Shown one piece after another: positions 1-64,000 of a stretch of 64,000 nucleotides of DNA. This stretch comes from Gammaproteobacteria bacterium (lineage in GTDB: Bacteria; Pseudomonadota; Gammaproteobacteria; JAURND01). Both the position numbers and the translations under genes were made by a program. Position 1 is the stretch's first letter; each line of letters opens with the position of its first letter. Below the pieces are notes generated by a model. That model saw only the letters and a list, made by a program, of their open reading frames with translations. It had not been told where the DNA came from and did not search any database. The stretch spans positions 229,386 through 293,385 of the forward strand of contig DASZWJ010000019.1 of assembly GCA_035546635.1 (NCBI GenBank), in the 5' to 3' direction.

Positions 1-10854: not shown

Positions 10855-13362
10855 CTATTTTTTCTCATCAGAATCTTCAGGCCATTTAACTTTTACAGAA
10901 TCAGATTCTTGTGGCTTTGGTTCAGTCGGTTCGTGCTTTTCCTTTTCTGCAACCAAAGGCTCTTTAGCCGCTTGAGGCCGAATAATGACTGGCTCACTAC
11001 TTTGTTCCGCTGAAGTCACAGGCAGCGACGGCGATGTGGTTTCAGGCAATACTGGCACGGGTGGTTTTTCAACAGGAGCTTCAGTCGCAACTGGGGGTGC
11101 TGCGACGGGCTGGTCTGATTTTTGTGGTGGCTTTACCGGTGGCTGAGCTTGAGAGGATTTACCGCCTTTGAAGCGCTGGCTGTCACGATAATAGTCTTCA
11201 AGATCACTAGGGAAAGGTGGCAAATAATCAGGTAACTGCTCATCAGCCAACAATTTATGAGGGGTCGTTGTTGGCACTGCAGGCACATTTTCGGTAACAG
11301 GTGGGACGCCACTGGTTGTAACACTAGGTGTAGTATCTAGGTGAGTAGAGCCAGAAGTTGAACTAGATGCCGGTGATCCACTAGAGCGGCGGCGTCCGCC
11401 TCTTGTACCACGGCGGGAACGACCTTTAAATTCACCTTGGGGCGCTCCTGTTGGTGTTGTTGCTGTCGTTTCTTCTTTAGGTGTGGCAGGTATAGGCCTA
11501 GCTGTTTTTTTAGGTTCTCTACTACCAGCAGGTGGTCTATTCCCAGATGAAAATTTCTCATCACGCCTATGGGGTTTCCCTTGAGGAGGTCTAGCAGCTG
11601 GTCGTGGTTCTGGAGCAGAAGGAGTCGCAGGGATATTTGGTTTACCCACTTCTTCACCCTCTGCGCCAAATAAACTAGATATTAAACGCTTAATAATACC
11701 TGAAGGCGGTTTTTTGCTGGAAGGAGCAGGCTCTTCGGGTAAAATATGTTTTACTGCAGGTTTTTCCTCTATTTTGCCTGCCCCCGCTTGTGCTTGCGCT
11801 TTTTTCCCAGGATGTTGTTCTATTTCTGGTGTTTCCAGCAAATGGTAACTGGGTTTGAATTTACCGCTGCCAGAAGTTTCCTCTTCCGTCACGCGTTTAA
11901 TGCGGTATTTGGGTGACTCTAATTGCGGATTGGGAATAATGGTAATATTGATATTGCGTTGTCTTTCAATTGAAGTAAGGCTTTCGCGCTTTTCATTAAT
12001 AAGATAAGTGGCCACATCAATAGGCAGCTGTACTTGTAACTGTGCCGTATGGGGTTTCACTGCATCTTCTTCTATCATACGCAGTATAGACAGTCCCAAT
12101 GATTCTATGCCGCGGATAGTGCCCCAGCCGCTGCAGCGTGGGCATATCACTTGGGTTGCTTCACCGAGTGAATGGCGTAAACGTTGTCTTGACATCTCCA
12201 ATAAACCGAAACGCTGCGAAATGCTGCCGATCTGGGTGCGTGCTTTATCCAGTTTCAGTGCATTGCGCAAACAATTTTCCACTTCCCGTCGATGACGCAC
12301 TGAGGCCATATCGATAAAATCAATGACCACTAAACCGCCAATATCACGCAGCCGTAGCTGACATGCAATCTTTTCAGCTGCTTCCATATTGGTTCTAAGC
12401 GCAGTTTCTTCAATATCACCCCCTTTAGTGGAGCGTGCCGAATTGACATCAATTGCGACTAAAGCTTCAGTATGGTCGATGACAACAGAGCCACCCGATG
12501 GCAAACGGAGTTCACGTTGATGCGCTAATTCAATTTGATGCTCAATCTGATAGCGATTAAATAGAGGTACGTCGTGGGTATATAATTTAAGACAATGTAA
12601 GAAATCAGGACGAATTTGCTGTAGATAGTTTTTAATCTTTTCATGTAAGGTTGGATCATCAACGATGATGTCGAGTATATCCTGGCGCAGATAATCACGC
12701 ATCGTGCGGGGTACAATATCGCTTTCCTGATGAATCAAAAATGGTGGCGAACCTTCGGCGGCTGCTTTAGTAATCGCTTCCCATTGTTTCAGTAAGGTAT
12801 TGAGATCCCATTGCAGCTCAAGAGAAGTTTTACCAACTCCGGCAGTGCGGATAATGACACCCATGTCTTCAGGTAAGGGTAGGGCGCTTAATATTTCGCG
12901 TAACTCATCACGCTCCTCACCTTCTACCCGCCGGGAAATACCGCCCGCGCGTGGATTGTTGGGCATTAGTACTAAGTAGGAGCCGGCTAAGCTGATAAAA
13001 GTCGTTAAAGCAGCACCTTTATTGCCGCGCTCTTCTTTTTCTACTTGCACCATAATGGTGCTGCCTTCTTTGATAAGCTCCTTTATATTGAGCCGTTCGA
13101 GCTTTTTCGTATCAGTGGTGGTGAAATTTTCGCGGGCAATTTCTTTTAAGGGTAAAAAACCGTGGCGTTCGCTGCCAAAGTTGACAAATGCGGCGTCAAG
13201 ACTAGGCTCTACGCTACTAATCTTGCCAAGGTATATATTTCCGGTTTTGGTTTTGTAACTTTGACGCTCTACAATGAGGTCTATGAGGTTTTGAGTATCT
13301 ACATCTACGATAGCAACGCGCAATTCTTCTGATTGCGTTGCGTTAATCAGCATTCTTTTCAT
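10855..13362 (-). CDS. rne: ribonuclease E
   Basis: I trimmed the ORF to ATG 13362 (MKRMLINATQSEELRVAIVD). It has an S1 domain, DIGGLVVIDFIDM, the Zn-link CPRCSGWG, and a Pro/Arg/Ser-rich C-terminal scaffold. Confidence 0.93.
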   Translation of the reverse strand: MKRMLINATQSEELRVAIVDVDTQNLIDLIVERQSYKTKTGNIYLGKISSVEPSLDAAFVNFGSERHGFLPLKEIARENFTTTDTKKLERLNIKELIKEGSTIMVQVEKEERGNKGAALTTFISLAGSYLVLMPNNPRAGGISRRVEGEERDELREILSALPLPEDMGVIIRTAGVGKTSLELQWDLNTLLKQWEAITKAAAEGSPPFLIHQESDIVPRTMRDYLRQDILDIIVDDPTLHEKIKNYLQQIRPDFLHCLKLYTHDVPLFNRYQIEHQIELAHQRELRLPSGGSVVIDHTEALVAIDVNSARSTKGGDIEETALRTNMEAAEKIACQLRLRDIGGLVVIDFIDMASVRHRREVENCLRNALKLDKARTQIGSISQRFGLLEMSRQRLRHSLGEATQVICPRCSGWGTIRGIESLGLSILRMIEEDAVKPHTAQLQVQLPIDVATYLINEKRESLTSIERQRNINITIIPNPQLESPKYRIKRVTEEETSGSGKFKPSYHLLETPEIEQHPGKKAQAQAGAGKIEEKPAVKHILPEEPAPSSKKPPSGIIKRLISSLFGAEGEEVGKPNIPATPSAPEPRPAARPPQGKPHRRDEKFSSGNRPPAGSREPKKTARPIPATPKEETTATTPTGAPQGEFKGRSRRGTRGGRRRSSGSPASSSTSGSTHLDTTPSVTTSGVPPVTENVPAVPTTTPHKLLADEQLPDYLPPFPSDLEDYYRDSQRFKGGKSSQAQPPVKPPQKSDQPVAAPPVATEAPVEKPPVPVLPETTSPSLPVTSAEQSSEPVIIRPQAAKEPLVAEKEKHEPTEPKPQESDSVKVKWPEDSDEKK

Positions 13363-13632
13363 GTTAATCCATATTGTTGGTTTAGCGCGCTCAACCTTAA
13401 ATATCCAGTAACCATTCATGGATATTTGATAAGGGATCGCCCTATGGTTTTAATTTCTTAACCTCCAAACCAGAAAAAAAGCGTGCTATATTTTTTAAAT
13501 TATGCTGCTCTTTAACAGGGTTGGAGCCTAAAGTATTCTTTGGGTAACTGCTAAAACGCAGATTTACCTTGTTGGCTAAATGGTTTTGACCATATTCCCT
13601 TTCTTTACTGGCAAACCATGCACTAACGGTTT

Positions 13633-13661
13633 ACTATAACAAGCTTCTGTATAAATATCAA
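13633..13661 (-). promoter_or_regulatory. putative sigma70 promoter of rne, implying a leader of about 260 nt
   Basis: The minus strand reads TTGATA (13661-13656), a 17-nt spacer, then TATAGT (13638-13633). The rne start codon is at 13362. Confidence 0.4.
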
Positions 13662-13688
13662 ACTACCTGATTTATATCTAAAAAATAT

Positions 13689-14651
13689 GTGTCAATACAT
13701 CCTATGACAGACATCACACCCAATGTTCACTGGTTAATTGTTGAAAGCCACTCTGAAGGCCAGCGTATCGATAATTTTTTGTTTTCTCGGCTAAAGGGAG
13801 TCCCTAAGAGTCGTATTTATCGGGCGCTGCGTAATGGTGAATTCCGTGCCAATAAAAAAAGAATTACTGCGGATTACCGCCTGCATGCAGGCGACTCTAT
13901 CCGTATACCACCCTTACGCGTCGCTACCCGTGAAACACCAGCCAAACCAGCGGCAAACTTGATTAAATTACTGGCAGAAGCAGTCATTTATGAAGATAAA
14001 GACATCATTATAGTGAATAAACCCTCCGGTATTGCTGCGCATGGCGGCAGTGGCATTCATTTTGGTGTCATTGAATTGTTGCGACACCTACACCCCAAGT
14101 TAAAATTTTTGGAATTGGTGCATCGCTTAGACCGTGACACCACCGGCTGTTTGATGTTGGCGAAAAAACCTTCTATATTGAAAGAGTTGCATCAATTATT
14201 GGCTCATGGTCAAGTTGAAAAAACCTATTTGGCGTTAGTTGCGCACCCTTTTAACGGTAAAGAGCGCAGAATTAAGGCGGCTTTACAGAAAAATTTATTG
14301 CGCTCGGGTGAGCGGGTGGTTACGGTGAATGCTGAAGGCAAGCCAGCTGAAACCATTATTACGCCTCTTGAGGTTTTCACACATACGTCCCTGATTGCAG
14401 CGAAGCCTCTGACTGGACGCACTCACCAGATTCGCGTACATGCTGCGCATATTGGTCATAGTATTTTAGGCGATGAGAAGTACGGTGATCGCAAAATGGA
14501 TAAGGCTTTGGGGGTTAAACATTTATTGTTGCATGCAGCAGCATTGAAATTTGTGATGCCTACCTCTGGTAAAGCAATTGCTGTGTGTGCTTGTTTGGAT
14601 CAGCATTTTCAGGAGGTTCTAAAAAAAATGCGCGGCTTCTTACAGCCTTGA
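13689..14651 (+). CDS. rluC: 23S rRNA pseudouridine synthase RluC
   Basis: It has an S4-like N-terminus (QRIDNFLFSRLKGVPKSRIYRAL) and the catalytic motif HRLDRDTTGCLMLAK. It is divergent from rne, as in E. coli. The start could be GTG 13689 or ATG 13704. Confidence 0.88.
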   Translation: MSIHPMTDITPNVHWLIVESHSEGQRIDNFLFSRLKGVPKSRIYRALRNGEFRANKKRITADYRLHAGDSIRIPPLRVATRETPAKPAANLIKLLAEAVIYEDKDIIIVNKPSGIAAHGGSGIHFGVIELLRHLHPKLKFLELVHRLDRDTTGCLMLAKKPSILKELHQLLAHGQVEKTYLALVAHPFNGKERRIKAALQKNLLRSGERVVTVNAEGKPAETIITPLEVFTHTSLIAAKPLTGRTHQIRVHAAHIGHSILGDEKYGDRKMDKALGVKHLLLHAAALKFVMPTSGKAIAVCACLDQHFQEVLKKMRGFLQP

Positions 14652-14688
14652 CTTTTTTCCTTCTCCCCTTGTGGGAGAAGGAAAAAAG
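14652..14688. repeat. family A-like perfect palindrome immediately after the rluC stop
   Basis: cttttttccttctcccc ttgt gggagaaggaaaaaag has the same loop/core as family A. The stem differs but remains complementary. Confidence 0.75.
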
Positions 14689-14814
14689 CTAGGGCTGTAA
14701 GAGGAAAAAGTTAAGGCTGTAAGAGGCTATAAGAGATTGATGCCTACCCTAAAACATGGTTTAATGCCCTCCCTCAGCCTGGCTTTTGCCAGCATAATAT
14801 TATTTTAATTTTAC

Positions 14815-16743
<1,929 letters not shown>

Positions 16744-16750
16744 AACTACA

Positions 16751-17830
16751 ATGAAAGCAGGCATCATCGGCGCGGGTATCATGGGGCAGCTACTGGCACT
16801 AAACCTTTTAAACGCCGGTTGGGAAGTCACAGTATTCGATCGTAATGATGATATTAACTGTAGCATGGCCGCTGCTGGATTACTCACACCCGTTAGCGAA
16901 TTAGTAAAAAATGATTTAATTATCTTTGAGTTAGGAATAGAGGCCATTTCTCAGCATTGGCCATGGATTATTAATCAATTACAGCAGCCTATCTATTTTC
17001 AAAATCAAGGCAGCTTGTTGCTAGCGCATCCGCGGGATCAGGCTGAATTATCCTCTTTTATAAATATTATAAAAGATAAATTGCAGAATGTTCCTGATGC
17101 GCTGCAGCAACATATTAAAACGATCAAGCCATCAGAACTAGAACCTGATTTAACCAAAATTAATCATGGGTATTATTTTGCTACAGAAGGTTGTATAGAT
17201 AATCAGGTTTTCTTAAAAACATTGCAGCAGTATTTACTTAATCAGGTGATATGGCATAAAAATATCGAAGTAGAGAAAATAATTGCCGGAAGCATTATCG
17301 CAAAAAATATCAGCCAGTCTTTTGACATGGTATTCGATTGTCGCGGTCTTGCCGCCAAAAATCGTTTTGAGAATTTGCGTGGCGTAAGAGGTGAGTTGGC
17401 CTGGCTATGGGCGCCGGAAGTCAATATTCAACGTCCTATACGTTTATTACATCCACGCTATAGCTTATATATTGTACCGCGAGCCGATGCGACTTATATT
17501 TTAGGGGCAAGTGAGATTGAAGCAGAAGATCACAGCGCCATTTCAGTCAAAACGCTATTAGAATTATTAACTTCTGCTTACTGGTTACATTCGGGATTTT
17601 CCGAAGCGCGTTTAATTAAAACCGTAACCCATTGTCGTCCGACCTTGCCTGACCAATTGCCCAAAATAAAATACGGCAAGCAAATGATTGCAATCAATGG
17701 TCTTTACCGACATGGATTTTTAATAGCGCCAACATTAGCTGCTGACATCCTGTTATTTTTAAAATCAGGTTTATCTAAAGTCAATTATCCAAACTTATGG
17801 GAGCAGGCACATGATACAAGTGCTGTTTAA
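16751..17830 (+). CDS. thiO: FAD-dependent glycine oxidase ThiO
   Basis: I trimmed ORF 16625..17830 to ATG 16751 (MKAGIIGAGIMGQ, a GxGxxG FAD fold). It lies between thiC and thiS. Confidence 0.8.
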   Translation: MKAGIIGAGIMGQLLALNLLNAGWEVTVFDRNDDINCSMAAAGLLTPVSELVKNDLIIFELGIEAISQHWPWIINQLQQPIYFQNQGSLLLAHPRDQAELSSFINIIKDKLQNVPDALQQHIKTIKPSELEPDLTKINHGYYFATEGCIDNQVFLKTLQQYLLNQVIWHKNIEVEKIIAGSIIAKNISQSFDMVFDCRGLAAKNRFENLRGVRGELAWLWAPEVNIQRPIRLLHPRYSLYIVPRADATYILGASEIEAEDHSAISVKTLLELLTSAYWLHSGFSEARLIKTVTHCRPTLPDQLPKIKYGKQMIAINGLYRHGFLIAPTLAADILLFLKSGLSKVNYPNLWEQAHDTSAV

Positions 17831-18014
17831 TAACACACCACTACAAATCGAGGAAAATATTACATTAAGCACGATTCTAAAACAGCATGATTATCCAACT
17901 AACGGTATTGCCGTTATTCGCAATCAAAATTTAATTCCTTATTCACAATATGCGCAAACTGTGTTGCATGCGGATGATGTCATTGAAATTATATTACCGA
18001 TGCAGGGGGGATAA
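17811..18014 (+). CDS. thiS: sulfur carrier protein ThiS
   Basis: 67 aa ending in the Gly-Gly C-terminus (PMQGG), immediately upstream of thiG. Confidence 0.88.
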
Positions 18015-18016
18015 AT

Positions 18017-18811
18017 TTGATGTGGAAGCTTGGCGGAAAAGAATTTAACAGTCGATTGATCTTAGGCACGGCCCAATATCCATCCCTGTCGATTATGCAA
18101 CAGGCTATAACCTATGCGCAGACGCAAATTATCACCGTCTCTTTACGCAGACAAGTCGCTAATGGTAGACCGAGTGATAATACTTTTTGGGAGCATATCA
18201 AAGATTTAAACTGCGAAATTTTACCCAATACCGCGGGTTGTCGCACTGTGAAAGAAGCGGTGATGATGGCAGAAATCTCCCGTGAATTATTTAATACACG
18301 TTGGATCAAACTAGAAGTGATTGGTGATGATTTTAGTTTACAACCCGACCCATTTGCATTGTTGGAAGCTGCTAAAGTTTTATTGAAAAATAATTTTGAG
18401 GTATTTCCTTATTGCACTGAAGATTTGGTGCTGTGCCAACGCTTGTTTGATGCGGGCTGCCAGGTTTTAATGCCGTGGGCTGCCCCTATAGGTTCTGCTA
18501 AGGGTTTATTAAATCCTTTTGCCTTGGAGGTATTACGCACCCGTATGCCTGATGCGACTTTGATTATTGATGCCGGAATCGGTAAACCTTCTCATGCTGT
18601 GCAGGCGATGGAGTTAGGATTTGATGGCGTATTGCTGGATACAGCGGTTGCTCATGCTAAAAATCCAGTGCAAATGGCGACAGCGTTTAAAGATGCAATC
18701 ATCGCCGGCCGAACTGCTTATGAAGCAGGAATGGTCGTCGAAAGAAATTGTGCTCACCCCAGCACGCCGTTACTGGATACGCCATTTTGGCATAGTGCCG
18801 TGGCTGGATAG
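18017..18811 (+). CDS. thiG: thiazole synthase ThiG
   Basis: 264 aa with [17 protein letters not shown] and IDAGIG blocks typical of ThiG. The start is TTG 18017 or ATG 18020. Confidence 0.92.
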
Positions 18812-18839
18812 AGGGCTGTAAGAAAAATGGAGAAACCCT

Positions 18840-20378
18840 ATGCAAAAACCCATCGCATGGACAATCGCCGGCTCCGATTCCGGTGGCGGTGCCGGCATTC
18901 AAGCTGACTTACATACCTTCCAAGCACTTGGTACTTATGGTTGTTCAGTGATTACTGCTGTGACAGCGCAAAATACCTTCTCTGTAACTGCTATTCATAA
19001 TGTGCCTGCTGAAAATGTTGCAGCGCAAATTGCCGCTTTAGCAGAGGATTTAAAGCCTAAAACGATCAAATTAGGCATGTTGGGTGAGTCTGCAGAACCT
19101 ATTGTGCACTTTTTAAAAGAATATTCTGGATCAGTCGTTTTAGACCCGGTGTTGATTTCCACTTCGGCGCACAACTTATTTAGCGATGACATTAACCAGC
19201 GCATTGGCATGATATTGCAAATGCTGCCCTTGGTGACTCTAGTTACTCCTAATATACCTGAAGCTGAAACAATATTAGGCCTGACAATTAATACCCATGC
19301 CGATATCATTAAAGCGGCACAAAAATTTTTATCGCTAGGTGTTCAAAGCGTCATTATCAAAGGCGGTCATATTAAACAAGATCTGTTTGCTCAGGATTAT
19401 TTTACCGATGGTAAAGAAGCTTTCTGGCTAGCTTGTTACCGAGACTTGAATGGAAATTATCATGGTACCGGTTGTACTTTTGCATCAGCCATTACCGCAG
19501 CACTTGCGACAGATTATAATTTATATGATGCTTTAGTCATTGCCAAAATGTATGTGACAGAAGGTATTTATAGTGCAAAAAAATATGGCGCAGGCGCTGA
19601 GCCCGTAATGCATAGTGCATGGTCTAATGAACAGCAGCAATTACCTTTTTTATCTCAAAAACCCCTAACAGAGACAGTTAAGCCATTTCCCGATTGTGGC
19701 GTTAATAAATTGGGACTCTATCCTATTGTTGATGCAGCTTCTTGGCTGACAAAACTTTTACCTTGTGGGGTAACAACCATTCAGCTGCGTGTCAAAAATA
19801 AAACGGGTACTGAATTAGAAAATGAAATTAAAGCTGCAATTGAAATCGCTAAGAAATACAGCGCCCGTTTGTTTATTAATGATTATTGGGAATTGGCAAT
19901 CGCTCATGGCGCTTATGGCGTACACTTGGGTCAGGAAGATCTAAGAACTGCGGATATTCCGCGAATTAAAAACGCAGGTTTACGTTTAGGTATCAGCACA
20001 CATAATTATTATGAACTGGCTATAGCGCATGCGCTTAGACCTTCTTACATTGCTCTAGGACCTATATATCCCACGACCTCCAAAGTGATGCCACACGCAC
20101 CTCAAGGAATTGCACGGCTTAAGCATTGGCGCAATATGCTAAACTATCCACTGGTAGCCATTGGCGGTATTGGTTTGCCACAATTTTCGGAAGTGTCAGC
20201 AGCCGGCGTTGATGGGATTGCTATGATATCAGCCATTACTCAAGCCGAAGAGCCTATAAAAACTACTCAACAAATGTTAGACTTGATTGCAGACCAACAG
20301 CGCTTTTTTCTTCTCCCTCAATGGGATAATGAAAAATATGCCATTAATTCCAATCATAACATGGAATCTAACCCATGA
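18840..20378 (+). CDS. thiDE: fused hydroxymethylpyrimidine/phosphomethylpyrimidine kinase and thiamine-phosphate synthase (ThiD-ThiE)
   Basis: The N-terminal half is ThiD-like (TIAGSDSGGGAGIQADL, GTGCTFASAI). The C-terminal half is ThiE-like (TTIQLRVKNK, GISTHN, VAIGGI). Confidence 0.88.
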   Translation: MQKPIAWTIAGSDSGGGAGIQADLHTFQALGTYGCSVITAVTAQNTFSVTAIHNVPAENVAAQIAALAEDLKPKTIKLGMLGESAEPIVHFLKEYSGSVVLDPVLISTSAHNLFSDDINQRIGMILQMLPLVTLVTPNIPEAETILGLTINTHADIIKAAQKFLSLGVQSVIIKGGHIKQDLFAQDYFTDGKEAFWLACYRDLNGNYHGTGCTFASAITAALATDYNLYDALVIAKMYVTEGIYSAKKYGAGAEPVMHSAWSNEQQQLPFLSQKPLTETVKPFPDCGVNKLGLYPIVDAASWLTKLLPCGVTTIQLRVKNKTGTELENEIKAAIEIAKKYSARLFINDYWELAIAHGAYGVHLGQEDLRTADIPRIKNAGLRLGISTHNYYELAIAHALRPSYIALGPIYPTTSKVMPHAPQGIARLKHWRNMLNYPLVAIGGIGLPQFSEVSAAGVDGIAMISAITQAEEPIKTTQQMLDLIADQQRFFLLPQWDNEKYAINSNHNMESNP

Positions 20379-20803
20379 AACAACTCCTATTTAAATCATT
20401 ATTTTTATTATGCCTAATATTTTCACTGACATCATATGCCTATATCAGATTAGAAAATATCAGCCATACAGAGTTTGAACCTTATACCCATGCAGAGGAT
20501 TTTCGTTGGATCACTGGGAAACTAAAATACCTTGGCGTAGAAGGTCCAACCTGGAGCATCATCTACGATCCTGAGCACAATAATAAATTTTTATTGCTGC
20601 GTGGAGAATATATTTTTCAGCCGCCGGAGAATTTTAAAGACGATGAAATGGTCGTTCTTCAGGGAAGAGTCAAGCATATGGAAATGAGTTCATTTATGAG
20701 TGGCGATTATTATGAGGTACTTAATATAGAATCACTGGATGAACATAACGCCAAAGCAAAACAAGAACTTGAAGAAATAAATAAAGGAAAAAAGAAGAAA
20801 TAG
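20375..20803 (+). CDS. hypothetical exported protein, translationally coupled to thiDE
   Basis: The start overlaps the thiDE stop (ATGA at 20375-20378). It has an N-terminal signal-like sequence (MKQLLFKSLFLLCLIFSLTSYA) and a Lys-rich tail. I recognised no family. Confidence 0.6.
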   Translation: MKQLLFKSLFLLCLIFSLTSYAYIRLENISHTEFEPYTHAEDFRWITGKLKYLGVEGPTWSIIYDPEHNNKFLLLRGEYIFQPPENFKDDEMVVLQGRVKHMEMSSFMSGDYYEVLNIESLDEHNAKAKQELEEINKGKKKK

Positions 20804-20808
20804 AAGTT

Positions 20809-21636
20809 TTATCTTAACGAAAATATAAAGTCATCGATTAACTTGCGGGACAAACTGAGTTTTTTGGGCAATTCCGGTAGTTGGTCAACGGAAAACCAGC
20901 CGGCATCTTCTATTTCAATATTATCAATAACAATTTCCCCACTTTCATATTCCGCAGTAAACGCCAGCATCAGATTGCTGGGAAATGGCCAGGGCTGTGA
21001 ACCAAAGTACTGAATATTTTTAATTTTTATGCCTACTTCCTCAAATACTTCTCTGACGACAGTCTGTTCGGCACTTTCACCAGGCTCCACAAAACCCGCA
21101 AGCACACTGTATATTCCTTTGGTAAAATGCGGAGAACGCGCCAAAAGTAATTGCTTTTGTCTATGGATACGTACCAAGATGACAGGGGCAACATGCGGAT
21201 AAAACACTGCATTGCAGTGTGAGCAAGTTTTAGCGCGTTCGGTAGTGCTCAATGTGGTTTCTTGACCACAATAACCGCAAAAGCGCGTACTTTTATCCCA
21301 TAATAGAATTTGTTTGGCACGAGAAGCTAATAAAAACAAATCCTCATTATCACTCAGCGCCTCATAAGATTGGCGAAGATGTTGGAATGCCATACTTTCT
21401 GGGGAAATACTATTTTCTGCAACTTCTGCCACAAAACAGTGGGTATTATCATAAACTCCTAGATAATGTTGGTGTAATATCTGTAAATCAAAAGCCGTGA
21501 TATCTATCAATTCGGGAATGGACATTTGGTTTTGTATTTTCTGGATGAGTATCTCTTCACCCTTAAACACAAACCATAAGGCAGGTGCTGCCAGCGTGGC
21601 GGGAGAATGTATGTGTGAGGTAAAAGGTTTTTTCAT
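20809..21636 (-). CDS. nudC: NADH pyrophosphatase NudC (Nudix hydrolase)
   Basis: It has the zinc ribbon CGYCGQ...CSHC followed by the Nudix box GFVEPGESAEQTVVREVFEEVGI and QPWPFP. Confidence 0.88.
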   Translation of the reverse strand: MKKPFTSHIHSPATLAAPALWFVFKGEEILIQKIQNQMSIPELIDITAFDLQILHQHYLGVYDNTHCFVAEVAENSISPESMAFQHLRQSYEALSDNEDLFLLASRAKQILLWDKSTRFCGYCGQETTLSTTERAKTCSHCNAVFYPHVAPVILVRIHRQKQLLLARSPHFTKGIYSVLAGFVEPGESAEQTVVREVFEEVGIKIKNIQYFGSQPWPFPSNLMLAFTAEYESGEIVIDNIEIEDAGWFSVDQLPELPKKLSLSRKLIDDFIFSLR

Positions 21637-21687
21637 AGGTTAAACTCGGTGTCTCACCCCCTTTGAAAAAGAAGGTGAAAACAGTAT

Positions 21688-23142
21688 TTATTCAACAACA
21701 TTGCTTAAAAAAGCATCTTTCATTGTGATAGCTAAATTTCGAATATAAGCTTCTAAGCCAGATAACAACTTTTGCTGGCAATTATTCAGCTCTCTTTCTT
21801 GGTATAAATTATGGATAATCTCTAATGCCCCATGAGGTGTCAAACACTTTTCCCCGCGATAATCAACTCGCGCTGCTGCATTAGACGAATAATTCGATAT
21901 TAGATACGCTTTAAATTGTTGCGCTAACTCCGGTGTCAAAAGTTCTGAATAATGCCGGCCTAATATACGCAACATGAGTTGAGATAGGGTAGGGTTAGAA
22001 AATTGCGCAGCAAACTGTATCTTCTTTTCCGGGATAGCATGGTGAAAAAACTGGCATAATTGCTCTTCTTGCTGAGTCAAAAAGCCATTATCATAGAGTG
22101 CTGCATTGGCATCAATACTAGGGATTTTAGGATAAGTATATTCTTTATGATAGTGCATGATATCTTGCAACGCTTGTGGGTTGTTATGCAACCACTGCAA
22201 ATTATCCTGCATAGTTTTCAGGCGTTCAGCTGTGAGGTGTTGGGTAAAACGTGAAGATAGTGGCAATAACAAACCCGGTTCAGCGATTTTTTTGCGCGCA
22301 ACCCAACTGTTTTGGGCAACGGTATCGGAAGTGACATTAATTAATTCTGATTTATCTAGTCGCAACCATAAGCTCTGATTTTTATAATGATTATGCTGAC
22401 CCAATGATAACACCGGAAATTGATACAAATCTTTAGCGCCGCATTCACCAACCATTAAACCCAGATAATGTTGTTGACCATTACCACTAGTCCAAGCAGG
22501 TAATTGCTTAACGCGATGACTATCAATTTTTTTATCATAATAACCCATTGCGTAATGCCACATTTCTGCATCGCGAGCAAATAGGCGTGCAAGTCCCAAA
22601 GTAGCTTCTACATCCACCATGGCATTATGTGCTGCACCTTTTGCCAGTTGATTGGCTGAATTGAGATACTCCAATTTCAGCGTGGGTTTATCATCCAGCA
22701 TTGGCCAATTTAATGCGGTGTTTTTAAATAAATAATAAAGTGTAGCTAAGGGGTAGAGATCAAAGCGACCACATTCATTAGCCCATTGATGGGTATAAGC
22801 AGGTAATAAATTACGATAAAAGGAAAAGCGCAGAAATTCATCATCAAATCCTAAGGTGTTGTATCCGCCGCTTTGAGTTCCTGGCGTATTGAATAGGGTA
22901 TAGATTTTTTCCATTGCAGCAATTTCGGAGCTGCCCTGTAACATAGTTTCGATGGGAATATTATGGATGAGTATCGCTTCTGGGTCAGGAATGACATCGC
23001 AATTGAGTTTTACTGGTATTTCATAGCGTTCCAATTCGTTTAAATCTAAATCTGTGCGAATGGCTGCAAATTGTAGGACTTGGTCAAAACATTTATTTCG
23101 ACCTGTGGTTTCTAGGTCGTAAAATAGATAGGTTTTGGGCAT
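21688..23142 (-). CDS. sbcB: exodeoxyribonuclease I
   Basis: It has the DEDDh Exo I motif YLFYDLETTG and GYNTLGFDDEFLR, with a length consistent with ExoI. I prefer ATG 23142. The track's TTG 23178 would overlap the trpS stop. Confidence 0.85.
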   Translation of the reverse strand: MPKTYLFYDLETTGRNKCFDQVLQFAAIRTDLDLNELERYEIPVKLNCDVIPDPEAILIHNIPIETMLQGSSEIAAMEKIYTLFNTPGTQSGGYNTLGFDDEFLRFSFYRNLLPAYTHQWANECGRFDLYPLATLYYLFKNTALNWPMLDDKPTLKLEYLNSANQLAKGAAHNAMVDVEATLGLARLFARDAEMWHYAMGYYDKKIDSHRVKQLPAWTSGNGQQHYLGLMVGECGAKDLYQFPVLSLGQHNHYKNQSLWLRLDKSELINVTSDTVAQNSWVARKKIAEPGLLLPLSSRFTQHLTAERLKTMQDNLQWLHNNPQALQDIMHYHKEYTYPKIPSIDANAALYDNGFLTQQEEQLCQFFHHAIPEKKIQFAAQFSNPTLSQLMLRILGRHYSELLTPELAQQFKAYLISNYSSNAAARVDYRGEKCLTPHGALEIIHNLYQERELNNCQQKLLSGLEAYIRNLAITMKDAFLSNVVE

Positions 23143-23174
23143 GTGTAGGGAATCCTTTGGTATGCTATGTGTTT

Positions 23175-24182
23175 TCAAAAAGGAGCAGGTATCAGCCCCA
23201 CTGCATCATGCACGCGCTGTAGAATTCTTTGCGCACGTGCTTGCGCTGTTTCTGCGCCACTTCGCAATATATCCTGTAATTTATCAATATCTGCGCGTAA
23301 TTCGTAATAACGTTCGCGCATTGGTCGCAAGTGTTCAATAATTGCCTCAGCCAGATCATTTTTAAATTTACCATAACCGCTGCCCTGATAAGCTTGTTCT
23401 AATTGCGCAATGCTTTGGTGAGTGGTCAATGCAAACAAAGTCAATAAATTGGCAACGCCCGGTTTAGCATCTACATCGTAACGTATCTCATTGCCGGAAT
23501 CGGTTACCGCGCGTTTTAATTTAGTCCGAATCATATCTTCTGAATCTAATAGCGCAATATAATTATGCTGATTGGCATCTGATTTAGACATTTTTTTGGT
23601 CGGTTCTTGCAAACTCATAATGCGTGCACCCTGAGGTGGAATATAGGGTTCAGGAATAGTAAAAATTTCACCATAAAGACTATTGAAACGTAAAGCTACA
23701 TCTCGAGTTAATTCCAAATGCTGCTTCTGATCTTCTCCAACGGGAACTCGATGCGCACCATATACTAAAATATCAGCCGCCATTAACACTGGATAATCAA
23801 ATAGCCCGACATTAATATTGCTTTCATGCTGCTTAGATTTATCTTTAAACTGCGTCATACGGTTGAGTTCACCCAGATAAGTAAAGCAGTTTAAGATCCA
23901 AGCTAGGCGGGTATGTGCCGGCACATGCGATTGTGCAAACAACACATTCTTTTCAGGATCTATGCCACAGGCAATATATAAAGCCAACACATCATAGCAA
24001 CGCTCCAATAATTGTTCAGGATCTTGGCGGACGGTTAAGGTGTGCAGGTCAGCCAGCATAAACAGGCAATCATATTCCTCCTGCATCTTGACCCAATTAG
24101 AGATGGCGCCTGTGTAATGGCCGATAGTGAGCTGACCTGAAGGTTGAATTCCACTTAGCAAAACTGGCTTTGATAGAGTCAT
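23175..24182 (-). CDS. trpS: tryptophan--tRNA ligase
   Basis: It has SGIQPSGQLTIGHY (HIGH-type) and KMSKS. I prefer the start at ATG 24182 (MTLSKPVLLSG) over 24194. Confidence 0.93.
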   Translation of the reverse strand: MTLSKPVLLSGIQPSGQLTIGHYTGAISNWVKMQEEYDCLFMLADLHTLTVRQDPEQLLERCYDVLALYIACGIDPEKNVLFAQSHVPAHTRLAWILNCFTYLGELNRMTQFKDKSKQHESNINVGLFDYPVLMAADILVYGAHRVPVGEDQKQHLELTRDVALRFNSLYGEIFTIPEPYIPPQGARIMSLQEPTKKMSKSDANQHNYIALLDSEDMIRTKLKRAVTDSGNEIRYDVDAKPGVANLLTLFALTTHQSIAQLEQAYQGSGYGKFKNDLAEAIIEHLRPMRERYYELRADIDKLQDILRSGAETAQARAQRILQRVHDAVGLIPAPF

Positions 24183-24344
24183 AAAGTTATCCATATAGAT
24201 TGATTGTTAGTAATTTACATATAATTTTGAATAAATTTAAATATTTGCAGAATTTTATTTAATGTATGAGCTTCAAGGTACTGAAATCTGTACTATATTT
24301 TAACGAAGACTAATGGATATTTCCTATAAGTGAGGATAGAAAAA

Positions 24345-24536
24345 ATGACCAGGATATTCTGCATCTTATGTATAACAGGGTTGCTCTATGGATGCACCTA
24401 CTCACCACCACCACCTTATCTCATGGATTATAATAACTATTATTATACGAGCTCTTATGGGGCCTATGAATACACCTATCCTATAGGTTATGATGATAGT
24501 TATTACGTTAAAAATAGTGGAGTAATTCCTTATTAA
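24345..24536 (+). CDS. small Tyr-rich lipoprotein (hypothetical)
   Basis: MTRIFCILCITGLLYGC is a signal peptide with a lipobox Cys. The mature part is Tyr/Pro-rich (PPPPYLMDYNNYYYTSSYGAYEYTY). Confidence 0.5.
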   Translation: MTRIFCILCITGLLYGCTYSPPPPYLMDYNNYYYTSSYGAYEYTYPIGYDDSYYVKNSGVIPY

Positions 24537-24647
24537 AAAGGGTAGGGTAAGCGAAAAACATAATTTTTTCTGAACCGAAAATTTTTAACTAATTTTAAAC
24601 AATAATATAATCTCGGTCTTCAATAAACTTTGGTGAAGAAAAAATAT

Positions 24648-26084
24648 ATGCTTATTACCCCCTCTCGAAAAAATTGGTATCGACTTTTATTAATCATGGT
24701 ATTTTTTGCGTTTCTTAGCGCATTCTTCATGATTTTCCTTCCGCATATTAAAGAGGAAGGTCGGTATACCATTGCCTCCATGGAAATGTTTTACAATCAT
24801 TACTATTGGCAACCGACCACGTATGGCGCACATTATCGAAGACCGCCCTTTTTCAATTGGCTAACACTGCCTATTATGCACTGGATAGGTGCCCAAAATG
24901 TACTGGTTGCTTCGCGTATTGTGGCGGCTAGCGGCACTGTGCTTTTAGCCTTGATGTTGTGGTTCTTCAGTCTCCACTTATTTAAAAACAAAGTCTTCGC
25001 GATTTTTAGTGTTGCCGTATTATTTTCTGGAGATTTTCTATTAGGCAAGGCCTGGGTGGCTTACCCTGATACTTGGTTTGCGTTTTTCACGTTTACTGCC
25101 ATTAGCTGCATGTGGATAAGCATTAAAGAACAACGTCCTTTATTTTGGATTCCTATCCCTTTTGTATTATTCGCAGCGCTACTCACCAAAGCGTTCACCT
25201 GTTATATATTTTATGCTACCGCATTATTGGTAGTAACCATAGGGTTAGGATGGTCTAAAAACTGGCGTTATCTACTTAAACCGGCCAGCATTTTAGCCCA
25301 TGCATTAGTGATTATATTACCCCTCACATGGTTTTTGCTGCCTGAATCGACTGGTTTAGCCGGTATGTTAGGAGATGTTTCGGGTTCAATGGCACAACCT
25401 GAGCAATTCACCTGGTTAGGTTATTTTCTAAAAATTCTGTCAACGCCGTTTAGTTTCATTTATTTGCTGCTCCCCATTGATATACTGGTGCTTTATTGTT
25501 TATATCGCTATAAAAAATATCCTACTATCCAGCCGGTCACCCGTTTGGATGGACAATCCATTAAATTATTAATCTGGATTATAGTCTTAAGCATATTACC
25601 TTATTGGTTTTCGACAGCGCATCTGTTAAATCCACGTTATTTATTTCCCTTATTACCCATGATAGCGATAGTGCTAGCCTATTGTGTTTGGCGGGCTGGG
25701 GAAAAAATGGTGGGTTTTGCCATTTTAATATTAATATTTGAGTTGTTCTTGAAGTGTATTTTGGTCATTTTAATTAGCCACCCTGGGAAGTTTACCTCTG
25801 TAGATTTTTCGCTTGACCAAATTGCAAATGATGCCCTCAAGCAAAGTCAGTCATATGCTAATTTAATCTATGTTAGCGATTTCGATGATGGGGGATATGG
25901 GGTGAATATTGCCTCTAAAATTAATATAATCCGTTGGCCTCAACCACCTTTAACGACTGCGCCTGAGCCACTGACCAAAGGTTGTGTGCTTAGCCAGGTG
26001 AATAGTACTAAGTGGGGGGTAGTGCCCAAGGTATATCATGTAAATAACGGGCGGGGTAAGCCTATTTATGTTTATTGCAAATAG
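24648..26084 (+). CDS. polytopic membrane glycosyltransferase, ArnT/PMT-like (GT39/GT83-type fold)
   Basis: It has more than 10 predicted TM helices. Its first periplasmic loop has the pattern EGRY...EMF...W.P...RRPPFFNWL, resembling the ArnT/PMT_2 signature. The start is ATG 24648, or upstream TTG/GTG codons. Confidence 0.55.
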   Translation: MLITPSRKNWYRLLLIMVFFAFLSAFFMIFLPHIKEEGRYTIASMEMFYNHYYWQPTTYGAHYRRPPFFNWLTLPIMHWIGAQNVLVASRIVAASGTVLLALMLWFFSLHLFKNKVFAIFSVAVLFSGDFLLGKAWVAYPDTWFAFFTFTAISCMWISIKEQRPLFWIPIPFVLFAALLTKAFTCYIFYATALLVVTIGLGWSKNWRYLLKPASILAHALVIILPLTWFLLPESTGLAGMLGDVSGSMAQPEQFTWLGYFLKILSTPFSFIYLLLPIDILVLYCLYRYKKYPTIQPVTRLDGQSIKLLIWIIVLSILPYWFSTAHLLNPRYLFPLLPMIAIVLAYCVWRAGEKMVGFAILILIFELFLKCILVILISHPGKFTSVDFSLDQIANDALKQSQSYANLIYVSDFDDGGYGVNIASKINIIRWPQPPLTTAPEPLTKGCVLSQVNSTKWGVVPKVYHVNNGRGKPIYVYCK

Positions 26085-26110
26085 AGGGGGTATGTGAATA
26101 CCCTATCATT

Positions 26111-26186
26111 AAGCAGGCACTTCCCTTCTCCCATCCCGCAAGGGGATTCCCTTCGGTCACAGACGGGAGAAGGGAAGTGCCTGCTT
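26111..26186 (+). repeat. family A' hairpin: 22-bp perfect stem enclosing the conserved 32-nt core
   Basis: The stem aagcaggcacttcccttctccc / gggagaagggaagtgcctgctt encloses atcccgcaaggggattcccttcggtcacagac. It lies 27 nt after the stop of the ArnT-like gene. Confidence 0.85.
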
Positions 26187-26320
26187 ATGGAATGATATGA
26201 TGAATACTTGACCCCTCAGCCCACCTAGACTTGAAAGTGCTCCTTATGCTAAACTCCCGTTTTTATATGATCTGCTTTTCTTTACCCAGTATGCGGCAAT
26301 TGCGGCGAGCTTAATCACTT

Positions 26321-28120
26321 ATGTCGATTCCCTTTTTTGCACTGTTTTCGTCTAATCCCTCAAGCCTACTCAACCTATACAAAAGACTATTAACTTCAGT
26401 CAAACCCTACCGCTTGATCTTTTTACTGGGCATTCTAGGTACGGCTGCATCTTCTGGCATTGACGCTGGTCTGGCTTGGTTGATTAAGCCCATCATTAAT
26501 CACGGCCTAGTGGATAAAAACTTCCATTTTATCCGCATACTGCCGTTTGTGGTTATCCTGATCTTCATTCTGCGTGGTTTTGCCGTATTTATGTCCACTT
26601 ATTACATCGCCAAGGTCGGTAAAAGTGTCGTTATGGACTTCCGCCAGCAAATGTTTGCCCATATGCTCAGGTTACCAGCCAGTTTTTATGATACCCAATC
26701 CTCGGGGCAATTGCTTTCTCGCTTAATCTTTAATGTAGAACAGGTCACGGAAGCGACCACCAATGCCTTGATGATTATGGTGCAAGATGGGGTATTAGCG
26801 ATAGGTCTCATTGTCGTCATGATTTCCTTAAGTTGGCAGATGACCTTGATGTTTATGGTGATTCTACCGATGTTGAGTATCATGATTCGCTATACCAGCA
26901 AAAGAATGCGTCGGCTGAGTTTTAGCGTGCAAAAAGCGATGGGGGAAATTAGCCATATTGCCGAAGAGAGCTTTGAAGGTTACCGCGTGATTCGTACCTT
27001 TGGCGGTGAGGATTATGAAAATAACAAATTTGTCAAAGCTACTAAAGATAATCGTAGACGTGAAATGAAGATTGTCGCCACTAATGCCATCGGCACGGCT
27101 ACCACCCAAATTATTGTCTCGTTTGCAATTGCGCTCATTTTATTTCTAGCTACTTTGCCTCAAGTAGACATTTCACCTGGCACCTTTGCGGCATTAATAG
27201 CCTCCATGTTCGCATTATTACGACCCATACGGCGCATCACGCAAATCAATAACTCCATACAAAAGGGTGTTGCCGGCGCACAAAGTATTTTTGAAATACT
27301 CGATATTGAACCCGAAAAAGATACAGGGACTTTGACCGTACAGCGGGTTAAAGGAGCGATTGAATACCGCGACTTGCGCTTTACTTATCCTCATACTAAA
27401 AAGCAGGTACTGTCAGAAATAAATTTTCATATTAAACCTGGGGAAACTGTGGCCCTGGTCGGCCGTTCTGGCAGCGGCAAAACAACTTTAGTGAGTCTAT
27501 TGCCGCGGTTTTATGAGTTAGAAAAAGGCAGTATTTTAATTGATGGTGTAGACATCCGTGAGTTTCGTCTAGCTGATTTACGCAACCAGTTTGCATTAGT
27601 ATCGCAGCATGTCACTTTATTTAATGACACGATAGCGCGCAATATTGGCTATGGGCGACTCAGCGAGGTCAGTGAAGAGGATATTATACGTGCCGCTGAA
27701 GCAGCCCATGCCATGGATTTTATCCGTGAATTTCCTCAAGGCTTAAATACCCTGATTGGTGAAAATGGCGTGCTGTTATCGGGTGGTCAGCGGCAACGTA
27801 TCGCCATTGCTAGAGCGTTATTAAAAAATTCACCTATTTTAATTCTCGATGAAGCAACCTCATCCTTGGATACAGAATCCGAGCGACGGATTCAAGCAGC
27901 ACTCGATGACCTCATGCGTCATCGCACCACACTGGTGATAGCGCATCGTTTGTCGACTATAGAAAAAGCTGATCGCATTTTAGTGGTGGAGAAAGGCCGG
28001 ATTGTTGAAACCGGCACGCACGCTGAATTAGTGCGCAACAATGGCCATTATGCCTATTTACATGCACTGCAGTTCAAAGACGAGCCTGCCACCAGTGATG
28101 CTGAAGTTGTGGTCATATGA
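26321..28120 (+). CDS. msbA: lipid A export ATP-binding/permease protein MsbA
   Basis: A six-TM domain is followed by an NBD with Walker A GRSGSGKTT, signature LSGGQRQRIAIARAL and Walker B ILILDEATS. Its stop overlaps the lpxK start (ATGA), the conserved msbA-lpxK pairing. Confidence 0.9.
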   Translation: MSIPFFALFSSNPSSLLNLYKRLLTSVKPYRLIFLLGILGTAASSGIDAGLAWLIKPIINHGLVDKNFHFIRILPFVVILIFILRGFAVFMSTYYIAKVGKSVVMDFRQQMFAHMLRLPASFYDTQSSGQLLSRLIFNVEQVTEATTNALMIMVQDGVLAIGLIVVMISLSWQMTLMFMVILPMLSIMIRYTSKRMRRLSFSVQKAMGEISHIAEESFEGYRVIRTFGGEDYENNKFVKATKDNRRREMKIVATNAIGTATTQIIVSFAIALILFLATLPQVDISPGTFAALIASMFALLRPIRRITQINNSIQKGVAGAQSIFEILDIEPEKDTGTLTVQRVKGAIEYRDLRFTYPHTKKQVLSEINFHIKPGETVALVGRSGSGKTTLVSLLPRFYELEKGSILIDGVDIREFRLADLRNQFALVSQHVTLFNDTIARNIGYGRLSEVSEEDIIRAAEAAHAMDFIREFPQGLNTLIGENGVLLSGGQRQRIAIARALLKNSPILILDEATSSLDTESERRIQAALDDLMRHRTTLVIAHRLSTIEKADRILVVEKGRIVETGTHAELVRNNGHYAYLHALQFKDEPATSDAEVVVI

Positions 28121-29100
28121 ATACCTGGGTGAAGGCCTGGTATGACCGTCACCCTTGGCTCTATGCATTAACACCATTTGCCGCTATTTACTGCAGTGCA
28201 GCACAAATCAAACGTTACAGTTATCGAATTGGCCTAAAAAAAACCACGCAATTTGCAGTGCCTGTGATTGTAATCGGCAATGTTACCGTAGGTGGAACCG
28301 GTAAAACCCCATTAGTGATTGCTTTAGCGAAAATCCTCCTTGAACACGGATATAAACCTGGGATAGTCAGTCGTGGTTACGGTGGTCAAGCCGCAACGAC
28401 ACCACAATGGGTAACAGGAAATAGCAACCCTCTGGAAACTGGGGATGAGCCATTATTAATCGCACGGCATACCCTTTGCCCTTTAGTCATTGCCAAACAA
28501 CGTGTCTCGGCAATCACTACTTTACTCAATCATTACCCTTGCGATGTCATACTCAGCGATGATGGTCTGCAGCATTATGCTATGGGAAGGAGCATAGAAA
28601 TTGCTGTCATAGATGGGGTGCGGCGTTTTGGTAATGGTCTTTGCCTGCCAGCCGGTCCGTTACGTGAGCCCTTATCGCGCCTAAAACAAGTGGATTTTAA
28701 GGTGACTCAAGGCAACCCAGAACTGGGTGAATGGGCGATGCAATTGCTGCCGGGAACCATTTATAATCTCGCAAATCCAGAACAAAAATTGCATCCTCAT
28801 GAACATCTACCTCCTGTACACGCCGTAGCCGGCATAGGCAATCCGCAACGCTTTTTTACTCAGCTTGAACAACTGGGATTTACTGTTATTGCGCATCCAT
28901 TTCCCGATCATTATCATTTCCAGCCAGGTGATATTGATTTTGGTAAAAATGCCATCACCATTATGACTGAAAAAGATGCGGTGAAATGTGAAAAATTTGC
29001 GGATGAGCGGCATTGGTGTTTGCCAGTGACTGCACAATGTGATGCGGGTTTTATTAATTTACTGTTGGAAAAATTAGGCTGTCATCCTGGGCGTAAGTGA
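28117..29100 (+). CDS. lpxK: tetraacyldisaccharide 4'-kinase LpxK
   Basis: It has the P-loop GNVTVGGTGKTP and SRGYGG. The last codons (CHPGRK-stop) lie inside a family B repeat. Confidence 0.9.
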   Translation: MNTWVKAWYDRHPWLYALTPFAAIYCSAAQIKRYSYRIGLKKTTQFAVPVIVIGNVTVGGTGKTPLVIALAKILLEHGYKPGIVSRGYGGQAATTPQWVTGNSNPLETGDEPLLIARHTLCPLVIAKQRVSAITTLLNHYPCDVILSDDGLQHYAMGRSIEIAVIDGVRRFGNGLCLPAGPLREPLSRLKQVDFKVTQGNPELGEWAMQLLPGTIYNLANPEQKLHPHEHLPPVHAVAGIGNPQRFFTQLEQLGFTVIAHPFPDHYHFQPGDIDFGKNAITIMTEKDAVKCEKFADERHWCLPVTAQCDAGFINLLLEKLGCHPGRK

Positions 29101-29112
29101 AGGATCTCCTGA
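29081..29112. repeat. family B left half-copy overlapping the lpxK 3' end
   Basis: gtcatcctgggcgtaagtgaaggatctcctga matches the left outer and inner arms of the full copies. No right half is present. Confidence 0.75.
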
Positions 29113-29122
29113 AGGTAAAATA

Positions 29123-30334
29123 ATGACTGCTATAAAATTTCAAAATACTAAATCACTTTCTACTCAGCGCATTAATCTCATTCTATGGACTATACTTTTA
29201 CTCTATCCCTTACTTGGCATGGGCATTGATTTAATTGCCCCCTCTTTACCTGCAATTAGTCATGATTTGGGAATATCAAACGCTATCTCAAAAAACTTAA
29301 TTGCACTTTACCTGATTGGATATGCGGCAGGAAATTTTTTAATTGGATTTTTATCTGATGCACTAGGACGGCGTAAATTGCTAATGGTTAGTTTATTTGT
29401 ATTTACCTTAACCAGTCTTCTACCCATTTTTTTACCTACGACTATGACCTTATTGATTTCGCGGTTGTTACAAGGTTTTTCGTTAGCAGGTTTTGGAGTC
29501 ATAGCGCGTGCTAGTGTCGCAGATTTACTGACTGCAGATAAACTCAAACAAGTCGCTGTATTGACAGCTACTATGTGGGGAATAGGACCGATTGTTGGCC
29601 CTTTTATTGGCGGGTATTTACAATATTATTTTGGTTGGCAAGCTTGTTTCTATTTCTTTTCGCTCTACAGTTTCTTGGGGTTGGCGGCTTGCATTTTTAT
29701 CGTGCCAGAAACACATCACAACCGCCAACCATTTAACTTGCAACAAATTAAACTAAATTTTATTACTATTACCTCTCATCCGCTATTTATGGGGATGGTC
29801 ATTATTATGGGTACTAATTATTCATTATTAATTGTGTTTAACGCACTCGGTCCGTTTTTAATTCAAAATAGTCTTGGATTTTCGCCACTGTATTTTGGTC
29901 ATATCGCGTTATATATGGGACTAGCTTTTTTAATTGGCACTTATGTGTGTCGTCGTTTGATTAAAGTTTTCCAACCAGAAAAAATAATATTTTCAGGGAT
30001 TGGTATCTTTCTTTTGGTTGCCGCAATGGGTGTGATTTTGGCTTATGTTGCTGGAAAAAATATGACGGTGGTTGTTATTCCAAGTCTGTTGCTTTATTTT
30101 GCTTGCGGCATTCTTTATCCGGCTAGCATGGCCAGGGGGTTGGCGATATTTCAGCATTTAGCGGGTAGCAGTGCAGCGGTCATGAATCTATTAAATCTAT
30201 TAATCACTAGTCTCACTGCGTTCGCTATGAGCTTGATTAATCCGACTACAGCGCTGCCTATGGCCTGTATTTATCTAGTGCTTTTATTATTTTGCGCTTT
30301 GGCTTATTGGCTACTAGTTCATAAAAATGCTTAG
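29123..30334 (+). CDS. MFS transporter (Bcr/CflA-like drug resistance type)
   Basis: It has 12 predicted TM helices and MFS motif A (GFLSDALGRRKLL). Confidence 0.8.
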   Translation: MTAIKFQNTKSLSTQRINLILWTILLLYPLLGMGIDLIAPSLPAISHDLGISNAISKNLIALYLIGYAAGNFLIGFLSDALGRRKLLMVSLFVFTLTSLLPIFLPTTMTLLISRLLQGFSLAGFGVIARASVADLLTADKLKQVAVLTATMWGIGPIVGPFIGGYLQYYFGWQACFYFFSLYSFLGLAACIFIVPETHHNRQPFNLQQIKLNFITITSHPLFMGMVIIMGTNYSLLIVFNALGPFLIQNSLGFSPLYFGHIALYMGLAFLIGTYVCRRLIKVFQPEKIIFSGIGIFLLVAAMGVILAYVAGKNMTVVVIPSLLLYFACGILYPASMARGLAIFQHLAGSSAAVMNLLNLLITSLTAFAMSLINPTTALPMACIYLVLLLFCALAYWLLVHKNA

Positions 30335-30374
30335 AAGCGATTTTCACATTTCTGCGAAAGAAGAGGGAGGGTAG

Positions 30375-31130
30375 CTATTCTTTAAATTCCCATAGTTTCA
30401 ATATCTTATTATGTCCTTTAATCGCTGCCGCACCTGCATAATCCAGCCCGGGTTTTAAGTTAAATAATGACCACTCTTCTGCGATATATCCACCATTGCG
30501 TACTGCCAATAAGGCTGCTAACTCGCCCGAACTTACGTCGAAATCTTTCAGTGGAAACGATAATCCCAAACCTAACGCTTTGATAAAAGCTTCTTTCCGC
30601 GTCCAGATATTAAAAAAAGCACTGGTTTTTTGTGGCGGAGATAAAGCGCTTAATTCTTTAATTTCATGATCGGAAAAAAAGCGTTCAGCTATTGCCTCAG
30701 CTTCGATATGTTTTTGTATACTTTCAATATCCACCCCGACTGGTTCAGCCAAACTGATTGCATATAAAGCCATTTCATTAGAGTCTGAAGAATTAAACTG
30801 TAATGCGTATCCTTTAGGATTACTCAATTCAGGTTTACCGTGAGCGCTGAGTGCAAAACTAATTTTGTCAGGAGTTTCTCCGATATAACGCGCTAATATT
30901 AATCGCAGCACACCTTTGGCAACTATAAAGCGCCGCCGGTGATGTTCAAATTTAAAACGTAAAGCTCTGGCGTGTTCCTCTGTTGATAATAATGCCAAGA
31001 GCTGTTCCTCGCGCGCAGGTGATACTTTAAGCGAAGTACGCCATACATGTATTTCATGTGCTGATATAGTGGAAATTTGCGTAGAGGAAATGTGCCATTG
31101 ATTTAAAAAGTTCGAATTTGATTCATTCAT
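30375..31130 (-). CDS. 4'-phosphopantetheinyl transferase, Sfp/EntD type
   Basis: It has GVDIE and WTRKEAFIKALG. I prefer ATG 31130; the track start at 31160 is TTG. Confidence 0.8.
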   Translation of the reverse strand: MNESNSNFLNQWHISSTQISTISAHEIHVWRTSLKVSPAREEQLLALLSTEEHARALRFKFEHHRRRFIVAKGVLRLILARYIGETPDKISFALSAHGKPELSNPKGYALQFNSSDSNEMALYAISLAEPVGVDIESIQKHIEAEAIAERFFSDHEIKELSALSPPQKTSAFFNIWTRKEAFIKALGLGLSFPLKDFDVSSGELAALLAVRNGGYIAEEWSLFNLKPGLDYAGAAAIKGHNKILKLWEFKE

Positions 31131-31248
31131 AATCCCATCCCTAAGATCAGCACGCTTCAAATGTAGCCGTCAATACCGCAATTTTTACGGTATTGTTTGA
31201 TTTAACTGATCTGGTACGCTGAACACGGTTAAATTATTTCTAAACAAT

Positions 31249-31599
31249 ATGGAGAATTCTTTTATGTTTTTAACTCGTTTATTTACTGTTATTTTCAGTA
31301 TTTTAGCCTTGGCAATTTCACTGCAAGCCTATGCTGCTAAGTCAGATACGTCTGACTCACCAACTAGTATAACGACAGCTGTTTCCACCAGCGACAAAGT
31401 AAATATCAATACTGCCAGTGCTGAAGAACTTAAAACGCTCAAAGGCATTGGTGATACTAAAGCGCAAGCTATCATGGACTATCGCACACAACACGGTTTA
31501 TTTAAGTCAGCTGAAGAGTTAGGTAATGTTAAGGGATTTAGCAATAAGGTACTGGAAAAGCTGCTTAAAAACAATGCAGGTCGCATAGTGATAGAGTAA
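31249..31599 (+). CDS. comEA: ComEA-family helix-hairpin-helix DNA-binding protein
   Basis: A signal sequence is followed by [41 protein letters not shown], an HhH tandem. Confidence 0.85.
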
Positions 31600-31606
31600 A
31601 TTGCAT

Positions 31607-31645
31607 CTAGCTGTCATCCTGAGAATTGGCTGTCATCCAAGATGG
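31607..31645. repeat. family B left-end fragments, tandemly duplicated
   Basis: ctagctgtcatcctgagaattggctgtcatccaagatgg contains gctgtcatcc twice. It starts 8 nt after the comEA stop. Confidence 0.65.
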
Positions 31646-31660
31646 ATGGCTTTAAGGTAA

Positions 31661-31775
31661 GGCGAAAGTAGTGGGGCAGGGGCTTATCAGACCGTCGGGT
31701 TCATGGATGAATCCGTCGAGCGTACACGGACGTATTCACAGCGTGTCTGATAAGCCCCTGCCCACTACTTTCGCC
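31661..31775. repeat. long inverted repeat (about 31-bp arms, about 52-nt spacer)
   Basis: ggcgaaagtagtggggcaggggcttatcagac (31661-31692) pairs with gtctgataagcccctgcccactactttcgcc (31745-31775), with a single-base bulge. It lies between the convergent comEA and lnt genes. Confidence 0.85.
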
Positions 31776-31836
31776 GAGGCGTGGCAATGACCTTCATTCG
31801 AATGTAGCAAGGTGCAGTGCGCCATTTTTAAAAAAA

Positions 31837-33399
31837 TCAACGATGACGCATCTTCCTCTGATTGAAATAGGCATATAATAAAAAAATCCCCATCAATACT
31901 AAAATAGGATAAATACCTATCTGCATCCAAGGCGTGCTTCCTGACATTGGTTGAACTTTACCTGTTAGTATAAACTCCCTAAACGGAGGGGCTGCTGCTA
32001 TGATCTTCCCTTTGGGAGTGACAATTGCTGTGATGCCATCATTCGTACTCATCAAGGCAAAACGACCCGTTTCCAAAGCTCGCATTTGTAAGATTTCCAG
32101 ATGCTGTGCTGGAGCTAGCGATTTGCCAAACCAACTGTCATCACTCAGAGTAATCAATAACTGTCCCTTAGGTAACTGATTTAACACAAGAGTTGGGTAG
32201 GCTATTTCATAACAAATAAAAGTTGCTATAGGAATACCATTGGCAGTTAGCAGTGCTTGATGCTTTGGACCACTATCAAAATCAGACATGGGAATTATCA
32301 CATAATTTTTTAACCACCTCAGGATTGAGCGAAATGGCATATACTCTCCAAATGGCACCAAATGACGCTTAAGATAAACTCCAGATCCCTGTCCTAGCGC
32401 AAGCATTCCATTGTAATACCGATCATCTAGCGCAATAGGTATTCCAGAAATCAGAGTACTCTGTTGAGATTTAGCCAATTGATCCATCTCTGCTAAAAAA
32501 TCAGATACCTGTGTTTGGTAAAAAGTAATAGCCGCTTCTGGCCAAATAACAATTCGCTGCTCCAGATTAGAGAGAGTCAGTTTTTTGTATAAAAGTAAGG
32601 ATTGTATGGCTTGTTCAGGTCGCCATTTAAGCTGCTGAGCGACATTTCCCTGTACCAAAGTCACTTTAACTGGATTACCACTAGGATGTGTCCAGCGAAT
32701 AGAATCTAATACTTCTCCACCTATCCATAATGCTAGCAGTAAAACGATAACTGATAACGCTAGACGGAAGTGTTTCCTGGCCATGATGGCCACTACAATA
32801 ACCCCACTGCTGACTGCAACTGCAAAGGATACACCAAATACTCCAACCAAAGGCGCAAAGCCGCTTAAAGGAGAAGCTATCTGCGAGTATCCCAAAAATA
32901 ACCATGGAAAACCGCTAAAGAACCAAGTGCGCACCCATTCTAGTAATACCCACAAGGCTGGGAAAGCTAATAAATATTTGCTGACAGTATTGGCTGGGAA
33001 AAACCGCGTTAAAACATAACCTAACACAGCAGGAAATAGCGCCAACACCATGATTAATAAGGCTGTAATAATTGCGGCAAGCACCGCATTTGCCTGCCCA
33101 TATTCACTCAAACTGATATAAATCCAAGAGATACCAATACCGAAAAAACCTAATCCAAATAACCAACCACGCCAAAAGCCATATTGCGGTGAAGCATCAG
33201 ATAATAAAATAAGCCAGAATGCTGGAGCCAAAACTGATAACAAATAAATGTGGAACGGTGCAAATGCCAGAGGCAGCAATAAGCCTGCAATCAACGCACC
33301 CAGATTACTCGGCCATGCAGGTCGTAGATTGACTCTACGGTTAAATGGGTTTTGAGGGTATTGTGCGGTTACATAATTAAAAGGACTGTATTTATTCAC
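31837..33399 (-). CDS. lnt: apolipoprotein N-acyltransferase
   Basis: A multi-TM N-terminal half is followed by a nitrilase-fold domain with WPE and the catalytic Cys context FICYEIAYP. It lies downstream of corC. Confidence 0.9.
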   Translation of the reverse strand: MNKYSPFNYVTAQYPQNPFNRRVNLRPAWPSNLGALIAGLLLPLAFAPFHIYLLSVLAPAFWLILLSDASPQYGFWRGWLFGLGFFGIGISWIYISLSEYGQANAVLAAIITALLIMVLALFPAVLGYVLTRFFPANTVSKYLLAFPALWVLLEWVRTWFFSGFPWLFLGYSQIASPLSGFAPLVGVFGVSFAVAVSSGVIVVAIMARKHFRLALSVIVLLLALWIGGEVLDSIRWTHPSGNPVKVTLVQGNVAQQLKWRPEQAIQSLLLYKKLTLSNLEQRIVIWPEAAITFYQTQVSDFLAEMDQLAKSQQSTLISGIPIALDDRYYNGMLALGQGSGVYLKRHLVPFGEYMPFRSILRWLKNYVIIPMSDFDSGPKHQALLTANGIPIATFICYEIAYPTLVLNQLPKGQLLITLSDDSWFGKSLAPAQHLEILQMRALETGRFALMSTNDGITAIVTPKGKIIAAAPPFREFILTGKVQPMSGSTPWMQIGIYPILVLMGIFLLYAYFNQRKMRHR

Positions 33400-33411
33400 A
33401 ATATAAGATCA

Positions 33412-34278
33412 CTATCGGTCATTTTTGTAACTGTTACTCTCTTCTGGTAATTGAGAGGAAGGCAGAGTTACTTGCAGTAATTTAATTCTACGTTTATCTG
33501 CATATAATACTTTAAACTCTAGATCGTCAATGCTAACTGTTTCAGAGCGCTTAGGCATATATCCAAAACTTTGAGCGACTAGACCACCTACGGTATCAAA
33601 TTCATCATCACTTAACGTTGTGTGAAAAAAATCATTAAATTCCTCGATGCGTGTCAAGGCTTTTACAGAATACTGTGAGCCACTGATTTGTTGAATATTG
33701 GTCTGATCTTCATCTACATCATACTCATCCTCAATTTCACCCACGATCTCTTCTAATACATCTTCAATAGTCAACATACCTGAAACACTACCGTATTCAT
33801 CGACAACAATCGCCATATGGTTACGGTTTTGGCGAAATTCTTCTAATAATATATTAAGCCTTTTACTTTCAGGGATGAAGGTGGCCGGTCGTAATATGTT
33901 GCTCATTTTAAATTCGGTTTCTTTATTAAAAGTAAATGGCAATAAATCTTTAGCCAGCAAAATACCCACTACTTCATCACGATTTTCTTTAATCACTGGG
34001 AAGCGTGAATGTGCGGACGAAATCACGGTAGGTAAAATCTCTTCCAGAGTTGAATCCAGTTCAATGACTACCATCTGTGATCGCGGAATCATCACATCCC
34101 GCACCTGCATCCCATGAACCTGAACGACTCCTTCAATCATGCGTATCGCTTCAGAATCTATTAAATGCTCATTAGCAGCATCCCGCAACCATTCCAGCAA
34201 TTCTTCAGGAGTTTTAGGACGCGAAAGCGCATGGCCTATTCGTTCTAGCCAAGATTTACTCGACGATTCACCACTCAT
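33412..34278 (-). CDS. corC: CBS-pair/CorC_HlyC domain Mg/Co efflux protein CorC (YbeX)
   Basis: 288 aa with a CBS pair (VRDVMIPRSQM) and a C-terminal transporter-associated domain. It is paired with lnt. Confidence 0.88.
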   Translation of the reverse strand: MSGESSSKSWLERIGHALSRPKTPEELLEWLRDAANEHLIDSEAIRMIEGVVQVHGMQVRDVMIPRSQMVVIELDSTLEEILPTVISSAHSRFPVIKENRDEVVGILLAKDLLPFTFNKETEFKMSNILRPATFIPESKRLNILLEEFRQNRNHMAIVVDEYGSVSGMLTIEDVLEEIVGEIEDEYDVDEDQTNIQQISGSQYSVKALTRIEEFNDFFHTTLSDDEFDTVGGLVAQSFGYMPKRSETVSIDDLEFKVLYADKRRIKLLQVTLPSSQLPEESNSYKNDR

Positions 34279-34318
34279 AAAATTTATGTTCTCCTGGGCG
34301 CTTAGTTTAGTTCAGTTG

Positions 34319-34834
34319 TCATGCTTCTCTATGCTTAGGTGTCAGGTTATACTCCATTTTTAGTGCATCCGCACCATCAGCATAAAACCCAACACACCTA
34401 ACAATAGGTTTAAAACCAAGTTTGCTATAAAAATTTAAAGCAGCATAGTTATCTACTCGTACTTCCAAACGTATTTTCTGTAACTTCTGGTTTTGAATTT
34501 CTAAAATGGCTATTTCCATTAAATGCTTCCCTAAACCCATACCATGATAATCAGGATGTAATGCTAAGGAATGCAGGTGAGCGGCAGTTGAGTTTTTACG
34601 AAGCAGGAATAGGGCATAACCAATGATTAATTCTTGAATCTTTATAGTTAAAAACAATACATGCCCATGATGGATAAAATGACTAAACTGGCGTCTTGAC
34701 AACGGATAATCACTGGCCTGAAAGGATAATTGCTCCAGTGCGACTAGCGCATTTAGATCTGTGGGTACAGCTTTAACTATTTTTACTTTCTCGGCGTTAG
34801 TAGCCAATGGAGAAATTTTAGATTTTTCAGCCAT
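34319..34834 (-). CDS. GNAT family N-acetyltransferase
   Basis: It has the acetyl-CoA-binding block LALHPDYHGMGLGKHLM (R/QxxGxG/A type) in a 171-aa protein. Confidence 0.8.
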   Translation of the reverse strand: MAEKSKISPLATNAEKVKIVKAVPTDLNALVALEQLSFQASDYPLSRRQFSHFIHHGHVLFLTIKIQELIIGYALFLLRKNSTAAHLHSLALHPDYHGMGLGKHLMEIAILEIQNQKLQKIRLEVRVDNYAALNFYSKLGFKPIVRCVGFYADGADALKMEYNLTPKHREA

Positions 34835-34905
34835 AAATTAAGAACTTAAAAATCTTACTTCACAGTTAAGCTAGGGGCTGTCGTCAATTAACCCTCCCCC
34901 CCTGC

Positions 34906-35008
34906 GTCGTCCCGCACTTGTCAGCGGGATCCAGGGAGTCTGGCAGATTTTTTTGGCTTCTTAGCAAGTTTTATCCTCTTCTAGATCTCGCGGAAGCCGC
35001 GGGACGAC
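34906..35008. repeat. family D palindromic element (gtcgtcccgc ... gcgggacgac)
   Basis: It has 10-bp terminal inverted repeats at 34906-34915 and 34999-35008, internal small hairpins, and the gggatccag block shared with family C. Confidence 0.7.
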
Positions 35009-35045
35009 ATAGTAGGGCGCGTGTGACGACAGACCCCAGATTTTA

Positions 35046-35077
35046 TTTTCCTTTTCCCATAAGAGGAAAAGAAAAAG
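35046..35077. repeat. family A-like hairpin (cccataagagg core)
   Basis: ttttccttttcccataagaggaaaagaaaaa lies just downstream of the lapA stop on the minus strand. Confidence 0.55.
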
Positions 35078-35103
35078 TGCAATTCAAAAAACCTGACCAT
35101 TAT

Positions 35104-35412
35104 TCAAGTCTTGTCTGTGGGCTCCAGAGATGAAGTTTCCGCTACAACAGCTTGATTTTTCTCCAATTGTTTTATGTGGTTTTTAAGCGAGCGGTTGCGA
35201 TTTTTTAATTTAAACCAAGGATAAATGGTTGTCAAAAAACCAAGTATAATTCCTATACCCAGGCAATAAACCATTAACAAAGACAATGCAATCTTAGTAT
35301 TTCCAAGATAATAATCTAAAGTGACAGGCGTATCATTACGAACTGCGAAAGTAATGCCTAGCAGTATAATCAGTAGTATTAGTACATAAGAGATGATACG
35401 CATGACTTTCAT
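35104..35412 (-). CDS. lapA: LapA-like (YciS/DUF1049) inner-membrane protein
   Basis: 102 aa with two TM helices and then a basic/helical tail (KLKNRNRSLKNHIKQLEKNQ). It lies downstream of rpsA, the usual lapA neighbourhood. Confidence 0.6.
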   Translation of the reverse strand: MKVMRIISYVLILLIILLGITFAVRNDTPVTLDYYLGNTKIALSLLMVYCLGIGIILGFLTTIYPWFKLKNRNRSLKNHIKQLEKNQAVVAETSSLEPTDKT

Positions 35413-35433
35413 AGAACCTCCTTTTCGCCTTCT

Positions 35434-35585
35434 CCCAAGGGTCGTTGTTGAATAAATCGAATAAATTGAGTGTCAATCTATGTTGGGTGCCATCCGGCTG
35501 AGATTCCGCGACTTGATCGCGGGATCTCAGCCGGATGGCACTAAGCAGAGTAAACCCTTCTTATTTATTCAACAATCCCCAAGGG
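35434..35585. mobile_element. MITE-like element with 13-bp terminal inverted repeats and an 8-bp flanking direct duplication
   Basis: The direct repeat cccaaggg occurs at 35434-35441 and 35578-35585. The TIRs are ttgttgaataaat (35445-35457) and atttattcaacaa (35563-35575). The central 25-bp hairpin spans 35487-35541. No ORF is present. Confidence 0.7.
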
Positions 35586-35619
35586 AAAAAGGAAATGTGA
35601 CCAGTTAAAATAGGCTCCT

Positions 35620-37296
35620 TTACTCTTTGTTATTTTTATCACCTTTAACCTGCTCTCTGAACAAATCTCCTAAAGTAGTGCCAACTATCGGTTCTTTTTT
35701 GGAAGAAGCTTTAGGTTCTTTAGTTTCTTCATCCAAAGCTTTTAAAGACAGATTGAAAATGTTCAGTTTACGATCCACACCGATTAATTTTGCAGTAACT
35801 TCATCTCCGACCTTGAAAAATTCCTGAGCATCTTTCAATTGCTCATGGCTGATTTCAGATACACGCAGATGTCCTTGCAACCCATTGCCCAAATCAATCA
35901 CGGCACGTTTTGCATCTACAGAGGTTACTTGACCATTGACGATAGTACCTTTAGGGTGATCTTCCAAGAATTTTCCGATAGGATCACTTTCTAATTGTTT
36001 AACGCCAAGAGATATACGCTCACGTTCAGGATCAATGGCTAAAATAACTGCTTCCAGTTGATCGCCTTTCTTGTATTTACGGATAGCTGCTTCACCGGTA
36101 TCTTTCCAGGAAATATCTGATAAATGCACTAAGCCATCAATACCCCCTTCCAAACCAATGAAGATACCAAAATCAGTGATGGATTTAACGCTGCCGGAAA
36201 CTTTTTCTCCCTTATTATGATTGTTAGCGAACTCTGCCCAGGGGTTAGGTTGGCACTGTTTCATGCCTAAAGAAATTCGACGTCGCTCTTCATCAATCTC
36301 CAATACCATGACTTCAACTTCCTGACCCGGTTGTACAAGCTTGGCAGGATGGACATTTTTATTAGTCCAATCCATTTCAGACATATGCACCAGACCTTCG
36401 ATACCGTCTTCAATTTGCACAAAACAGCCGTAATCAGTGATGTTGGTGATATTTCCAAATAAATGGGTATTAACTGGATAACGGCGTGCAATATCTAACC
36501 ACGGATCTTCGCCTAATTGTTTCAAGCCCAATGAAACACGTTTTTTATCTCTGTCATATTTGAGCACTTTAACTTTAATTTCATCACCCACTTTCAAGAT
36601 TTCGCTAGGATGTTTTACGCGTCTCCAAGCCATATCCGTAATATGCAGCAACCCATCAATGCCGCCTAAATCAATGAAGGCGCCATAATCAGTAATATTT
36701 TTGACCACACCGGTGAATTCCTGACCCTCTTTCAGGCTTTCCAGTAAGGCTTGTCGCTCGCCGCCTGACTCTTCTTCAACCACAGCACGGCGGGAAACTA
36801 CAATATTATTACGCTTCTGATCCATCTTGATGACTTTAAATTCCAGCTCTTTACCTTCCAAAGCTGCTGCTTCACGTGTAGAACGCAGGTCTACTAAGGA
36901 GCCTGGTAAAAATGCACGCACTGAGTTCAAATCTACCGTAAATCCGCCTTTGACGCGTTCTGTCACTAAACCCATTACCGTCTGCCCTGAAGTGAAGGCT
37001 TTTTCAAGCTGTTCCCAAGCTTCAGTTCTGCGAGCTTTTTCGCGAGATACGCGGGTATTGCCAAAACCATCTTCCAGTGTTTCAACAATGACATTAATTT
37101 CATCCCCAAGCTGTACCGTTTCTCCACGAAATTCTTCTGCTGGAACAACGGCGTCTGATTTCAGGCCTGTGTTTACTGTAATATTTTCAGGGGTAATGCG
37201 AATGATCTTAGCCCGCACTGTGGCGCCGGGTCTAATATCGGCTTGTTTTAAGGTTTCTTGAAACAGGTCAGCGAAACTTTCGTTGGTATTACTCAT
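35620..37296 (-). CDS. rpsA: 30S ribosomal protein S1
   Basis: 558 aa with six S1 repeats (for example [26 protein letters not shown]), downstream of cmk. Confidence 0.97.
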
Positions 37297-37477
37297 TATT
37301 TAAATTCCAGATTCAAATTATCAGCCTCAAGCAATCAGAGGTGAGTTGTAACTGTCATAAATGACAGGGTTAATAATTGCCTTCAGACGATACTTATTCT
37401 AAAGACCCGCATTTTTTAAAACTGAGATAACTGAAAATTATTTAGTCGTTGGCGCGAAATTCAAAAAATGCGCATCG

Positions 37478-37562
37478 TTCCAGCAGGAAGGCCGGATCCA
37501 GTCGCAGGAAAGCGAAACTTTAACTTCCCTGTCAACTGGATCCCGACTCCCTGCCGGGACGG
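37478..37562 (+). repeat. family C element, copy 1
   Basis: ttccagcaggaaggccggatccagtcgcaggaaagcgaaactttaacttccctgtcaactggatcccgactccctgccgggacgg aligns along its length with 63453-63538. It overlaps the cmk 3' end. Confidence 0.8.
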
Positions 37563-38254
37563 CGCTTAATTGACGACCAAACTTGCAGTATACGCTCAAA
37601 AACTTGTTCAACCGTCAATTCAGTGGTATCAATTAAAATGGCATCCAGTGCCGGTATTAGAGGAGCTACGCCGCGCTGTTTATCACGTGTATCACGCTGT
37701 ACTAAATCCTGCAAAATGGCGTCAAGGCTAACATGTACTTCCTGGCTTTTCAACTGTGCAAAGCGTCTTTTTGCGCGTTCTTCTAAACTGGCTTGCAGAA
37801 AAATTTTCAGCTGTGCATCAGGGAATACCACAGTCCCCATGTCACGTCCATCCGTCACTAACCCAGGCCACCTGCGAAACATGCGTTGCCTGTCCAGTAG
37901 CGCAGTGCGCACAGCCGACAAGGCAGCAATCCGAGAAGCGGCATTGCCACAACTTTCACTGCGTATAGCAAAAGTGACATCTTGCCCTGACAAAAGGATT
38001 TTTATGGCGCCATTGGTTTCAATAAATTCAATGCTTAGATGATGCGCCAAATCCTGCAATTGCTGCTCACTACTTAAATCAATCCTACGTTCTAGTGCTG
38101 CATAAGCTAACAAACGATAAAGCGCGCCACTATCTAAGTAATGCCACCCCAACTTTTTAGCAATTAATTCGCCCACGGTTCCCTTGCCAGTACCACCTGG
38201 GCCATCAATAGCGATAACGGGTGGCAATTCACTCACTATATTACTTTTTTTCAT
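37532..38254 (-). CDS. cmk: cytidylate kinase
   Basis: I trimmed the ORF to ATG 38254 (MKKSNIV...IAIDGPGGTGKGT, a P-loop). The last 10 codons and the stop lie inside family C repeat copy 1. Confidence 0.9.
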   Translation of the reverse strand: MKKSNIVSELPPVIAIDGPGGTGKGTVGELIAKKLGWHYLDSGALYRLLAYAALERRIDLSSEQQLQDLAHHLSIEFIETNGAIKILLSGQDVTFAIRSESCGNAASRIAALSAVRTALLDRQRMFRRWPGLVTDGRDMGTVVFPDAQLKIFLQASLEERAKRRFAQLKSQEVHVSLDAILQDLVQRDTRDKQRGVAPLIPALDAILIDTTELTVEQVFERILQVWSSIKRRPGRESGSS

Positions 38255-38285
38255 TAAACTGGTGCTCACTATCTCAGTATTTATA

Positions 38286-38768
38286 TTATTTAAAGCATTC
38301 ACCAAGCGCGCATATCACTGCCTGCCTACGGATCATTTCCCGATCACCTTCAAAATGGTAGCAGACCAGTTGTGTTAATTTACCAATAGCGGCTGCAGCA
38401 ATCCATACCGTACCTACTGGTTTTTCAATGCTACCTCCTTCTGGTCCTGCGATTCCGGTAATGGCGATAGTGCAGTGTGCCCGACTATGCGTTAAGGCAC
38501 CTTCAGCCATTTCCTGCACCGTCTGTGCACTCACTGCACCAAATTGGGTTAAAGTGCTGTGTTTTACTCCCAGCATATCCTGTTTGGCCTGATTGCTGTA
38601 AGTGATAAAACCCCGATCGAACCAGGTCGAACTGCCTGCAATAGAAGTAATCGTTTCTGACAGCCATCCCCCAGTGCAAGATTCAGCCACTGCTAAAAGA
38701 TGACCCCGTTGCTTAAGCAATTCTCCAAGCCGAGTAGCTAAAGTTTGTAATTCGATATCAATAGTCAT
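38286..38768 (-). CDS. pncC: nicotinamide-nucleotide amidohydrolase PncC / CinA C-terminal domain protein
   Basis: 160 aa with LAVAESCTGGWL and ITGIAGPEGG, divergent from mutS. Confidence 0.85.
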   Translation of the reverse strand: MTIDIELQTLATRLGELLKQRGHLLAVAESCTGGWLSETITSIAGSSTWFDRGFITYSNQAKQDMLGVKHSTLTQFGAVSAQTVQEMAEGALTHSRAHCTIAITGIAGPEGGSIEKPVGTVWIAAAAIGKLTQLVCYHFEGDREMIRRQAVICALGECFK

Positions 38769-39000
38769 GAGTTAATTTAAGAATGAGTGCTCTGTTTCCA
38801 TTGACTTTTAATCTCGTCAACAGGAAAACCCAGGAAGTTGTTGATCTGAAAGAAGTAGGCAGTATAAAGCGCATATATACACTGTGCAATAAAATATATG
38901 ATGGCTAACTATCATCCTTTGCCCAATGACAGATAGTTCCAGGATGAGCGCTGTACTATTACTCTGGAGTCCTGTCTTATCCTCAGCTATCATACCGTCC

Positions 39001-41595
39001 ATGAAAATGGATATAACAAAAACCACTGAAGAATTATCCGCGCATACGCCAGCGATGCAGCAATATCTGCGTATTAAAGCCCAGCATCCTGATATGTTGC
39101 TGTTTTACCGCATGGGCGACTTCTACGAATTATTTTTTTCCGATGCAGAAAAAGCTGCACGACTGCTCAATATCACCCTCACCGCACGTGGCCAATCCGC
39201 AGGTCGAGCCATACCTATGGCGGGCGTGCCTTACCATGCCTTAGAAAATTATCTTGCCAAACTAGTACAGCTAGGAGAATCAGCAGTATTGTGTGAACAA
39301 GTGGGAGATCCAGCAACCAGCAAAGGCCCAGTTGAACGCCAAGTCACACGCATCATCACCCCTGGTACTGTCAGCGACGATGCGCTATTAGATGAGTCTA
39401 ACGATAATCTATTGGTAGCCATCCACACCGTAGGCAATCAATTTGGCATCGCCAGCCTCGATATCACCAGCGGTCGCTTTCAGATTCTAGAAGTGCAGGG
39501 TATAGAAGCACTGCAAGCAGAACTTGCTCGCTTAAAACCAGCAGAAACGCTTTTGAGTGAAGACTTTGCTCATGTGCAGCATTTAACGTCATTCGCAATG
39601 CGCCGTCGTCCGCCTTGGGAATTTGAAATAGACAGCGCCCTGCATGTGTTAAATCAACAATTTAAAACCCAAAATTTGCAAGGTTTTGGTTGCGATCATC
39701 TGAGTATCGCCATCTGCGCTGCCGGGGCGCTACTACACTATGTTAAATATACACAACGCTCAGCGCTACCCCATATCCGTGCCCTGATAGCTGAACCGCA
39801 CGATGCCAGCGTCATACTGGATTCTGCGACCTTGCGCAATCTGGAACTGATAACTAACTTAAATGGTGGTAAACAACACACACTAGCGGAAATCCTCGAT
39901 CAGACGGCAACACCGATGGGCAGTCGAGCATTGCGCCGCTGGCTGACCCGCCCCACTCGCGATATATCCCTATTAATCACCCGCCAACAAAATATCGCCA
40001 CATTACAAGCCACAGCGCTTAACCAACCTTTACATAGCCTATTGCGGGGCATTGGTGACATGGAACGTATTCTTGCGCGTATCGCATTAAAATCAGCGCG
40101 CCCACGTGATTTAGCACAACTACGCCAAGCATTAACTCTTCTTCCCCAAATTCAAACTTTACTCATGAAGCACTTAACGCCCAGTTTGCAACAGCTAAGT
40201 ATTGATCTTAAAGATTTCAACCACTTAACACAGCTATTGCAACAGGCTATTGTGGAAAATCCTCCCGCATTGCTGCGGGAAGGTGGTGTGATAGCCACTG
40301 GATATGATAAGGAGCTGGATGAATGGCGCCAATTAAGCGAGCACGCAGATCAGTTCCTGATCGACTTAGAGCAACGCGAAAAAGCCCGCACCGGTATAGC
40401 TACATTAAAAGTGGGCTATAACCGCATCCATGGCTATTACATTGAGATTAGCCGTGGTCAATCGGCAGCAGCACCGGTTGATTACATCCGCCGTCAGACT
40501 TTAAAAAATGCTGAGCGCTATATCACCCCTGAACTCAAGCAATTTGAAGATAAAGTATTAAGTAGCAAAAGTCGTGCCTTATCACGCGAAAAATTACTGT
40601 ATGAAGAATTACTCGATCGTCTGATACAAGACATCGCGTCACTGCAAACGACAGCCAGCGCTTTAGCAGAATTAGATGTACTCAATAATCTCGCAGAACG
40701 CGCTACGACTTTGAACTTGGTCGCACCTGAATTTCAGCAGCAACCTGGCATTTTTATCGAAGCCGGCCGGCATCTGGTTATTGAACAAGTCAGTCAAGCC
40801 CCTTTTGTGCCTAACGATATTCAATGCCATGCTGAGCGACGCATGTTGCTTATCACAGGTCCAAATATGGGCGGAAAATCAACCTATATGCGTCAGACGG
40901 CTTTAATCGCGCTATTGGCTTATACCGGCAGCTTTGTTCCTGCTTCACGCGCTATACTGGGCCCTATAGATAGAATCTTTACCCGCATCGGCGCCAGCGA
41001 TGATTTAGCCAGCGGTCGTTCTACTTTTATGGTAGAAATGACAGAAACGGCGACTATTTTACATAACGCGACAGAAAACTCTCTGGTACTTATGGATGAG
41101 ATCGGCAGAGGCACTAGCACCTTTGATGGTTTATCCTTGGCCTGGGCATGTGCCGCACACCTGGCTCGTGAAATCCGTGCTTTAACATTATTTTCAACAC
41201 ATTATTTTGAGTTAACGCATTTACCGGAGTACATTCCCTGTGTAGCTAATGTCCATCTGCACGCAGTGGAACATAATGATAAAATTGTATTTTTACATAC
41301 GGTCAATGAAGGACCGGCAAGCCAAAGCTATGGTTTACAGGTGGCGCAATTGGCGGGAGTGCCACACGCAGTTATCCAGCAAGCGCGCGATAAATTGCAA
41401 GAATTGGAGCGGCAAAATTTTCAGGCAATGCCCCAGCAACATCTGTCACAACCGGTACAAAAAGATTTTTTACTGGAGACTTTTTTGCATCCAGCACTGG
41501 AAAAACTGAAAAGTATAGCACCGGATTCACTGACACCAATGGCTGCCTTAGAAGAGATTTATAAGTTAAAAAAAATGCTGGAGCTCACATTGTGA
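39001..41595 (+). CDS. mutS: DNA mismatch repair protein MutS
   Basis: I trimmed ORF 38926.. to ATG 39001 (or 39007). It has [16 protein letters not shown], Walker [10 protein letters not shown] and [14 protein letters not shown]. Confidence 0.95.
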
Positions 41596-41629
41596 CAATC
41601 CTAATCAATTTACCCAACCCAGGTTAAAC

Positions 41630-43588
41630 ATGTTTTTAAAAAAATGCCGAGAAATTTTTATAGGCGTGCCTCGCAACCCATTTGATACCGGCACACGCAA
41701 AAATATAGCCTTAATCGCTTTCCTCGCCTGGATAGGCTTAGGCGCGGATGGTCTGTCATCCTCCTGTTATGGCCCCGAAGAAGCCTTTTTAGCGCTGGGT
41801 ATACATTATCACCTCGCACTCTATCTAGCGATTTTGACCGCCCTGACTGTCTTTATCATTTCTCTTGCTTATAACCAGGTCATCGAATTATTCCCTAGCG
41901 GTGGCGGAGGATATAAAGTTGCCAGCAAACTGATTTCACCCCATGCTGGCGTTATTTCTGGTTCTGCTTTGATCGTAGACTATGTATTGACCATCGCCAT
42001 CTCAGTTGCTAGCGGCGTTGATTCCTTATTTAGTTTTTTACCATTAGCAGCACAACACTACAAACTGCATTTTGAAATTATCATCTTGTTGCTACTGTTA
42101 GTGCTTAACTTACGCGGTATGAAAGAATCTATCAAAATACTACTGCCGATTTTCTTAGGCTTTGTCATCACCCATTTTTTCCTAATTTTTTATGGCGTCT
42201 TGTTGCATGGCTATCATCTACCTGAATTGATGAGCGGCTCAGTAGCAGATACGCAGAAATTTGTACAAGAAAGCGGCTGGTTTGTCGCATTGGCGATATT
42301 TTTACGCGCCTATTCCTTAGGAGGCGGTACTTATACTGGGTTAGAAGCCGTATCCAATAACGTAAACCATTTAGTTGAACCGCGTGTGCGTACCGGTAAA
42401 TGGACTATGTTCTACATGGCCGTTTCGCTCAGTCTCACGGCAGGGGGGATTATTCTTCTGTATTTGCTCTGGGATGTAAAACCTACCGAAGGACAAACTT
42501 TAAACGCAGTGACCTTTGGCAGTATTTTAGCTGGGTTCCCCATGCACCACGCCTTATTAATCTTGGTTTTATTATTAGAAGCTGGATTATTGTTTGTGGC
42601 TGCCAACACTGGATTTTTAGGCGGCCCTGCGGTGTTGGCGAATATGTCAATCGATGGCTGGTTGCCTAAACGTTTTCGTAACTTATCCAATCGTTTGGTC
42701 ACTCAGACGGGTATTGTCTGGTATGGCGTCGCTGCTATTTTCATTCTATTCTGGACGCATGGGGAAGTCTCTATGCTGGTGGTGCTCTACAGCATGAATG
42801 TGTTTCTTACTTTTTCACTCTCTTTACTCGGACTATCCAATTATTGGTGGAAAAATAGGAAATTAAGCTTTAGTTGGTATTATCGTATGACATTATCAGT
42901 CGTAGGCTTCGTGGTTTGTGCGGCTATTTTAATCATCACCTTGCTGGAAAAATTTACCGCTGGTGGCTGGTTAACTGTATTAATTACTAGCAGTGTCGTC
43001 ACTTTATGTCTAGTCGTTAAAAAGCATTATGTTTCCATAGAAAAACAAATCAAGTATTTAGATGAAATTTTAACGATCCCGCTGTCACCGACACCGCCTG
43101 ATAAAAAAATACCTGAGCTGGATGTCACCAAACCTACTGCGGTATTGTTAATTAGTGAAAGCACAGGGCAGGGTATGCATACCTTGTTGTGGATACAACG
43201 TATGTTCCCCAACCATTTCAAAAACTACGTCTTTATCAGCGTGGGAGTGGTCGATGTCGGTAGTTACGGCAGCGATTCTGCGCTAAAAGATATGCAGGAA
43301 AAAATCCAGGCGCGTCTACAATATTTTATTGATTTTTGTCATCAGCATAATTTTGCTGCAACTTCTTTTGTCACTTATAACAGCGACCCAATAGAAGCCC
43401 TGGTGCATTTGGCAGACCAGGTCTCGCAACAATTTCCGAACTGTGTATTTTTTGCAGCCTCGCTGATCTCCAAACAGGACAGCTGGTTTCACCGCCGTCT
43501 ACACGGTGATATCCCCATCATCATGCAGCGCCAGCTGAATTTAAAAGGTTTACAAATGGTTATTCTGCCCGTTAAACTGGAGCGATAA
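41630..43588 (+). CDS. APC-superfamily permease with a large C-terminal cytoplasmic domain
   Basis: It has about 12 TM helices and then a soluble extension of about 170 aa. The overall layout resembles KimA/YdaO-type transporters, but that assignment is inference. Confidence 0.7.
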   Translation: MFLKKCREIFIGVPRNPFDTGTRKNIALIAFLAWIGLGADGLSSSCYGPEEAFLALGIHYHLALYLAILTALTVFIISLAYNQVIELFPSGGGGYKVASKLISPHAGVISGSALIVDYVLTIAISVASGVDSLFSFLPLAAQHYKLHFEIIILLLLLVLNLRGMKESIKILLPIFLGFVITHFFLIFYGVLLHGYHLPELMSGSVADTQKFVQESGWFVALAIFLRAYSLGGGTYTGLEAVSNNVNHLVEPRVRTGKWTMFYMAVSLSLTAGGIILLYLLWDVKPTEGQTLNAVTFGSILAGFPMHHALLILVLLLEAGLLFVAANTGFLGGPAVLANMSIDGWLPKRFRNLSNRLVTQTGIVWYGVAAIFILFWTHGEVSMLVVLYSMNVFLTFSLSLLGLSNYWWKNRKLSFSWYYRMTLSVVGFVVCAAILIITLLEKFTAGGWLTVLITSSVVTLCLVVKKHYVSIEKQIKYLDEILTIPLSPTPPDKKIPELDVTKPTAVLLISESTGQGMHTLLWIQRMFPNHFKNYVFISVGVVDVGSYGSDSALKDMQEKIQARLQYFIDFCHQHNFAATSFVTYNSDPIEALVHLADQVSQQFPNCVFFAASLISKQDSWFHRRLHGDIPIIMQRQLNLKGLQMVILPVKLER

Positions 43589-43619
43589 ACTAAAATATTC
43601 TATCTTTCGGAGAATTGAT

Positions 43620-44102
43620 ATGCCTTCTTTTGACATCGTTTCAAAAGTAGATGCCCACGAAATCCGCAATGCCGTAGACCAGGCAAATCGTGAAGTTGGT
43701 ACGCGTTTCGATTTTAAAGGCACTGATGCACGATATGAATTGGTTGAAGAAAAAATTACCCTGTTCGCGGAAACTGATTTTCAACTTAAACAAATGTATG
43801 AAATCCTCATCGGTAAGTTAGCTAAGCGCCAAGTGGATATCTTGGTTCTTGATCCCAAAGACCCTGAAATCCGTCTACATGAAGCCAGGCAGCAAATTGA
43901 TATTCGCCAAGGTATCGCAGCAGAAACTGCTAAAGTTATTGTTAAATGTATTAAAGATAAAAAACTCAAAGTTCAAGCTGCCATACAAGGCGATCAAGTA
44001 CGAGTGACGGGTAAAAAACGCGATGATTTACAAGAAGTGATTGCGGTATTGAAACAGGAAAAATTTGGTTTGCCACTACAATTTGAAAACTTCCGCGATT
44101 AA
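43620..44102 (+). CDS. yajQ: YajQ family nucleotide-binding protein (UPF0234)
   Basis: 160 aa beginning [34 protein letters not shown], the typical YajQ N-terminus. Confidence 0.88.
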
Positions 44103-44125
44103 TAATCCTATTCACGAGACTTTCT

Positions 44126-44602
44126 ATGACTACAGAAATTGCAACTTTCGCTGCTGGCTGCTTCTGGGGGGTTGAAGCTGCTTTTCAGAAATTACCTGGT
44201 GTTATTAAAACCGAAGTGGGTTATTGCGATGGCACTAAGGAGAATCCTAGCTACGAAGATGTTTGTTCTCACACCACAGGCCATGCCGAAGCAGTGCGTA
44301 TAGAATACGACTCGAATCAAATTTCATATGAGCAGTTATTAGATGCATTTTGGGAAACCCATGACCCTACGCAATTAAACCGTCAAGGACCTGATGTGGG
44401 CGATCAATACCGCTCAGCAATTTTCTTTCATACACCTCTGCAAGAAGCATTAGCTATAGCTTCTAAAGCCGCACTACAGAAATCTCAAAAATTTAATCGC
44501 CCGATTGTCACTGTTATTAAACCAGCTCCAACTTTTTTTCGCGCGGAAGAGTACCACCAACATTATCTGGAAAAACGTGGTCAGGGGGCATGCCATTATT
44601 AA
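44126..44602 (+). CDS. msrA: peptide methionine (S)-S-oxide reductase MsrA
   Basis: It has the active-site block [21 protein letters not shown] and EYHQHYL. Confidence 0.93.
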
Positions 44603-44619
44603 ATGAACGATGAAGCATT

Positions 44620-44701
44620 GTCATTCCCACCTAGGTGGGAATCTATCCTAATTTTGGCTAGATGCCAGAGAAGAATAGATTCCCGCCTACGCAGGAATGA
44701 C
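44620..44701. repeat. family F composite palindrome built from two ATTCCC-N8-(G/A)GGAAT units
   Basis: gtcattcccacctaggtgggaatctat ... atagattcccgcctacgcaggaatgac has outer and inner inverted repeats. It lies between msrA and hisG. Confidence 0.8.
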
Positions 44702-44740
44702 ATGTTTTTTATATACTTAAATTCACACTAGATAAAGCTG

Positions 44741-45637
44741 ATGAAATCCATTTCAAGATTAAGAATCGCCATACAAAAAAGTGGACGTCTCAATCACGAT
44801 TCGCTAGACCTTTTATATCGTTGTGGCCTTAAAATGCATACACGCGCAAATACCTTATTTTGTCATAGCGAAAATCTACCGATTGACATATTGTTTGTCC
44901 GAGATGATGACATTCCCACGTTGGTGATGGACGATATCTGCGACCTTGGCATTGTCGGTGAAAATGTCCTGTTTGAAAAAATACCGGCTTCAAGATGTGC
45001 CATCGACAATCCAAAGTTTACTATAGTGCAAAAATTAGGTTTTAGCCGCTGTCGTCTTTCCATTGCCTTGCCGGAAGAAATCCCATTTAGCCCTAAAACA
45101 CTGCAAGGACTGAAAATCGCTACCAGTTACCCCAATTTGCTGCAGCAATATCTCGATCAACACCAGATCAAGGCTGAGATCACAGTGATCTCAGGTTCCG
45201 TGGAAATTACACCTCGGTTGGGTATGGCCGATGCCATTTGTGATTTAGTTGCCACCGGTCAAACTTTAGAAGAACATAACTTAAAAGAGGTGGCAGAGAT
45301 TATTCAAAGTCAAGCTGTATTAATTAAAACGCAAAAAGACCTTAATCCACAAAAACTCGATACCTTTGAATTATTATTGCGCAGGATTAATGGTGTATTA
45401 AAAGCCCAGGAAAGCAAATATATTATGTTTCATGCGCCCTTAGCGCAGCTGGACAAAATTAAAAATATTCTGCCTGGCGCGGAAATGCCGACGATTATTC
45501 CTTTAGCCGGCACTACAGAAAAAGTGGCCGTACATGCCGTATCGACCGAAGGGGTGTTTTGGAGCACTTTGGAGAAGTTGCAAGAGGCAGGAGCCAGTTC
45601 AATTTTAGTATTACCCATTGAAAAAATGTTGAACTAG
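44741..45637 (+). CDS. hisG: ATP phosphoribosyltransferase (long form)
   Basis: This 298-aa protein is the first gene of the his cluster. It has LRIAIQKSGRL and the C-terminal regulatory domain. Confidence 0.92.
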   Translation: MKSISRLRIAIQKSGRLNHDSLDLLYRCGLKMHTRANTLFCHSENLPIDILFVRDDDIPTLVMDDICDLGIVGENVLFEKIPASRCAIDNPKFTIVQKLGFSRCRLSIALPEEIPFSPKTLQGLKIATSYPNLLQQYLDQHQIKAEITVISGSVEITPRLGMADAICDLVATGQTLEEHNLKEVAEIIQSQAVLIKTQKDLNPQKLDTFELLLRRINGVLKAQESKYIMFHAPLAQLDKIKNILPGAEMPTIIPLAGTTEKVAVHAVSTEGVFWSTLEKLQEAGASSILVLPIEKMLN

Positions 45638-45645
45638 GTGGCACA

Positions 45646-46956
45646 GTGCATATTCATTTTTGGAATCAGTTATCCGCAATAGAACAGCAAAATCTGCTGG
45701 AAAGACCTAAAGCCAGTCAACCTGACTCAATTCGGGAAAAAACCCAAGCAATTATCGATCAAGTAAGGGAAGAGGGCGATGCAGCGTTAATTGACCTCAC
45801 CGTCCTACACGACAAAGTAAAACTAACCCAATTAACCACTACTTTAGCGGAATTTTCAGCAGCAAAAAATCAAATCCGCAAAGAAGCGTTAGCCGCTATA
45901 GAGCGTGCACAACAGCAGATCACCACTTATCATCAAGCACAACAGCCTGAAATCCGCAAAATTGAAACTGCCCCAGGTATTTACTGTGAGCGTCAGCCAC
46001 GTGCCATTGACAGAGTAGGGCTTTATGTTCCAGGTGGCTCTGCCCCTTTGATTTCTACTTTGCTGATGCTGGCAATTCCAGCACAGTTAGCCGGTTGCTC
46101 ACTCAAAGTCCTCTGCACACCACCGAATAAAAATGGCACTATTGATCCACATTTGTTATATGCTGCAGAGCTGTGTGGTATTCAGCAAATTTTTAAAATC
46201 GGCGGAGCGCAAGCGGTCGCTGCGATGGCCTATGGCACTGAATCTGTACCGAAAGTTGATAAAATCTTTGGGCCAGGAAATGCTTTTGTCCTTGCTGCGA
46301 AAATGTTGGTTTCACAGGATGCCAAAGGTGCCAGTATTGATATGCCTGCTGGTCCATCAGAGCTCCTGGTGATTGCCGATGACAATGCCAATGCAGATTT
46401 TGTTGCTGCAGATTTGTTATCTCAAGCTGAACATGGGATTGATTCGCAAGTGATATTGCTGACCATGTCAGTAGATTTTGCTAACCAAGTTCATGGTGCG
46501 CTTAACCAGCAATTATCCCAGCTATCACGTCGCACAATTGCTGAGCAATCTTTAGCCCATGGCCGTATTATTGTCGTTACCTCTTTGGAACAAGCATTTT
46601 CTATTAGCAATCGTTATGCCCCTGAGCATTTAAGCTTACAAATAACCCACCCAGAGAACTTTCTCACAGAGATTCATAATGCAGGAGCCGTATTTTTAGG
46701 TGACTGGTCAGCTGAAACTATGGGAGACTATATCACCGGTTCTAACCATGTTTTGCCTACTTCAGGTTTTGCGCGCGCCTATAGTGGGTTATCTTTAGTG
46801 GATTTTATGAAGTTTATTAGTTTTCAAAAAGTCAGCCGCCCTGGGTTGCAAGCCCTTGGGCCATTTGCCGAACAATTGGCCGAGCTGGAAGGATTGGATG
46901 CTCACAGAAATGCGGTGTCTATTCGTTTGGGAGTTGACTTTCATCCTGAGCATTAG
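45646..46956 (+). CDS. hisD: histidinol dehydrogenase
   Basis: It has LLSQAEHG and GDYITGSNHVLPT. The start is GTG. The last codons (FHPEH-stop) lie inside family B repeat copy a. Confidence 0.93.
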   Translation: MHIHFWNQLSAIEQQNLLERPKASQPDSIREKTQAIIDQVREEGDAALIDLTVLHDKVKLTQLTTTLAEFSAAKNQIRKEALAAIERAQQQITTYHQAQQPEIRKIETAPGIYCERQPRAIDRVGLYVPGGSAPLISTLLMLAIPAQLAGCSLKVLCTPPNKNGTIDPHLLYAAELCGIQQIFKIGGAQAVAAMAYGTESVPKVDKIFGPGNAFVLAAKMLVSQDAKGASIDMPAGPSELLVIADDNANADFVAADLLSQAEHGIDSQVILLTMSVDFANQVHGALNQQLSQLSRRTIAEQSLAHGRIIVVTSLEQAFSISNRYAPEHLSLQITHPENFLTEIHNAGAVFLGDWSAETMGDYITGSNHVLPTSGFARAYSGLSLVDFMKFISFQKVSRPGLQALGPFAEQLAELEGLDAHRNAVSIRLGVDFHPEH

Positions 46957-47033
46957 TGAAGGATCTCCTTATGGTGGCACTAGCCACATGAAGTACCACC
47001 ATAAGGAGATCCTTCGTTTACGCTCAGGATGAC
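46940..47033. repeat. family B full-length palindromic element, copy a (hisD/hisC junction)
   Basis: The outer 11-bp stem is tcatcctgagc / gctcaggatga. The inner, perfect 20-bp stem is gaaggatctccttatggtgg / ccaccataaggagatccttc. The element contains the hisD stop codon (46954-46956). Confidence 0.9.
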
Positions 47034-47097
47034 AAAAAAATACAGCAACAGCCATATTAACAATTTAATACTTAAGAGCATCTTGAGTACACATATT

Positions 47098-48156
47098 ATG
47101 CCCAACCTAGCACATTTAATCAGACCTGACCTGCGCGAATTCACTGCCTACAGCTCGGCTCGTGATGAAGCTAAAAAGGGAGAGATTTGGCTCAACGCCA
47201 ACGAATCACCTTGGGAAAATGAGCATTTTGCCGAACAAAAAATTAACCGTTATCCTGAAAAACAACCACAAAAATTGATTAATGCGCTAGCTGAAATTTA
47301 CGGTGTTAAAAATAATCAGCTATCTGTATTGCGCGGTAGCGATGAAGCTATTGATCTATTGATGCGCTTATTTTGTGAAGCGGGAAAAGATGCCATTATC
47401 ACTTGTCCTCCGACTTTCGGCATGTATGCTGTCTATGCCAAATTACAAGGTGCAAAAATAATCGATATTCCTTTAGTGCCTGAAGCAGGTTTTCAATTGG
47501 ATATGAAAAATCTAGTAAACCAACAACACCTCGAAGTTAAATTGATTTTTCTATGTTCTCCAAATAACCCAACAGGTAATTTATTGTGCGAGGCAGATAT
47601 ACTACAATTATGCGAGCATTATGCCGGAAAAGCCGTGATTGTAGTTGATGAAGCTTACATAGAATTTTCCTCGGCAAACAGCCTGTCTCACTATATAGAC
47701 CAGTATGAAAATTTAGTGATCCTACGTACCTTGTCCAAGGCTTACGGATTGGCCGGTGCACGCTGTGGTTTATTATTAGGTCACAGCTTTATTATCAACT
47801 GGATAAAAGCGATTATGGCGCCTTATCCATTGCCGGCATTTACGATTCATGCCGTGACGCAAACACTCATGAAATTACAACGCCTTAAGCAACAGATTGA
47901 GACCATTAAAACGGAGCGCGAGCGTTTGGCTACTGAATTACAGCGACTGCCATTTGTTAAAAAAATCTGGCCAAGCGCGGCAAATTTTTTGTTGCTAGAA
48001 ACAGAAAATTCACAAAAAATTATGCAAGCGTGTATAGATTCCGGTATTGTACTACGCGATATGCACGGGAAATTATTTTTGCAAAACTGTATCCGAATTA
48101 CGGTTGGTACGCCTTTAGAAAATGCTCGCTTAATTGAATTTTTACAAACGTTATAA
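47098..48156 (+). CDS. hisC: histidinol-phosphate aminotransferase
   Basis: I trimmed ORF 47029.. to ATG 47098, because the upstream codons lie inside a repeat. The PLP-Lys context is LSKAYGLAGARCG. Confidence 0.9.
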   Translation: MPNLAHLIRPDLREFTAYSSARDEAKKGEIWLNANESPWENEHFAEQKINRYPEKQPQKLINALAEIYGVKNNQLSVLRGSDEAIDLLMRLFCEAGKDAIITCPPTFGMYAVYAKLQGAKIIDIPLVPEAGFQLDMKNLVNQQHLEVKLIFLCSPNNPTGNLLCEADILQLCEHYAGKAVIVVDEAYIEFSSANSLSHYIDQYENLVILRTLSKAYGLAGARCGLLLGHSFIINWIKAIMAPYPLPAFTIHAVTQTLMKLQRLKQQIETIKTERERLATELQRLPFVKKIWPSAANFLLLETENSQKIMQACIDSGIVLRDMHGKLFLQNCIRITVGTPLENARLIEFLQTL

Positions 48157-49242
48157 ATGAGTTTCTCAAACATGCCACAAGAAAAACTGCTTTTTATCGA
48201 CCGTGACGGGACTTTAATCGAGGAACCAGAAGATCAGCAGATCGATAGCATAGAAAAATTACATTTCCTGCCAGATGTCATTTCTAGTCTATTAAAATTA
48301 AAAACTGCCGGTTACAAATTTATTATGGTCAGCAATCAAGATGGCTTAGGAACTGATAGCTTGCCGCACGGAGATTTTCAGCCACCCCATGAATTAATGC
48401 TGCGTATTCTATCCTCTCAAGGCATTCATTTTGATGCCATACATATCTGCCCACATAAGCCGGACGCCAACTGTGACTGTCGCAAACCCAAAATCGGTTT
48501 ATTAGCGAATTATCTAATCGAACAAAAGATCAACCGTGAGCATTCTTATGTCATCGGTGATCGGCAGACTGATCTAGAATTAGCGCAAAATTTGGGAATA
48601 AAAGGCATCCGCATTCGCACCCCAACCACTCCAGGCTGGGCTGAAGTCGCTCACCAGATTCTATCTCAACCGCGGCAGGTGCAACTCATACGCAAAACTA
48701 AAGAAACTGCAATAGAAGTACAAATTGATCTTGATAAACCTAGTCCCATTCATATCCACACCGGTATCGGTTTTTTCGATCATATGCTGGAACAGTTAGC
48801 TAAACATGGTGGCTTCAGTCTAAAAATAACTGTTGCAGGGGATTTACATATTGACGACCATCATACCGTAGAAGATACGGCCATTACGCTGGGTGAAGCC
48901 ATGCGTGAAGCTTTAGGAGATAAAATAGGTATTGGGCGCTATGGTTTTTTATTGCCTATGGACGAAGCCTTAGCCAGGGTAGCCATTGATTTAAGTGGGC
49001 GCGCGCATTTAACTTTTAAAGCAGCATTTAACCGCGAGCGCGTGGGGGATTTATCCACGGAATTGGTAGAACATTTTTTCCGTTCTTTTGCCGAAGGATT
49101 AAAAGCGACATTGAATATTAAAGTAACAGGGGACAACACCCACCATATGATCGAATCAGTTTTTAAAGGCGTAGGGCGCGCCTTACGCCAGGCTATTGCT
49201 AAAACCGGGGATGATCTACCTAGCACTAAGGGTTTACTATGA
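48157..49242 (+). CDS. hisB: bifunctional histidinol-phosphatase / imidazoleglycerol-phosphate dehydratase
   Basis: It has the N-terminal HAD motif FIDRDGTL and the C-terminal IGPD motif DDHHTVEDTAI. Confidence 0.93.
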   Translation: MSFSNMPQEKLLFIDRDGTLIEEPEDQQIDSIEKLHFLPDVISSLLKLKTAGYKFIMVSNQDGLGTDSLPHGDFQPPHELMLRILSSQGIHFDAIHICPHKPDANCDCRKPKIGLLANYLIEQKINREHSYVIGDRQTDLELAQNLGIKGIRIRTPTTPGWAEVAHQILSQPRQVQLIRKTKETAIEVQIDLDKPSPIHIHTGIGFFDHMLEQLAKHGGFSLKITVAGDLHIDDHHTVEDTAITLGEAMREALGDKIGIGRYGFLLPMDEALARVAIDLSGRAHLTFKAAFNRERVGDLSTELVEHFFRSFAEGLKATLNIKVTGDNTHHMIESVFKGVGRALRQAIAKTGDDLPSTKGLL

Positions 49243-49850
49243 TTGCGATTATTGATGCCTGTGGGGCTAATTTCGCTTCGGTGGAATTTGCACTTAAACG
49301 CTTGGGGCGAGCAGTGACGCTCACGCGAGATAAAGACATCATTCGCTCAGCATCACATGTAATTCTACCTGGCGTAGGCACTGCCAGCCAGGCTATGCAG
49401 CAATTGGAAAATTTACAATTAATTTCAGTGATTCAGCAATTAACGCAACCGGTATTAGGTATCTGTCTTGGCATGCAGATTTTACATGCCCATTCTGCTG
49501 AAGGCGATGTGGATTGTCTAGGCCTTTTGCCAGGGGATATTAAGCCATTGCCAGAAGATCAGGGTTTACCTATTCCACATATGGGTTGGAATCAGCTATG
49601 CATCTCCCATGCGACCAGTTCTTTACTGCAGGATATCCCGAATAATAGCTACGTCTATTACGTGCATAGCTATGCAGCGCCAGTGACTGAGCATACCCTG
49701 GCTACCACCCAATACGGTGCAATATTTACGGCAGCAGTACATTATAAAAATTTTTATGGGGTACAATTTCATCCTGAGCGTTCGGGAGCGGTTGGCGCTA
49801 AGATATTACAGAATTTTCTTGTCCTGAGCGAAAGCGAAGGATCTCCATAA
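49239..49850 (+). CDS. hisH: imidazole glycerol phosphate synthase, glutaminase subunit
   Basis: It has GICLGMQ (nucleophile Cys) and FHPERS. The C-terminal tail (VLSESEGSP-stop) is encoded by family B repeat copy b. Confidence 0.92.
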   Translation: MIAIIDACGANFASVEFALKRLGRAVTLTRDKDIIRSASHVILPGVGTASQAMQQLENLQLISVIQQLTQPVLGICLGMQILHAHSAEGDVDCLGLLPGDIKPLPEDQGLPIPHMGWNQLCISHATSSLLQDIPNNSYVYYVHSYAAPVTEHTLATTQYGAIFTAAVHYKNFYGVQFHPERSGAVGAKILQNFLVLSESEGSP

Positions 49851-49911
49851 TGTGGCGCCTCATCATAAAAGTGCCATCATACGGAGATCCTTCGCTATCG
49901 CTCAGGATGAC
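49819..49911. repeat. family B full-length palindromic element, copy b (hisH/hisA junction)
   Basis: The outer 10-bp stem is tcctgagcga / tcgctcagga. The inner 13-bp stem is gcgaaggatctcc / ggagatccttcgc. The element contains the hisH stop codon (49848-49850). Confidence 0.9.
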
Positions 49912-49932
49912 AGTCAAGGGAAATAAACCTCA

Positions 49933-50676
49933 ATGAAACTATACCCAGCAATCGATTTAAAATCAGGAACCTGTGTCCGCCTTTACAAAGGCTCTTTTGA
50001 CCATGTCACTGCTTATCAAGCATCCCCCTTATCTGTCGCTGAAAATTTTGCCAGTGAAGGCGCAGATTTTCTTCACATCATTGATCTAGATGGCGCTCAA
50101 GAAGGCACCTCCAAACATACATCGTTAGTCTTAGATATTATTGAGAAAACTAGATTGAGCATACAATTAGGTGGCGGCATTCGCAGCTATGCACAATTAT
50201 CCCAATGGTTACACAATGGCGTCACTCGCGTTATTTTAGGTAGCATCGCTCTGTCCGAACCCGAGAAAGTGAACATGTGGCTGCGTGAATTTGGCGCTGA
50301 ACGCATTGTATTAGCGCTAGATATTAGAATGAATAGCGCCAATGAACCCATATTGGCATCACACGGTTGGCAACAAAATAGCGGCATGAGTTTATGGCAT
50401 TTACTTGACCTATATCAGGACAGCCCATTAAAACATGTACTTTGCACGGATATTGATTGCGATGGCACGTTGGCCGGGCCCAATATTTCCCTCTATCAAC
50501 AATGTAGCCAACGCTACCCAAACCTTGATTTTCAAGCCTCAGGTGGGGTCAGCTCCTTAGCCGATCTACGCACATTAGCACAAATGCAAGTTTCCGGTGT
50601 CATTGTCGGCAAAGCACTTTACGAGCGGAAATTTTCTTTAAGTGAAGCATTAATTGAGCTCAGCCATGTTAGCTAA
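49933..50676 (+). CDS. hisA: 1-(5-phosphoribosyl)-5-[(5-phosphoribosylamino)methylideneamino]imidazole-4-carboxamide isomerase
   Basis: It begins [15 protein letters not shown] and has the (beta/alpha)8 pattern GGGIRS ... GGVSS. Confidence 0.92.
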
Positions 50677-51433
50677 ACGTATTATTCCGTGCCTTGATGT
50701 AAAAAATGGCAAAGTTGTTAAAGGTATCCAGTTTCGTAATCATCAAATCATGGGTGATATTGTGGAATTGGCACAATATTATTGTCAGTCTGGCGCCGAT
50801 GAATTGGTGTTCTATGATATTACTGCCAGTGCCGATCAACGTGCTGTTGGGCGTGACTGGATTCGTGAGATTGCCCAACATTTAGATATTCCTTTTTGTG
50901 TTGCCGGCGGTATCCGCAGTCTTGAAGAAGCTGAAGCGGTACTAAATGCCGGTGCGGATAAAATCTCTGTTAATAGTCCGGCATTGGAAAACCCTGATTT
51001 GATAAACCAATTAGTCAAGGTATTTGGGCAGCAATGTATTGTGATTGGCATCGACAGTCTAAAAATCGACGACCGCTATAAAGTCTGCCAATACACCGGT
51101 AGTGAGTCTAAAACGCTGACCACAGTGCGTTATACGGAAGATTGGATCTGTGAGGTGCAAGAGCGCGGTGCCGGCGAAATCGTGCTGAACTGCATGAATC
51201 AAGATGGTATGCGTCAAGGTTATGATATAGAACAATTAACCCAGATGCGTGCTATTACTAAAACTCCCTTAATCGCATCCGGCGGGGCAGGCAATATGCA
51301 GCATTTTTTAAGCGTATTTCAAGAAGCACAGGTTGATGGCGCATTGGCGGCCAGTGTCTTTCACACCAAAGCCATAGCAATTCCTGAGTTAAAACAGTTT
51401 CTTTTAAACCATCATGTTGAGATCAGGCTATGA
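50666..51433 (+). CDS. hisF: imidazole glycerol phosphate synthase, cyclase subunit
   Basis: It begins [20 protein letters not shown] and has VAGGIRS and ASGGAG. I prefer ATG 50666 over 50654. Confidence 0.93.
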
Positions 51434-52032
51434 TAAATTTTGCCCCAGATGATTTGGCTTGGGATAAAATGCAAGGTTTACTGCCAGCTATTGTGCAAGA
51501 TGTGCATTCAGGTTCAGTACTGATGTTAGGTTATATGAACCGTGCGGCTTTACAACGTACTTTGGATACAAAATGGGTGACATTTTTCAGTCGCTCTAAA
51601 AATGCCTTGTGGCTAAAAGGTGAAACCTCGGGCAACAAGTTGCAATTAGTCAGCATAACCACCGATTGCGATCAAGATACATTGCTGATACTGGCTAACC
51701 CCACTGGGCCAGTTTGTCATACTGGATCATTAAGCTGTTTTGGCGAACAGCAAACAGATTGGGAATTTCTTAAACAGCTAGAAGCAACTATTGCTGCGCG
51801 TCAGCAGCAACGCCCAGAAAACAGTTATACCGCTCAATTATTTGCCGCAGGTATAAAAAGAATGGCACAGAAAGTCGGGGAGGAGGGCGTAGAAGTGGCT
51901 ATTGCTGCATTGGCTGAAGAGGATAGCAAGTTCTGCGAAGAAGGCGCTGATTTATTATTCCATCTATTGGTTTTATTACGTGCGAGAAATTTAAATTTGG
52001 CTGCCGTTATTGCTGCTCTGCGGACTAGATAA
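51430..52032 (+). CDS. hisIE: bifunctional phosphoribosyl-AMP cyclohydrolase / phosphoribosyl-ATP pyrophosphatase
   Basis: 200 aa with a cyclohydrolase half (GLLPAIVQD..., CHTG) and a MazG-like half ([10 protein letters not shown]). The start overlaps the hisF stop. Confidence 0.9.
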
Positions 52033-52131
52033 TTCTAGATCGGCATCTCTTGCTGACATAAATTGACTTTATCCCGCTTTGCCTGCAAAGTAAATGCCTA
52101 GTTTAGCTAACAAATTTCACAGGAGTTCTTT

Positions 52132-52503
52132 ATGAAACATGGTATTAAATTCATCGCTTTGGCAGATGATGCTAGAACGCGTATCTCTGAAACCAATGTA
52201 CAAGAAGTCAAAAAACTCCTAGATGAAAATGCCGCATTCTATCTAGTAGATGTGCGTGAAGAATCCGAATGGAATAATGGACATCTCCCCGGAGCTATTC
52301 ATTTAAGCAAAGGCATTATTGAACGGGATATAGAGGCACGCATCCCTGATGTAGAGGCTAAGATTGTCCTTTATTGCGGCGGTGGTTACCGTTCTGCATT
52401 AGCGGCTGATAACTTACAAAAGATGGGTTATAAAAACGTAATTTCTATGGATGGTGGTTTTAGAGGCTGGAAAGAAGCAGGGCTAGAACTAGAGATGGAC
52501 TAG
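52132..52503 (+). CDS. single-domain rhodanese sulfurtransferase
   Basis: 123 aa with DVREESEWNNGHLPGAIH and the active-site loop YCGGGYRS. Confidence 0.85.
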   Translation: MKHGIKFIALADDARTRISETNVQEVKKLLDENAAFYLVDVREESEWNNGHLPGAIHLSKGIIERDIEARIPDVEAKIVLYCGGGYRSALAADNLQKMGYKNVISMDGGFRGWKEAGLELEMD

Positions 52504-52520
52504 AAGGTATACGAAAGAGC

Positions 52521-52865
52521 TCAATTTGCCTCACTCTCTTTTCTACACCCAACAGTCGCCAGTGCATTTTCAACTTTATTAAGCATACGAGCTGTTACTG
52601 AACTCTGACGTTCCAATTTGCTGATATAAGCCTGGGATACCCCTAAACAATTTGCTAAATGTTCCTGAGTAATCCCAGCTTTGATACGTGCTAGAGCTAC
52701 TGGGTTATTGGAATAATCTTCCGATTCAAAACATACATATCCATTTTGATTCTTTAATTGTTGCAGTTGTGCATTAATTTCCGCTCGCAAAGTATAGTAA
52801 ATACTCACAGGTAGTAGGGCATATTCATCTTTGCCAGACATTGATTTAATAATTTGTAAATCCAT
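52521..52865 (-). CDS. XRE-family helix-turn-helix protein (antitoxin-like; no partner gene seen)
   Basis: The HTH block is ITQEHLANCLGVSQAYISKLERQ. The 114-aa protein has an extra N-terminal segment of about 60 aa. Confidence 0.7.
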   Translation of the reverse strand: MDLQIIKSMSGKDEYALLPVSIYYTLRAEINAQLQQLKNQNGYVCFESEDYSNNPVALARIKAGITQEHLANCLGVSQAYISKLERQSSVTARMLNKVENALATVGCRKESEAN

Positions 52866-53078
52866 TTTATTTCCCCATAAATTTAATCTTTACTAAAGAT
52901 ACTCCATAACCGCTACAAGGCTACCATTGACCTACCCATAAACAATGGTAAGATTCTCTTAGTATACATGGATGATTATAGGTTATATTTAGTTATAATA
53001 CCAATCGTCTGCATCTATTAGATGTATTTTTTAGGATATTTTGACGGGCAACTGCCCATCTCCATAAGGAATATAACC

Positions 53079-54251
53079 ATGACCACCTTAACCGGATTAG
53101 ATCTGTTTGAACGAGAATGGCCTTCGAGCTTTAACGCGGCAAGAGTAGGCCTATTGGTACATCCTTCTTCCGTAAATAAAAATCTTACCTATGCTGTAGA
53201 CCTATTTTTGCAATCTAAAAAATTTAAAGTGACTGCATTATTTGGCCCCCAACATGGTATACGCGGTGAAACACAAGATAATATGATTGAATGGGAAGGC
53301 TTCCAAGATCAAAAAACTGCATTGCCGGTATTTAGCTTATACGGAAAAGCTCGCAAACCTACCCCGGAAATGTTAAAAAATGTCGATGTTTTGGTAATTG
53401 ATCTTCAAGATGTAGGGGCTCGCTACTACACTTTTATCTGGACTATGGCGCTTTGTATGGAAGCCTGCGCTGAACTTAACAAGTCCATACTCATTTTAGA
53501 CCGACCTAATCCCATCAATGGGCGTGATATTGAAGGGCAGATTTTAGATCCGCATTACAGCTCTTTCGTGGGGCTGCGTCCACTGCCGATACGCCATGGG
53601 ATGACAGTAGGGGAAATAGCAAGCTACTTAAAAGAAACCTTTTATCCCAAACTAGATTTAAAGGTAATCCCTATGCAGGGTTGGAAGCGTGATATGGCAT
53701 TTGATGAGACAAAATTGCCCTGGGTCATGCCATCACCTAATATGCCGACACTGGATACGGCTTTTGTTTATCCAGGTATGTGTCTATTTGAAGGCACACA
53801 GCTAAGTGAAGCGCGTGGCACCACGCGACCATTTGAGATTTTCGGTGCCCCCTTCATCGACCCGGATAAATTAGTAAAGCAGCTAGATGCCTTTAAATTA
53901 CCCGGTGTGAAATTTAGACCAAGCTATTTTTTACCTACATTCCAAAAACATGCAAATACTGTGTGTGCCGGTGCACAAATTTATGTCACAGATAGAGCTC
54001 AGTATAAATCCGTACAAACAGCGATAGTGATATTAAAAGTGATTCACGACTTGTATCCTTCCCAGTTTGCTTGGAAAAATCCACCTTATGAATATGAGGA
54101 GGAAAAAATGCCCATTGATATACTCGCCGGGAATGATGAATTAAGAACGACTATAGAACAAGGAAAGGACATTTCACAGCTGGAAACCAGCTGGCAAAAT
54201 GAATGCGAGAATTTTAATAACCAGGTCAGGAAGAAATTTTTAATCTATTAA
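53079..54251 (+). CDS. namZ: DUF1343 family protein, NamZ-like exo-beta-N-acetylmuramidase
   Basis: I trimmed ORF 53022.. to ATG 53079. It has LFGPQHGIRGE, DLQDVGARYYTFIWTM and LDRPNPING blocks, as I recall for DUF1343/YbbC(NamZ). The family assignment is from memory. Confidence 0.7.
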   Translation: MTTLTGLDLFEREWPSSFNAARVGLLVHPSSVNKNLTYAVDLFLQSKKFKVTALFGPQHGIRGETQDNMIEWEGFQDQKTALPVFSLYGKARKPTPEMLKNVDVLVIDLQDVGARYYTFIWTMALCMEACAELNKSILILDRPNPINGRDIEGQILDPHYSSFVGLRPLPIRHGMTVGEIASYLKETFYPKLDLKVIPMQGWKRDMAFDETKLPWVMPSPNMPTLDTAFVYPGMCLFEGTQLSEARGTTRPFEIFGAPFIDPDKLVKQLDAFKLPGVKFRPSYFLPTFQKHANTVCAGAQIYVTDRAQYKSVQTAIVILKVIHDLYPSQFAWKNPPYEYEEEKMPIDILAGNDELRTTIEQGKDISQLETSWQNECENFNNQVRKKFLIY

Positions 54252-54265
54252 GATGTGTTGTATCT

Positions 54266-55201
54266 ATGAATATATTTATACCTGCTGCGGGATTTGGTTC
54301 GCGCTTATCCCCCATTACCTCCCGTATACCTAAACCTTTACTGCCTATTGTTGGCAAACCCTTGCTAGGATTATCGCTGGAAAAACTCAACCGCCTTAAA
54401 CCTAATCAAATAGGTATAAATCTTCACTATCTGCGCGAAGCCTTAACCCAATGGGTTGCGCATTCGCCGTTGCGCAATAAAATACAGCTATTTCCAGAAG
54501 AAACGATTTTAGGTTCTGGTGGCGCACTGAACAATGCCTATTCTTTATTGTGCCAAGATCACTTTCTGGTTTATAACAGTGATGTGCTATGTGATCTAGA
54601 TTTAGAATGGTTAATGCAACAACATTTGAATTCTGAAAACCTAGTCACACTCACCACCTGTCAGCACCCTAAATTTCCTCATGTTAAAGCGAATGTTGCT
54701 ATTAATTCTGAAGGTTTTTTTCAAGGCGTTGACAAAAAGCTTATTCCTTACGCTAAAGTAGCACAATACGTGGCTTATACCAGTATCGCGATGTATTCCC
54801 CTGAGTTTTTACAATTTTTACCTGCAGGAAAATCCAGTGTGCTAGATGCCTGGTTGACAGTAGCCGCCAAAGGTTATCGCATCGGCACCGTAGATATCAG
54901 CGCTTATGACTGGAATGATATAGGCACTCCTGCCGCCTATTTCTCAGCTGCTATGACTAATTTAAAAAGTACTGGTAAATCGGTTTATATCCATCCTTCT
55001 GCCAATGTCAATCGCACTGCGGTCATAGAAGGAGAGGTGATTATTGAAAGATATGCGGTAGTCGAGTCGGGGGTCAGTATTAAAAACTGCTTACTGCTAC
55101 CTGGTGCTGAGTTAATAAAAAACCGGCGCTATGAAAATAGTATCATAGGGCCCGGTTATGAGCTGCCAATGCTGTCATCCTTCGCTTGCGCTCAGGACTA
55201 A
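54266..55201 (+). CDS. sugar-1-phosphate nucleotidyltransferase with a C-terminal left-handed beta-helix
   Basis: It has the N-terminal NTP-transferase signature IPAAGFGSRLSPITSRIPKPLLPIVGKPLL and hexapeptide-like repeats near the C-terminus. It starts 14 bp after namZ. The last codons (FACAQD-stop) lie in a family B half-repeat. Confidence 0.75.
   Translation: MNIFIPAAGFGSRLSPITSRIPKPLLPIVGKPLLGLSLEKLNRLKPNQIGINLHYLREALTQWVAHSPLRNKIQLFPEETILGSGGALNNAYSLLCQDHFLVYNSDVLCDLDLEWLMQQHLNSENLVTLTTCQHPKFPHVKANVAINSEGFFQGVDKKLIPYAKVAQYVAYTSIAMYSPEFLQFLPAGKSSVLDAWLTVAAKGYRIGTVDISAYDWNDIGTPAAYFSAAMTNLKSTGKSVYIHPSANVNRTAVIEGEVIIERYAVVESGVSIKNCLLLPGAELIKNRRYENSIIGPGYELPMLSSFACAQD
55176..55199. repeat. 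family B right half-copy at the convergent gene ends
   Basis: atccttcgcttgcgctcaggact matches the right arm atccttcgctatcgctcaggatgac of copy b. Confidence 0.6.
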
Positions 55202-56775
55202 GAAACCAACGGTCGATTAAGATAGCGCGAAAATTTAGAGAAGCGCACTAAAAATTTATTATACAGAAAAATATTTATTAATTTTTGCTGCAAAGTATTT
55301 TTTCTTGATTCTTGACTTAGCTTCTTAATAACTACTTTTTCAAAATATTTAAGCTTCATTTCCCTTTTTGCTATCAATCCTTCAATTTCATTTAACCAAG
55401 GTCTTAAAGAATTATTCAGTTCAGCTGAAATGATTTTCTGCTCACCCTCGTGAAATAGCTTTAAAAACAGGCTAAAACTCCATTGTTGCGGGTGTGTTGA
55501 TAATATTCCCTGAATTAAATTTAAATAAATATCAGGATAATTTTCTGCCTTTAAGAACATAGGGCTCAAATTCCTGATCGTGACTATTTTTCTGTGAGTT
55601 ACTTCATAGATAAATACTAAAAATGCTAGAAAAATATTTTTAGGCACCATCACATTACGTGCTGCATCTTCAATAGCGCCAAAATCAATGAGCCGTACCG
55701 AACCCTGGGTAGAAATCAGCACATTCCAAACGCGTAAATCATTATGATAAAGACCATGCGCTTCCAAGGCGGCCAATTGTTCCAGAATGTCACCAATAAT
55801 CACATTAGGGTCATAATCCAGTCCCTTGATTATCATGGTGCTTAATAAAATCCCAGGTATTTTTTCACGCAACACCCAACCGCTGTCTTCATGCATTTCA
55901 AAACCCAACAAGCGCGGCAATACATGAGTCACCGAAAATCCACTTTGCAAAAATTTTATTTCACCTACAAGTTCTTCACGGTTGCTCTCTGCTTCATCAC
56001 CTGAGAGTTGAAAATTTTTAAGCATCGTATTAGTGGTAAAATAATAACGTCGTGAGTCTTTATGTGCATCATTCGTAAATTCATGTGAAGTATTAGTCCA
56101 TGAATCAAAATGCGTTAGCTCTTCATTAATATACCAATAATGATTGCTGCAAAAATAGATAGGACGCTGAATTTTTGACAGGTGGGTATGATGGTGTGAT
56201 ATTTGCTGAAAATAAGCAAATTGATCCAATAATTCATAGGGCTGGTCCGGTAGGGAAGTAGCCCATTTTTCAGGCTCTTCTCTAAGAGCGGTTTCGATAA
56301 GACAGGCTGCCGTTCTTTGTGCTAAAAGGCCAATGAAATTTCGAGTAGTCTCAAATCCGATGTGATGACACAGATGATGAAAAACGCTAAGTCCTATGAT
56401 TAAATCAAACTCTTTAATGGGCAAAGCGTCAATTCCGGCTACACAGTCAGCAACTACAAAAGTCGCAGGCAAGGACAAGACTTTAGATAACTCTGTGCAA
56501 AGCTCCACATTTTGCGGAACTATATCAATACCATATACCTCATCACCAACAGCTGCCAGGTTAAAACAGAAGAAACCCTGAGCGCATCCTATATCTAAAA
56601 TCCGCAATGGACGCTGCAACTCAGAACGCAATTTATCAGCAACACTCTGTACGATCCACCATCTATCATAACAGCTGCGCGATGAATTCCCATCAAATTC
56701 ATTAAAACCATAAATTGGTTGATAGATTTCTGGCAAATTACCAATTAGATATTTTATCTGTGAGTTCGATTCCAT
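55198..56775 (-). CDS. WbdD-like bifunctional protein: class I SAM methyltransferase domain plus eukaryotic-like kinase domain (paralogue 2)
   Basis: The MTase motifs are ILDIGCAQG, GID and DLIIGLSVFHHL. The kinase catalytic loop is HGLYHNDLRVWNVLI, followed by LIDFG (DFG). The C-terminal helical segment precedes the amphipathic/basic tail LINIFLYNKFLVRFSKFSRYL. The stop overlaps the stop of the convergent nucleotidyltransferase gene. Confidence 0.65.
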   Translation of the reverse strand: MESNSQIKYLIGNLPEIYQPIYGFNEFDGNSSRSCYDRWWIVQSVADKLRSELQRPLRILDIGCAQGFFCFNLAAVGDEVYGIDIVPQNVELCTELSKVLSLPATFVVADCVAGIDALPIKEFDLIIGLSVFHHLCHHIGFETTRNFIGLLAQRTAACLIETALREEPEKWATSLPDQPYELLDQFAYFQQISHHHTHLSKIQRPIYFCSNHYWYINEELTHFDSWTNTSHEFTNDAHKDSRRYYFTTNTMLKNFQLSGDEAESNREELVGEIKFLQSGFSVTHVLPRLLGFEMHEDSGWVLREKIPGILLSTMIIKGLDYDPNVIIGDILEQLAALEAHGLYHNDLRVWNVLISTQGSVRLIDFGAIEDAARNVMVPKNIFLAFLVFIYEVTHRKIVTIRNLSPMFLKAENYPDIYLNLIQGILSTHPQQWSFSLFLKLFHEGEQKIISAELNNSLRPWLNEIEGLIAKREMKLKYFEKVVIKKLSQESRKNTLQQKLINIFLYNKFLVRFSKFSRYLNRPLVS

Positions 56776-57124
56776 GGATTTTGCTCCTAAAATGTAACAG
56801 TCATATGAAAGAGGAAAGCAAGTTTCCCCTGAAACAGTGAGGAAGTTTTTACAAATCTTCTTGGATTGCCATGCTCTTAAAAAGAAGATGAACCATCCCT
56901 TTAGATTACAATGGTTTATTGTATGATATAAGTTTTCTTTAAGGAAATTAAAATTACAGTTTTTAGCTATCTTTAAATTTTTAATCGGTATGTAATCCTA
57001 TGACTTATTAAAATGTCACAATATTTTCAAATTTAATGTAACTTTAATTAGGAGTTGCAATGCTTTCTTTTCGTGTTCATCCTAGTAAAAGCAAAGGATA
57101 ACCCTATGAAAGTGCCATTGAGCA

Positions 57125-57153
57125 TTGCTAAAATCCACATACCGCTGTATAAT
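57125..57153 (+). promoter_or_regulatory. putative sigma70 promoter for the ABC exporter gene
   Basis: TTGCTA (57125-57130), a 17-nt spacer, then TATAAT (57148-57153), about 130 nt upstream of ATG 57285. Confidence 0.4.
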
Positions 57154-57284
57154 AAAAACTCATTTTTAACCCTCTCTAGGACGATTCAAATGATATTGCT
57201 TGGTTAAATCGCTCTCAGTAAGACCGGTCAATTCATTGCTATTTGGCTGGAATTTTATACATCGATTTTTTACCAGGTCATATT

Positions 57285-59048
57285 ATGAATCTGCCTACAT
57301 CAAATTTTGCCTTTATTTTTTACTTCGTCCGTCAACAATGGTTGCGGTTTCTAGCCTTATTCGCCATATCAATGGTTTGGGCGGTTAACGATGCGATGTT
57401 GCCTTATTTCTTGAAACGGATAGTCAATACTCTGCACGACTACACCGGCCCTCCACAAGGTGTCTATTTGGCAGTCAAGGGCATATTAATTATCTTACTG
57501 ATATTCTGGATCGTGACAGAAATATTAAATCGCATTCAAGGTATTAACCAAATTTATACTTTCCCACGTTTTCGCGCTAACATTCGCGCCTCGGTATTTA
57601 ATTACGTAAAATCACATTCTCATGAATATTTTTCCAACCAATTTGCCGGAAATCTCGCCAAAAAGCTGGCTGACTTACCGCACAGCTGTCAAAACATTAT
57701 GGAGATTATTTCCTTTCAATTTATTACAGCAACTGTAGGCATCAGCATGGTGTTGACCATGATGTGGCTTACCAAACCACTGTTTGCTGTGATTCTATTA
57801 ATTTGGCTCAGTTTTCATTTGGGATTAACCATCCTTATTTTACGTCGCGCTAACGTACTATATGAAACCCATGCTGAATCCGTTTCCGTATTAAGCGGAA
57901 AAATTGTCGACATATTTACGAATATTTTAAATGTGCGTCTATTCGCGCGTAGTCGATATGAATCCGAATATTTGCAACAATTCCAACAAGATGAAATCAC
58001 TAAAGCCAGAAAAGCCATGTGGCTAATTGAGTTAATGCGTATGGGTCTTGGAATAAATGGATTATTCCTCATATTCGGTATGATTTTTACTTTACTCTAC
58101 GGCTGGGCGCACGGTTGGGTAACGCTGGGCGATTTTACTCAAGTGAGTATGCAGTCATTCTGGTTATTAGGTTTGATTTGGTTCGTCAGTTTTCAAATGA
58201 CTGTGTTTGTGCGGGAGACCGGCACCATTAGCGATGCATTGAGTTTAATTAAAAAAAGCCACGATCTATCGGACACTGAAAATGCCCATCCTATTGCCAT
58301 TCCTTGCGGTCAAATCATTTTTAATCAGGTCACTTTTGGTTACAAAAGAAATCGTCCGATATTTCAAAATTTGAATCTTGTCATTCAACCTGGAGAGAAA
58401 ATTGGTTTAGTTGGATTTTCCGGCTCAGGAAAGTCTACTCTGGTGAATCTCATCTTGCGTTTCTACGACTTACAATCTGGTCAGATTTTAATTGATGGTC
58501 AAGATATCGCTAAAGTCAGTCAAGAATCTTTACGCGCTCAAATCGCCATGATTCCACAAGATCCCGCATTGTTTCATCGCAGCTTAATGGAAAATATCCG
58601 CTACGGCCGTTTGGATGCAACAGACGAAGAAGTCTTTAAAGCCTCAGAGCTGGCACACTGCCATGAGTTCATTGAAAAATTGGATTGTGACTATGAGTCT
58701 CTAGTCGGAGAACGCGGCATTAAATTATCCGGTGGTCAACGACAACGCATTGCCATCGCTCGCGCCATCTTAAAAAATGCGCCGATTCTAATTTTAGACG
58801 AGGCAACTTCTTCACTGGATTCAGTTACAGAAAAGCTGATTCAAGAAAGCCTGGAGCATTTAATGCAGGGTAGAACTACGATTGTAATTGCACACCGTTT
58901 ATCTACATTAGCTGATATGGATAGAATTTTAGTCTTTCATAAAGGAGAAATCGTCGAACAGGGTACAATTGCAAACTTACTGAATGTAAATGGCCACTTT
59001 GCGAAATTATGGCATATGCAATCCGAAGGATTTTTGCCAGAGAGTTGA
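57285..59048 (+). CDS. ABC exporter, fused permease/ATPase (MsbA-like, type I exporter)
   Basis: I trimmed ORF 57243.. to ATG 57285. A six-TM domain is followed by Walker A GFSGSGKST, signature LSGGQRQRIAIARAIL and Walker B ILILDEATS. Confidence 0.88.
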   Translation: MNLPTSNFAFIFYFVRQQWLRFLALFAISMVWAVNDAMLPYFLKRIVNTLHDYTGPPQGVYLAVKGILIILLIFWIVTEILNRIQGINQIYTFPRFRANIRASVFNYVKSHSHEYFSNQFAGNLAKKLADLPHSCQNIMEIISFQFITATVGISMVLTMMWLTKPLFAVILLIWLSFHLGLTILILRRANVLYETHAESVSVLSGKIVDIFTNILNVRLFARSRYESEYLQQFQQDEITKARKAMWLIELMRMGLGINGLFLIFGMIFTLLYGWAHGWVTLGDFTQVSMQSFWLLGLIWFVSFQMTVFVRETGTISDALSLIKKSHDLSDTENAHPIAIPCGQIIFNQVTFGYKRNRPIFQNLNLVIQPGEKIGLVGFSGSGKSTLVNLILRFYDLQSGQILIDGQDIAKVSQESLRAQIAMIPQDPALFHRSLMENIRYGRLDATDEEVFKASELAHCHEFIEKLDCDYESLVGERGIKLSGGQRQRIAIARAILKNAPILILDEATSSLDSVTEKLIQESLEHLMQGRTTIVIAHRLSTLADMDRILVFHKGEIVEQGTIANLLNVNGHFAKLWHMQSEGFLPES

Positions 59049-59090
59049 GCATCACATTCTCTCCTTTCTTATCGAGAAGGATATCGACAA

Positions 59091-60320
59091 TCATAAAGAA
59101 CGCTGCTGCTGTTTAACCCAAATCGAAAAACACACCAACGCGCTTATGCTAGAACATCCTGAAATATAAACCACAATTTCTTGATGCACCGCCATCAACC
59201 CACCCATTATCGGTGGCCCAATTAATATAGACAACGACAATAAAGATTGCGCCACACCAATGACTTTCCCTTGAATATTTTTAGCCACCACACCACCAAA
59301 AATAGAATTATAATGCGCCCATACCAATACACAGGTAAAACCTACCAAAGCATAAGGAATAAATAATCCACCCGGATGCCTTGGCAGCAAAAATAAAAAG
59401 AAAGCTATACAAAGAATGCTCAAGCACAATAATACAATTTGATTAGAACTATAATGTTCACTCAGTTTACGATTAATCACTAAAGAACTCAGTGCCGAAC
59501 ACAAAGACCCCATAGCAAATAAAACTCCTAACCAAGCACTACTTACCTGAAACTTTCGCACCGCAAAAATGGGTAATCCCGCAAAAATAGTTTCTGTACT
59601 TAGCACAAATAAAAAATAAGAAAGCAATAGTAATGGCAGAGGTTGAATAGTAAAGCACTCAAAAATATTCTTAAATCCGGTAAAAAGATTAAATGGACGC
59701 CTTTCATAATGCCCCCTATCCTGATAGCCACGTATCAGCATAAAAATATTCACTGCAAAAGCAATACTCATAAATAAAAATGGCGTTGCTTTACTCGGCC
59801 ATGGTAATCCATGTATTGCTGACAAGCCAGCGCCTACCACAGGACCTAGCACAGCGCCAATAGAACAGGCACCGGCCAGATACCCTAATTGCAAACCACG
59901 TTGCTTTTCATCTCGATTACTATGCGTCACTGCAGCAAAAATCACAGAACCATTCCCTGAGGCAAATCCAGTTCCAAAACGGCACAAAAACAATAGCACT
60001 AAATTATTCATAAAAAGGCTAAGCACGCCCAAAATATTAGCACCCACCAGACAAGCGACACCCCAAATAATTACTTTCTTGCGCCCCAGCTGGTCTGATA
60101 ATTCTCCTAAAACCGGCCCACCCCATAGCTGCCCAAAACCATAACTGGCAATCAATAACCCAATTAAGGTCGTGCGCAAGCCAATGGGTGCTTGAGTAGG
60201 CAGCATAGGACTGTGAGGATCAAGTAATAGGGGAGCAAAGATAGGAATCACCATGAACAACCCGATAAAATCAAGTAATAGCGTCACGGTCATTGCGGGT
60301 AATGCTGAATTTTTTGACAT
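59091..60320 (-). CDS. MFS transporter
   Basis: It has 12 predicted TM helices and motif A (GELSDQLGRKKVI). I prefer the start at ATG 60320 (MSKNSALPAM). Confidence 0.8.
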   Translation of the reverse strand: MSKNSALPAMTVTLLLDFIGLFMVIPIFAPLLLDPHSPMLPTQAPIGLRTTLIGLLIASYGFGQLWGGPVLGELSDQLGRKKVIIWGVACLVGANILGVLSLFMNNLVLLFLCRFGTGFASGNGSVIFAAVTHSNRDEKQRGLQLGYLAGACSIGAVLGPVVGAGLSAIHGLPWPSKATPFLFMSIAFAVNIFMLIRGYQDRGHYERRPFNLFTGFKNIFECFTIQPLPLLLLSYFLFVLSTETIFAGLPIFAVRKFQVSSAWLGVLFAMGSLCSALSSLVINRKLSEHYSSNQIVLLCLSILCIAFFLFLLPRHPGGLFIPYALVGFTCVLVWAHYNSIFGGVVAKNIQGKVIGVAQSLLSLSILIGPPIMGGLMAVHQEIVVYISGCSSISALVCFSIWVKQQQRSL

Positions 60321-60391
60321 GACTATTTCCCTGTCACAACCTTTCCATAGGAAGCGCAATGGCTCCCCCCCTTTTCAAAGGGGGAGGGTAG

Positions 60392-61159
60392 TTACAAATA
60401 AGCGATCACAAAAAGCCTAAGGAAAGGAAAAAGCACCTGACCATTGGCTTGCCGTGGATAGGCTTTAGCAATCAACTGCAAATAACCCTGCAAAAATGAG
60501 TCTTGCTTATCCTCAGGTAAAAGATCGAGAAATGGCCGCAACCCTGAGCCTTTATACCACTCAACAATCGCCTCTGGACCTGACATGGCGTGGAAGTATT
60601 CGCTACGCCACAGCTCAATATGAGACGCATGAGGTGATAGAACATCATAATAAAATGCAGGTGGGTGTACGTACCATTCCCTGATGGGTTGATGGAAATG
60701 TTTACGCCAATGTTTGGAAGCAGCCAAATCCCGCATCAACTGATGAGCTGTTGCATTGATATTAGCCGGCACTTGAAAGGCCAGCGCACCCCCTGGTTTA
60801 ACCTGCTGCAGCAGATGCGGTAGAACCCGTTCATGCTCTGAGACCCACTGTAGTGCCGCATTAGAAAAGACTATATCGTAAGTTTCAAGCGGAGTCCAAC
60901 TGGCAATATCTGCCTGCAACCATTGTCCCTTGGGATATAGTTTGCGCGCCTCCATAATCATCTGCTCTGAACTATCCAAGCCGGTAATAACCGCATTCGG
61001 CCAGCATTCCATTAAAACTTGGGTACTATTGCCCGGACCACAGCCCAGATCAATGATTTTTTGTGGATCTTCAATTTGAACTGAACGCGCTAGATCTTGG
61101 CAAGGGCGGGTCCGTTGATTAAAAAATTTTAGATATTGCTTGGGATTCCAGCTTGGCAT
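60392..61159 (-). CDS. tam: trans-aconitate 2-methyltransferase-like SAM methyltransferase
   Basis: It begins MPSWNPKQYLKFFNQRTRP, as Tam does, and has motif I IIDLGCGPGNST. It is 255 aa. Confidence 0.8.
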   Translation of the reverse strand: MPSWNPKQYLKFFNQRTRPCQDLARSVQIEDPQKIIDLGCGPGNSTQVLMECWPNAVITGLDSSEQMIMEARKLYPKGQWLQADIASWTPLETYDIVFSNAALQWVSEHERVLPHLLQQVKPGGALAFQVPANINATAHQLMRDLAASKHWRKHFHQPIREWYVHPPAFYYDVLSPHASHIELWRSEYFHAMSGPEAIVEWYKGSGLRPFLDLLPEDKQDSFLQGYLQLIAKAYPRQANGQVLFPFLRLFVIAYL

Positions 61160-61291
61160 ATATACACTCTTTTATGGGTAATTAAAAAACCTGTGGGGTG
61201 ACATACGCGCTCCCAAGGTGATGATTTGATTTACCGCTATCCAAGGATGTGGCAAAATCAATCAAACAAAAACCAACTTAAGGACAAACAT

Positions 61292-61756
61292 ATGTTAAAA
61301 AAAATATTTTTCACGGCGTTTATTTTATTCAGTTCTACCTGGGTAGCAGCTCAAACCCCATTGGCAACTAATGATGCAAGCAACCATGAAATTGCCGCTA
61401 ATGTAGTCAGCATTAAAACCCCAGAAGTGAATGCAACTATGCCAACGCAACATGGCGCCCAAGTATACATGGAATTGGATAACAAGGGAGCAATAGCACA
61501 TCAACTCATTGCTGCCTATAGCCCAGTTGCTAAACTGATTCAACTGCATCAGACTTTTCAAAAAGAGGGTACAAGCTTTATGCAACAAGTACCAGTAATC
61601 AATATCAAACCAAGTCAAGAACAAGATCTCAAACAAGGCGGTTTTCATGTCATGCTAATGGGGTTAAACCAATCTTTAAAAAAAGGGCACAAAATACCCT
61701 TAGTATTGCTATTTGAAGATGGTAGTTATCTCAATTTAAATATAACAATTATCTAA
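61292..61756 (+). CDS. periplasmic copper chaperone PCu(A)C (DUF461)
   Basis: I trimmed the ORF to ATG 61292 (a signal peptide, MLKKIFFTAFILFSSTWVAA). It has the Cu-binding context GGFHVMLMGL. Confidence 0.75.
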   Translation: MLKKIFFTAFILFSSTWVAAQTPLATNDASNHEIAANVVSIKTPEVNATMPTQHGAQVYMELDNKGAIAHQLIAAYSPVAKLIQLHQTFQKEGTSFMQQVPVINIKPSQEQDLKQGGFHVMLMGLNQSLKKGHKIPLVLLFEDGSYLNLNITII

Positions 61757-61767
61757 AGAAAAATGTT

Positions 61768-62532
61768 ATGGCCGAGAAAAATATTCCCGACGATGAATTA
61801 TATATTCTCCGTCACAAAAATGGCATTATGCTGATTGATGATAAAGAAATACAACAGTATAAAAATCTATCTAAAATGCCAGATAAACTTTATACAGTAT
61901 CCGATTTATTCAAATACCCATTTTCTATTTATTTTTTAAATCAAAAGAGTCAGTTATCAAACTCTAATCCTGTCAATTTAGAATTTATACAAGCAGATTC
62001 ATTAAAGCAGGTTTATGGAAAAAGCGCTTTTGATATTTTTAAAGAGGAATCCACCTTACAACTGATTAAAAATGACACAAAAGTAATGCAAGCACAGAAA
62101 AAACTTTTTTTTGATGAACAACTGCCTGATAAACAGGGTTCCTATTTTAATGGTATTACCATCAAATTACCCTGGTATAGTCAAAAAAATGCAATCCTTG
62201 GTGTATTAGGATTAACCATTTTTTGGGGTCAGGGCTCTCCAGCAAGCTCTTTCTCATTAATTGATGAATTGGAATTTTTAAATGATAAAAATGGCATTAC
62301 CGGCAGCTTACCTGGTGCGCAATTAGGGAATAACTACCTCACCCAACGAGAGCTTGAAATACTGCAACATATTATTGAAGGAAGGCCTGCAAGAACAATT
62401 GCAGAAATTCTGGTTATCTCAAGACGCACCGTTGAAACCCATATAGAACATATCAAAAATAAAATTGGCGTAACCAGCAAACCCGAATTGATAGAAAAGG
62501 CGTTAGATTTTTATCGATCTTCTTCTTCCTGA
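61768..62532 (+). CDS. LuxR-family transcriptional regulator with an uncharacterised (PAS-like?) N-terminal sensor domain
   Basis: The C-terminal HTH is LTQRELEILQHIIEGRPARTIAEILVISRRTVETHIEHIKNKIG. There is no receiver-domain Asp pocket and no autoinducer-binding signature. Confidence 0.8.
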   Translation: MAEKNIPDDELYILRHKNGIMLIDDKEIQQYKNLSKMPDKLYTVSDLFKYPFSIYFLNQKSQLSNSNPVNLEFIQADSLKQVYGKSAFDIFKEESTLQLIKNDTKVMQAQKKLFFDEQLPDKQGSYFNGITIKLPWYSQKNAILGVLGLTIFWGQGSPASSFSLIDELEFLNDKNGITGSLPGAQLGNNYLTQRELEILQHIIEGRPARTIAEILVISRRTVETHIEHIKNKIGVTSKPELIEKALDFYRSSSS

Positions 62533-62540
62533 ATTTTGCT

Positions 62541-62570
62541 CTCATCCTTCTCTTGTGCTCATGATGACAG
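62541..62570. repeat. family B right half-copy (degenerate) after the LuxR gene
   Basis: ctcatccttctcttgtgctcatgatgacag aligns with the right arm of family B, with a few substitutions. Confidence 0.5.
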
Positions 62571-62593
62571 CAAAACTCAAGATGACAATACAA

Positions 62594-63376
62594 TTACGAC
62601 TCCTTAGCCATTTGCTCCAACCGACCCAATGTATCTTTATAAATTCTCGTGCTTATACCGAATTTGCTAGCAAAAGGATTGCTCAATATAAAGATAATCA
62701 TTAAGAGGGAAGTGATCGTGTAAATTAATGCTCCGGTTAAAACCATCTGCGCCCAAAGACGATCCATGCCAAAAAAATAAGAAATACCAACGACTACAAA
62801 TCCCAGCATAACCAGTAACATTAATGGATTTTCTAGTTTAGGTTGTGTAGCAATAAAAATTCTTAAGCGTCGATTTTCCCGCAATTTTGCTAAATGCTCT
62901 AAAGAGTTAGAATAAATAACCTGTTCTTTGGGTGATTGCACATCCATGTTCAAGTAAATTCTCTGTAATTTCTCAAGAATCTCTGCAACTTGTGGTTCTT
63001 CTTGGTGCCTAATCATTTTCGGCCATTCTTTGGTAATAATAGCGTCTGTGTATTCAATGAGCGTTTGTTGAATACTATTCCGAACTTCTGGTGAAAATCC
63101 CGGCGCCAGCTGCGCTAAAGTCAACAAATCAGTGGTTTCTATTTTAGCTTCCCTGTAACTTTCCCCAACCTCATTGAGTACCATAGAAAATGTAAACGCC
63201 AATACCACGGCATAAATTACGCCAATTTGCAAAAAAATAGGGAATGCCACTTCATGATGAGAAGTTAGAAAATGTAAAGCGACCCAATTTCTGATGACTG
63301 CCACTAAGGCTGAACCTATAATAGCCGCTAGAAGCGCAACACTGATAACGGGATACTGTGAAAAAAAATTCATCAA
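62594..63376 (-). CDS. hypothetical membrane protein (two N-terminal and two C-terminal TM helices around a soluble helical domain)
   Basis: A 260-aa ORF with a clear hydrophobic-segment pattern. It is possibly DUF4239-like, but that is recollection only. Confidence 0.6.
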   Translation of the reverse strand: MMNFFSQYPVISVALLAAIIGSALVAVIRNWVALHFLTSHHEVAFPIFLQIGVIYAVVLAFTFSMVLNEVGESYREAKIETTDLLTLAQLAPGFSPEVRNSIQQTLIEYTDAIITKEWPKMIRHQEEPQVAEILEKLQRIYLNMDVQSPKEQVIYSNSLEHLAKLRENRRLRIFIATQPKLENPLMLLVMLGFVVVGISYFFGMDRLWAQMVLTGALIYTITSLLMIIFILSNPFASKFGISTRIYKDTLGRLEQMAKES

Positions 63377-63452
63377 TGAATACCTGAAGCTCCATAATTA
63401 GAAGCTCTATATATCATAAATATATAAAGAAAAGCTACTCTTAGCATAAACG

Positions 63453-63538
63453 TCTCCCGGCAGGAGGCCGGGATCCAGGTCGCAGGAAAGCGAAACTGTG
63501 ATGTCCCTATCAACTGGATTTCGGCTTCCTGCCGGGAC
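63453..63538 (+). repeat. family C element, copy 2
   Basis: tctcccggcaggaggccgggatccaggtcgcaggaaagcgaaactgtgatgtccctatcaactggatttcggcttcctgccgggac has the same orientation and architecture as 37478-37562. Confidence 0.8.
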
Positions 63539-63588
63539 AATGTGCGAGTAGTTACATTGAATCAACATCAACTAGAGGTTTAATCCAA

Positions 63589-64000
63589 ATGAAATTAAAA
63601 AATAAAATTGCTTTAATTACTGGTGGCTCCAGCGGAATCGGGCTAGCTATTGCACAATTATTTTTGCAAGAAGGTGCCAAGGTAGTTATCACAGGAAGCA
63701 ACAGAGTAAAACTAGAAAAAGCCAAAGAGCAATTAAAGGGTGATGTTTTTGCTGTACAGAGTGATATTGCTGATTTAAATGAGATTCATGATTTATACCA
63801 GCAAATCCATAAGCATTTTAATGCTAATCTTGATATCCTCGTTGCGAATGCGGGTATTGTTAAAATCGCTCCGGTTGAAAAAGTTACAGAAGAACTCTTT
63901 GACAAAGTCATGTCAGTCAATTTAAAAGGTACCTATTTTACCGTGCAAAAATCCTTACCCTATTTAAACAGTCCGGCATCAATTATTTTAATTTCTTCTA
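63589..64000 (+). CDS. short-chain dehydrogenase/reductase (SDR), 3' end outside the window
   Basis: ATG 63589 opens MKLKNKIALITGGSSGIGLAIAQLF (TGxxxGxG Rossmann motif) and NAGI. The frame stays open to the window end, so it is absent from the ORF track. Confidence 0.85.
   Translation, partial: MKLKNKIALITGGSSGIGLAIAQLFLQEGAKVVITGSNRVKLEKAKEQLKGDVFAVQSDIADLNEIHDLYQQIHKHFNANLDILVANAGIVKIAPVEKVTEELFDKVMSVNLKGTYFTVQKSLPYLNSPASIILISS

Follow-up and report, generated by a model that had tools for sequence, protein, structure and literature searches.

Two nested palindromes in a gammaproteobacterial genome carry a widespread hairpin-plus-tail module and are probably REP-class DNA repeats

Introduction

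REP super-families are common to several bacterial phyla and are placed downstream of open reading frames (ORFs) (Di Nocera, De Gregorio and Rocco, 2013, PMC3733652). According to that survey, REPs also reside inside ORFs, including those of repair genes (uvrA and recB-type genes), they are regularly inserted within larger palindromes, and head-to-head dimers of REPs form long hairpins. The CGTC class of REPs has no known transposase, and the nested REPs described there (A. variabilis GTAG-15, T. roseum GTAG-23 and H. neapolitanus CGTC-1) each consist of a REP centred in a longer palindrome (PMC3733652). A second precedent is provided by Coxiella burnetii, which carries QMITE2 and GTAG REP sequences, the REP being targeted by IS1111 (PMC5896051). 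QMITE2 spans 150-190 bp and is characterized by TIRs and by direct repeats of 7-11 nt (PMC5896051).

Here we describe two long hairpins in a 64-kb stretch of DNA (the window), each of which presents a nearly identical 32-nt core on perfectly paired arms. An earlier note on this DNA had proposed that these elements are either a structured RNA or a REP variant. We conclude, with a probability of roughly 0.7, that both copies are REP-class extragenic palindromic DNA repeats that take the form of nested palindromes, and that they do not constitute a dedicated RNA gene. The REP half of the proposal is supported by the homology of the arms and by the dispersal of the inserted module, whereas the structured-RNA half received no positive support.

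Results

The core pattern ATCCCRCAAGGGGATTCCCTTCGGTCAYAGAC has exactly two matches in the window, both on the + strand (5315-5346 and 26133-26164), and none in 100 dinucleotide-preserving shuffles. These counts bear out the original observation of two copies whose 32-nt cores are separated by two transitions. In copy 1, the 23-nt left arm TAAGCAGGCACTTCCCTTCTCCC (26110-26132, + strand) is perfectly complementary to the right arm GGGAGAAGGGAAGTGCCTGCTTA (26165-26187), and the intervening core comprises a mini-hairpin, ATCCC-GCAAG-GGGAT (26133-26147), followed by the tail TCCCTTCGGTCACAGAC (26148-26164). In copy 2, the core ATCCCACAAGGGGATTCCCTTCGGTCATAGAC (5315-5346, + strand) is held between the arms TTAACCTCTCCC (5303-5314) and GGGAGAGGTTAA (5347-5358), which likewise pair perfectly. 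Thus both enclosing stems are fully complementary, as claimed, and the length of 12 bp given for copy 2 is correct, but the stem of copy 1 measures 23 bp and not 22 bp. Pairing in copy 1 continues into an imperfect outer extension, wherein nucleotides at approximately 26104-26109 pair with 26192-26197, and copy 2 has an alternative fold of 10+4 bp with one bulge. Both cores are recognized by nhmmer, copy 1 with a profile of the widespread module described below (E = 1.6e-8) and copy 2 with E = 9e-9.

The predicted RNA structures are very stable, with folding energies of -61.1 kcal/mol for copy 1 (z = -10.3 versus shuffles) and -27.8 kcal/mol for copy 2 (z = -4.2 versus shuffles), and the corresponding DNA values are -37.4 and -15.7 kcal/mol. 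The minus strand of each copy folds as RNA at least as well as the + strand. The inner hairpin common to both copies is ATCCC-RCAAG-GGGAT, and the two variable positions of the core occupy the loops of predicted mini-hairpins. The central 26 nt of the insert read TCCC-RCAA-GGGGATTCCCTTCGGTCA, which represents a short hairpin joined to a conserved single-stranded tail, and we call this unit the hairpin-plus-tail module.

The window also carries four family A palindromes, in which the loop is the 5-nt sequence CTTGT; copies 1 and 2 carry the 32-nt insert in that place. One of these palindromes (687-735, + strand) has the tip CTCTCCC-CTTGT-GGGAGAG without the core. Two others form an inverted pair (7880-7917 on the + strand and 8014-8054 on the - strand), of which the second holds TCCCACAAGGGGAT, a 14-nt stretch that also occurs within the copy 2 core. 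The fourth (14638-14702, + strand) has 30-nt arms of different sequence on the same tip, TTCTCCC-CTTGT-GGGAGAA. Homology links the copy 1 left arm to its family A counterparts (TTAAGCACTGTAATCCCCTCTCCC), and the left arms of both copies align over their whole length with all four family A left arms (TTAAGCA...CCTCTCCC). The earlier note had described the two stems as differing in sequence, but the outer arms of the two copies are homologous, though divergent, both to one another and to the family A arms. As a result, each copy can be described as a family-A-type palindrome in which a 32-nt insert has replaced the 5-nt loop. The earlier note was also right that the core embeds the family A tip in reverse-complement form (CCCACAAGGGG versus CCCCTTGTGGG). 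The c-uucg-g segment is indeed present in the core as CCTTCGG, but it sits in a stem of the predicted fold and does not form a UUCG tetraloop.

Over a 62-nt unit, the two copies exhibit a mean column identity of 91%. Their arms align as CACTT-CCC-T-TCTCCC versus CACTT-AAC-C-TCTCCC, with three pair differences that are all compensated on the opposite arm. More generally, the six elements of the window are long hairpins built on a common tip, CTCCC..GGGAG, with arms that differ in length and partly in sequence, and at pairs 7 and 10 from the tip the differences are compensated in every one of the six that still pairs there. Following the suggestion of the earlier note, we used the two copies to build a covariance model, which matches both of them and family A hairpins with the core skipped (687-735 among them), detects nothing further bearing the core in the window, and yields partial matches to the module elsewhere. 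Because the model recovers these core-skipped hairpins, a conserved tip on variable but complementary arms is a general trait of the repeat family. Covariation did not favor an RNA: the three compensated pairs come from two sequences, and although they clearly exceed controls obtained by sliding, they are not distinguishable from shuffles (70/500).

Both copies are intergenic and lie between + strand genes. The upstream stop codons end at 26084 for copy 1 and at 5280 for copy 2, leaving gaps of 25 and 22 nt to the hairpins; the previously noted placement on the + strand, some 23-27 nt after stop codons, thus holds at about 22-26 nt. The genes downstream are msbA (26321) for copy 1 and ftsK (5457) for copy 2. 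Both upstream genes had been read as glycan-related. A WbdD-like identity fits the ORF upstream of copy 2 (3712-5280), which has a methyltransferase plus kinase-like architecture, but the ORF upstream of copy 1 (24630-26084) has no Pfam or NCBIfam match that would support an ArnT-like glycosyltransferase. The gene content of the window (miaB-phoH-ybeY, ftsK, sbcB, trpS, msbA-lpxK and the his operon) points to a gammaproteobacterium, as does an identical MsbA that carries a gammaproteobacterial label, and the distant relatives of its MsbA include Coxiellaceae.

No transposase, and specifically no RAYT, IS200/IS605 or IS110 gene, was found among the 29 window ORFs that were scanned with Pfam (of 61 with at least 100 aa). 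The sequences that flank the hairpins (..CCTATCAT and TGGAATGA.. at one, ..AAAACAC and AGTTCTT.. at the other) contain no direct repeats, and no target-site duplication is evident. Consensus scans revealed neither promoter-like nor terminator-like sequences at either hairpin.

A relative whose MsbA and FtsK are 86% identical to those of the window, and which is syntenic with it, carries no module within 44 kb of syntenic DNA. Instead, both orthologous spacers hold a CGTC/TGTC-type REP with an ACAAG loop (L129 9792-9822 and L136 9896-9926). Because a REP of another type occupies both spacers, these are long-standing REP sites whose occupant has changed, a picture that matches repeat turnover. 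Long perfect palindromes abound in the relative, and their arms reach 67 nt. It also carries an IS110-family transposase gene (L129 5720-6799) between 33-nt perfect inverted repeats (5410-5442 and 7307-7339) that adjoin family-A-type tips. Directly 3′ of the family A tip in this relative is GGGGATCATAGAG, which is found both inside the inverted repeats (L129) and in a family A element (L136), and which has the sequence TCATAGA in common with the tail of the copy 2 core. We considered GGGGATCATAGAG as the left end of an IS110 element and rejected this assignment, given that the same sequence occurs in a longer family-A-type element without an IS.

When one genome per species was searched (596 Gb), the 18-mer GGGGATTCCCTTCGGTCA matched at least 120 stretches, compared to a chance expectation that we estimate at about 17 (596 Gb, two strands, divided by 4^18). 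Approximately 12 of the matches listed resemble chance hits in coding sequence. The remaining matches listed share the upstream hairpin, such that the unit reads [A/G]TCCC-loop-GGGGATTCCCTTCGGTCA[C/T], and the loops are lineage-specific (AC, GAAAA, GCAA, ACAA or CTCC). In other genomes, CGTC, TGTC or AGTC often directly precedes the CCC-loop-GGGG hairpin. Among the matches listed, the carriers are mostly Rhodocyclaceae, Xanthomonadales and gut Clostridia, and they include Rhodanobacter, Dyella, Lysobacterales, Sterolibacterium, and Oscillospiraceae along with other Clostridia. Many of the genomes listed carry more than one copy, and several of the many Rhodocyclaceae MAGs have multiple module loci each among these matches; the window has two copies in 64 kb. 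Single MAG contigs assigned to Verrucomicrobia, Patescibacteria, Anaerolineae and Polyangiaceae also carry the module among the matches listed, although MAG taxonomy is prone to mis-binning. Cultured carriers include Rhodanobacter panaciterrae (KCTC 22232), Rhodanobacter sp. KK11, Trinickia symbiotica, Jeongeupia wiesaeckerbachi and Kangiella spongicola (ATCC BAA-2076). Five IMG/VR viral contigs carry the module, and two viral contigs (L126 and L128) share 27 bases that are identical to copy 1 (26134-26160).

A metagenome scan with the 26-mer specific to the window returned no matches, and a second metagenome scan found the 26-mer in two unrelated high-GC contigs. BLAST comparisons of the core with plasmids, phages and E. 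coli genomes produced only partial matches at chance level; matches in Rhizobium and Thermus were inspected and dismissed. Contigs in Logan that end inside the elements had been considered as a sign of high copy number, an idea that we discarded when the ends proved to lie at palindrome centres, including the family A tip, which marks them as an assembly effect. We found no paper in the searchable literature that contains the module sequence or the peptides it encodes, the RepRanger paper included, and both are likewise absent from the text of the supplementary files of PMC3733652. No gene family recurs near the 120 module loci listed, except for common paralogues, of which ABC transporters and histidine kinases are examples.

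Elsewhere, the module again sits in the tips of palindromes. In a Clostridia MAG and in a viral contig, a filled form, GTAGGGGCGGC-module-GCCGCCC, lies beside an empty form, GTAGGGGCGGC-CTGTG-GCCGCCC. The loop spans 32 nt and includes the module in the filled form, and it is the 5-nt CTGTG in the empty sibling, which is the same relation that copies 1 and 2 bear to family A. Similarly, the module lies between the arms CCCTCCCCTGC..GCAGGGGAGGG in Rhodanobacter (L010), between TCCCCTCC..GGAGGGGA in Sterolibacterium, and between GGTGGGT and ACCCACC in a Verrucomicrobia contig. We nonetheless rejected a long enclosing stem as a universal trait of the module, since outside the window the best stems measure 7-11 bp and most are 6 bp or less. 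A general tie to CTCTCCC..GGGAGAG hairpins was rejected as well (3 of 133 copies, all from Xanthomonadales).

A different setting is evident in Rhodocyclaceae, where an element of 48 or 51 nt, GCCGTCCCGCCAGTCCC(AC|GAAAA)GGGGATTCCCTTCGGTCACGCCGACTTTT, resides in frame within conserved genes. Three proteins have Pfam domains that continue through the insert (MetH, HypF and a HemN-like radical SAM protein), and three others have it in an interdomain position (PepA, a GT4 glycosyltransferase and an AddB-like helicase-nuclease); UvrA also carries the module in frame. Alignment to solved structures reveals that the insert corresponds to 12 extra residues in both MetH (1MSK) and HypF (4G9I). By our own translation, five of the six frames of the Rhodocyclaceae element are open. 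Four of these are seen in 14 translated ORFs (as QSHGDSLRSR, PVPRGFPSVTPTF, SPTGIPFGHAD and VGVTEGNPRGTGGTA) and the fifth, DRRESPW, is seen in a wider set of copies; the in-frame insert peptides also include VTEGNPRGTGGTA. Of 117 family-like copies, 28 lie in frames that extend 100 codons or more to either side, at a ratio of 15:13 by orientation, although some of these open frames in high-GC DNA are probably spurious. Tandem arrays occur as well: Trinickia symbiotica has seven 24-nt module units inside a 903-aa ORF, and a gammaproteobacterial MAG has an array of five 27-nt units. Judged from crude ORF calls, the strand of intergenic copies has no bias with respect to the adjacent genes.

Discussion

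The two hairpins share with the GTAG and CGTC super-families the character of short GC-rich intergenic stem-loops that mostly lie just downstream of ORFs (PMC3733652). REPs of these super-families are mostly found between co-directional or convergent genes, and the window copies lie between + strand genes. The inner hairpin resembles the CGTC class in that its stem starts with A-T and T-A pairs (ATCCC/GGGAT), its loops comprise 3-6 nt, and in other genomes it often follows CGTC, TGTC or AGTC, but the stem has 5 bp versus 8-9 bp in CGTC families, and the invariant 13-nt 3′ tail TTCCCTTCGGTCA has no counterpart among the GTAG/CGTC REPs as described there (PMC3733652). The GTAG/CGTC tag at the foot of the hairpin is absent from the window copies, which have CTCCC before and TCCC after the inner hairpin, and the window additionally holds classical TGTC/CGTC REPs. 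Due to the 5-bp stem, the 13-nt 3′ tail and the missing tag, we place the module in the REP class but not in any named REP family. It is a new member of that class, and a relationship to GTAG/CGTC REPs is plausible. The published nested REPs are similar in having a conserved centre with longer palindrome arms outside the REP, an arrangement to which the earlier note had drawn attention, but the window copies differ from those examples in that the host palindrome, family A, is also found free of the insert in the same genome, and in that the same insert occupies quite different host palindromes in other phyla (PMC3733652).

Other described repeats are similar in some respects and different in others. 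The window copies, like QMITE2, are stable palindromes in 3′ UTRs or intergenic DNA that occur across classes, have a link to the IS110 family, and derive from a related host lineage, but QMITE2, which we compare by description only, is flanked by direct repeats and the window copies are not (PMC5896051). The inverted arms of a MITE are present in the window copies, and flanking direct repeats are not. Measured against the REP class as a whole, the elements are GC-rich stem-loop palindromes that lie intergenically, downstream of ORFs and between co-directional genes. Bertels and Rainey reportedly described REPINs in 2011 as doublets of REPs that form hairpins, with conserved REP arms and a variable spacer. 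As in REPINs, a long hairpin is the repeated unit and the complementarity of the arms is preserved; the pattern of conservation is the opposite, however, with a conserved centre (2 of 32 positions differ) and with arms that vary (6 of 24 perfectly paired positions differ, beyond which homology is lost) and are not stem-loops themselves. The palindromic element RPE-1 of Rickettsia spans 100-150 bp. Like RPE and other in-frame REPs, the Rhodocyclaceae element lies in frame in conserved enzymes, where Pfam domains read through it, but at 48 or 51 nt it is much shorter than RPE-1, and the window copies are intergenic, unlike RPE.

A conserved loop on compensated stems is also what would be expected of a cis-acting structured RNA in the 3′ UTR, in which the 32-nt loop would be the functional site for binding or processing and the variable stem would serve only to present it. 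The sense-strand location of both copies 22-26 nt after a stop codon, the three compensated pair differences, the confinement of core variation to predicted mini-hairpin loops and the very stable RNA folds are all consistent with such a role. However, Rfam 15 at its gathering threshold recognizes a TPP riboswitch as the sole match in the window, the permissive threshold adds only sub-threshold miRNA-hairpin matches at the hairpin site, which are generic noise from long hairpins, and eight module-bearing loci elsewhere have no Rfam match. The covariation does not stand apart from shuffles, the minus strand folds just as well, and a close relative does without the module at both orthologous spacers. 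Moreover, copies of the module elsewhere point either way, lie within coding sequence and form tandem arrays, and this behaviour contradicts the existence of a dedicated structured RNA, which we therefore regard as unlikely. The shared orientation and position after the upstream gene, known for two copies, fit an RNA-level role as well as they fit chance. If the hairpins acted as factor-independent terminators of their upstream genes, the presence of a stable GC-rich hairpin soon after the stop codon between co-directional genes would be explained, but neither copy is followed by a T-tract and the terminator scan was negative at both sites, as the earlier note had anticipated in stating that they are not canonical intrinsic terminators. 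The 32-nt loop and the 23-bp stem are likewise atypical, and so a terminator function seems very doubtful.

Two further explanations invoke mobile DNA of other kinds. The core might be a by-product of an element of the IS110/IS1111 family, which inserts into REP hairpins; it would then be either the preferred target of that element or something it left behind in the tip, a miniature derivative or a footprint. The IS110-family gene of the relative, positioned between perfect inverted repeats, indeed has the layout of cargo within a palindrome, Coxiella REPs are reported targets of IS1111 (PMC5896051), and TCATAGA recurs in the copy 2 core tail and in GGGGATCATAGAG. This last link is weak, however, because GGGGATCATAGAG belongs to the right arm of a longer family-A-type element that lacks an IS, rather than an IS end. 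In addition, the IS-bearing relative has no module, none of the 120 module loci listed has an IS110 gene nearby, and by our reasoning 32 nt is too small for a double-stranded circular intermediate, which makes an origin of this type quite improbable. Integron attC sites, which recombine as folded single strands, carry R″/R′ boxes with the consensus RYYYAAC...GTTRRRY, and copy 2 is bounded by the similar sequences ACTTAAC...GTTAAAG. Copy 1 lacks these motifs, though, the neighbours are housekeeping genes (ftsK, msbA, lpxK and trpS) rather than cassettes, and none of the scanned window ORFs (29 of the 61 with at least 100 aa) encodes an integrase, such that we consider an attC-type recombination site exceedingly improbable.

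We therefore favor the reading of both copies as nested REP-class repeats, against which several points must be set. Two copies are visible in 64 kb, no mobilizing gene is present among the scanned window ORFs or recurs near the module loci listed, and the window copies show neither a tag nor a target-site duplication. Simple neutral selfish spread does not account for identity over 18-27 nt between genomes whose GC content ranges from 42 to 68%, and a loop that is more conserved than its arms is the opposite of a classical REPIN. Under our preferred reading, the module would be non-autonomous selfish DNA that is probably copied via a single-stranded hairpin intermediate, with an enzyme supplied in trans. 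HUH/Y1 enzymes recognize, on single-stranded DNA, a hairpin with an adjacent conserved unpaired segment. Because the module combines these two features, with its tail as the unpaired segment, a putative HUH/RAYT-like enzyme is our best guess for what mobilizes the module, and the identity of this enzyme is something we purely infer. Insertion into hairpin tips, together with perfect complementarity of the arms, would follow naturally from a folded single-stranded intermediate, and the perfect arms may mean either that the copies are young or that one arm has been corrected against the other while the DNA was folded. If transcribed, each element would fold into a highly stable hairpin at the 3′ side of the message, which could impede 3′ exonucleases or act as a weak terminator. 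Given what other REPs do, consequences at the RNA level such as 3′ end protection or partial termination of the upstream gene are plausible, and they would be a by-product rather than the reason for the existence of the sequence.

More tentatively, the module could be an undescribed, horizontally spreading mini-element of 24-27 nt, consisting of CCC-loop-GGGG followed by ATTCCCTTCGGTCA, with trans-acting machinery of its own that is aimed at single-stranded hairpin tips. If this possibility were true, such machinery would explain the nesting in unrelated palindromes, the in-frame copies in essential genes and the tandem arrays. The spread of the mini-element would then extend from a Coxiellaceae-like bacterium of 42% GC to Proteobacteria of 68% GC, gut Clostridia and phage contigs, and the window copies would be products of its nesting into family A palindromes.

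There are practical consequences for genome analysis. A conserved core on covarying stems mimics a candidate RNA gene, and here it corresponds to a nested REP; because nested REPs can be mistaken in this way, such elements should be masked before searches for novel ncRNAs. Palindromes of this type also break short-read assemblies exactly at the palindrome centre, and the in-frame inserts matter for the interpretation of gene calls in MAGs. With regard to protein evolution, the Rhodocyclaceae module adds at least 12 residues to enzymes such as MetH and HypF.

The element itself is a fairly ordinary genomic repeat. What makes it moderately interesting is the near-invariance of an 18-27-mer over 42-68% GC and its entry into both palindrome tips and reading frames. 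Being short, nearly invariant across phyla, and found with filled and empty forms side by side, the module offers a handle on how REPs without a RAYT partner spread, and it is present in cultured strains of Rhodanobacter, Trinickia, Jeongeupia and Kangiella.

In-frame copies and tandem arrays of the module

The 26-nt hairpin-plus-tail centre of the 32-nt core, referred to here as the module, contains an 18-mer that is widespread in other bacteria. In Rhodocyclaceae MAGs (loci L070, L026, L032, L100, L112, L089, L016 and L097), the same 18-mer is carried by an element of 48 or 51 nt that resides in frame within genes, and in both orientations. The host genes code for MetH, HypF, a HemN-like radical SAM protein, UvrA, an AddB-like protein, a GT4 glycosyltransferase, PepA and a GspE-like protein. 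For MetH, HypF and the HemN-like protein, Pfam domains continue across the element. Set against the structures of MetH from E. coli and HypF of the T. kodakarensis type, it shows up as 12 additional residues.

The module also forms tandem arrays. Seven 24-nt units lie at 680-870 of locus L067 from Trinickia symbiotica JPY-345, where they encode MTEGNPRG repeats within an ORF of 903 aa. A second array, made of five 27-nt units, lies at 3863-3961 of locus L079 from a gammaproteobacterial MAG. Many Rhizobium plasmids carry a conserved segment, CAACCCGCAAGGGGTTTCCCTTCGC, upstream of a DUF736 gene (at about position 400 in plasmid sequences L132 and L133). Its likeness to the core spans ~21 nt, and we judged the two to be unrelated.

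Other repeats and structured elements in the window

Classical REPs tagged by TGTC or CGTC are located at 29080, 34905, 35009, 44619-44702, 46938-47034, 49816-49912 and 55173, with sequences such as TGTCATCCTGAGCG..CGAAGGATCTCC and TGTCATTCCC..GGGAATC. Several are arranged as head-to-head dimers, two of which occupy spacers of the his operon: one is 3' of ORF 45646-46956 (putative hisD, from gene order) and 5' of hisC, and the other separates hisH and hisA. A thiC-like ORF (14998-16743) is preceded by a TPP riboswitch (14810-14916, + strand; Rfam RF00059, 74 bits), and a palindrome of family A, whose members have a CTCCC..GGGAG tip and a 5-nt loop, lies ~110 nt further upstream (14638-14702).

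A 60-nt direct repeat (37501-37560 and 63479-63538; GTCGCAGGAAAGCGAAAC...CTGCCGGGAC; 85% identity) probably represents a separate repeat family. A hairpin at 35478-35550 occupies the spacer that separates ORF 35104-35412 from ORF 35620-37296. Its arms are 34 nt long and 85% complementary, its loop is 5 nt, and it has no relation to family A.

Long palindromes in the window organism and a relative

Logan contigs of the window organism, assembled from short reads (L121, L123 and L138), start or end exactly at palindrome centres, at window positions 26147, 5335 and 709. We rejected these ends as a sign of high copy number, and attribute them to an effect of palindromes on assembly.

In contig L129 (ena ERZ25039590 contig_62065), from a relative's genome, an IS110-family transposase gene (5720-6799) is bracketed by perfect inverted repeats of 33 nt (5410-5442 and 7307-7339), with REP tips of the family A type next to them. 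At 16963-17099 of this contig, arms of 67 nt form a perfect palindrome around a 3-nt centre, and the same 22 kb holds several more palindromes with arms of 20-43 nt that are 98-100% matched. The relative's lineage appears to tolerate perfect palindromes of unusual length.

Follow-up and report, generated by a model that had tools for sequence, protein, structure and literature searches.

Genomic context of the rpsA-lapA spacer

We analyzed a 64-kb stretch of DNA (hereafter the window) from the MAG of an uncultured gammaproteobacterium. On its minus strand, rpsA is followed by a lapA-like gene (Table 1), and an exact look-up of the LapA-like protein returned nothing on record. The two genes are separated by a spacer of 207 nt, in which lies a palindromic, non-coding block of 136 bp (35442-35577). 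An earlier reading made from the letters of the DNA (the sequence-only reading) had described this block as a MITE-like insertion that fills the spacer at the place where ihfB is expected. The block does lie in the spacer, but together with one copy of its flanking repeat it accounts for 144 of the 207 bases.

In E. coli and many other gammaproteobacteria, ihfB follows rpsA. No IHF/HU homologue was found in the 64-kb window, and ihfB was likewise absent within 10 kb of the locus in three relatives (83-93% S1 identity). Gene order in the relatives is cinA-cmk-rpsA-lapA-(GNAT)-corC-lnt, with rpsA-lapA spacers of 193 nt in L008 (93% S1 identity), 229 nt in L010 (83%) and 176 nt in L011/L012 (83%), and the 13-mer that bounds the window element was absent from the spacers of all three. 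Since relatives that carry no element share the order of rpsA and lapA, have spacers of similar length and lack a nearby ihfB, the absence of ihfB is a trait of the clade unrelated to the element, and the supposed link between the two falls away. The rpsA-lapA gene order is ancestral to this clade.

No clean empty site was found in the three relatives, whose spacers cannot be aligned with that of the window and each contain different palindromes. The L008 spacer holds a member of another palindrome family (about 11788-11860 of L008), which is present in the window at 46941-47032 and 49822-49907 (GTCATCCTGAGCG…AGCGAAGGATCTCC…), so this spacer is a repeated landing place for such elements. In the 83% relative represented by L011 and L012, a GGCGTTGTTGAATAATT element is located just after lnt, and both contigs break off within its first few tens of bases (L011 13907-13944; L012 4763-4792). 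The clade therefore contains the family, and the breaks hint at more than one copy there.

Further long intergenic inverted repeats were observed in the window at 37476-37561 and 63455-63537, 44619-44702, 31661-31775 and 7880-8051. The kinds of long inverted repeat include TCCCGGCAGG…GGATCCAG, TGTCATTCCC…GGGAATGACA and a palindrome with perfect 32-nt arms after lnt. Two of the long intergenic inverted repeats contain the breaks of a short-read contig, L001.

Architecture and copy number of the spacer element

The features of the locus are listed in Table 1. The direct repeat, the 13-bp inverted repeats and the 25-bp hairpin with a G-T pair reported by the sequence-only reading were all present, and its statement that the block has no coding capacity was borne out, as the ORFs crossing the element reach just 42-46 aa and no similarity to a transposase, of the IS903 type or otherwise, was found across the 64-kb window. 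The two cores are complementary at 13 of 13 positions. The central hairpin can be extended imperfectly to 35478-35550, and its top, CCGCGACTTGATCGCGG, is a module also found in two metagenome copies (L042 and L072). Folding of the element as DNA gave -44.7 kcal/mol (z = -12.2 relative to shuffled sequence), and folding of the whole rpsA-lapA spacer as RNA gave -100.6 kcal/mol (z = -9.3).

Table 1. Features of the rpsA-lapA locus, in window coordinates
Feature	Position	Strand	Remarks
lapA-like gene (LapA domain)	35104-35412	-	Downstream neighbour; Pfam PF06305, E = 1e-15
Left arm of split host hairpin	35419-35431	.	TCCTTTTCGCCTT; overlaps lapA ribosome-binding region (minus strand)
Left 8-bp direct repeat	35434-35441	.	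CCCAAGGG; putative target-site duplication, tip of host hairpin
Left terminal four bases (IS903 frame)	35441-35444	.	GTCG vs family GGC[T/G]
Left inverted repeat	35445-35461	+	TTGTTGAATAAATCGAA, identical to IS903B IRL positions 5-21; 13-bp core TTGTTGAATAAAT at 35445-35457
Tandem 9-nt duplication, inner part of left repeat	35450-35467	+	GAATAAATC GAATAAATT; not in IS903B
Central GC-rich hairpin	35487-35541	.	25 bp, one G-T pair, 5-nt loop; arms 35487-35511 and 35517-35541
Right inverted repeat core	35563-35575	-	ATTTATTCAACAA, identical to IS903B repeat positions 5-17
Right terminal four bases (IS903 frame)	35576-35579	.	TCCC (reverse complement GGGA) vs family [A/C]GCC
Right 8-bp direct repeat	35578-35585	.	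CCCAAGGG; second copy
Right arm of split host hairpin	35581-35593	.	AAGGGAAAAAGGA
rpsA (ribosomal protein S1)	35620-37296	-	Upstream neighbour; NCBIfam S1, E = 1.5e-265

As far as could be seen, the element is single-copy. No second copy of the hairpin arm was present elsewhere in the window, and a search for the hairpin core (CCGGCTGAGAT-N(9-29)-ATCTCAGCCGG) in 185,579 species genomes, the source genome not being among them, returned six chance matches in unrelated phyla. None of the metagenome loci from the repeat-pair scan described below shares the interior of the window element. The short-read contig L001 (5.8 kb), obtained by an rpsA look-up, is identical to the window and reads through the element unbroken, which counts against an assembly error and weakly supports a single copy. 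A third exact copy of the 13-mer (21686-21698; GTTGTTGAATAAAT at 21685-21698, minus strand) supplies the last codons and stop (VVE, stop) of the ORF at 21688-23178; it was considered as a solo end and set aside, because it codes for the ORF terminus and has no partner end, and it is probably a coincidence.

The inverted repeats match the ends of IS903

The terminal sequence of the metagenome copies was recognised as the end of IS903, and a 47-nt IS903 end was used as a query against plasmids. Matches of 100% were obtained in at least 5000 plasmids, where they flank genes that carry the annotation "IS5-like element IS903B family transposase". IS903B in a Klebsiella plasmid is 1057 bp long and bounded by 18-bp repeats (GGCTTTGTTGAATAAATC). 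The left end of the window element agrees with the IS903B IRL at 17 of 17 bases (positions 5-21) and the right end with the IS903B repeat at 13 of 13 (positions 5-17), so that the transposase-binding part of the repeat (positions ~5-17) is matched at 13/13 on both sides. Similarity is confined to the repeats, the rest of the element being unlike IS903B. The IS903 repeat has been given as GGCTTTGTTGAATA, and IS903 has been placed in the IS903 group of the IS5 family (PMC8477213); IS903 is reported to generate 9-bp duplications and to prefer palindromic targets (PMC2577343, Table 1). Judged by this identity of sequence, the inverted repeats of the window element are the IS903 terminal repeat (IS5 family, IS903 group). 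A literature search on the repeat sequence returned primers for the Tn903 kanamycin cassette only. IS1, IS6/IS26, IS1595 and ISL3, guessed from the end pattern as possible parents, were dropped, because the repeat is identical to that of IS903 and the transposase encoded at a metagenome locus with the same ends (L056) matches that of IS903B.

A family of short environmental elements with IS903 ends

Metagenomes were scanned for the two 13-mers as a repeat pair at 90-120 nt spacing. The scan returned 77 loci, against an expectation of far fewer than one, and in most copies the repeat extends outward, as GGC[T/G]TTGTTGAATAAAT … ATTTATTCAACAA[A/C]GCC. About 40 of the 77 are termite-gut loci (L018, L021, L022, L025, L033-L036 and about 30 more) and were set aside before the family was counted. 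These are perfect palindromes of ~160 bp in which the 13-mer is present but GGC ends are missing. L018, the single termite-gut contig checked, has no ORF of at least 80 aa. We treat these loci as a separate, probably eukaryotic, MITE family with a 13-mer that is the same by chance.

The remaining family comprises 45 non-redundant short elements in 15 clusters of internal sequence. Of the 90 family ends, 93-94% have G at position 1, G at position 2 and C at position 3, each position taken separately. Among the 32 elements with GGC at both ends, perfect 9/9 direct repeats in frame flank 15, all different from one another (for example TATGTGAAT, ATTTCTAGT, GTTTTAAAG and GCTTCTGCT), and 16 have a match of at least 8/9. 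Such variation between copies shows that in this family the block beside the ends is duplicated target sequence, which varies, and does not belong to the element. The sequence-only reading had proposed a search for copies with different flanking 8-mers; such variation exists family-wide in the 15 distinct perfect duplications, but the particular subtype in the window has no other copy in the window, the 185,579 genomes or the metagenome loci.

An autonomous IS with the same ends, also proposed as a check, is absent from the 64-kb window but is present in the metagenomes, at locus L056 (16-1556). There, a transposase gene of the IS903 group is bounded by GACGTTGTTGAATAAAT ends and interrupted by a nested MITE at 566-698, which has its own duplication (GTTTCAACC). 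The encoded protein is 37% identical to residues 18-316 of the IS903B transposase and has the Pfam domains DDE_Tnp_1_5 and DDE_Tnp_1. The first ~55 nt of the IS and of the nested MITE are equal. Autonomous elements and short derivatives with these ends thus exist together. The L056 ends also enclose an ORF that encodes a GIY-YIG domain. In one MITE subfamily (L023, L061, L072, L076, L077, L080 and L086), the interior consists of an inverted pair of REP-like units (GTAGGGTGGATTAGGCGC…GCCGTAATCCACC).

The flanks are not direct repeats in every member. In eight (L013, L014, L038, L050, L071, L077, L080 and L087) they are inverted, perfectly or nearly so, following the pattern S-X-[MITE]-rc(X)-S', so that symmetrical flanks need not by themselves mean a duplication. 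Such copies suggest either that the duplication was converted to a perfect palindrome at a later time or that the mode of insertion was unusual.

Probable insertion into a host hairpin tip

Small hairpins with the pattern C(C/T)TCTCCC-loop-GGGAGA(A/G)G occur in the window. An intact one, CCTTCTCCC-CTTGT-GGGAGAAGG, is located at 14652-14690, and further intact ones at 700-730 and 8010-8040. Members of the same small-hairpin family were also seen at 5300-5360 and 26118-26180, and two members carry an insert of ~33 nt (ATCCCRCAAGGGGATTCCCTTCGGTCAYAGAC). Directly downstream of one intact small hairpin is a TPP riboswitch (Rfam RF00059, 74 bits) at 14810-14916 (+). When 35442-35585 is removed from the rpsA-lapA spacer, the remaining sequence reads …TCCTTTTCGCCTTCT-CCCAAGGG-AAAAAGGA…, a hairpin of this same kind whose tip is exactly the duplicated 8-mer; its arms, 13 nt each, are 85% complementary.

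Comparable insertions were found in the metagenome family. In L017, the hairpin CCTTCTCC-TTTG-GGAGAAGG is split and CCTTTGGG is duplicated (an 8-bp duplication), and in L023 a CCTCCTCTCCCC hairpin is split with duplication of TGTTTTGTA. The flanks are strongly complementary in 12 of the 46 elements scored, the window element included. This proportion and the insertion at hairpin tips fit the preference for palindromic targets reported for IS903.

The 8-bp repeat itself is perfect and unlikely by chance: a common 8-mer arose in 1e-4 of trials with shuffled 20-nt flanks, and in 1e-5 when it was required to lie within 4 nt of the repeats. The sequence-only reading had placed the 8-bp repeat on both sides of the element. 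Exact copies are indeed there, but they do not abut the 13-bp repeats: 3 nt (TCG) intervene on the left side and 2 nt (TC) on the right side, against an expected 4 and 4, and the 9-mers in frame match at 2/9 positions.

Collectively, these observations make it very likely that a non-autonomous MITE, belonging to the IS903 group (IS5 family), makes up the block at 35442-35577, and that it inserted in the tip of a host hairpin in the rpsA-lapA spacer and later decayed. The transposition footprint proposed by the sequence-only reading is supported by the ends, which are the IS903 repeat, by the varying duplications in the family, and by CCCAAGGG, which is the tip of a type of host hairpin found intact elsewhere. 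In the proposed course of events, the element ends carry the sequence bound by an IS903-type DDE transposase, and the element would have been mobilised in trans, by a transposase encoded at another place in the genome or cell. Insertion would have taken place at the hairpin tip (…CGCCTTCT-CCCAAGGG-AAAAAGG…), with AACCTCCTTTTCGCCTTCTCCCAAGGGAAAAAGGAAATG as the predicted element-free allele, and a staggered cut would have duplicated the tip CCCAAGGG. The outermost bases would have changed afterwards at both ends, beside the G and C runs at the junctions.

Probable decay of the window copy

The ends of the window copy depart from the family pattern. Aligned with IS903, they are GTC(G) on the left and GGG(A) on the right, so that neither begins with GGC, and the T at position 2 on the left and the G at position 3 on the right each occur at 0 of the 90 family ends. 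Of the 8 terminal bases, 3 or more are altered, while all 26 core bases are unchanged and the central hairpin is untouched; an intact core beside altered termini is not explained by uniform neutral decay. The 8-bp repeat is also out of register with the 9-bp duplication of the family, and fits it only if 1-2 bases were lost per junction. A canonical insertion here would give runs of GGGGG and CCCCC at the two junctions, and slippage in these G and C runs may have led to the loss of bases. The altered GGC ends point to a decayed copy and do not count against an IS903 origin.

In IS903 genetics, the GGC end positions are required for cleavage, and Derbyshire, Hwang and Grindley reportedly found in 1987 that the outer three bases of IS903 are needed for a step after binding. 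If so, the copy, with these bases altered, should be immobile, and it is most likely a fixed fossil.

Possible effect on the rpsA-lapA transcript

The region 35000-35800 contains no terminator-like site on either strand, and no T run follows the stem. A scan of the spacer found no promoter-like site; a TTGACA is visible by eye inside the element, without an acceptable -10 hexamer. In Rfam searches with gathering and E-value thresholds, the only matches were to miRNA models with long hairpins, and these stayed below the family threshold. The element is probably neutral debris at present. If rpsA and lapA are co-transcribed, the RNA is predicted to form a rod in which the old hairpin arms pair, the lapA ribosome-binding site included. 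The effect would at most be a very stable stem-loop in the rpsA-lapA read-through transcript, holding the two old arms together.

Alternative explanations

Several other readings of the spacer were weighed against that of a decayed IS903-type MITE. The flanking CCCAAGGG pair might belong to a nested palindrome, in which a pair of IS903-type repeats sits inside a host hairpin whose arms happen to read alike, leaving no footprint of transposition. Such a reading draws on the resemblance of CCCAAGGG to its own reverse complement (6 of 8 positions), on the eight family members with inverted flanks, on the repeat being out of register with the 9-bp duplication of the family, and on the recurrence of CTTCTCC-type flanks at several copies in one metagenome (L013 and L017). 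We consider it unlikely, because each intact window hairpin of this type has just one tip, an 8-mer repeated exactly on the two sides is rare among shuffled flanks, L017 and L023 show clear duplication of the tip in the same type of hairpin, and nearly half of the members with GGC at both ends (15/32) have clean and variable duplications. The block might instead be a structure native to the rpsA-lapA transcript, a regulator or terminator kept by selection and only incidentally like a mobile element. This could be suggested by the stability of the spacer RNA, whose fold includes the lapA ribosome-binding site, and by the palindromes in the spacers of relatives. Those spacers have no sequence in common with that of the window, however; the spacer offers neither a T run nor a terminator-like or promoter-like site, no Rfam family was found at threshold, and the ends are identical to a transposase binding site from unrelated genomes, all of which makes a native structure very improbable.

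The window is full of other intergenic palindrome families, and some of the MITE subfamilies have REP-like GTAGG… interiors, as might be expected if the block were a hairpin element, REP/BIME-like or other, that owed its spread to another kind of enzyme, for example a tyrosine transposase associated with REPs or a hairpin-targeting recombinase of the IS110/IS1111 type. The central hairpin, however, has no other copy in the window or the genome collection, the IS903 repeat is the only part common to other elements, and the family has 9-bp duplications of the DDE type; we regard this origin as more improbable still. Least credible of all is that ihfB was deleted or replaced here and left the block as a scar, which the textbook position of that gene after rpsA and the lack of an IHF/HU homologue in the window might bring to mind. 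It is contradicted by the three element-free relatives, which keep cinA-cmk-rpsA-lapA-corC-lnt with spacers of 176-229 nt and have no ihfB within 10 kb.

Significance and a possible wider family

With the decayed IS903-type MITE as the preferred reading, the odd rpsA-lapA spacer becomes ordinary mobile-element debris, and the suggested link to ihfB is removed. Resistance plasmids of enterobacteria are where the IS903 repeat is best known, but uncultured environmental bacteria also have many small non-coding elements bounded by it, and these elements often lie in the tips of small intergenic hairpins. This may aid the annotation of intergenic regions in MAGs and the study of target choice by IS903-type transposases. 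A bolder proposal, which we put forward tentatively and regard as doubtful, is that a large environmental superfamily of MITEs, as yet undescribed, is defined by IS903-type repeats. It would have at least 15 clusters, many with GC-rich REP-like hairpins, with about a quarter of its members at host hairpin tips and several of these with perfect inverted flanks and no duplication, the latter pointing to hairpin-directed insertion or to later "palindrome correction". The window copy, its ends trimmed at G/C runs, would be one outcome.

Comparison with known systems

The window element resembles REP/BIME, ERIC and Correia elements in being short, non-coding, strongly folding and intergenic. None of these families is known to carry IS903 repeats, and REPs are not known to have terminal inverted repeats or duplications; Correia elements duplicate TA. 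With IS903B the element shares the terminal repeat (GGCTTTGTTGAATAAATC), of which it has positions 5-21 on the left and 5-17 on the right. Insertion in a hairpin tip fits the palindromic targets of IS903 (PMC2577343), and the 9-bp duplication of IS903 fits the family. In contrast to IS903B, which is 1057 bp long and encodes a transposase, the window element is 136 bp long and encodes none, its terminal GGC is altered, and its duplication is 8 bp.

MITEAba12 of Acinetobacter is a non-coding element of 113 bp with GGCTTTGTTGCACAAA repeats (GGCTTTGTTG…) and 9-bp duplications, for which the ISAba12 transposase acting in trans has been proposed as the driver, identity with ISAba12 being limited to the repeats (PMC6382973). 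The window element is likewise short and non-coding, has similar repeats, and is identical to an IS only in the repeats. The two differ in the inner part of the repeat, which is GCACAAA in MITEAba12 and AATAAAT in the window element, and in composition, as MITEAba12 is AT-rich and is described without a central GC hairpin (PMC6382973), whereas the window element has one. MITEAba12 is also present in many near-identical copies and its movement has been observed, whereas the uncultured gammaproteobacterium studied here has yielded one copy of the window element, and that copy is decayed. The window element adds to a kind of element already known, of which MITEAba12 is an example.

Follow-up and report, generated by a model that had tools for sequence, protein, structure and literature searches.

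A dispersed hairpin repeat appears to supply the C terminus and stop codons of HisD within a gammaproteobacterial histidine operon

Results

A his operon with two repeat-filled gaps. The window analysed here is a 64,000-nt stretch of a Gammaproteobacteria bacterium contig (DASZWJ010000019.1, assembly GCA_035546635.1), and it carries a his operon in which most genes are tightly packed. There is an 8-nt gap between hisG and hisD, hisC and hisB abut, and hisB/hisH, hisA/hisF, and hisF/hisIE overlap. Only two large gaps are present, one of 141 nt between hisD (positions 45646 to 46956, plus strand, 436 amino acids; the TIGR00069 profile ends at R427) and the probable true start of hisC, and one of 82 nt between hisH and hisA. 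Each contains a copy of one repeat, and the two copies share 78% identity over 104 nt. These gene identities and junctions agree with a first-pass annotation of this DNA, which had also attributed both gaps to repeat insertions.

Most of the hisD-hisC gap consists of a 96-nt palindrome at positions 46939 to 47034 (TtTCAT...ATGACA). Its ends follow the family consensus, TGTCAT...ATGACA, which was fixed by aligning this copy with the other dimers of the family. The nested palindrome described in the first-pass annotation is thus real, but its extent, given there as 94 bp at 46940 to 47033, is revised by the consensus. The arms (46941 to 46981 and 46992 to 47032) are 41 nt each, 88% complementary, and separated by 10 nt; the outer stem of 11 bp and the perfect inner stem of 20 bp reported earlier are both visible in the sequence. 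As RNA, the element folds with a free energy of -60.1 kcal/mol, compared with -23.3 ± 3.5 kcal/mol for shuffled sequences (z = -10.4), and none of 200 shuffles folded as well.

The whole element consists of two copies of a ~27-nt hairpin module, tGTCATCCTGAGCG-N-AGCGAAGGATCt, arranged as an inverted dimer with the tags facing outward on either side of a spacer. Modules were scored with a model, R1, built solely from modules of other phyla, which recovers those in the window at E values of 1e-7 to 0.03. The left module (46939 to 46965, plus strand; TtTCATCCTGAGCaTTAGtGAAGGATC) is degenerate, with the tag TTC instead of GTC, and was matched at 46937 to 46968 (+) with 21.1 bits (E = 0.0035). The right module (47008 to 47034), which reads TGTCATCCTGAGCGTAAACGAAGGATC on the minus strand, is close to the consensus and was matched at 47005 to 47036 (-) with 32.5 bits (E = 4e-6). 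The spacer (46966 to 47007) has complementary ends, TCTCCTTATGGTGGCAC and GTACCACCATAAGGAGA, which on sequence and RNA folding lengthen the hairpin, and in the family alignment its motif TCTCC..GTGGCRC..GGAGA recurs in other dimers.

Searches for known elements gave little. At gathering thresholds, the sole Rfam match in the whole window was a TPP riboswitch elsewhere; permissive scoring of the element returned generic miRNA-type hairpin models only, far under threshold, and literal sequence searches of the literature yielded nothing relevant. A promoter-like ATGACA-18-CATATT at the right terminus (47029 to 47058) was dismissed as being at chance level, with 18 such sites found against 17.2 expected.

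The element at the end of hisD and the start of hisC. The hisD frame ends in SIRLGVDFHPEH followed by two stops. Translation places codons F432 to H436 (FHPEH), the TAG at 46954 to 46956 that closes the open reading frame (ORF), and a further stop in the same frame (TGA, 46957 to 46959) within the left module, at 46939 to 46959. The first-pass annotation had found stops in two frames here (attagtgaagg); this does not hold, as TAG and TGA are consecutive codons of the hisD frame alone. The 120 best HisD homologues are all conserved as far as ...AH.NAVS.RL and divergent beyond it, and not one ends in FHPEH. Judged from these comparisons, the last five residues of HisD and its two tandem stops are encoded by the element. 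This is what the first-pass annotation had proposed, and both the absence of a native FHPEH ending from the 120 homologues and the existence of further copies of the motif agree with it.

At the other end of the element, an ATG in the right terminus (47029 to 47031, plus strand; ggATGaca) starts the 375-amino-acid hisC ORF of the ORF list. The conserved HisC N terminus (M..L..LIR.DL..F..YSSARDEA) starts only at 47098, so that hisC probably spans 47098 to 48156 (plus strand), beginning MPNLAHLIRPDL, and the annotated start probably precedes the real one by 69 nt. The earlier description of this ATG as spurious is borne out.

An outer-arm motif match at 49769 to 49779 was rejected as a repeat copy, being native hisH coding sequence (QFHPERS). 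The hisD tail region and this native hisH region are identical at 23 of 30 nt (family D5), a likeness that we judged to be a coding coincidence because relatives use other codons for the same motif.

Further copies in the window. A census of the 64 kb gave two dimers, one solo module, and one remnant of the family, together with one sister-family dimer. The second dimer (49820 to 49912) lies in the hisH-hisA gap, with R1 matches at 49818 to 49846 (+; 17.7 bits) and 49883 to 49914 (-; 38.7 bits), and provides the end of hisH, namely the tail residues VLSESEGSP (nine element-derived codons) and the TAA stop (49848 to 49850). The solo module (29080 to 29106, plus strand; 24.1 bits) supplies CHPGRK and a TGA stop to the ORF at 28117 to 29100. 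A collapsed dimer remnant at 55173 to 55198 (TGTCATCC joined to TTCGCTTGCGCTCAGGAC; 15.9 bits) is translated through by the ORF at 54266 to 55201 (..MLSSFACAQD, then a stop); the ortholog of this ORF in a related genome, L001, ends at a full dimer. The sister-family dimer (TGTCATTCCC..GGGAATC; 44619 to 44702), between msrA and hisG, resembles the Neisseria NTS/dRS3 repeat, for which the NTS consensus was taken from PMC11893778. The right modules of both his dimers and the solo module start with TGTC, as against TTTC in the degenerate left module at hisD. Each of the four gene-adjacent copies in the window extends over the 3' end of the ORF that precedes it, so the overlap is not special to hisD. 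The view of the element as a dispersed repeat, also put forward in the first-pass annotation, is upheld by these four copies in 64 kb, two full and two partial, by more in the nearest relative, and by the occurrence of the module across bacterial phyla.

Neither his copy is bounded by a target-site duplication: with the element boundary at the slash, the flanks are ..GTTGAC/TTTCAT and ATGACA/AAAAAAT at hisD-hisC, and ..TTTCT/TGTCC and ATGACA/GTCAAG at hisH-hisA.

The module across bacteria. Exact copies of the module are found in more than 15 phyla. It comprises a TGTC tag, a nine-position stem in which A-T and T-A come first and two positions are G.A mismatches, a GNA-type loop (3 nt; 4 nt in this window), and a C directly after the stem. 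Among 30 independently found partner modules, G4, C6, and C28 are invariant, as are the two G.A mismatches; T5 is at least 90% conserved, and the first stem pairs are A-T in 28 and T-A in 26. A pattern search gave 141 matches in over 100 genomes, again from more than 15 phyla. Although the pattern did not require them, GTCA preceded it in 133 of the 141 and T followed it in 112, and there was no conservation further out. In other genomes, 68 of 127 modules are accompanied by an inverted partner no more than 400 nt away, and solo modules are common.

Compensatory changes occur in five of the seven pairs of the hairpin, and 97.6% of cells are paired, compared with 87% in shuffles; no shuffle of 500 matched the real alignment in paired fraction or in covariation score. 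When the partner columns were slid by 1 to 3 positions, only 19 to 53% were paired. Nearest-neighbour DNA folding of a single module gave -2.7 kcal/mol (z = -0.6), no better than shuffles, so that the hairpin is argued from covariation.

Association with small GIY-YIG genes. ORF clustering near 120 module loci found no family in more than six loci and a GIY-YIG gene in just three. The association between modules and such genes became clear only when the search began from the gene side. In metagenome loci of one clade of 93- to 96-amino-acid single-domain GIY-YIG genes, 48 of 82 genes (59%) have a module satisfying strict structural criteria no more than 150 nt away, 21 of them on both sides, and the tags mostly face outward. 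R1 gave 297 matches in 187 kb of metagenome sequence around 80 related GIY-YIG genes. There is a module on each side of the GIY-YIG gene at L093 and a dimer just 5' of the GIY-YIG start at L062 and L059, with a further module 3' of the stop at L062. The only gene found between modules encodes a 96-amino-acid GIY-YIG nuclease. The associated proteins matched Pfam PF01541 only and were not placed in cd10448; NCBIfam gave no match at the level of a family, and a PDB search turned up no solved structure of an Ssn. No GIY-YIG gene was found in the 64-kb window, in the 29 kb analysed from the nearest relative, or in L001 and L070.

The his junctions of related genomes. In L204 and L205, hisD and hisC overlap by 8 nt and leave no gap, and other GTC-tagged dimers lie at hisH-hisA; HisH of L205 reads ~33 amino acids through a related dimer. 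L001 has a palindrome of a different family at hisD-hisC and hisH-hisA, and a copy of the present family at hisG-hisD. Some palindrome occurs at hisH-hisA in four related genomes. HisD of the closest relative is only 75% identical, and no empty-site allele was available, so the insertion is reconstructed by comparison rather than observed. On this comparative footing, we conclude that the element is a tolerated selfish insertion and not a his-specific device, and that the remodelled end of hisD is real but ordinary for such repeats.

Discussion

By its sequence features, the element fits among the CGTC/TGTC-tagged repetitive extragenic palindromes (REPs) of Di Nocera et al. (2013; PMC3733652), a superfamily to which Neisseria dRS3 and Rickettsia RPE-4 and RPE-6 belong and which was described from five phyla with no associated enzyme. 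Those REPs occur as dimers at ORF 3' ends and often supply stop codons (PMC3733652). Like the module, they have an unpaired 5' tag, often TGTC, a stem that starts A-T, T-A, and a short unpaired tail that opens with C. Like the element, they are mostly inverted dimers with spacers of 20 to 100 nt whose ends can be complementary, they lie near the 3' end of the upstream ORF among co-directional genes, and they sometimes give stops or are translated. The four described families (CGTC-1 to CGTC-4) have eight to nine fully paired positions and loops of 4 to 5 nt, whereas the module has two G.A mismatches and a 3- to 4-nt GNA loop; the comparison was by description, so the module may be one of them, and its motif is absent from the supplements of PMC3733652. 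The parallels drawn in the first-pass annotation, E. coli REP/BIME hairpins and Rickettsia RPEs, were close. A Rickettsia RPE is an in-frame insertion translated within a protein; here only the last five hisD and nine hisH codons are element-derived, and in L205 a related dimer is translated as part of HisH.

A partner enzyme for repeats of this kind, the single-stranded-DNA (ssDNA) nuclease Ssn, was identified in 2025 (Chenal et al., PMC11893778). Ssn binds GTC-tagged hairpins in single-stranded form; cutting requires the GTC triplet, and binding requires the C that follows the palindrome (PMC11893778). The NTS repeats and the Ssn-related motifs (SRMs) resemble the module in having GTC just 5' and C just 3' of a palindrome, in being present in many copies, and in being rarely intragenic; SRMs also lie beside a ~94-amino-acid single-domain GIY-YIG gene, on one side or on both, as the modules do in other genomes. 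The published SRM expression, HGTCWYN(0-2)YYVSBRHN(0-5)WNVSBRGN(0-2)RNCYNB, matched neither the consensus nor any module in the window; its sole match there (44786 to 44813) is unrelated, and shuffles gave a mean of 0.12. In Neisseria, Ssn is published as a modulator of natural transformation, a role that need not extend to this element.

We consider it likely that the element is a non-autonomous copy of a GTC-tagged hairpin repeat of the Ssn/GIY-YIG kind that landed on the 3' end of hisD. It would be non-coding, with its two ~27-nt modules facing each other, tags outward, around a short structured spacer; in other genomes, such modules flank 93- to 96-amino-acid GIY-YIG genes in the IS-like arrangement published for Ssn and SRMs. 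Arrival of the dimer would have supplied the variable HisD tail and its stop from the left module, set hisD and hisC 141 nt apart, and added a false ATG. The modules may be, or may have been, bound as ssDNA hairpins by an Ssn-type nuclease whose gene lies elsewhere in the genome, and nicking followed by repair or recombination could spread the dimers. The insertion presumably persists because there is no constraint on the HisD tail beyond ...RL. In the his mRNA, the hairpin (-60 kcal/mol) would not be a terminator, and at most would act as a barrier to 3' exonucleases and break the translational coupling of hisD and hisC.

Mobile elements of other kinds have a similar outline. In the REPIN-RAYT concept (Bertels and Rainey 2011, PMC3116915), a dimer of short hairpins replicates as one non-autonomous unit, forms a long hairpin, and depends on an enzyme encoded elsewhere. 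A classical REP dimer mobilised by a RAYT, as in Pseudomonas and Enterobacteria, would have the architecture seen here, two short inverted hairpins around a 20- to 100-nt spacer. REPINs carry a GTAG tag (GT[AG]G), however, and their Y1 HUH tyrosine transposase cuts and rejoins DNA, whereas the module tag is TGTC and the associated gene encodes a hydrolytic GIY-YIG nuclease. Among CGTC-type units, Di Nocera et al. found none that flank a RAYT (PMC3733652), and the clustering of the 120 module loci brought up no other family above six loci, which makes a REPIN very unlikely. A MITE, the deletion derivative of an IS with a DDE transposase, would likewise be short, palindromic, multicopy, and intergenic, and TGTCAT...ATGACA could pass for its terminal inverted repeats. 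We regard this origin as extremely improbable: the direct repeat that should surround a MITE is missing from both his copies, the conserved unit is an internally paired, covarying module rather than a terminal repeat, the modules often stand alone, and what they enclose is a GIY-YIG gene. QMITE2 of Coxiella burnetii (Wachter et al. 2018, PMC5896051), also a gammaproteobacterial palindromic repeat, overlaps functional gene 3' ends by 1 to 10 bp; unlike the element, it is 150 to 190 bp long, has a GTAG REP inside and direct repeats of 7 to 11 nt, and is itself a target of IS1111 (PMC5896051). QMITE1 and QMITE2 were accordingly set aside as analogues only, since size, tag, and direct repeats differ.

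The alternative to a mobile origin is a function in the his transcript. The element lies inside a co-directional operon and is thus very probably transcribed, its RNA hairpin is very stable, and the hisH-hisA junction holds some palindrome in four related genomes. In E. coli, REP/BIME sequences within operons form intercistronic stem-loops in polycistronic mRNA and are known to protect upstream mRNA from 3' exonucleases. The hisD-hisC element could likewise block 3'-5' exonucleases, but it differs from them in sequence family and associated enzyme. A selected cis-acting RNA that stabilises the message, serves as a processing site, or decouples translation and so sets the hisGD to hisC-IE ratio, perhaps as a co-opted repeat, nonetheless seems quite improbable, as the junction sequence is not conserved (another family in L001, no hisD-hisC gap in L204 and L205), the same repeat sits at unrelated loci, and Rfam offers only subthreshold generic hairpins. 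The strong, G+C-containing stem-loop between the genes could suggest an intrinsic terminator or attenuator, but this reading is scarcely credible: the stem is followed by CAAAAAAATACAG instead of a T-run, a terminator scan of both strands gave no site at the element, and hisC through hisIE lie downstream with no evident promoter above chance.

Insertion of a GTC-tagged hairpin repeat, the reading that we prefer, makes this a clear example in which a selfish hairpin repeat would have remodelled gene ends and, at no cost, uncoupled translation within an essential biosynthetic operon. In the window, the last five residues and stop of HisD, the last nine residues of HisH, and the ends of two other ORFs are repeat-derived. 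The findings also point to a very widespread form of the module, marked by its GNA loop and pair of G.A mismatches, that occurs in more than 15 phyla, is strongly tied to small GIY-YIG genes, and is missed by the SRM pattern; censuses based on that pattern probably undercount such repeats. Different palindromic dimers occupy hisD-hisC or hisH-hisA in four relatives, and the window copies sit on upstream stops in four cases of four, which raises the idea of nonrandom landing. Dimers might home to ORF ends or resident hairpins, one repeat replacing another, through Ssn-type ssDNA nicking and repair copying. We hold this to be unlikely; if true, it would give a first concrete model of SRM spread and would extend the Ssn system to the G.A/GNA-hairpin variant of many phyla that the SRM expression misses.

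A palindromic repeat supplies the end of hisD

Around the element the his operon is complete, comprising hisG (44741-45637), hisD (45646-46956), hisC, hisB (48157-49242), hisH (49239-49850), hisA (49933-50676), hisF (50654-51433) and hisIE (51430-52032). Repeat search and reading of the sequence place a nested palindrome at 46939-47034, with 41-nt arms (46941-46981 and 46992-47032) that are 88% complementary and 10 nt apart. Read directly, the sequence shows both stems described in the first-pass annotation, an outer one of 11 bp (TCATCCTGAGC/GCTCAGGATGA) and a perfect inner one of 20 bp (GAAGGATCTCCTTATGGTGG/CCACCATAAGGAGATCCTTC); the RNA folds at -60.1 kcal/mol, against -23.3 ± 3.5 kcal/mol for dinucleotide shuffles (z = -10.4; 0 of 200 equal).

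In translation, the hisD frame ends ...AVSIRLGVDFHPEH, followed by two stops. The left arm holds the final five codons together with the TAG (46954-46956) and, in the same frame, a TGA as second stop, so the C-terminus FHPEH and the TAG are element-encoded, as had been claimed; the two stops are, however, successive codons in a single frame, not stops in two frames. The suggested check against homologues agreed: the best 120 HisD homologues are all conserved through ...AH.NAVS.RL and then carry unrelated tails of 0 to 15 residues, none ending in FHPEH, and the tail is not native. HisD of the closest relative, L001 (75% identity), ends ...IRLAAIDQVLNK. The hisC ORF (375 aa) begins at an ATG in the right arm (47029); the HisC N-terminus common to four relatives, M..L..LIR.DL..F..YSSARDEA, begins at 47098, which confirms the earlier view that a spurious ATG makes the ORF over-long.

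Large gaps are found only at hisD-hisC and hisH-hisA, and both carry a copy of the same repeat (78% match over 104 nt), in keeping with the proposal that the operon's only gaps are two insertions of one family. Of three more distant relatives, L204 and L205 have an 8-nt overlap between hisD and hisC, and L203 a spacing of 60 nt; a compact, translationally coupled junction was therefore likely the ancestral state. The window's 141-nt gap would be secondary, and the element would abolish hisD-hisC coupling. Related genomes lack the element at this junction. HisH of relatives ends 2 to 4 residues past ..IL.NF.; HisH of the window runs into the second repeat copy, ending ..NFLVLSESEGSP. The native hisH codons for the FHPER amidotransferase motif (TTTCATCCTGAGCGT, 49767-49781) also match the repeat terminus at 13 of 14 nt, and over a wider stretch 23 of 30 nt agree with the hisD tail region; we take this similarity as coincidence, because relatives use other codons (CCA GAA).

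A terminator scan gave no site at the element and no T-run follows the hairpin, which is therefore not a terminator at the RNA level. It could serve as a 3'-exonuclease barrier in the his mRNA. A sigma-70-like site at the outward-facing terminus (ATGACA, 18-nt spacer, CATATT; 47029-47058; 9 of 12) was rejected as being at chance level, the region holding 18 such sites against 17.2 expected.

The repeat unit is a tagged hairpin module

A pattern taken from the element arms, TCCTGAGCG-N3-6-GAAGGATC, was searched in a genome collection of 596 Gb and found at no fewer than 120 loci in more than 15 phyla; with 17 specified bases, a few hundred matches are possible by chance alone. Among the 141 matches listed, bases outside the pattern recur (GTCA before it in 133, T at -5 in 105, T after it in 112), and beyond these no conservation was seen. 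Since flanks that the pattern does not require are conserved, and nothing further out is, the unit is a module of about 27 nt, tGTCATCCTGAGCG-N-AGCGAAGGATCt. An inverted partner lies 10 to 350 nt away from about half of the modules listed; partners were found by fuzzy matching with pairing not enforced.

Covariation within 30 such partner modules argues that each module is a selected hairpin. ATCCT..AGGAT is replaced by ATTCT..AGAAT, ATGCT..AGCAT, ATTCC..GGAAT or GTCCT..AGGAC, and GAGC..GC by GAAC..GT, with two-sided changes in five of seven pairs. Paired cells amount to 97.6%, against 87% in shuffles; in 500 shuffles neither the actual paired fraction nor the actual covariation score was attained, and pairing fell to 19 to 53% when the partners were slid. 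No variation occurs at G4, at C6, at the two G.A positions, at the loop A or at the C that follows the stem. The hairpin consists of A-T, T-A, three variable pairs, tandem G.A/A.G, G-C, C-G and a GNA loop, with an unpaired (T)GTC tag and a 3' C outside it. Nearest-neighbor DNA energy of the module is not distinctive (-2.7 kcal/mol, z = -0.6); support for the hairpin comes from covariation, not thermodynamics.

Copies in the window overlap gene ends

We scanned the window, with filters off, using R1, a covariance model built only from modules of other phyla. The element is a dimer of these modules, left at 46937-46968 (+, 21.1 bits) and right at 47005-47036 (-, 32.5 bits). The hisH-hisA copy scored 17.7 bits on the left (49818-49846, +) and 38.7 bits on the right (49883-49914, -); a solo module lies at 29078-29109 (+, 24.1 bits) and a remnant at 55178-55197 (-, 15.9 bits).

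Each of the four copies next to a gene extends over the 3' end of the ORF upstream of it. Besides hisD (FHPEH) and hisH (VLSESEGSP), ORF 28117-29100 (327 aa) ends CHPGRK, its TGA (29098-29100) lying within the solo module (29080-29106); the following ORF begins 22 nt later. ORF 54266-55201, with the C-terminus ..MLSSFACAQD, runs on through a dimer that has collapsed (TGTCATCC|TTCGCTTGCGCTCAGGAC; within 55173-55201), as if ATCC repeats on the two sides of the hairpin had recombined with loss of the sequence between them. The L001 orthologue (19080-20350) of this gene ends KLSS at the module's built-in TGA and retains the full dimer, whose spacer contains a second, nested palindrome; this insertion is therefore shared and predates the split from L001. 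The four gene-overlapping modules score 15.9 to 24.1 bits and the two others 32.5 to 38.7 bits, an observation on six modules that may reflect decay or selection. In other genomes, the module TGA ends an ORF of at least 100 codons in 9 of 127 exact modules, and in another 8 the frame continues across the module and stops within 150 nt; both counts are upper limits, since long spurious frames occur in G+C-rich genomes. Gene-end overlap is normal for the family, and supplying a C-terminus and stop is routine.

The msrA-hisG gap holds a sister-family dimer (TGTCATTCCCACCTAGGTGGGAATC plus inverted partner, 44619-44702), near the Neisseria NTS/dRS3 consensus, both halves of which R1 scores at about 15 bits (44617-44704); the genome thus carries at least two GTC-tagged families. 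Such elements are unusually abundant in this genome, and the window contains three or more additional palindromic families: a CCCTCTCCC...GGGAGAGGG type (687-726, 5300-5352, 7880-8054, 14638-14702 and 26110-26187), a hairpin with 34-nt arms (35478-35550) and a 60-nt repeat pair (37501-37560 and 63455-63538). A TPP riboswitch is also present (14810-14916, +; Rfam RF00059, 74.2 bits).

Modules flank GIY-YIG genes in other genomes

In a Chloroflexota locus (L093), a 96-aa ORF with a Pfam GIY-YIG match (E = 5e-15) lies between two inverted modules. Similar genes have a dimer directly upstream in Hymenobacter glaciei (L062), with a module directly after the stop, and in an alphaproteobacterium (L059), where the dimer spacer resembles the window's hisH-hisA copy. 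Across 80 metagenome loci encoding relatives of these proteins (187 kb), R1 gave 297 matches; by a strict structural definition, 48 of 82 GIY-YIG genes have a module within 150 nt, 21 of them on both sides, with tags mostly outward. The module family flanks small GIY-YIG genes in these genomes.

SsnA, a 94-aa single-domain GIY-YIG protein, binds the Neisseria hairpin repeat NTS (CGTCATTCCCGCGMAVGCGGGAATCYRG) as single-stranded DNA only and cuts a few nucleotides upstream of the hairpin; the three nucleotides that precede the palindrome are important for cutting, the C that follows it for binding, and its thousands of homologues are flanked by Ssn-related motifs (SRMs) in an IS-like arrangement (PMC11893778). 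The his-operon family shares the tag, hairpin and 3' C with NTS and SRMs but fails the published degenerate SRM expression (PMC11893778) because of its G.A interruptions; the dimer at 44619-44702 is NTS-like. In the account of Di Nocera et al. (PMC3733652), CGTC-tagged REPs, often tagged TGTC, have 8- to 9-bp stems beginning with A-T pairs, occur mostly as inverted dimers whose spacer ends can be complementary, and include Neisseria dRS3 and Rickettsia RPE-4 and RPE-6; as of that account, they had no known dedicated transposase. Compared with the CGTC families by description rather than consensus, the element would be a TGTC-tagged REP dimer resembling SRMs.

Origin of the element

Were the element a REPIN driven by a RAYT, a reading we consider improbable, its tag would be wrong, and the sole gene identified beside modules encodes a GIY-YIG nuclease. 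A DDE-type MITE is less probable still, since target duplication is absent and the conserved unit is a hairpin, not a plain terminal repeat. Selection as a his regulatory RNA, though somewhat less remote, is also unlikely, given the lack of conservation. L001 has a different family of long, perfect palindromes (GTGCCACTAGAAGCTGCCCCC...CCCGCAAGCGGGGG...) at both hisD-hisC and hisH-hisA, and a copy of the window's family at hisG-hisD instead, adjoining a CCCCTCTCCC/GGGAGAGGG-type palindrome (elements at 9790-9935, 11340-11435 and 14255-14410). L204 has an NTS-like dimer at hisH-hisA (8259-8410), and L205 carries dimers of the GTCATTGCGAG type at hisH-hisA and also at hisC-hisB (regions 10270-10361 and 8390-8560); L205 HisH reaches 230 aa because its frame runs about 33 residues through the hisH-hisA dimer. 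The repeated presence of different families at the same junctions could reflect permissive sites or targeted insertion.

We favor the element as a non-autonomous copy, its modules being now or once acted on by an Ssn-type nuclease whose gene lies elsewhere in the genome. It would have spread via single-stranded DNA nicking and repair or recombination, and a lack of constraint on the HisD tail presumably explains why it is tolerated. The left module carries TTC in place of GTC; as the GTC tag was necessary for cutting in Neisseria (PMC11893778), this module may be bound but not cut.

The first-pass interpretation is supported overall, with small corrections such as the frame of the stops. The element extends over the end of hisD, provides its stop and contains a false hisC start, and the annotated hisD end, hisH end and hisC start are corrected. 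The element is tied to a hairpin-repeat class whose partner enzyme, the Ssn GIY-YIG single-stranded DNA nuclease, became known only in 2025, and a widespread module variant escapes the published SRM search pattern.

Follow-up and report, generated by a model that had tools for sequence, protein, structure and literature searches.

A TGTC-tagged palindromic repeat at the hisH-hisA junction of a gammaproteobacterium encodes the last residues of HisH

We analysed a window of 64 kb (the whole stretch of DNA under study) that carries a polycistronic his operon, and describe a palindromic element lying between hisH and hisA. The element is called copy b, its sister in the same operon copy a. In window coordinates, the two genes and the parts of the element are:

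49239-49850, plus strand: hisH, 203 aa (PF00117), for the glutamine amidotransferase subunit of IGP synthase; the product has 100% identity with a protein annotated HisH
49820-49912, no strand assigned: whole element, copy b, 93 nt, read as two inverted TGTC-tagged REP modules with tags outward (TGTC...GACA), a long hairpin
49820-49847, plus strand: left arm, with tag TGTC at 49820-23, local hairpin GUCCU-GA-GC-GAAA-GC-GA-AGGAU at 49821-49842 and tail CTCC
49848-49883, plus strand: spacer, 36 nt, where hisH stops at TAA (49848-49850) and a small apical stem forms (49852-58 / 49871-77); homologous with the copy a spacer
49884-49912, minus strand: right arm, read on that strand as TGTCAT-CC-TGA-GC-GATA-GC-GAA-GG-AT-CTC, matching the cross-phylum consensus perfectly
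49913-49932, plus strand: hisH-hisA gap outside the element, with the Shine-Dalgarno-like AAGGGA at 49916-49921, outside the hairpin
49933-50676, plus strand: hisA, 247 aa (PF00977), ATG at 49933

Direct reading of the sequence places the bounds of copy b at TGTC 49820-49823 and GACA 49909-49912. An earlier sequence-only reading had given its span as 49819-49911, which corresponds to the base of the minimum free energy hairpin, the element itself being 49820-49912. The same reading had equated the 82-nt gap between the genes with the element; most of the gap is indeed filled by it (62 nt, 49851-49912), and the remaining 20 nt are non-element. In the predicted RNA fold, the outer stem has 13 pairs, two of them G.U, and after a mismatch of 1 nt comes an inner stem of 14 pairs, topped by the small apical stem, so that the proposed build of an outer and an inner stem stands and the lengths claimed for them (10 and 13) do not. 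This near-perfect hairpin reaches -59.3 kcal/mol, whereas 200 shuffled sequences give -26.1 +/- 3.7 (z = -8.9; no shuffle as good), with 86% complementarity between the arms 49822-49856 and 49873-49907. The left arm misses 3 nt (ATC) of the consensus TGTCATCCTGAGCG; folded alone it gives a local structure of -9.3 kcal/mol with the shape of the covariation model described below. The right arm shows 1 mismatch to our window search pattern.

The ribosome-binding site of hisA is predicted to be unpaired when folded in context with copy b. A terminator scan found no intrinsic (Rho-independent) terminator at 49819-49925, where the hairpin is followed by GTCAAGGGAAAT, with no T-run. At the gathering threshold, Rfam returned no family for the element, the TPP riboswitch at 14810-14916 being the sole match in the whole window; a permissive scan of 49700-50000 gave only miRNA-like hairpins below threshold (mir-889, 32.8 bits vs 95), and a tRNA/tmRNA scan gave none. 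Hammerhead, K-turn and group II domain V were also considered for the CUGA..GAA core and, on inspection, discarded: it lacks the hammerhead NGA and a 3-nt bulge, and its stem is too short.

The C-terminus of HisH, ...QNFLVLSESEGSP and stop, is partly encoded by the element. Residues 195-203 (VLSESEGSP) correspond to codons GTC (49821) to CCA (49847), before TAA 49848-49850, and the open reading frame 49239-49850 bears out the earlier proposal that hisH reads about nine codons into the element before stopping. The HisH tail itself reads NFLVLSESEGSP, the C-terminal peptide ILQNFLVLSESEGSP and the hisH-side sequence next to the element ...CAGAATTTTCT. In 19 HisH orthologues the protein finishes 2-3 residues past a conserved NFL (pattern NFL-x-L-x), the nearest one with ENFLELS and stop. 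As orthologues stop at NFL+2 or NFL+3, HisH gains a net of about 6 residues from the 9 that the element encodes; the tail was also looked for in element-free orthologues and is absent there, which upholds its description as repeat-encoded. The protein collection had no HisH relative above 73% identity, and when metagenome contigs were scanned for exact matches to the hisA 5' end, in search of an empty-site allele, there were 0 hits. Removal of 91, 92 or 93 nt in silico yields three plausible native hisH ends: ..SQGK and stop; ..VKGNKPQ and stop, overlapping hisA by ATGA; or read-through.

When 3 mismatches at most are allowed, the arm consensus has 5 matches in the window against 0.00 expected, and the earlier view of a dispersed palindromic family, with this element as its second copy, holds; other copies lie at 46939, 29080, 55173 and 62541. 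These, and one dimer of another family of the same super-family, are:

46939-47034, no strand assigned: copy a, hisD-hisC junction, 78% identical to copy b, where GAGCATTAGTGAAGG gives TAG 46954-56 and the HisD end ...GVDFHPEH and stop
29080-29109, plus strand: single arm of the same family, from which lpxK (28117-29100) takes its final residues, GCHPGRK, and its stop
55173-55198, plus strand: collapsed copy, TGTC-ATCC fused directly to the right-arm interior (TTCGCTTGCGCTCAGG), giving the tail AVILRLRSGL and stop of an NTP-transferase ORF (54266-55201)
62541-62569, minus strand: single unit in degenerate form, TGTCATCATGAGCACAAGAGAAGGATGAG, flanked by convergent genes
44619-44702, no strand assigned: dimer of the other family, TGTCATTCCC-N-GGGAATC, CGTC-1 / dRS3 / RPE-6 type, between msrA and hisG

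The ORF convergent to the NTP-transferase ORF ends at 55198. Copies a and b have different yet recognisably homologous spacers (86%), and with only 78% identity overall the two show no sign of recent mobility. In copy a, GAGCATTAGTGAAGG takes the place of GAGCGAAAGCGAAGG in copy b. The stop block of copy a had been taken as the original state, mutated in copy b; the direction is reversed, as the consensus of more than 100 loci, drawn from many phyla, reads GAGCG-NNA-GCGAAGG. Since copy b carries this cross-phylum consensus, copy a is the mutated copy; its GAGCATTAGTGAAGG is a derived form whose new TAG terminates HisD.

From its sequence, the element reads as a dimer of two inverted modules of about 28 nt, each composed of a (T/C)GTC tag, AT, yy, U-GA, the inner GC-GNNA-GC, GA-A, rr, AT and CTC. 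At least 120 stretches of species-representative genomes contain the arm core, and they are distributed over more than 15 bacterial phyla. Among the matches listed, there are alpha, beta, gamma and delta classes of proteobacteria, the phyla Cyanobacteria, Chloroflexota, Bacillota, Bacteroidota, Chlorobiota, Acidobacteriota, Verrucomicrobiota, Planctomycetota and Patescibacteria, and further Nitrospirales, Gemmatimonadales and Calditrichia. Also among the matches listed, GTCAT, which is absent from the search pattern, lies 5' of 115 arm cores; 67 of these 115 are followed 30-125 nt downstream by the inverted tag ATGAC, and single arms are common. When 63 unique partner arms were chosen by the tag alone, TGA followed GTCATyy in 56, and the complementary GAA-rr-AT was present in 49 of those 56. 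In 125 arms that the search pattern had no part in selecting, CAT follows TGT 85 times and CGT 18 times, and the 3' tail after ..AT (125 arms) is CTC in 72 and CCC in 17.

The stems of these arms covary. The yy/rr pairs are TC/GA (43), CC/GG (39), GC/GC (14) and GT/AC (7), and the inner GC..GC is swapped for GGCC..GGCC, GGCGG..CCGCC or GGGG..CCCC. Across 38 arms other than those of the query, 98.1% of cells pair, compared with 89.3% after shuffling and 19-45% in slid controls, and there are 23 double-change cells against 5.0 in shuffled data, a value reached in 0 of 500 shuffles. Folded separately with ViennaRNA, each arm takes the same predicted shape. Each arm is a small hairpin in its own right, backed by compensatory changes. 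Its loop is GAAA in the left arm of copy b and GATA in the right one; in the family it is mostly GNNA or 3 nt, with longer inner stem-loops in some lineages. The invariance of the tandem G.A block together with the covariation of the stems may point to structure-specific recognition. Searches of full-text literature with the arm sequence, its variants and its encoded peptides returned unrelated primer matches or nothing. The possibility of phage as a vector was discarded, the arm being on only 14 viral contigs.

Di Nocera, De Gregorio and Rocco (2013, BMC Genomics 14:522; PMC3733652) described a super-family of CGTC-tagged REPs that includes dRS3 of Neisseria and RPE-4 and RPE-6 of Rickettsia. 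As portrayed in that article, the tag is CGTC, often TGTC, the stem of 8-9 almost always opens with complementary A and T, the loop has 4-5 nt and a short unpaired 3' tail is mostly CCA; the repeats are mainly inverted dimers with spacers of 20-100 bp, proximity to ORF 3' ends is a general property, some intragenic and C-terminal copies add residues to proteins, and no dedicated transposase flanks them. Of six general features of the super-family that were compared (tag, stem, loop, 3' tail, dimers with their spacers, lack of a dedicated transposase), five are found in our element, the tail being the exception. Its tags are TGTC, at 49820-49823 (plus) and 49912-49909 (minus). The stem consensus AT-yy-U-GA-GC / GC-GA-A-rr-AT has 9 positions and opens with A5-T26 and T6-A25; the right arm follows it exactly, and in the left arm of copy b, where ATC is lost, GU/UA pairs stand in place of the opening A/T pairs. 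The loop has 4 nt in both arms (the inner stem-loop varies in length in some lineages), the spacer of 36 nt falls inside the 20-100 nt range, no transposase was found near 120 loci or among the window ORFs, and the tags point outward as they seem to do in the dimers of R. conorii and S. wittichii, judging from their encoded peptides.

In contrast with that published account, the 3' tail is CTC(C), CTCC in copy b, and not CCA, and the stem is unlike CGTC-1 to CGTC-4 as described there in its invariant tandem G.A (U-GA / GA-A), positions 6-7 being non-Watson-Crick. The range of phyla is also wider than the one published, with Cyanobacteria, Chloroflexota, Bacillota and Patescibacteria added. A dimer resembling the published CGTC-1 type resides in the same window, at 44619-44702. 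The peptides encoded by the arm (CHPER.., VILSE.., ..EILR.AQDD) are absent from the published peptide table for CGTC-1 to CGTC-4 (Additional file 3), a comparison made at the level of peptides. Because none of the peptides listed there matches the arm, the family may be uncatalogued. We suggest, tentatively and short of favouring it, that the arm (T/C)GTC-AT-yy-UGA-(stem + GNNA)-GAA-rr-AT-CTC could represent an uncatalogued pan-bacterial family of tagged REPs, spread over more than 15 phyla and recognised in a structure-specific manner by a trans-acting enzyme or host factor, the HisH tail being a by-product. That the element belongs to the CGTC/TGTC-tagged super-family, or lies right beside it, forms part of the explanation that we hold as a whole to be highly probable.

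Other known systems offer partial parallels. REPINs, for which Bertels and Rainey are credited (2011), are said to be built of GTAG-tagged REPs flanking a single-copy RAYT gene. Like them, copy b has two inverted REP hairpins with a short, partly conserved spacer, forming one unit capable of a long hairpin, and singletons of its family resemble decayed dimers, as in the collapsed dimer at 55173-55198; unlike them, the tag here is TGTC, and there is no Y1/HUH gene (Y1_Tnp) within the 64-kb window or 20 kb of an overlapping contig. Another gammaproteobacterium, Coxiella burnetii, has palindromic hairpin-forming repeats, QMITE2 and QMITE1, into which functional genes extend at their 3' ends (Wachter et al. 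2018, PMC5896051); the last 33 residues of EnhC in strain Dugway, and its stop, come from QMITE2, and processing by RNase III was proposed (PMC5896051). Hairpin repeats at gene 3' ends are thus common to both cases, but QMITE2, of 150-190 bp with 7-11 nt direct repeats and a GTAG REP targeted by IS1111 (PMC5896051), is unrelated in sequence to our element. Finally, an E. coli REP situated at a stop codon or up to 15 nt from it causes ribosome stalling, reduces translation of the upstream gene and protects the mRNA 3' end (Liang, Rudd and Deutscher 2015, as summarised in PMC12306157). As in the E. coli REP/BIME elements presented there, a stable palindrome lies at the stop codon of an upstream gene in a polycistronic mRNA. 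Here, by contrast, the stop is inside the palindrome spacer, past the whole 5' arm, and the sequence family and tag are others; with the stop codon inside the palindrome, the ribosome would have to melt the helix before terminating.

Several alternative origins were weighed. The source is a metagenome-assembled genome, where assembly errors can create palindromes, and a random inverted repeat into which the ORF runs by accident was considered too. Nevertheless, a 301-nt stretch spanning copy b is identical in independently assembled contigs from two other sequencing runs (SRR12170517 and SRR12170509), so copy b is not an assembly artefact, and this way of refuting the element, contemplated beforehand, failed; one independent contig has 3 differences to the window over 20.6 kb, all elsewhere. 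The shuffled controls for fold energy and the occurrence of the family in hundreds of genomes speak against a chance hairpin, and we regard chimera or chance as exceedingly improbable. A classical MITE, that is, a deletion derivative of an IS with a DDE transposase, moved by cut-and-paste via terminal inverted repeats, would account for such repeats, the small size, the multiple copies and the lack of coding capacity, and longer inverted-repeat elements enclose the module in Caldora and Symploca. Even so we find it very unlikely. The flanks of copy b, AGAATTTTCT and GTCAAGGGAA, have no common direct repeat, hence no target-site duplication; ORF clustering at 120 motif-bearing loci revealed no recurrent neighbouring protein, a Pfam scan of window ORFs of at least 110 aa no transposase domain, and neither set showed a parent IS; single arms are common; and compensatory changes that keep an internal hairpin are expected of structure-specific recognition, as single-stranded DNA or RNA, and not of a duplex binding site at terminal inverted repeats.

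A selected regulatory role deserves more consideration, although we still think it unlikely: the hairpin would have been retained or recruited to set the hisGDCBH : hisAFIE ratio via mRNA processing, stabilisation or translational uncoupling. It is very stable and lies within a polycistronic operon whose other junctions overlap or nearly abut, palindromic elements are present at the hisH 3' end or the hisH-hisA junction in at least 4 lineages, and E. coli REPs modulate mRNA decay and translation, as stated in PMC12306157. However, the elements at that place in other lineages differ in family, length and position, so their recurrence denotes permissiveness and not a conserved device, and the family of copy b also occurs at unrelated gene ends (lpxK, NTP-transferase). 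Around 15 of about 56 gene junctions in the window have REP-like palindromes, of at least 5 families, and the 2 of 7 occupied his junctions therefore equal the background (binomial estimate, P about 0.4). The proposal that two insertions in one operon imply a target preference or selection for intra-operon hairpins was in this sense an over-reading. In the closest relative, three junctions of the his operon hold four palindromic elements of three families, and CGTC- and GTAG-tagged REPs encode the tails of other HisH genes. Across phyla, stops of upstream long ORFs are evenly spread, with no extra pile-up; 12 of 108 long ORFs upstream of arms stop inside an arm, 7 of the 12 using the built-in frame-3 TGA. 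A crude analysis of junction types showed no strong bias (occupancy 13% unidirectional, 13% divergent and 17% convergent) and did not bring out a clear depletion at divergent junctions. The extension of HisH is a common side-effect of REPs, with no histidine-specific device.

The explanation that we favour, with considerable confidence, is that a non-autonomous dispersed palindromic repeat, an inverted REP dimer, landed at the hisH 3' end. A copy inserted at or just within this end would have removed the native stop codon, and translation would then continue to the TAA of the spacer, the left arm being read in its open frame as V-L-S-E-S-E-G-S-P. The insertion would leave hisH and hisA separated by 82 nt, mostly a very stable hairpin, in which the two arms pair over 35 bp while each can also fold alone. 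The spread of such repeats may depend on a putative trans-acting HUH/RAYT-like enzyme that would read the tagged hairpin as single-stranded DNA. To our knowledge, no such mobilising enzyme has been reported for the CGTC/TGTC super-family. The HisH tail is presumably neutral. In the polycistronic his mRNA, the hairpin could uncouple translation of hisH and hisA, serve as a 3'-exonuclease barrier or RNase III site, and slow ribosomes that complete hisH, with the hisA ribosome-binding site probably remaining free.

For the his operon itself the finding is of small import: one further REP palindrome has colonised a gene junction and rewritten the last residues of a protein. Repeats that form dimers, lie at gene ends and add residues to proteins are a class already described in the 2013 account, and annotators and comparisons of protein length should recognise REP-encoded tails. 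The arm is a structured module whose conservation is striking and which extends over most bacterial phyla; its definition (tag, A/T-closed stem, tandem G.A and GNNA loop) provides a search model for cataloguing these repeats and screening for the protein that recognises them. Furthermore, if the family is truly uncatalogued, it may offer a handle on what mobilises the 'orphan' CGTC-type REPs.

The repeat at the hisH-hisA junction (copy b) is a real element, correctly recognised in the sequence-only reading, and it is a tagged REP dimer overlapping a gene end, a kind already known. In such dimers two palindromic modules carrying a 5' tag are inverted around a spacer. Other units of the same family (family B) were found in the window, where the arm consensus has 5 matches against 0.00 expected.

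49239-49850: hisH ORF, 203 aa, C-terminus QNFLVLSESEGSP-stop
49820-49912: copy b, 93 nt, hisH/hisA junction, both arms match the consensus
49933: hisA start
46939-47034: copy a, hisD/hisC junction, both arms match the consensus
29080-29109: single arm, end of lpxK
55173-55198: collapsed copy, TGTC-ATCC fused directly to the interior of a right arm
62541-62569: degenerate unit

The inverted repeat of copy b has arms of 35 nt each (49822-49856 and 49873-49907) with 86% complementarity, and the left arm lacks an ATC of the consensus, an in-frame 3-nt loss. RNA 49819-49911 folds as a single long hairpin with a 13-pair outer stem, a 14-pair inner stem and a small apical stem, at -59.3 kcal/mol versus -26.1 +/- 3.7 in dinucleotide shuffles (z = -8.9; 0 of 200 as good). 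An intrinsic terminator is ruled out because no T-run follows the hairpin. The hisH-hisA gap is indeed 82 nt, as first reported; the element makes up 62 nt of it and the other 20 nt hold a Shine-Dalgarno-like AAGGGA, outside the helix in the context fold. A mini-ORF of 9 codons (49907-49936) starts in the terminal ATGACA of the element and its TGA overlaps the hisA ATG (ATGA); this start lies hidden within the 3' arm and lacks a good Shine-Dalgarno sequence.

By direct reading, hisH runs into the element as cag aat ttt ctT GTC CTG AGC GAA AGC GAA GGA TCT CCA TAA tgtggcgcctcatcataaaagtgccatcatacGGAGATCCTTCGCTATCGCTCAGGATGACAgtcaagggaaataaacctcaATG. The tail had been described as reading about 9 codons into the repeat. 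Nine residues are element-encoded, but the net extension is only about 6, since the orthologues in a 20-sequence alignment themselves end 2-3 residues past the invariant N-F motif (NFLELS, NFLKL, NFLMLE etc.), beyond which our HisH continues with ESEGSP. This tail is not shared by the element-free orthologues of the alignment; in the nearest relative, the 3' DNA of hisH reads gag aat ttt ttg gag ctt tct tag. Public data hold an identical 203-aa protein, labelled HisH of a gammaproteobacterial MAG, and the same protein lies on 5 contigs. An assembly artefact is excluded, as separate assemblies (SRR12170517 and SRR12170509) have contigs with the same 301 nt around the element, the SRR12170517 contig differing from the window at 3 other positions in 20.6 kb. 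The next HisH relatives are at most 73% identical, mostly of 195-200 aa, with none closer in the protein collection. An exact scan of metagenome contigs with the hisA 5' end found no empty-site allele of the junction. The six-residue tail would be neutral.

The upstream gene takes its last residues and its stop codon from the repeat at four units: copy a, copy b, the single arm and the collapsed copy. HisD, which stops within copy a, ends in ...GVDFHPEH-stop, versus ...AAIDQVLNK-stop in the closest relative (rewritten C-terminus ...SIRLGVDFHPEH-stop versus ...SIRLAAIDQVLNK-stop). LpxK (28117-29109 region) ends as ...GCHPGRK-stop in the single arm, and the NTP-transferase tail ...AVILRLRSGL-stop takes its 10 last residues from the collapsed copy, which has the form that a dimer would take on losing the sequence between its two ATCC motifs. 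The convergent ORFs 54266-55201 and 55198-56775 both terminate within this copy, and the next gene after lpxK, an MFS transporter at 29123, is 22 nt from the LpxK end. Also, hisC could be read as a longer ORF from an ATG at 47029 in the right tag of copy a, but an independent gene call places its start 69 nt further downstream. Nothing in these sequences indicates recent family B activity, identity between copy a and copy b being only 78%.

The stop block of copy a had been taken as mutated in copy b. We found the reverse polarity: since GAGCG-NNA-GCGAAGG is the cross-phylum consensus, copy b is the unmutated form and the GAGCATTAGTGAAGG of copy a is derived. Two transitions in the copy a arm (GCG to GCA, GCG to GTG) make TAG and TGA stops, and the TAG terminates HisD after only 5 arm-encoded residues.

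A scan with the arm pattern CCTGRGCNNNNRNGAAGGATCTCC, with one genome per species, matched at least 120 stretches, the listed matches including alpha-, beta-, gamma- and delta-proteobacteria, Cyanobacteria, Chloroflexota, Bacillota, Bacteroidota, Chlorobiota, Acidobacteriota, Verrucomicrobiota, Planctomycetota, Patescibacteria, Nitrospirales, Gemmatimonadales and Calditrichia. GTCAT, the inverted ATGAC tag and the partner arm are nearly constant, none being demanded by the pattern. Among the matches listed, 115 have GTCAT directly upstream (mostly TGTCAT or CGTCAT), and 67 of these 115 have ATGAC 30-125 nt downstream. The partner arm has the form GAGAT-rr-TTC...TCA-yy-ATGAC; picked by tag alone, 56 of 63 unique partner arms have TGA after GTCATyy, 49 of the 56 with the complementary GAA-rr-AT. 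The yy/rr positions covary (TC/GA 43, CC/GG 39, GC/GC 14, GT/AC 7), and the inner stem takes compensatory forms (GC-GNNA-GC, GGCC-UUUA-GGCC, GGCGG-AAA-CCGCC, GGGG-UACG-CCCC). In 38 arms not picked by the query, pairing in the model ....(((((..((....))..))))).... reaches 98.1% versus 89.3% in column shuffles, with 23 double-change cells versus 5.0 (reached by 0 of 500 shuffles); sliding the model lowers pairing to 19-45%. Because of this covariation, and because ViennaRNA gives exactly this shape for each copy b arm, each arm is a small hairpin. Its (T/C)GTC tag leads into a stem that A-T and T-A pairs close; two covarying pairs and a U-A pair come next, followed by a conserved tandem G.A/A.G and an inner stem of two or more pairs. 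The loop is GNNA and the tail CTC. One of the arm's reading frames is closed by a built-in TGA (at +7, counted from the G of GTCAT); the other two are open, and HisH enters in one of them. Of 108 arms that lie near the stop of a long ORF, 12 contain that ORF's end, which in 7 falls on the built-in TGA; across phyla there is no pile-up at stop codons, nor did a crude test detect a clear junction-type bias. Tandem arrays of arms instead of isolated dimers, with periods of about 118, 70 and 87 nt, occur in stretches from Ruminococcaceae (L006, L091), Acidobacterium (L090) and a viral contig (L130).

The CGTC-tagged REP super-family defined by Di Nocera, De Gregorio and Rocco (PMC3733652) consists mostly of dimers with spacers of 20-100 bp, found in several phyla near ORF 3' ends, with intragenic and C-terminal copies and without a dedicated transposase; CGTC-1 includes Neisseria dRS3 and Rickettsia RPE-6, and CGTC-4 includes RPE-4. 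Its peptide table (VIPAKAGI, SFPRKRES, CHSRESGNP, VIPWLDHGI, VIAGLDPAI, RHSELVSGS and others) confirms the tag-outward orientation seen in copy b, whereas it holds no counterpart of the family B arm, and the tandem G.A and CTC tail are not described in the part of that paper compared here. On these grounds we assign the element to this super-family or to its immediate vicinity, set apart by its encoded peptides, its tandem G.A and its CTC tail. Because of these differences, the family was probably not catalogued in 2013, as judged from peptides and description; searches for the arm sequence and its peptides gave no description in the searchable literature. A textbook CGTC-1-type dimer lies in the window just upstream of hisG (44619-44702). 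Coxiella QMITE2 is a close functional precedent: in one strain, EnhC owes its stop codon and its 33 C-terminal residues to this repeat (PMC5896051).

The presence of two insertions in a single operon had suggested target preference or selection. However, REP-like palindromes from at least five families occupy about 15 of about 56 junctions in the window, so that 2 of 7 in the his operon matches the background rate. The his operon of the closest relative (L121) has four palindromic elements of three families at three junctions (hisG/D, hisD/C, hisH/A; 1980-2380, 3660-3790, 6595-6790), one being a family B dimer after hisG; the others are of GGGGGAAGG type, and their ends share the motif CTAGTGGCAC, also found in family B spacers (GTGGCAC). 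In another lineage (L139:2103-2196) a CGTC-tagged dimer (CGTCATTGCGAGG...GCTCGCAATGACG) is translated for about 33 residues at the HisH C-terminus, and in a further one (L140:1700-1788) HisH gains about 10 residues, AGILFCRGGS, from a GTAG REP dimer. Since elements of differing families are found there, the hisH end is a repeatedly colonised, permissive site and not the seat of a conserved device. The DNA for the catalytic FHPER of hisH (TTTCATCCTGAGCG, 49767-49780), about 40 nt upstream of the element, matches the REP-arm start (TCATCCTGAGCG) over 12 nt and can pair with the right arm (19 nt, 84%). Such a match could matter for recombination or targeting; it looks like a coincidence of codon choice, because the relative has CATCCAGAACGC.

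The window holds at least 4 further families of intergenic palindromic repeats, e.g. CCCCTCTCCCC-TTGT-GGGAGAGGG and GGGAGAAGG types, and REP-like elements are unusually dense in this genome (about 1 per 4-5 kb).

687-726: palindromic repeat
5290-5371: palindromic repeat
7880-8051: palindromic repeat
14635-14727: palindromic repeat, directly followed by a TPP riboswitch (14810-14916, 74 bits) upstream of thiC
26110-26187: palindromic repeat
31674-31763: palindromic repeat
34868-35592: palindromic repeat
37476-37561: palindromic repeat
63455-63537: palindromic repeat

At E <= 0.001, Pfam gives no match for the ORFs 9240-10808 (522 aa), 20375-20803 (142 aa) and 24630-26084 (484 aa).

RAYT/IS200 HUH enzymes act on tagged REP hairpins. 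By analogy, family B may have been spread by a trans-acting, structure-specific enzyme; no recurrent neighbour protein was found beside the arm at 120 listed loci, nor a transposase among the window ORFs, and CGTC REPs have no known enzyme of this kind. In the his mRNA, the helix would hold the hisH stop apart from the hisA start; the genes at the other junctions of the operon overlap or nearly abut. The helix may serve as a barrier to 3' exonucleases or as an RNase III target, and ribosomes would have to melt the entire 5' arm before reaching the hisH TAA. In E. coli, REPs at most 15 nt from a stop codon form an arrangement of this kind that lowers upstream translation (Liang et al., 2015, as cited in PMC12306157). 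Copy b is of little interest for the his operon itself; the more interesting by-product is the arm, structurally constrained across phyla.

Follow-up and report, generated by a model that had tools for sequence, protein, structure and literature searches.

What does a WbdD-like enzyme do when it has almost no ruler and no transporter operon around it? WbdD is the textbook case of a 'molecular ruler': its coiled coil ties the termination of the chain to its export when polysaccharides are assembled by the ABC-transporter-dependent route. To our knowledge, nearly everything that is known of it comes from the enterobacterial enzyme within its operon. The window analysed here (the whole stretch of gammaproteobacterial DNA under study, 64 kb in length) carries two genes of this family, paralogue 1 and paralogue 2 (Table 1). 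An earlier, sequence-only reading had described paralogue 2 as a methyltransferase-kinase fusion with WbdD architecture, a short coiled coil and no O-antigen locus, and had proposed that it caps an unknown glycan.

Homology and catalytic residues of paralogue 2

Translation of the gene gave the 525-residue reading frame and, at the exact coordinates, all of the motifs that had been quoted for it: ILDIGCAQG (residues 59-67), GID (82-84), DLIIGLSVFHHL (124-135), HGLYHNDLRVWNVLI (340-354), LIDFG (362-366) and LRPWLNEIEGLIAKREMKLKYFEKVVIKKL (457-486). In a phmmer search of PDB sequences, residues 7-469 matched E. coli O9a WbdD (E=2e-91), with about 35-37% identity over ~465 residues. For the AlphaFold model (pLDDT 89.8), the top five Foldseek matches were all WbdD (E 1e-41 to 1e-46, TM 0.83-0.90 normalised by target), and Ser/Thr kinases came next. 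The resemblance that had been drawn from domain order alone is therefore one of true homology, by sequence as well as by predicted fold. A search of 5.8 billion proteins returned only two close relatives, and a 100% identical copy of the protein was found in a gammaproteobacterial MAG.

The Pfam matches to class I methyltransferases (Methyltransf_31/25/11, residues 57-136, E 4e-10) were above the curated cut-off, and the match to Pkinase (residues 253-373, E 4e-7) was slightly under it, at 30.1 bits against 31.7. Y18, H133, H134 and R204 of paralogue 2 correspond to WbdD Y16, H132, H133 and R203, each of which is essential for methyltransferase activity (PMC3482155) and is conserved in 79 of 82 family members; these residues form a phosphate-methyltransferase signature that ordinary sugar methyltransferases do not have. 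The SAM-contacting R38 and D84 (WbdD R36 and D82) are retained, as are Y244, E272, D346, W350, N351 and D364 in the kinase domain (WbdD Y230, E274, D351, W355, N356 and D369). Paralogue 2 thus keeps every WbdD residue that mutagenesis has defined as essential for the methyltransferase or the sugar kinase, and an orthologue of 70% identity does likewise. All of the sugar-contacting and phosphate-binding residues of WbdD are kept as well; nearly all of them are at least 90% conserved across the family, with the exception of R270, which is variable (Leu being commonest) yet is Arg in paralogue 2 as in WbdD. The loop after the DFG motif is short, as in WbdD, and a protein-kinase-type activation loop is absent.

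Among other kinase profiles, the Pfam Kdo/WaaP profile gave no match at E<=1, the NCBIfam KdkA profile matched only a 35-residue catalytic-loop stretch (residues 332-366, E=3.7e-4, 19.6 bits against a 142-bit cut-off), and the Pfam APH profile matched a 37-residue fragment (residues 330-366, E=0.007), under its cut-off. By sequence and predicted fold, paralogue 2 is a genuine WbdD relative with all catalytic residues intact, and, since they are complete, the proposed capping of an unknown glycan is the best reading of its chemistry.

Table 1. Features of the window discussed in the text (coordinates are those of the window; aa, residues of the encoded protein)
Feature	Coordinates	Strand	Basis or remark
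Paralogue 1, same family, 522 aa	3712..5280	+	Kinase residues intact, methyltransferase catalytic residues all lost
Convergent sugar-1-phosphate nucleotidyltransferase, 311 aa	54266..55201	+	Pfam NTP_transferase; context only
Paralogue 2, complete WbdD-family gene, 525 aa	55198..56775 (stop codon included)	-	ORF, ATG start
Basic C-terminal tail with amphipathic helix, aa 492-525	55201..55302	-	Hydrophobic moment, charge, model
Single long helix, heptad-like, aa 458-491	55303..55404	-	DSSP on AlphaFold model; HMMER alignment
Eukaryotic-like kinase domain, aa ~213-455	55411..56139	-	Pfam Pkinase and WbdD residue equivalents
N-terminal class I SAM methyltransferase domain, aa 1-212	56140..56775	-	Pfam Methyltransf_31/25/11 and phosphate-methyltransferase residues
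AT-rich intergenic spacer upstream of paralogue 2	56776..57284	.	GC 31.7% over 56776-57242
Divergent MsbA-like ABC exporter, 587 aa from ATG	57285..59048	+	NCBIfam MsbA_rel 3e-111, under cut-off; context only

The C-terminal region

The WbdD ruler is a coiled coil of roughly residues 460-600 and ~20 nm (PMC5082667; for the ruler principle see also PMC11231755). Such an extended coiled coil is missing from paralogue 2, where only helices 458-491 and 495-512 precede the protein end at residue 525, so that ~70 residues follow the kinase, versus ~250 in WbdD. The first of these helices, 34 residues long as assigned by DSSP on the model, is all that remains of the ruler, and the earlier statement that the coiled coil is much shorter than that of WbdD holds. 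The HMMER alignment to WbdD extends to residues 469-472, inside this helix, whose N-terminal part appears from the alignment to be the counterpart of the trimer-forming helix alpha-V; W460, L461, K474, F478 and K484 do not vary within or between the two paralogue clades, whose overall identity is only 37%. In the tail, windows starting at residues 504-507 (spanning 504-524) have a hydrophobic moment of ~0.6 and a net charge of +5, no transmembrane segment was found, and the second helix is modelled with low confidence past residue 511. These properties suggest that the tail is probably an in-plane membrane anchor.

Paralogue 1 and the expansion of the family in this lineage

The second, divergent copy that had been reported ~50 kb away in inverted orientation is indeed there, as paralogue 1 shares 37% identity with paralogue 2 and lies ~51 kb from it on the opposite strand. 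It is not an equivalent duplicate, however, because every methyltransferase catalytic residue has been lost: paralogue 1 and its two orthologues are the only three of 82 family members without equivalents of Y16, R31, R36, H132, H133 and R203. Paralogue 1 follows ybeY, a position kept in two other assemblies.

The family has multiplied in this lineage, giving methyltransferase-dead, kinase-impaired, kinase-only and pseudokinase copies. For example, a MAG that belongs to this lineage, 5N005, whose RpsA is 83% identical, has three tandem WbdD-derived kinases directly upstream of a gene for a GT9 (family-9, LPS-core-type) glycosyltransferase, which overlaps the last kinase gene by 11 bp. A SIS-domain gene near tandem kinases (L042) was considered as GmhA, of heptose synthesis, and rejected, since it belongs to a housekeeping yraN (UPF0102)-SIS-BON arrangement, and the overlapping GT9 gene is therefore the sole glycan link that we count there. 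Mixed trimers are conceivable, though speculative, since the putative trimer helix and the tail are common to paralogues whose domains have decayed in complementary ways (methyltransferase-dead, kinase-impaired, pseudokinase).

Linkage to wzm-wzt across the family

The window was searched with phmmer and with Wzm and Wzt profile HMMs (from 29 and 34 sequences, respectively), and no wzm, wzt or WbdA-like gene came up. The only match fell in MsbA (26.3-28.1 kb), in its generic ABC ATPase domain, and scored 68 bits where true Wzt scores >400. The 6.8 kb past the right-hand end of the window held nothing glycan-related. The lack of these genes nearby, as first noted from the sequence, was thus confirmed. 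Nor did the profile HMMs find Wzm or true Wzt in four loci of relatives (L001, L003, L007 and L097), and WbdA-like genes were missing from the relatives' loci as well.

Co-occurrence profiling of homologue loci, which the sequence-only reading had proposed, showed that wzm-wzt adjoin 27 of 28 long homologues versus 4 of 12 short ones from other organisms (Fisher p=5e-5, for loci that are not phylogenetically independent). Separation from wzm-wzt was seen for one of the 28 long members and for all five loci of this lineage. Of the 150 best cluster representatives of the family, about one in four is a short form, so that shortness is not unusual by itself; what holds up is the combination of a short C-terminus with an unlinked locus, and this is a recurring pattern. 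Since 8 of those 12 short homologues likewise lack the linkage, short and unlinked WbdD homologues are a recurrent, unstudied class, and no study of unlinked or short WbdD-like proteins was found in the literature searched.

At the same time, four short homologues (L037, L039, L089 and L096; 512-564 aa) sit within genuine wzm-wzt clusters, and a short C-terminus is therefore compatible with ordinary O-antigen termination. As to the unlinked loci, one from an Alphaproteobacteria MAG (L026) is flanked by two GT9 genes and methyltransferases. This GT9 association concerns two, perhaps three, of about a dozen unlinked loci and was never seen for a full methyltransferase-kinase copy of this lineage; most unlinked loci (L010, L090, L091, L092, L093) have no sugar-related genes.

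A candidate role for paralogue 2

Our preferred, though tentative, reading is that paralogue 2 works close to the membrane, outside a wzm-wzt-polymerase operon, and caps a short lipid-linked glycan with methyl phosphate. The kinase domain would phosphorylate a hydroxyl of the terminal sugar of the glycan at the cytoplasmic face of the inner membrane, and the methyltransferase domain would then methylate the added phosphate, giving a methyl-phosphate cap that would block further extension. From the monomer model and the sequence properties, the conserved post-kinase helix would probably hold the protein as a trimer, and the basic amphipathic tail would probably attach it to the membrane. A helix of ~34 residues spans only ~5 nm, where E. 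coli O9a WbdD has ~20 nm, and would keep the catalytic heads near the membrane; the substrate would then most likely be a short glycan, whether a very short O-chain, an oligosaccharide of core type or some other envelope glycolipid.

The direct basis of this proposal is homology, fold, catalytic-residue retention, a short C-terminus and lack of linkage; what paralogue 2 actually catalyses, on which glycan and of what length, and that it forms a trimer and binds the membrane, we infer. We count in its favour the homology to WbdD, the essential residues, the helix and tail, the unlinked locus and the GT9 neighbours elsewhere. Against it, the gene's own neighbours are housekeeping or unrelated, neither a substrate nor a glycosyltransferase or transporter is linked to it, and we know of no biological role for a methyl-phosphate cap other than as the recognition signal for the carbohydrate-binding module of Wzt. 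More general, and doubtful, is the idea that WbdD-derived, ruler-less, membrane-hugging kinases and methyltransferases form a distinct class, arisen in this lineage and, independently, in some Alphaproteobacteria, which adds phosphate or methyl phosphate to LPS core or another short glycolipid of the envelope without recourse to Wzm/Wzt export.

The main alternative, possible but in our view rather unlikely, is that paralogue 2 is a classical terminator of an O-antigen or other ABC-transporter-dependent polysaccharide, with transporter and polymerase elsewhere in the genome and the short coiled coil setting a short modal chain length. The fully kept catalytic residues of WbdD, phosphate-methyltransferase signature included, would fit such a terminator, as would the four short homologues inside wzm-wzt clusters and the small part of the genome in view (64 kb plus ~7 kb). 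A Legionella sp. MAG, the sole Legionella with a WbdD homologue among the matches listed, has the canonical wzm-wzt-wbdD-wbdA arrangement, so that Gammaproteobacteria outside Enterobacterales and Xanthomonadales do use the system. But a separation that is the rare exception among long members is found in all loci of this lineage, a WbdA-like partner lies near neither copy, and the multiplication of the gene into decayed copies is unlike a dedicated single-copy terminator.

A change of substrate class, such that paralogue 2 phosphorylates and methylates a lipid head group, a small metabolite or a protein, we consider improbable. The expansion with decayed domains suggests functional drift, and the scarcity of sugar-related genes at unlinked loci agrees with it, but the WbdD sugar-contacting and phosphate-binding residues are all present, the short post-DFG loop is not that of a protein kinase, and the GT9 neighbours at two loci point to glycans.

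Still less probable is a secreted effector kinase/methyltransferase that targets a eukaryotic host, like the acquired enzymes of Legionella-like bacteria, even though the lineage is an uncultured, low-GC gammaproteobacterial one, a relative's MAG has ankyrin-repeat, Fic and LRR genes in the vicinity of WbdD-derived ones, and effector families commonly expand into paralogues that include pseudoenzymes. Secretion-system genes are absent from the window, and the conserved basic amphipathic tail is closer to the WbdD membrane anchor than to a translocation signal. A Legionella origin with a Dot/Icm effector had been suspected from GC content and gene style; it was downgraded because RpsA (ribosomal protein S1) is at most ~65% identical to that of any named genus, with no Legionella among the top 120 matches; the organism is not a Legionella. 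A survey of the Legionella kinome contains no WbdD-type effector, and its kinase-methyltransferase families are distinct from WbdD (PMC9758233).

Immediate neighbours

The surroundings of paralogue 2 are much as they had been described: the stop codons of the gene and of the convergent nucleotidyltransferase overlap by 4 bp (CTAA), and an AT-rich spacer, put earlier at ~510 bp, separates paralogue 2 from the divergent exporter, measuring 509 bp up to the ATG that an identical contig has as the called start and 467 bp up to the first TTG. The spacer presumably holds the promoter of paralogue 2. Its sigma-70-like matches are uninformative, since their number (12) is not above that expected from shuffled sequence (7.8 +/- 2.7), and no terminator-like site was found in the spacer scan. 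The neighbours are not conserved partners: the exporter is absent beside the 70% orthologue (P0002), which leaves a functional link to it (the idea of a PglK-like flippase) unsupported, and the namZ-nucleotidyltransferase pair recurs only beside that orthologue, where synteny with the window extends over the whole region, and is missing next to a relative of 55% identity.

These neighbours also underlie the least likely reading, a cell-wall sugar recycling operon in which NamZ frees N-acetylmuramic acid, the WbdD-like kinase phosphorylates it in place of AmgK and a MurU-like nucleotidyltransferase activates it, and which we rejected: namZ and the nucleotidyltransferase are directly downstream, MurU is the best NCBIfam match of the latter (1.5e-28) and the trio recurs beside the 70% orthologue, but MurU reaches 100 bits against a 250-bit cut-off and mannose-1-P guanylyltransferase scores nearly the same (1.3e-25, all under curated cut-offs), the genes are convergent and hence not co-transcribed, the 55% relative lacks the pair, AmgK is an APH-family anomeric kinase whereas an APH-type kinase domain is absent here, and a phosphate methyltransferase has no role in the MurNAc recycling pathway.

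Implications

The WbdD family thus includes a sizeable, unstudied subset that combines complete catalytic machinery with hardly any ruler and with loci where neither a transporter nor a polymerase is linked. Should these proteins cap short glycans or core oligosaccharides, then capping with methyl phosphate or phosphate would be a more general envelope modification than thought, and nature would have provided a test of the ruler model for the shortest rulers. The paralogues of the lineage, in which one activity or the other has been lost, already serve as naturally occurring separation-of-function variants. The practical impact is modest, given a host that has not been cultured and a chemistry that is probably already known.

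Comparison with known systems

The closest characterised relative is WbdD of E. coli O9a and Klebsiella pneumoniae O3 (PDB 4AZS, 4AZW, 4UW0), with which paralogue 2 shares the order of methyltransferase, kinase, putative trimer helix, helical region and probable membrane-binding C-terminus, the ~35-37% identity, the predicted fold (TM 0.83-0.90), the mutationally defined residues, the short post-DFG loop and the basic amphipathic tail. It differs in having one 34-residue helix in place of the ~20-nm coiled coil, no adjacent wzm, wzt, wbdA or manB/manC, Asn at the position of WbdD D350 (where Asn is the commonest residue in the family), and several diverged paralogues in its lineage.

Short homologues in wzm-wzt clusters, such as metagenomic P0034 (531 aa) and those of Methylomonas lenta (L039, 512 aa) and Citrobacter pasteurii (L037, 564 aa), are similar in length and have the same two catalytic domains, but lie directly downstream of wzt and beside polymerase-type glycosyltransferases, as paralogue 2 does not. 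The unlinked short proteins L010 (Rhodospirillaceae MAG, 523 aa), L026 (519 aa) and the metagenomic P0052, P0042, P0066, P0245 and P0246 (~485-566 aa, both domains), all uncharacterised, resemble it in having no wzm-wzt within the readable DNA, which reaches 10 kb to either side at GTDB loci but can be as short as 1.4 kb (P0246). They differ in forming a separate branch (in a neighbour-joining tree without bootstrap), in C-terminal tails that do not align with that of paralogue 2 and in the higher GC of their loci (49-56%).

WbdD of E. coli O8 and Klebsiella O5 is likewise an ABC-transporter-dependent O-antigen terminator and combines a class I methyltransferase domain with a coiled coil, but is methyltransferase-only, without the kinase and the phosphate-binding His-His/Arg signature (PMC3482155), both of which paralogue 2 has. 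The Legionella Lcin_0519 and Lani_1194/NoeA families also carry kinase and class I methyltransferase on a single chain, and Lcin_0519 is often next to wzm/wzt; by their authors' description, however, they are only remotely related to WbdD (PMC9758233), whereas paralogue 2 matches WbdD directly, so that membership of the Lcin_0519 family need not be invoked. The WaaP/KdkA LPS-core sugar kinases have no methyltransferase domain and no significant match to paralogue 2, but with a eukaryotic-like kinase fold that acts on LPS sugars at the membrane they offer a conceptual model for a membrane-proximal, non-polymer role.

Domains, fold and catalytic residues of paralogue 2

The translated ORF of paralogue 2 contains all the motifs quoted in the sequence-only reading, which had proposed a WbdD-like capping enzyme for an unknown glycan. 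In Pfam, aa 57-136 match class I methyltransferase models (E about 1e-10) and aa 253-373 a protein-kinase model, the latter slightly below the curated cut-off; NCBIfam has no dedicated model for the protein and returns weak generic methyltransferase and kinase matches only. The best match in a PDB sequence search is E. coli O9a WbdD (4UW0, 4AZS, 4AX8, 4AZW; E=2e-91), aligned as one block (query aa 7-469 against WbdD 5-474), with eukaryotic STE20-type kinases next at 1e-7. When an AlphaFold2 model made from an 82-sequence alignment (mean pLDDT 89.8, pTM 0.85) was compared with the PDB by Foldseek, the five WbdD entries ranked first (E 1e-41 to 1e-46, target-normalised TM 0.83-0.90), and protein kinases and small-molecule methyltransferases followed far behind, matching one domain each. 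The comparison with WbdD-type folds that the earlier reading had suggested as a check was thus positive for both domains; together, the PDB sequence search, the AlphaFold2 model and Foldseek indicate that each domain has the predicted fold and that paralogue 2 is a true WbdD homologue, not a look-alike fusion.

In WbdD, Y16, H132, H133 and R203 are each needed for methylating the sugar phosphate, and the His-His/Arg cluster is missing from ordinary sugar methyltransferases and from O8-type WbdD (PMC3482155). Kinase activity requires Y230 and D351, two magnesium ions are bound by N356, D369 and E274, and W355 stacks on Y230 (PMC3482155). A residue comparison in the 82-member WbdD family alignment found these essential residues to be identical in paralogue 2 (Y18, H133, H134, R204, Y244, D346, N351, D364, E272 and W350), each position being kept in 79-82 of the 82 sequences. 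WbdD D350 is replaced by Asn, the commonest family residue at that position, and the post-DFG loop is short, as in WbdD, with no protein-kinase-type activation loop. Given this conservation, we would expect paralogue 2 to phosphorylate a sugar hydroxyl and then to methylate the phosphate.

A short C-terminal region

The post-kinase region of WbdD, which starts with the trimer helix alpha-V (459-473), forms a coiled coil that keeps the catalytic heads about 20 nm off the membrane and sets chain length, while its C-terminal amphipathic part binds the membrane and recruits the polymerase WbdA (PMC3482155, PMC5082667, PMC11231755). This region spans ~250 residues in WbdD (same sources) but only ~70 in paralogue 2. 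The paralogue 2 model has a helix at 458-491, with 3-4 hydrophobic spacing and an N-terminal part that aligns to alpha-V, then a second helix at 495-512 and a low-confidence end; windows within aa 504-524 have a hydrophobic moment of about 0.6 and a net charge of +5, and no transmembrane segment was found in the C-terminal tail. Five residues of the region (W460, L461, K474, F478 and K484) are invariant across the two paralogue clades despite an overall identity of only 37%, which argues that the helix and tail are functional. Since the 34 helical residues would span about 5 nm, the active sites would lie near the membrane if the ruler principle holds. We tentatively favour a reading, at somewhat less than even confidence, in which paralogue 2, a WbdD-type enzyme and probably a trimer, would work close to the membrane and outside any wzm-wzt operon, adding a methyl-phosphate cap to a short lipid-linked glycan.

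Linkage to wzm-wzt across the family

The sequence-only reading had noted an absence of O-antigen transporter and polymerase genes nearby, and we likewise found no wzm, wzt or WbdA-like gene in the 64-kb window, either with phmmer queried with proteins of the E. coli O9 family or with profile HMMs of Wzm (29 sequences) and Wzt (34 sequences). The same searches found none within 10 kb on either side of the other copies in the lineage, and there were none in the 6.8 kb past the window's right-hand end (where the last called gene ends ~5.3 kb beyond it). The only matches were to generic ABC ATPase domains, with scores of 68-131 bits; real Wzt scores more than 400 bits.

As a control, we scanned one genome per GTDB species, which gave about 35 loci with full-length homologues among the matches listed. 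Among the homologues examined, wzm-wzt was adjacent to 27 of the long homologues (over 570 aa) and not adjacent to 1; for short homologues (570 aa or less) outside the window's lineage, it was adjacent in 4 cases (L037, L039, L089, L096) and not in 8 (L010, L012, L026, L090, the tandem pair L091, L092, L093, L094). In the 27 long linked loci, among them one in a Legionella sp. MAG (L034) and the enterobacterial plasmid copies, wzm-wzt lies directly upstream and a WbdA-like polymerase often downstream. The relation between length and linkage (Fisher p=5e-5) is descriptive only, as the loci are not phylogenetically independent. A neighbour-joining tree (no bootstrap) places the window's lineage on a branch of its own and groups the higher-GC unlinked copies with one another. 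When 1.84 billion cluster representatives were searched exhaustively with HMMER, 419 relatives were obtained at E<=1e-30; going by their listed lengths, roughly one in four of the best 150 is <=570 aa. Among the papers searched, none deals with unlinked or short WbdD-like proteins.

The main rival to the membrane-proximal capping enzyme is a classical terminator whose unlinked partner genes lie elsewhere in the genome; the short homologues found within genuine wzm-wzt clusters speak for it, and, judged from 64 kb of the genome, we regard it as rather unlikely, though a serious contender.

Neighbouring genes and other features of the window

The convergent namZ-nucleotidyltransferase pair described in the earlier reading is present (Pfam NamZ_N and NamZ_C; a nucleotidyltransferase of 311 aa), as is the 4-bp overlap of the stops. 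The nucleotidyltransferase scores about equally as MurU and as mannose-1-phosphate guanylyltransferase, both far below curated cut-offs. The same trio stands beside P0002, a 70% orthologue, but carries little functional weight because the entire region, from the his operon to an MFS transporter, is syntenic. As, in addition, the neighbours of P0003 (a 55% relative) differ and the MsbA-like exporter is missing beside P0002, we attach no functional meaning to namZ, the nucleotidyltransferase or the exporter. A changed substrate class is improbable, a secreted effector more so, and a role in cell-wall recycling with the NamZ and MurU-like neighbours the least credible of all, each having found little support.

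Paralogue 2 lies ~3 kb past hisIE, and in Klebsiella (L006) his has a wbdD-containing O-antigen cluster beside it in the corresponding position; as the two hosts are phylogenetically distant, this is probably coincidence. There is one Bestrophin-like gene at a distance of 6 kb from paralogue 2 and another immediately next to P0003, so the two loci may descend from one ancestral position. The GC content of the paralogue 2 coding sequence is 37.1% and that of its upstream spacer 31.7%, against 41.8% for the window, a mildly atypical composition that could reflect an old horizontal acquisition.

Elsewhere in the window, the miaB-phoH-ybeY-corC-lnt operon, which normally forms one block, is split in two: corC-lnt are on the other strand at a distance of about 30 kb. 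This implies that a segment with ends near 3.65 kb and 34.3 kb has been inverted. Its left end coincides exactly with the position of paralogue 1, and the order ybeY-paralogue 1-ftsK is common to two related assemblies. Neither of the two further ORFs in the table matches Pfam or NCBIfam; a related genome has a 550-aa unannotated gene at the position of the poly-serine ORF. The TPP riboswitch is the sole Rfam match within the window.

Coordinates of features in the window and at homologue loci
Feature	Location	Strand	Remarks
Paralogue 2 ORF	window 55198-56775	-	ATG start, 525 aa
Upstream spacer	window 56776-57242
his operon	window 44741-52032		convergent with paralogue 2
Bestrophin-like channel gene	window 62594-63376	-
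Split operon, left part	window 733-3613	+
Split operon, right part	window 31837-34278	-
Paralogue 1	window 3712-5280	+	522 aa
Poly-serine ORF	window 9240-10808	+	522 aa, long poly-serine tract, between rdgC and rne
484-aa ORF	window 24630-26084	+	polytopic look from translation, directly upstream of msbA-lpxK
TPP riboswitch	window 14810-14916	+	Rfam RF00059, 74 bits, upstream of thiC
Tandem short unlinked WbdD-like genes	L091 8001-11049		510 and 507 aa, metagenomic contig, no glycan genes nearby
P0003 locus	L003 1-14403		MAG MFD09286.bin.1.170, Fic-like and LRR genes
Bestrophin-like gene	L003 8624-9463		beside P0003
Tandem WbdD-derived genes	L042 9536-14807		MAG 5N005
WbdD-derived pseudokinase region	L049 9638-15080		MAG MFD09286.bin.1.170

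Paralogues in the window's lineage

A protein 100% identical to paralogue 2 occurs on a 307-kb contig of a MAG labelled 'Gammaproteobacteria bacterium'. In ribosomal protein S1, the identity is 93% with the genome that carries P0002 and P0123 (another homologue), 83% with MAG 5N005 and at most about 65% with named genera (Thiofilum, Aquisalimonas and others), with no Legionella among the best 120 matches.

Of the 82 aligned sequences, just three, paralogue 1 and its two orthologues, lack Y16, R31, R36, H132, H133 and R203. Since every kinase residue is retained, the three are predicted to be kinases with a dead methyltransferase domain, natural 'kinase-only' WbdD variants. In P0003 the methyltransferase signature is intact, but Y230, W355 and the glycine of DFG are gone, so that its kinase is likely impaired. 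MAG 5N005 has three tandem WbdD-derived genes (473/454/432 aa) whose methyltransferase region has decayed, and in the first of which Asn replaces the catalytic Asp; MFD09286.bin.1.170 has a 453-aa WbdD-derived pseudokinase (catalytic Asp to Lys). The helix and tail region of the window's paralogues is common to P0003 and to the copies in both MAGs. Eukaryote-like domains near these genes (an 815-aa ankyrin-repeat protein by the 453-aa copy, Fic-like and LRR genes by P0003) hint at a host-associated lifestyle for the lineage.

A family-9 glycosyltransferase (GT9) gene directly follows the 5N005 tandem copies, overlapping the last by 11 bp, and two GT9 genes and methyltransferases flank the unrelated, unlinked alphaproteobacterial homologue L026. 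GT9 is the LPS-core heptosyltransferase family, and its adjacency is the one clue to function, albeit a thin one, that recurs among unlinked copies.

Relation to characterised WbdD systems

The observation made from sequence alone was correct, and its interpretation broadly sound. What is new is a class so far undescribed, combining a short C-terminus with no linked transporter and recurring across phyla, and, in the window's lineage, an unusual paralogue set with complementary domain decay; for those who study polysaccharide assembly this is moderately interesting, and it overturns nothing. Paralogue 2 has the sequence, fold and catalytic residues of the WbdD family but lacks the extended ruler and operon context of the characterised systems, and we therefore file it as a family variant rather than as the O9a terminator's orthologue; its biology is probably a known chemistry carried out by a truncated enzyme with an unlinked gene.
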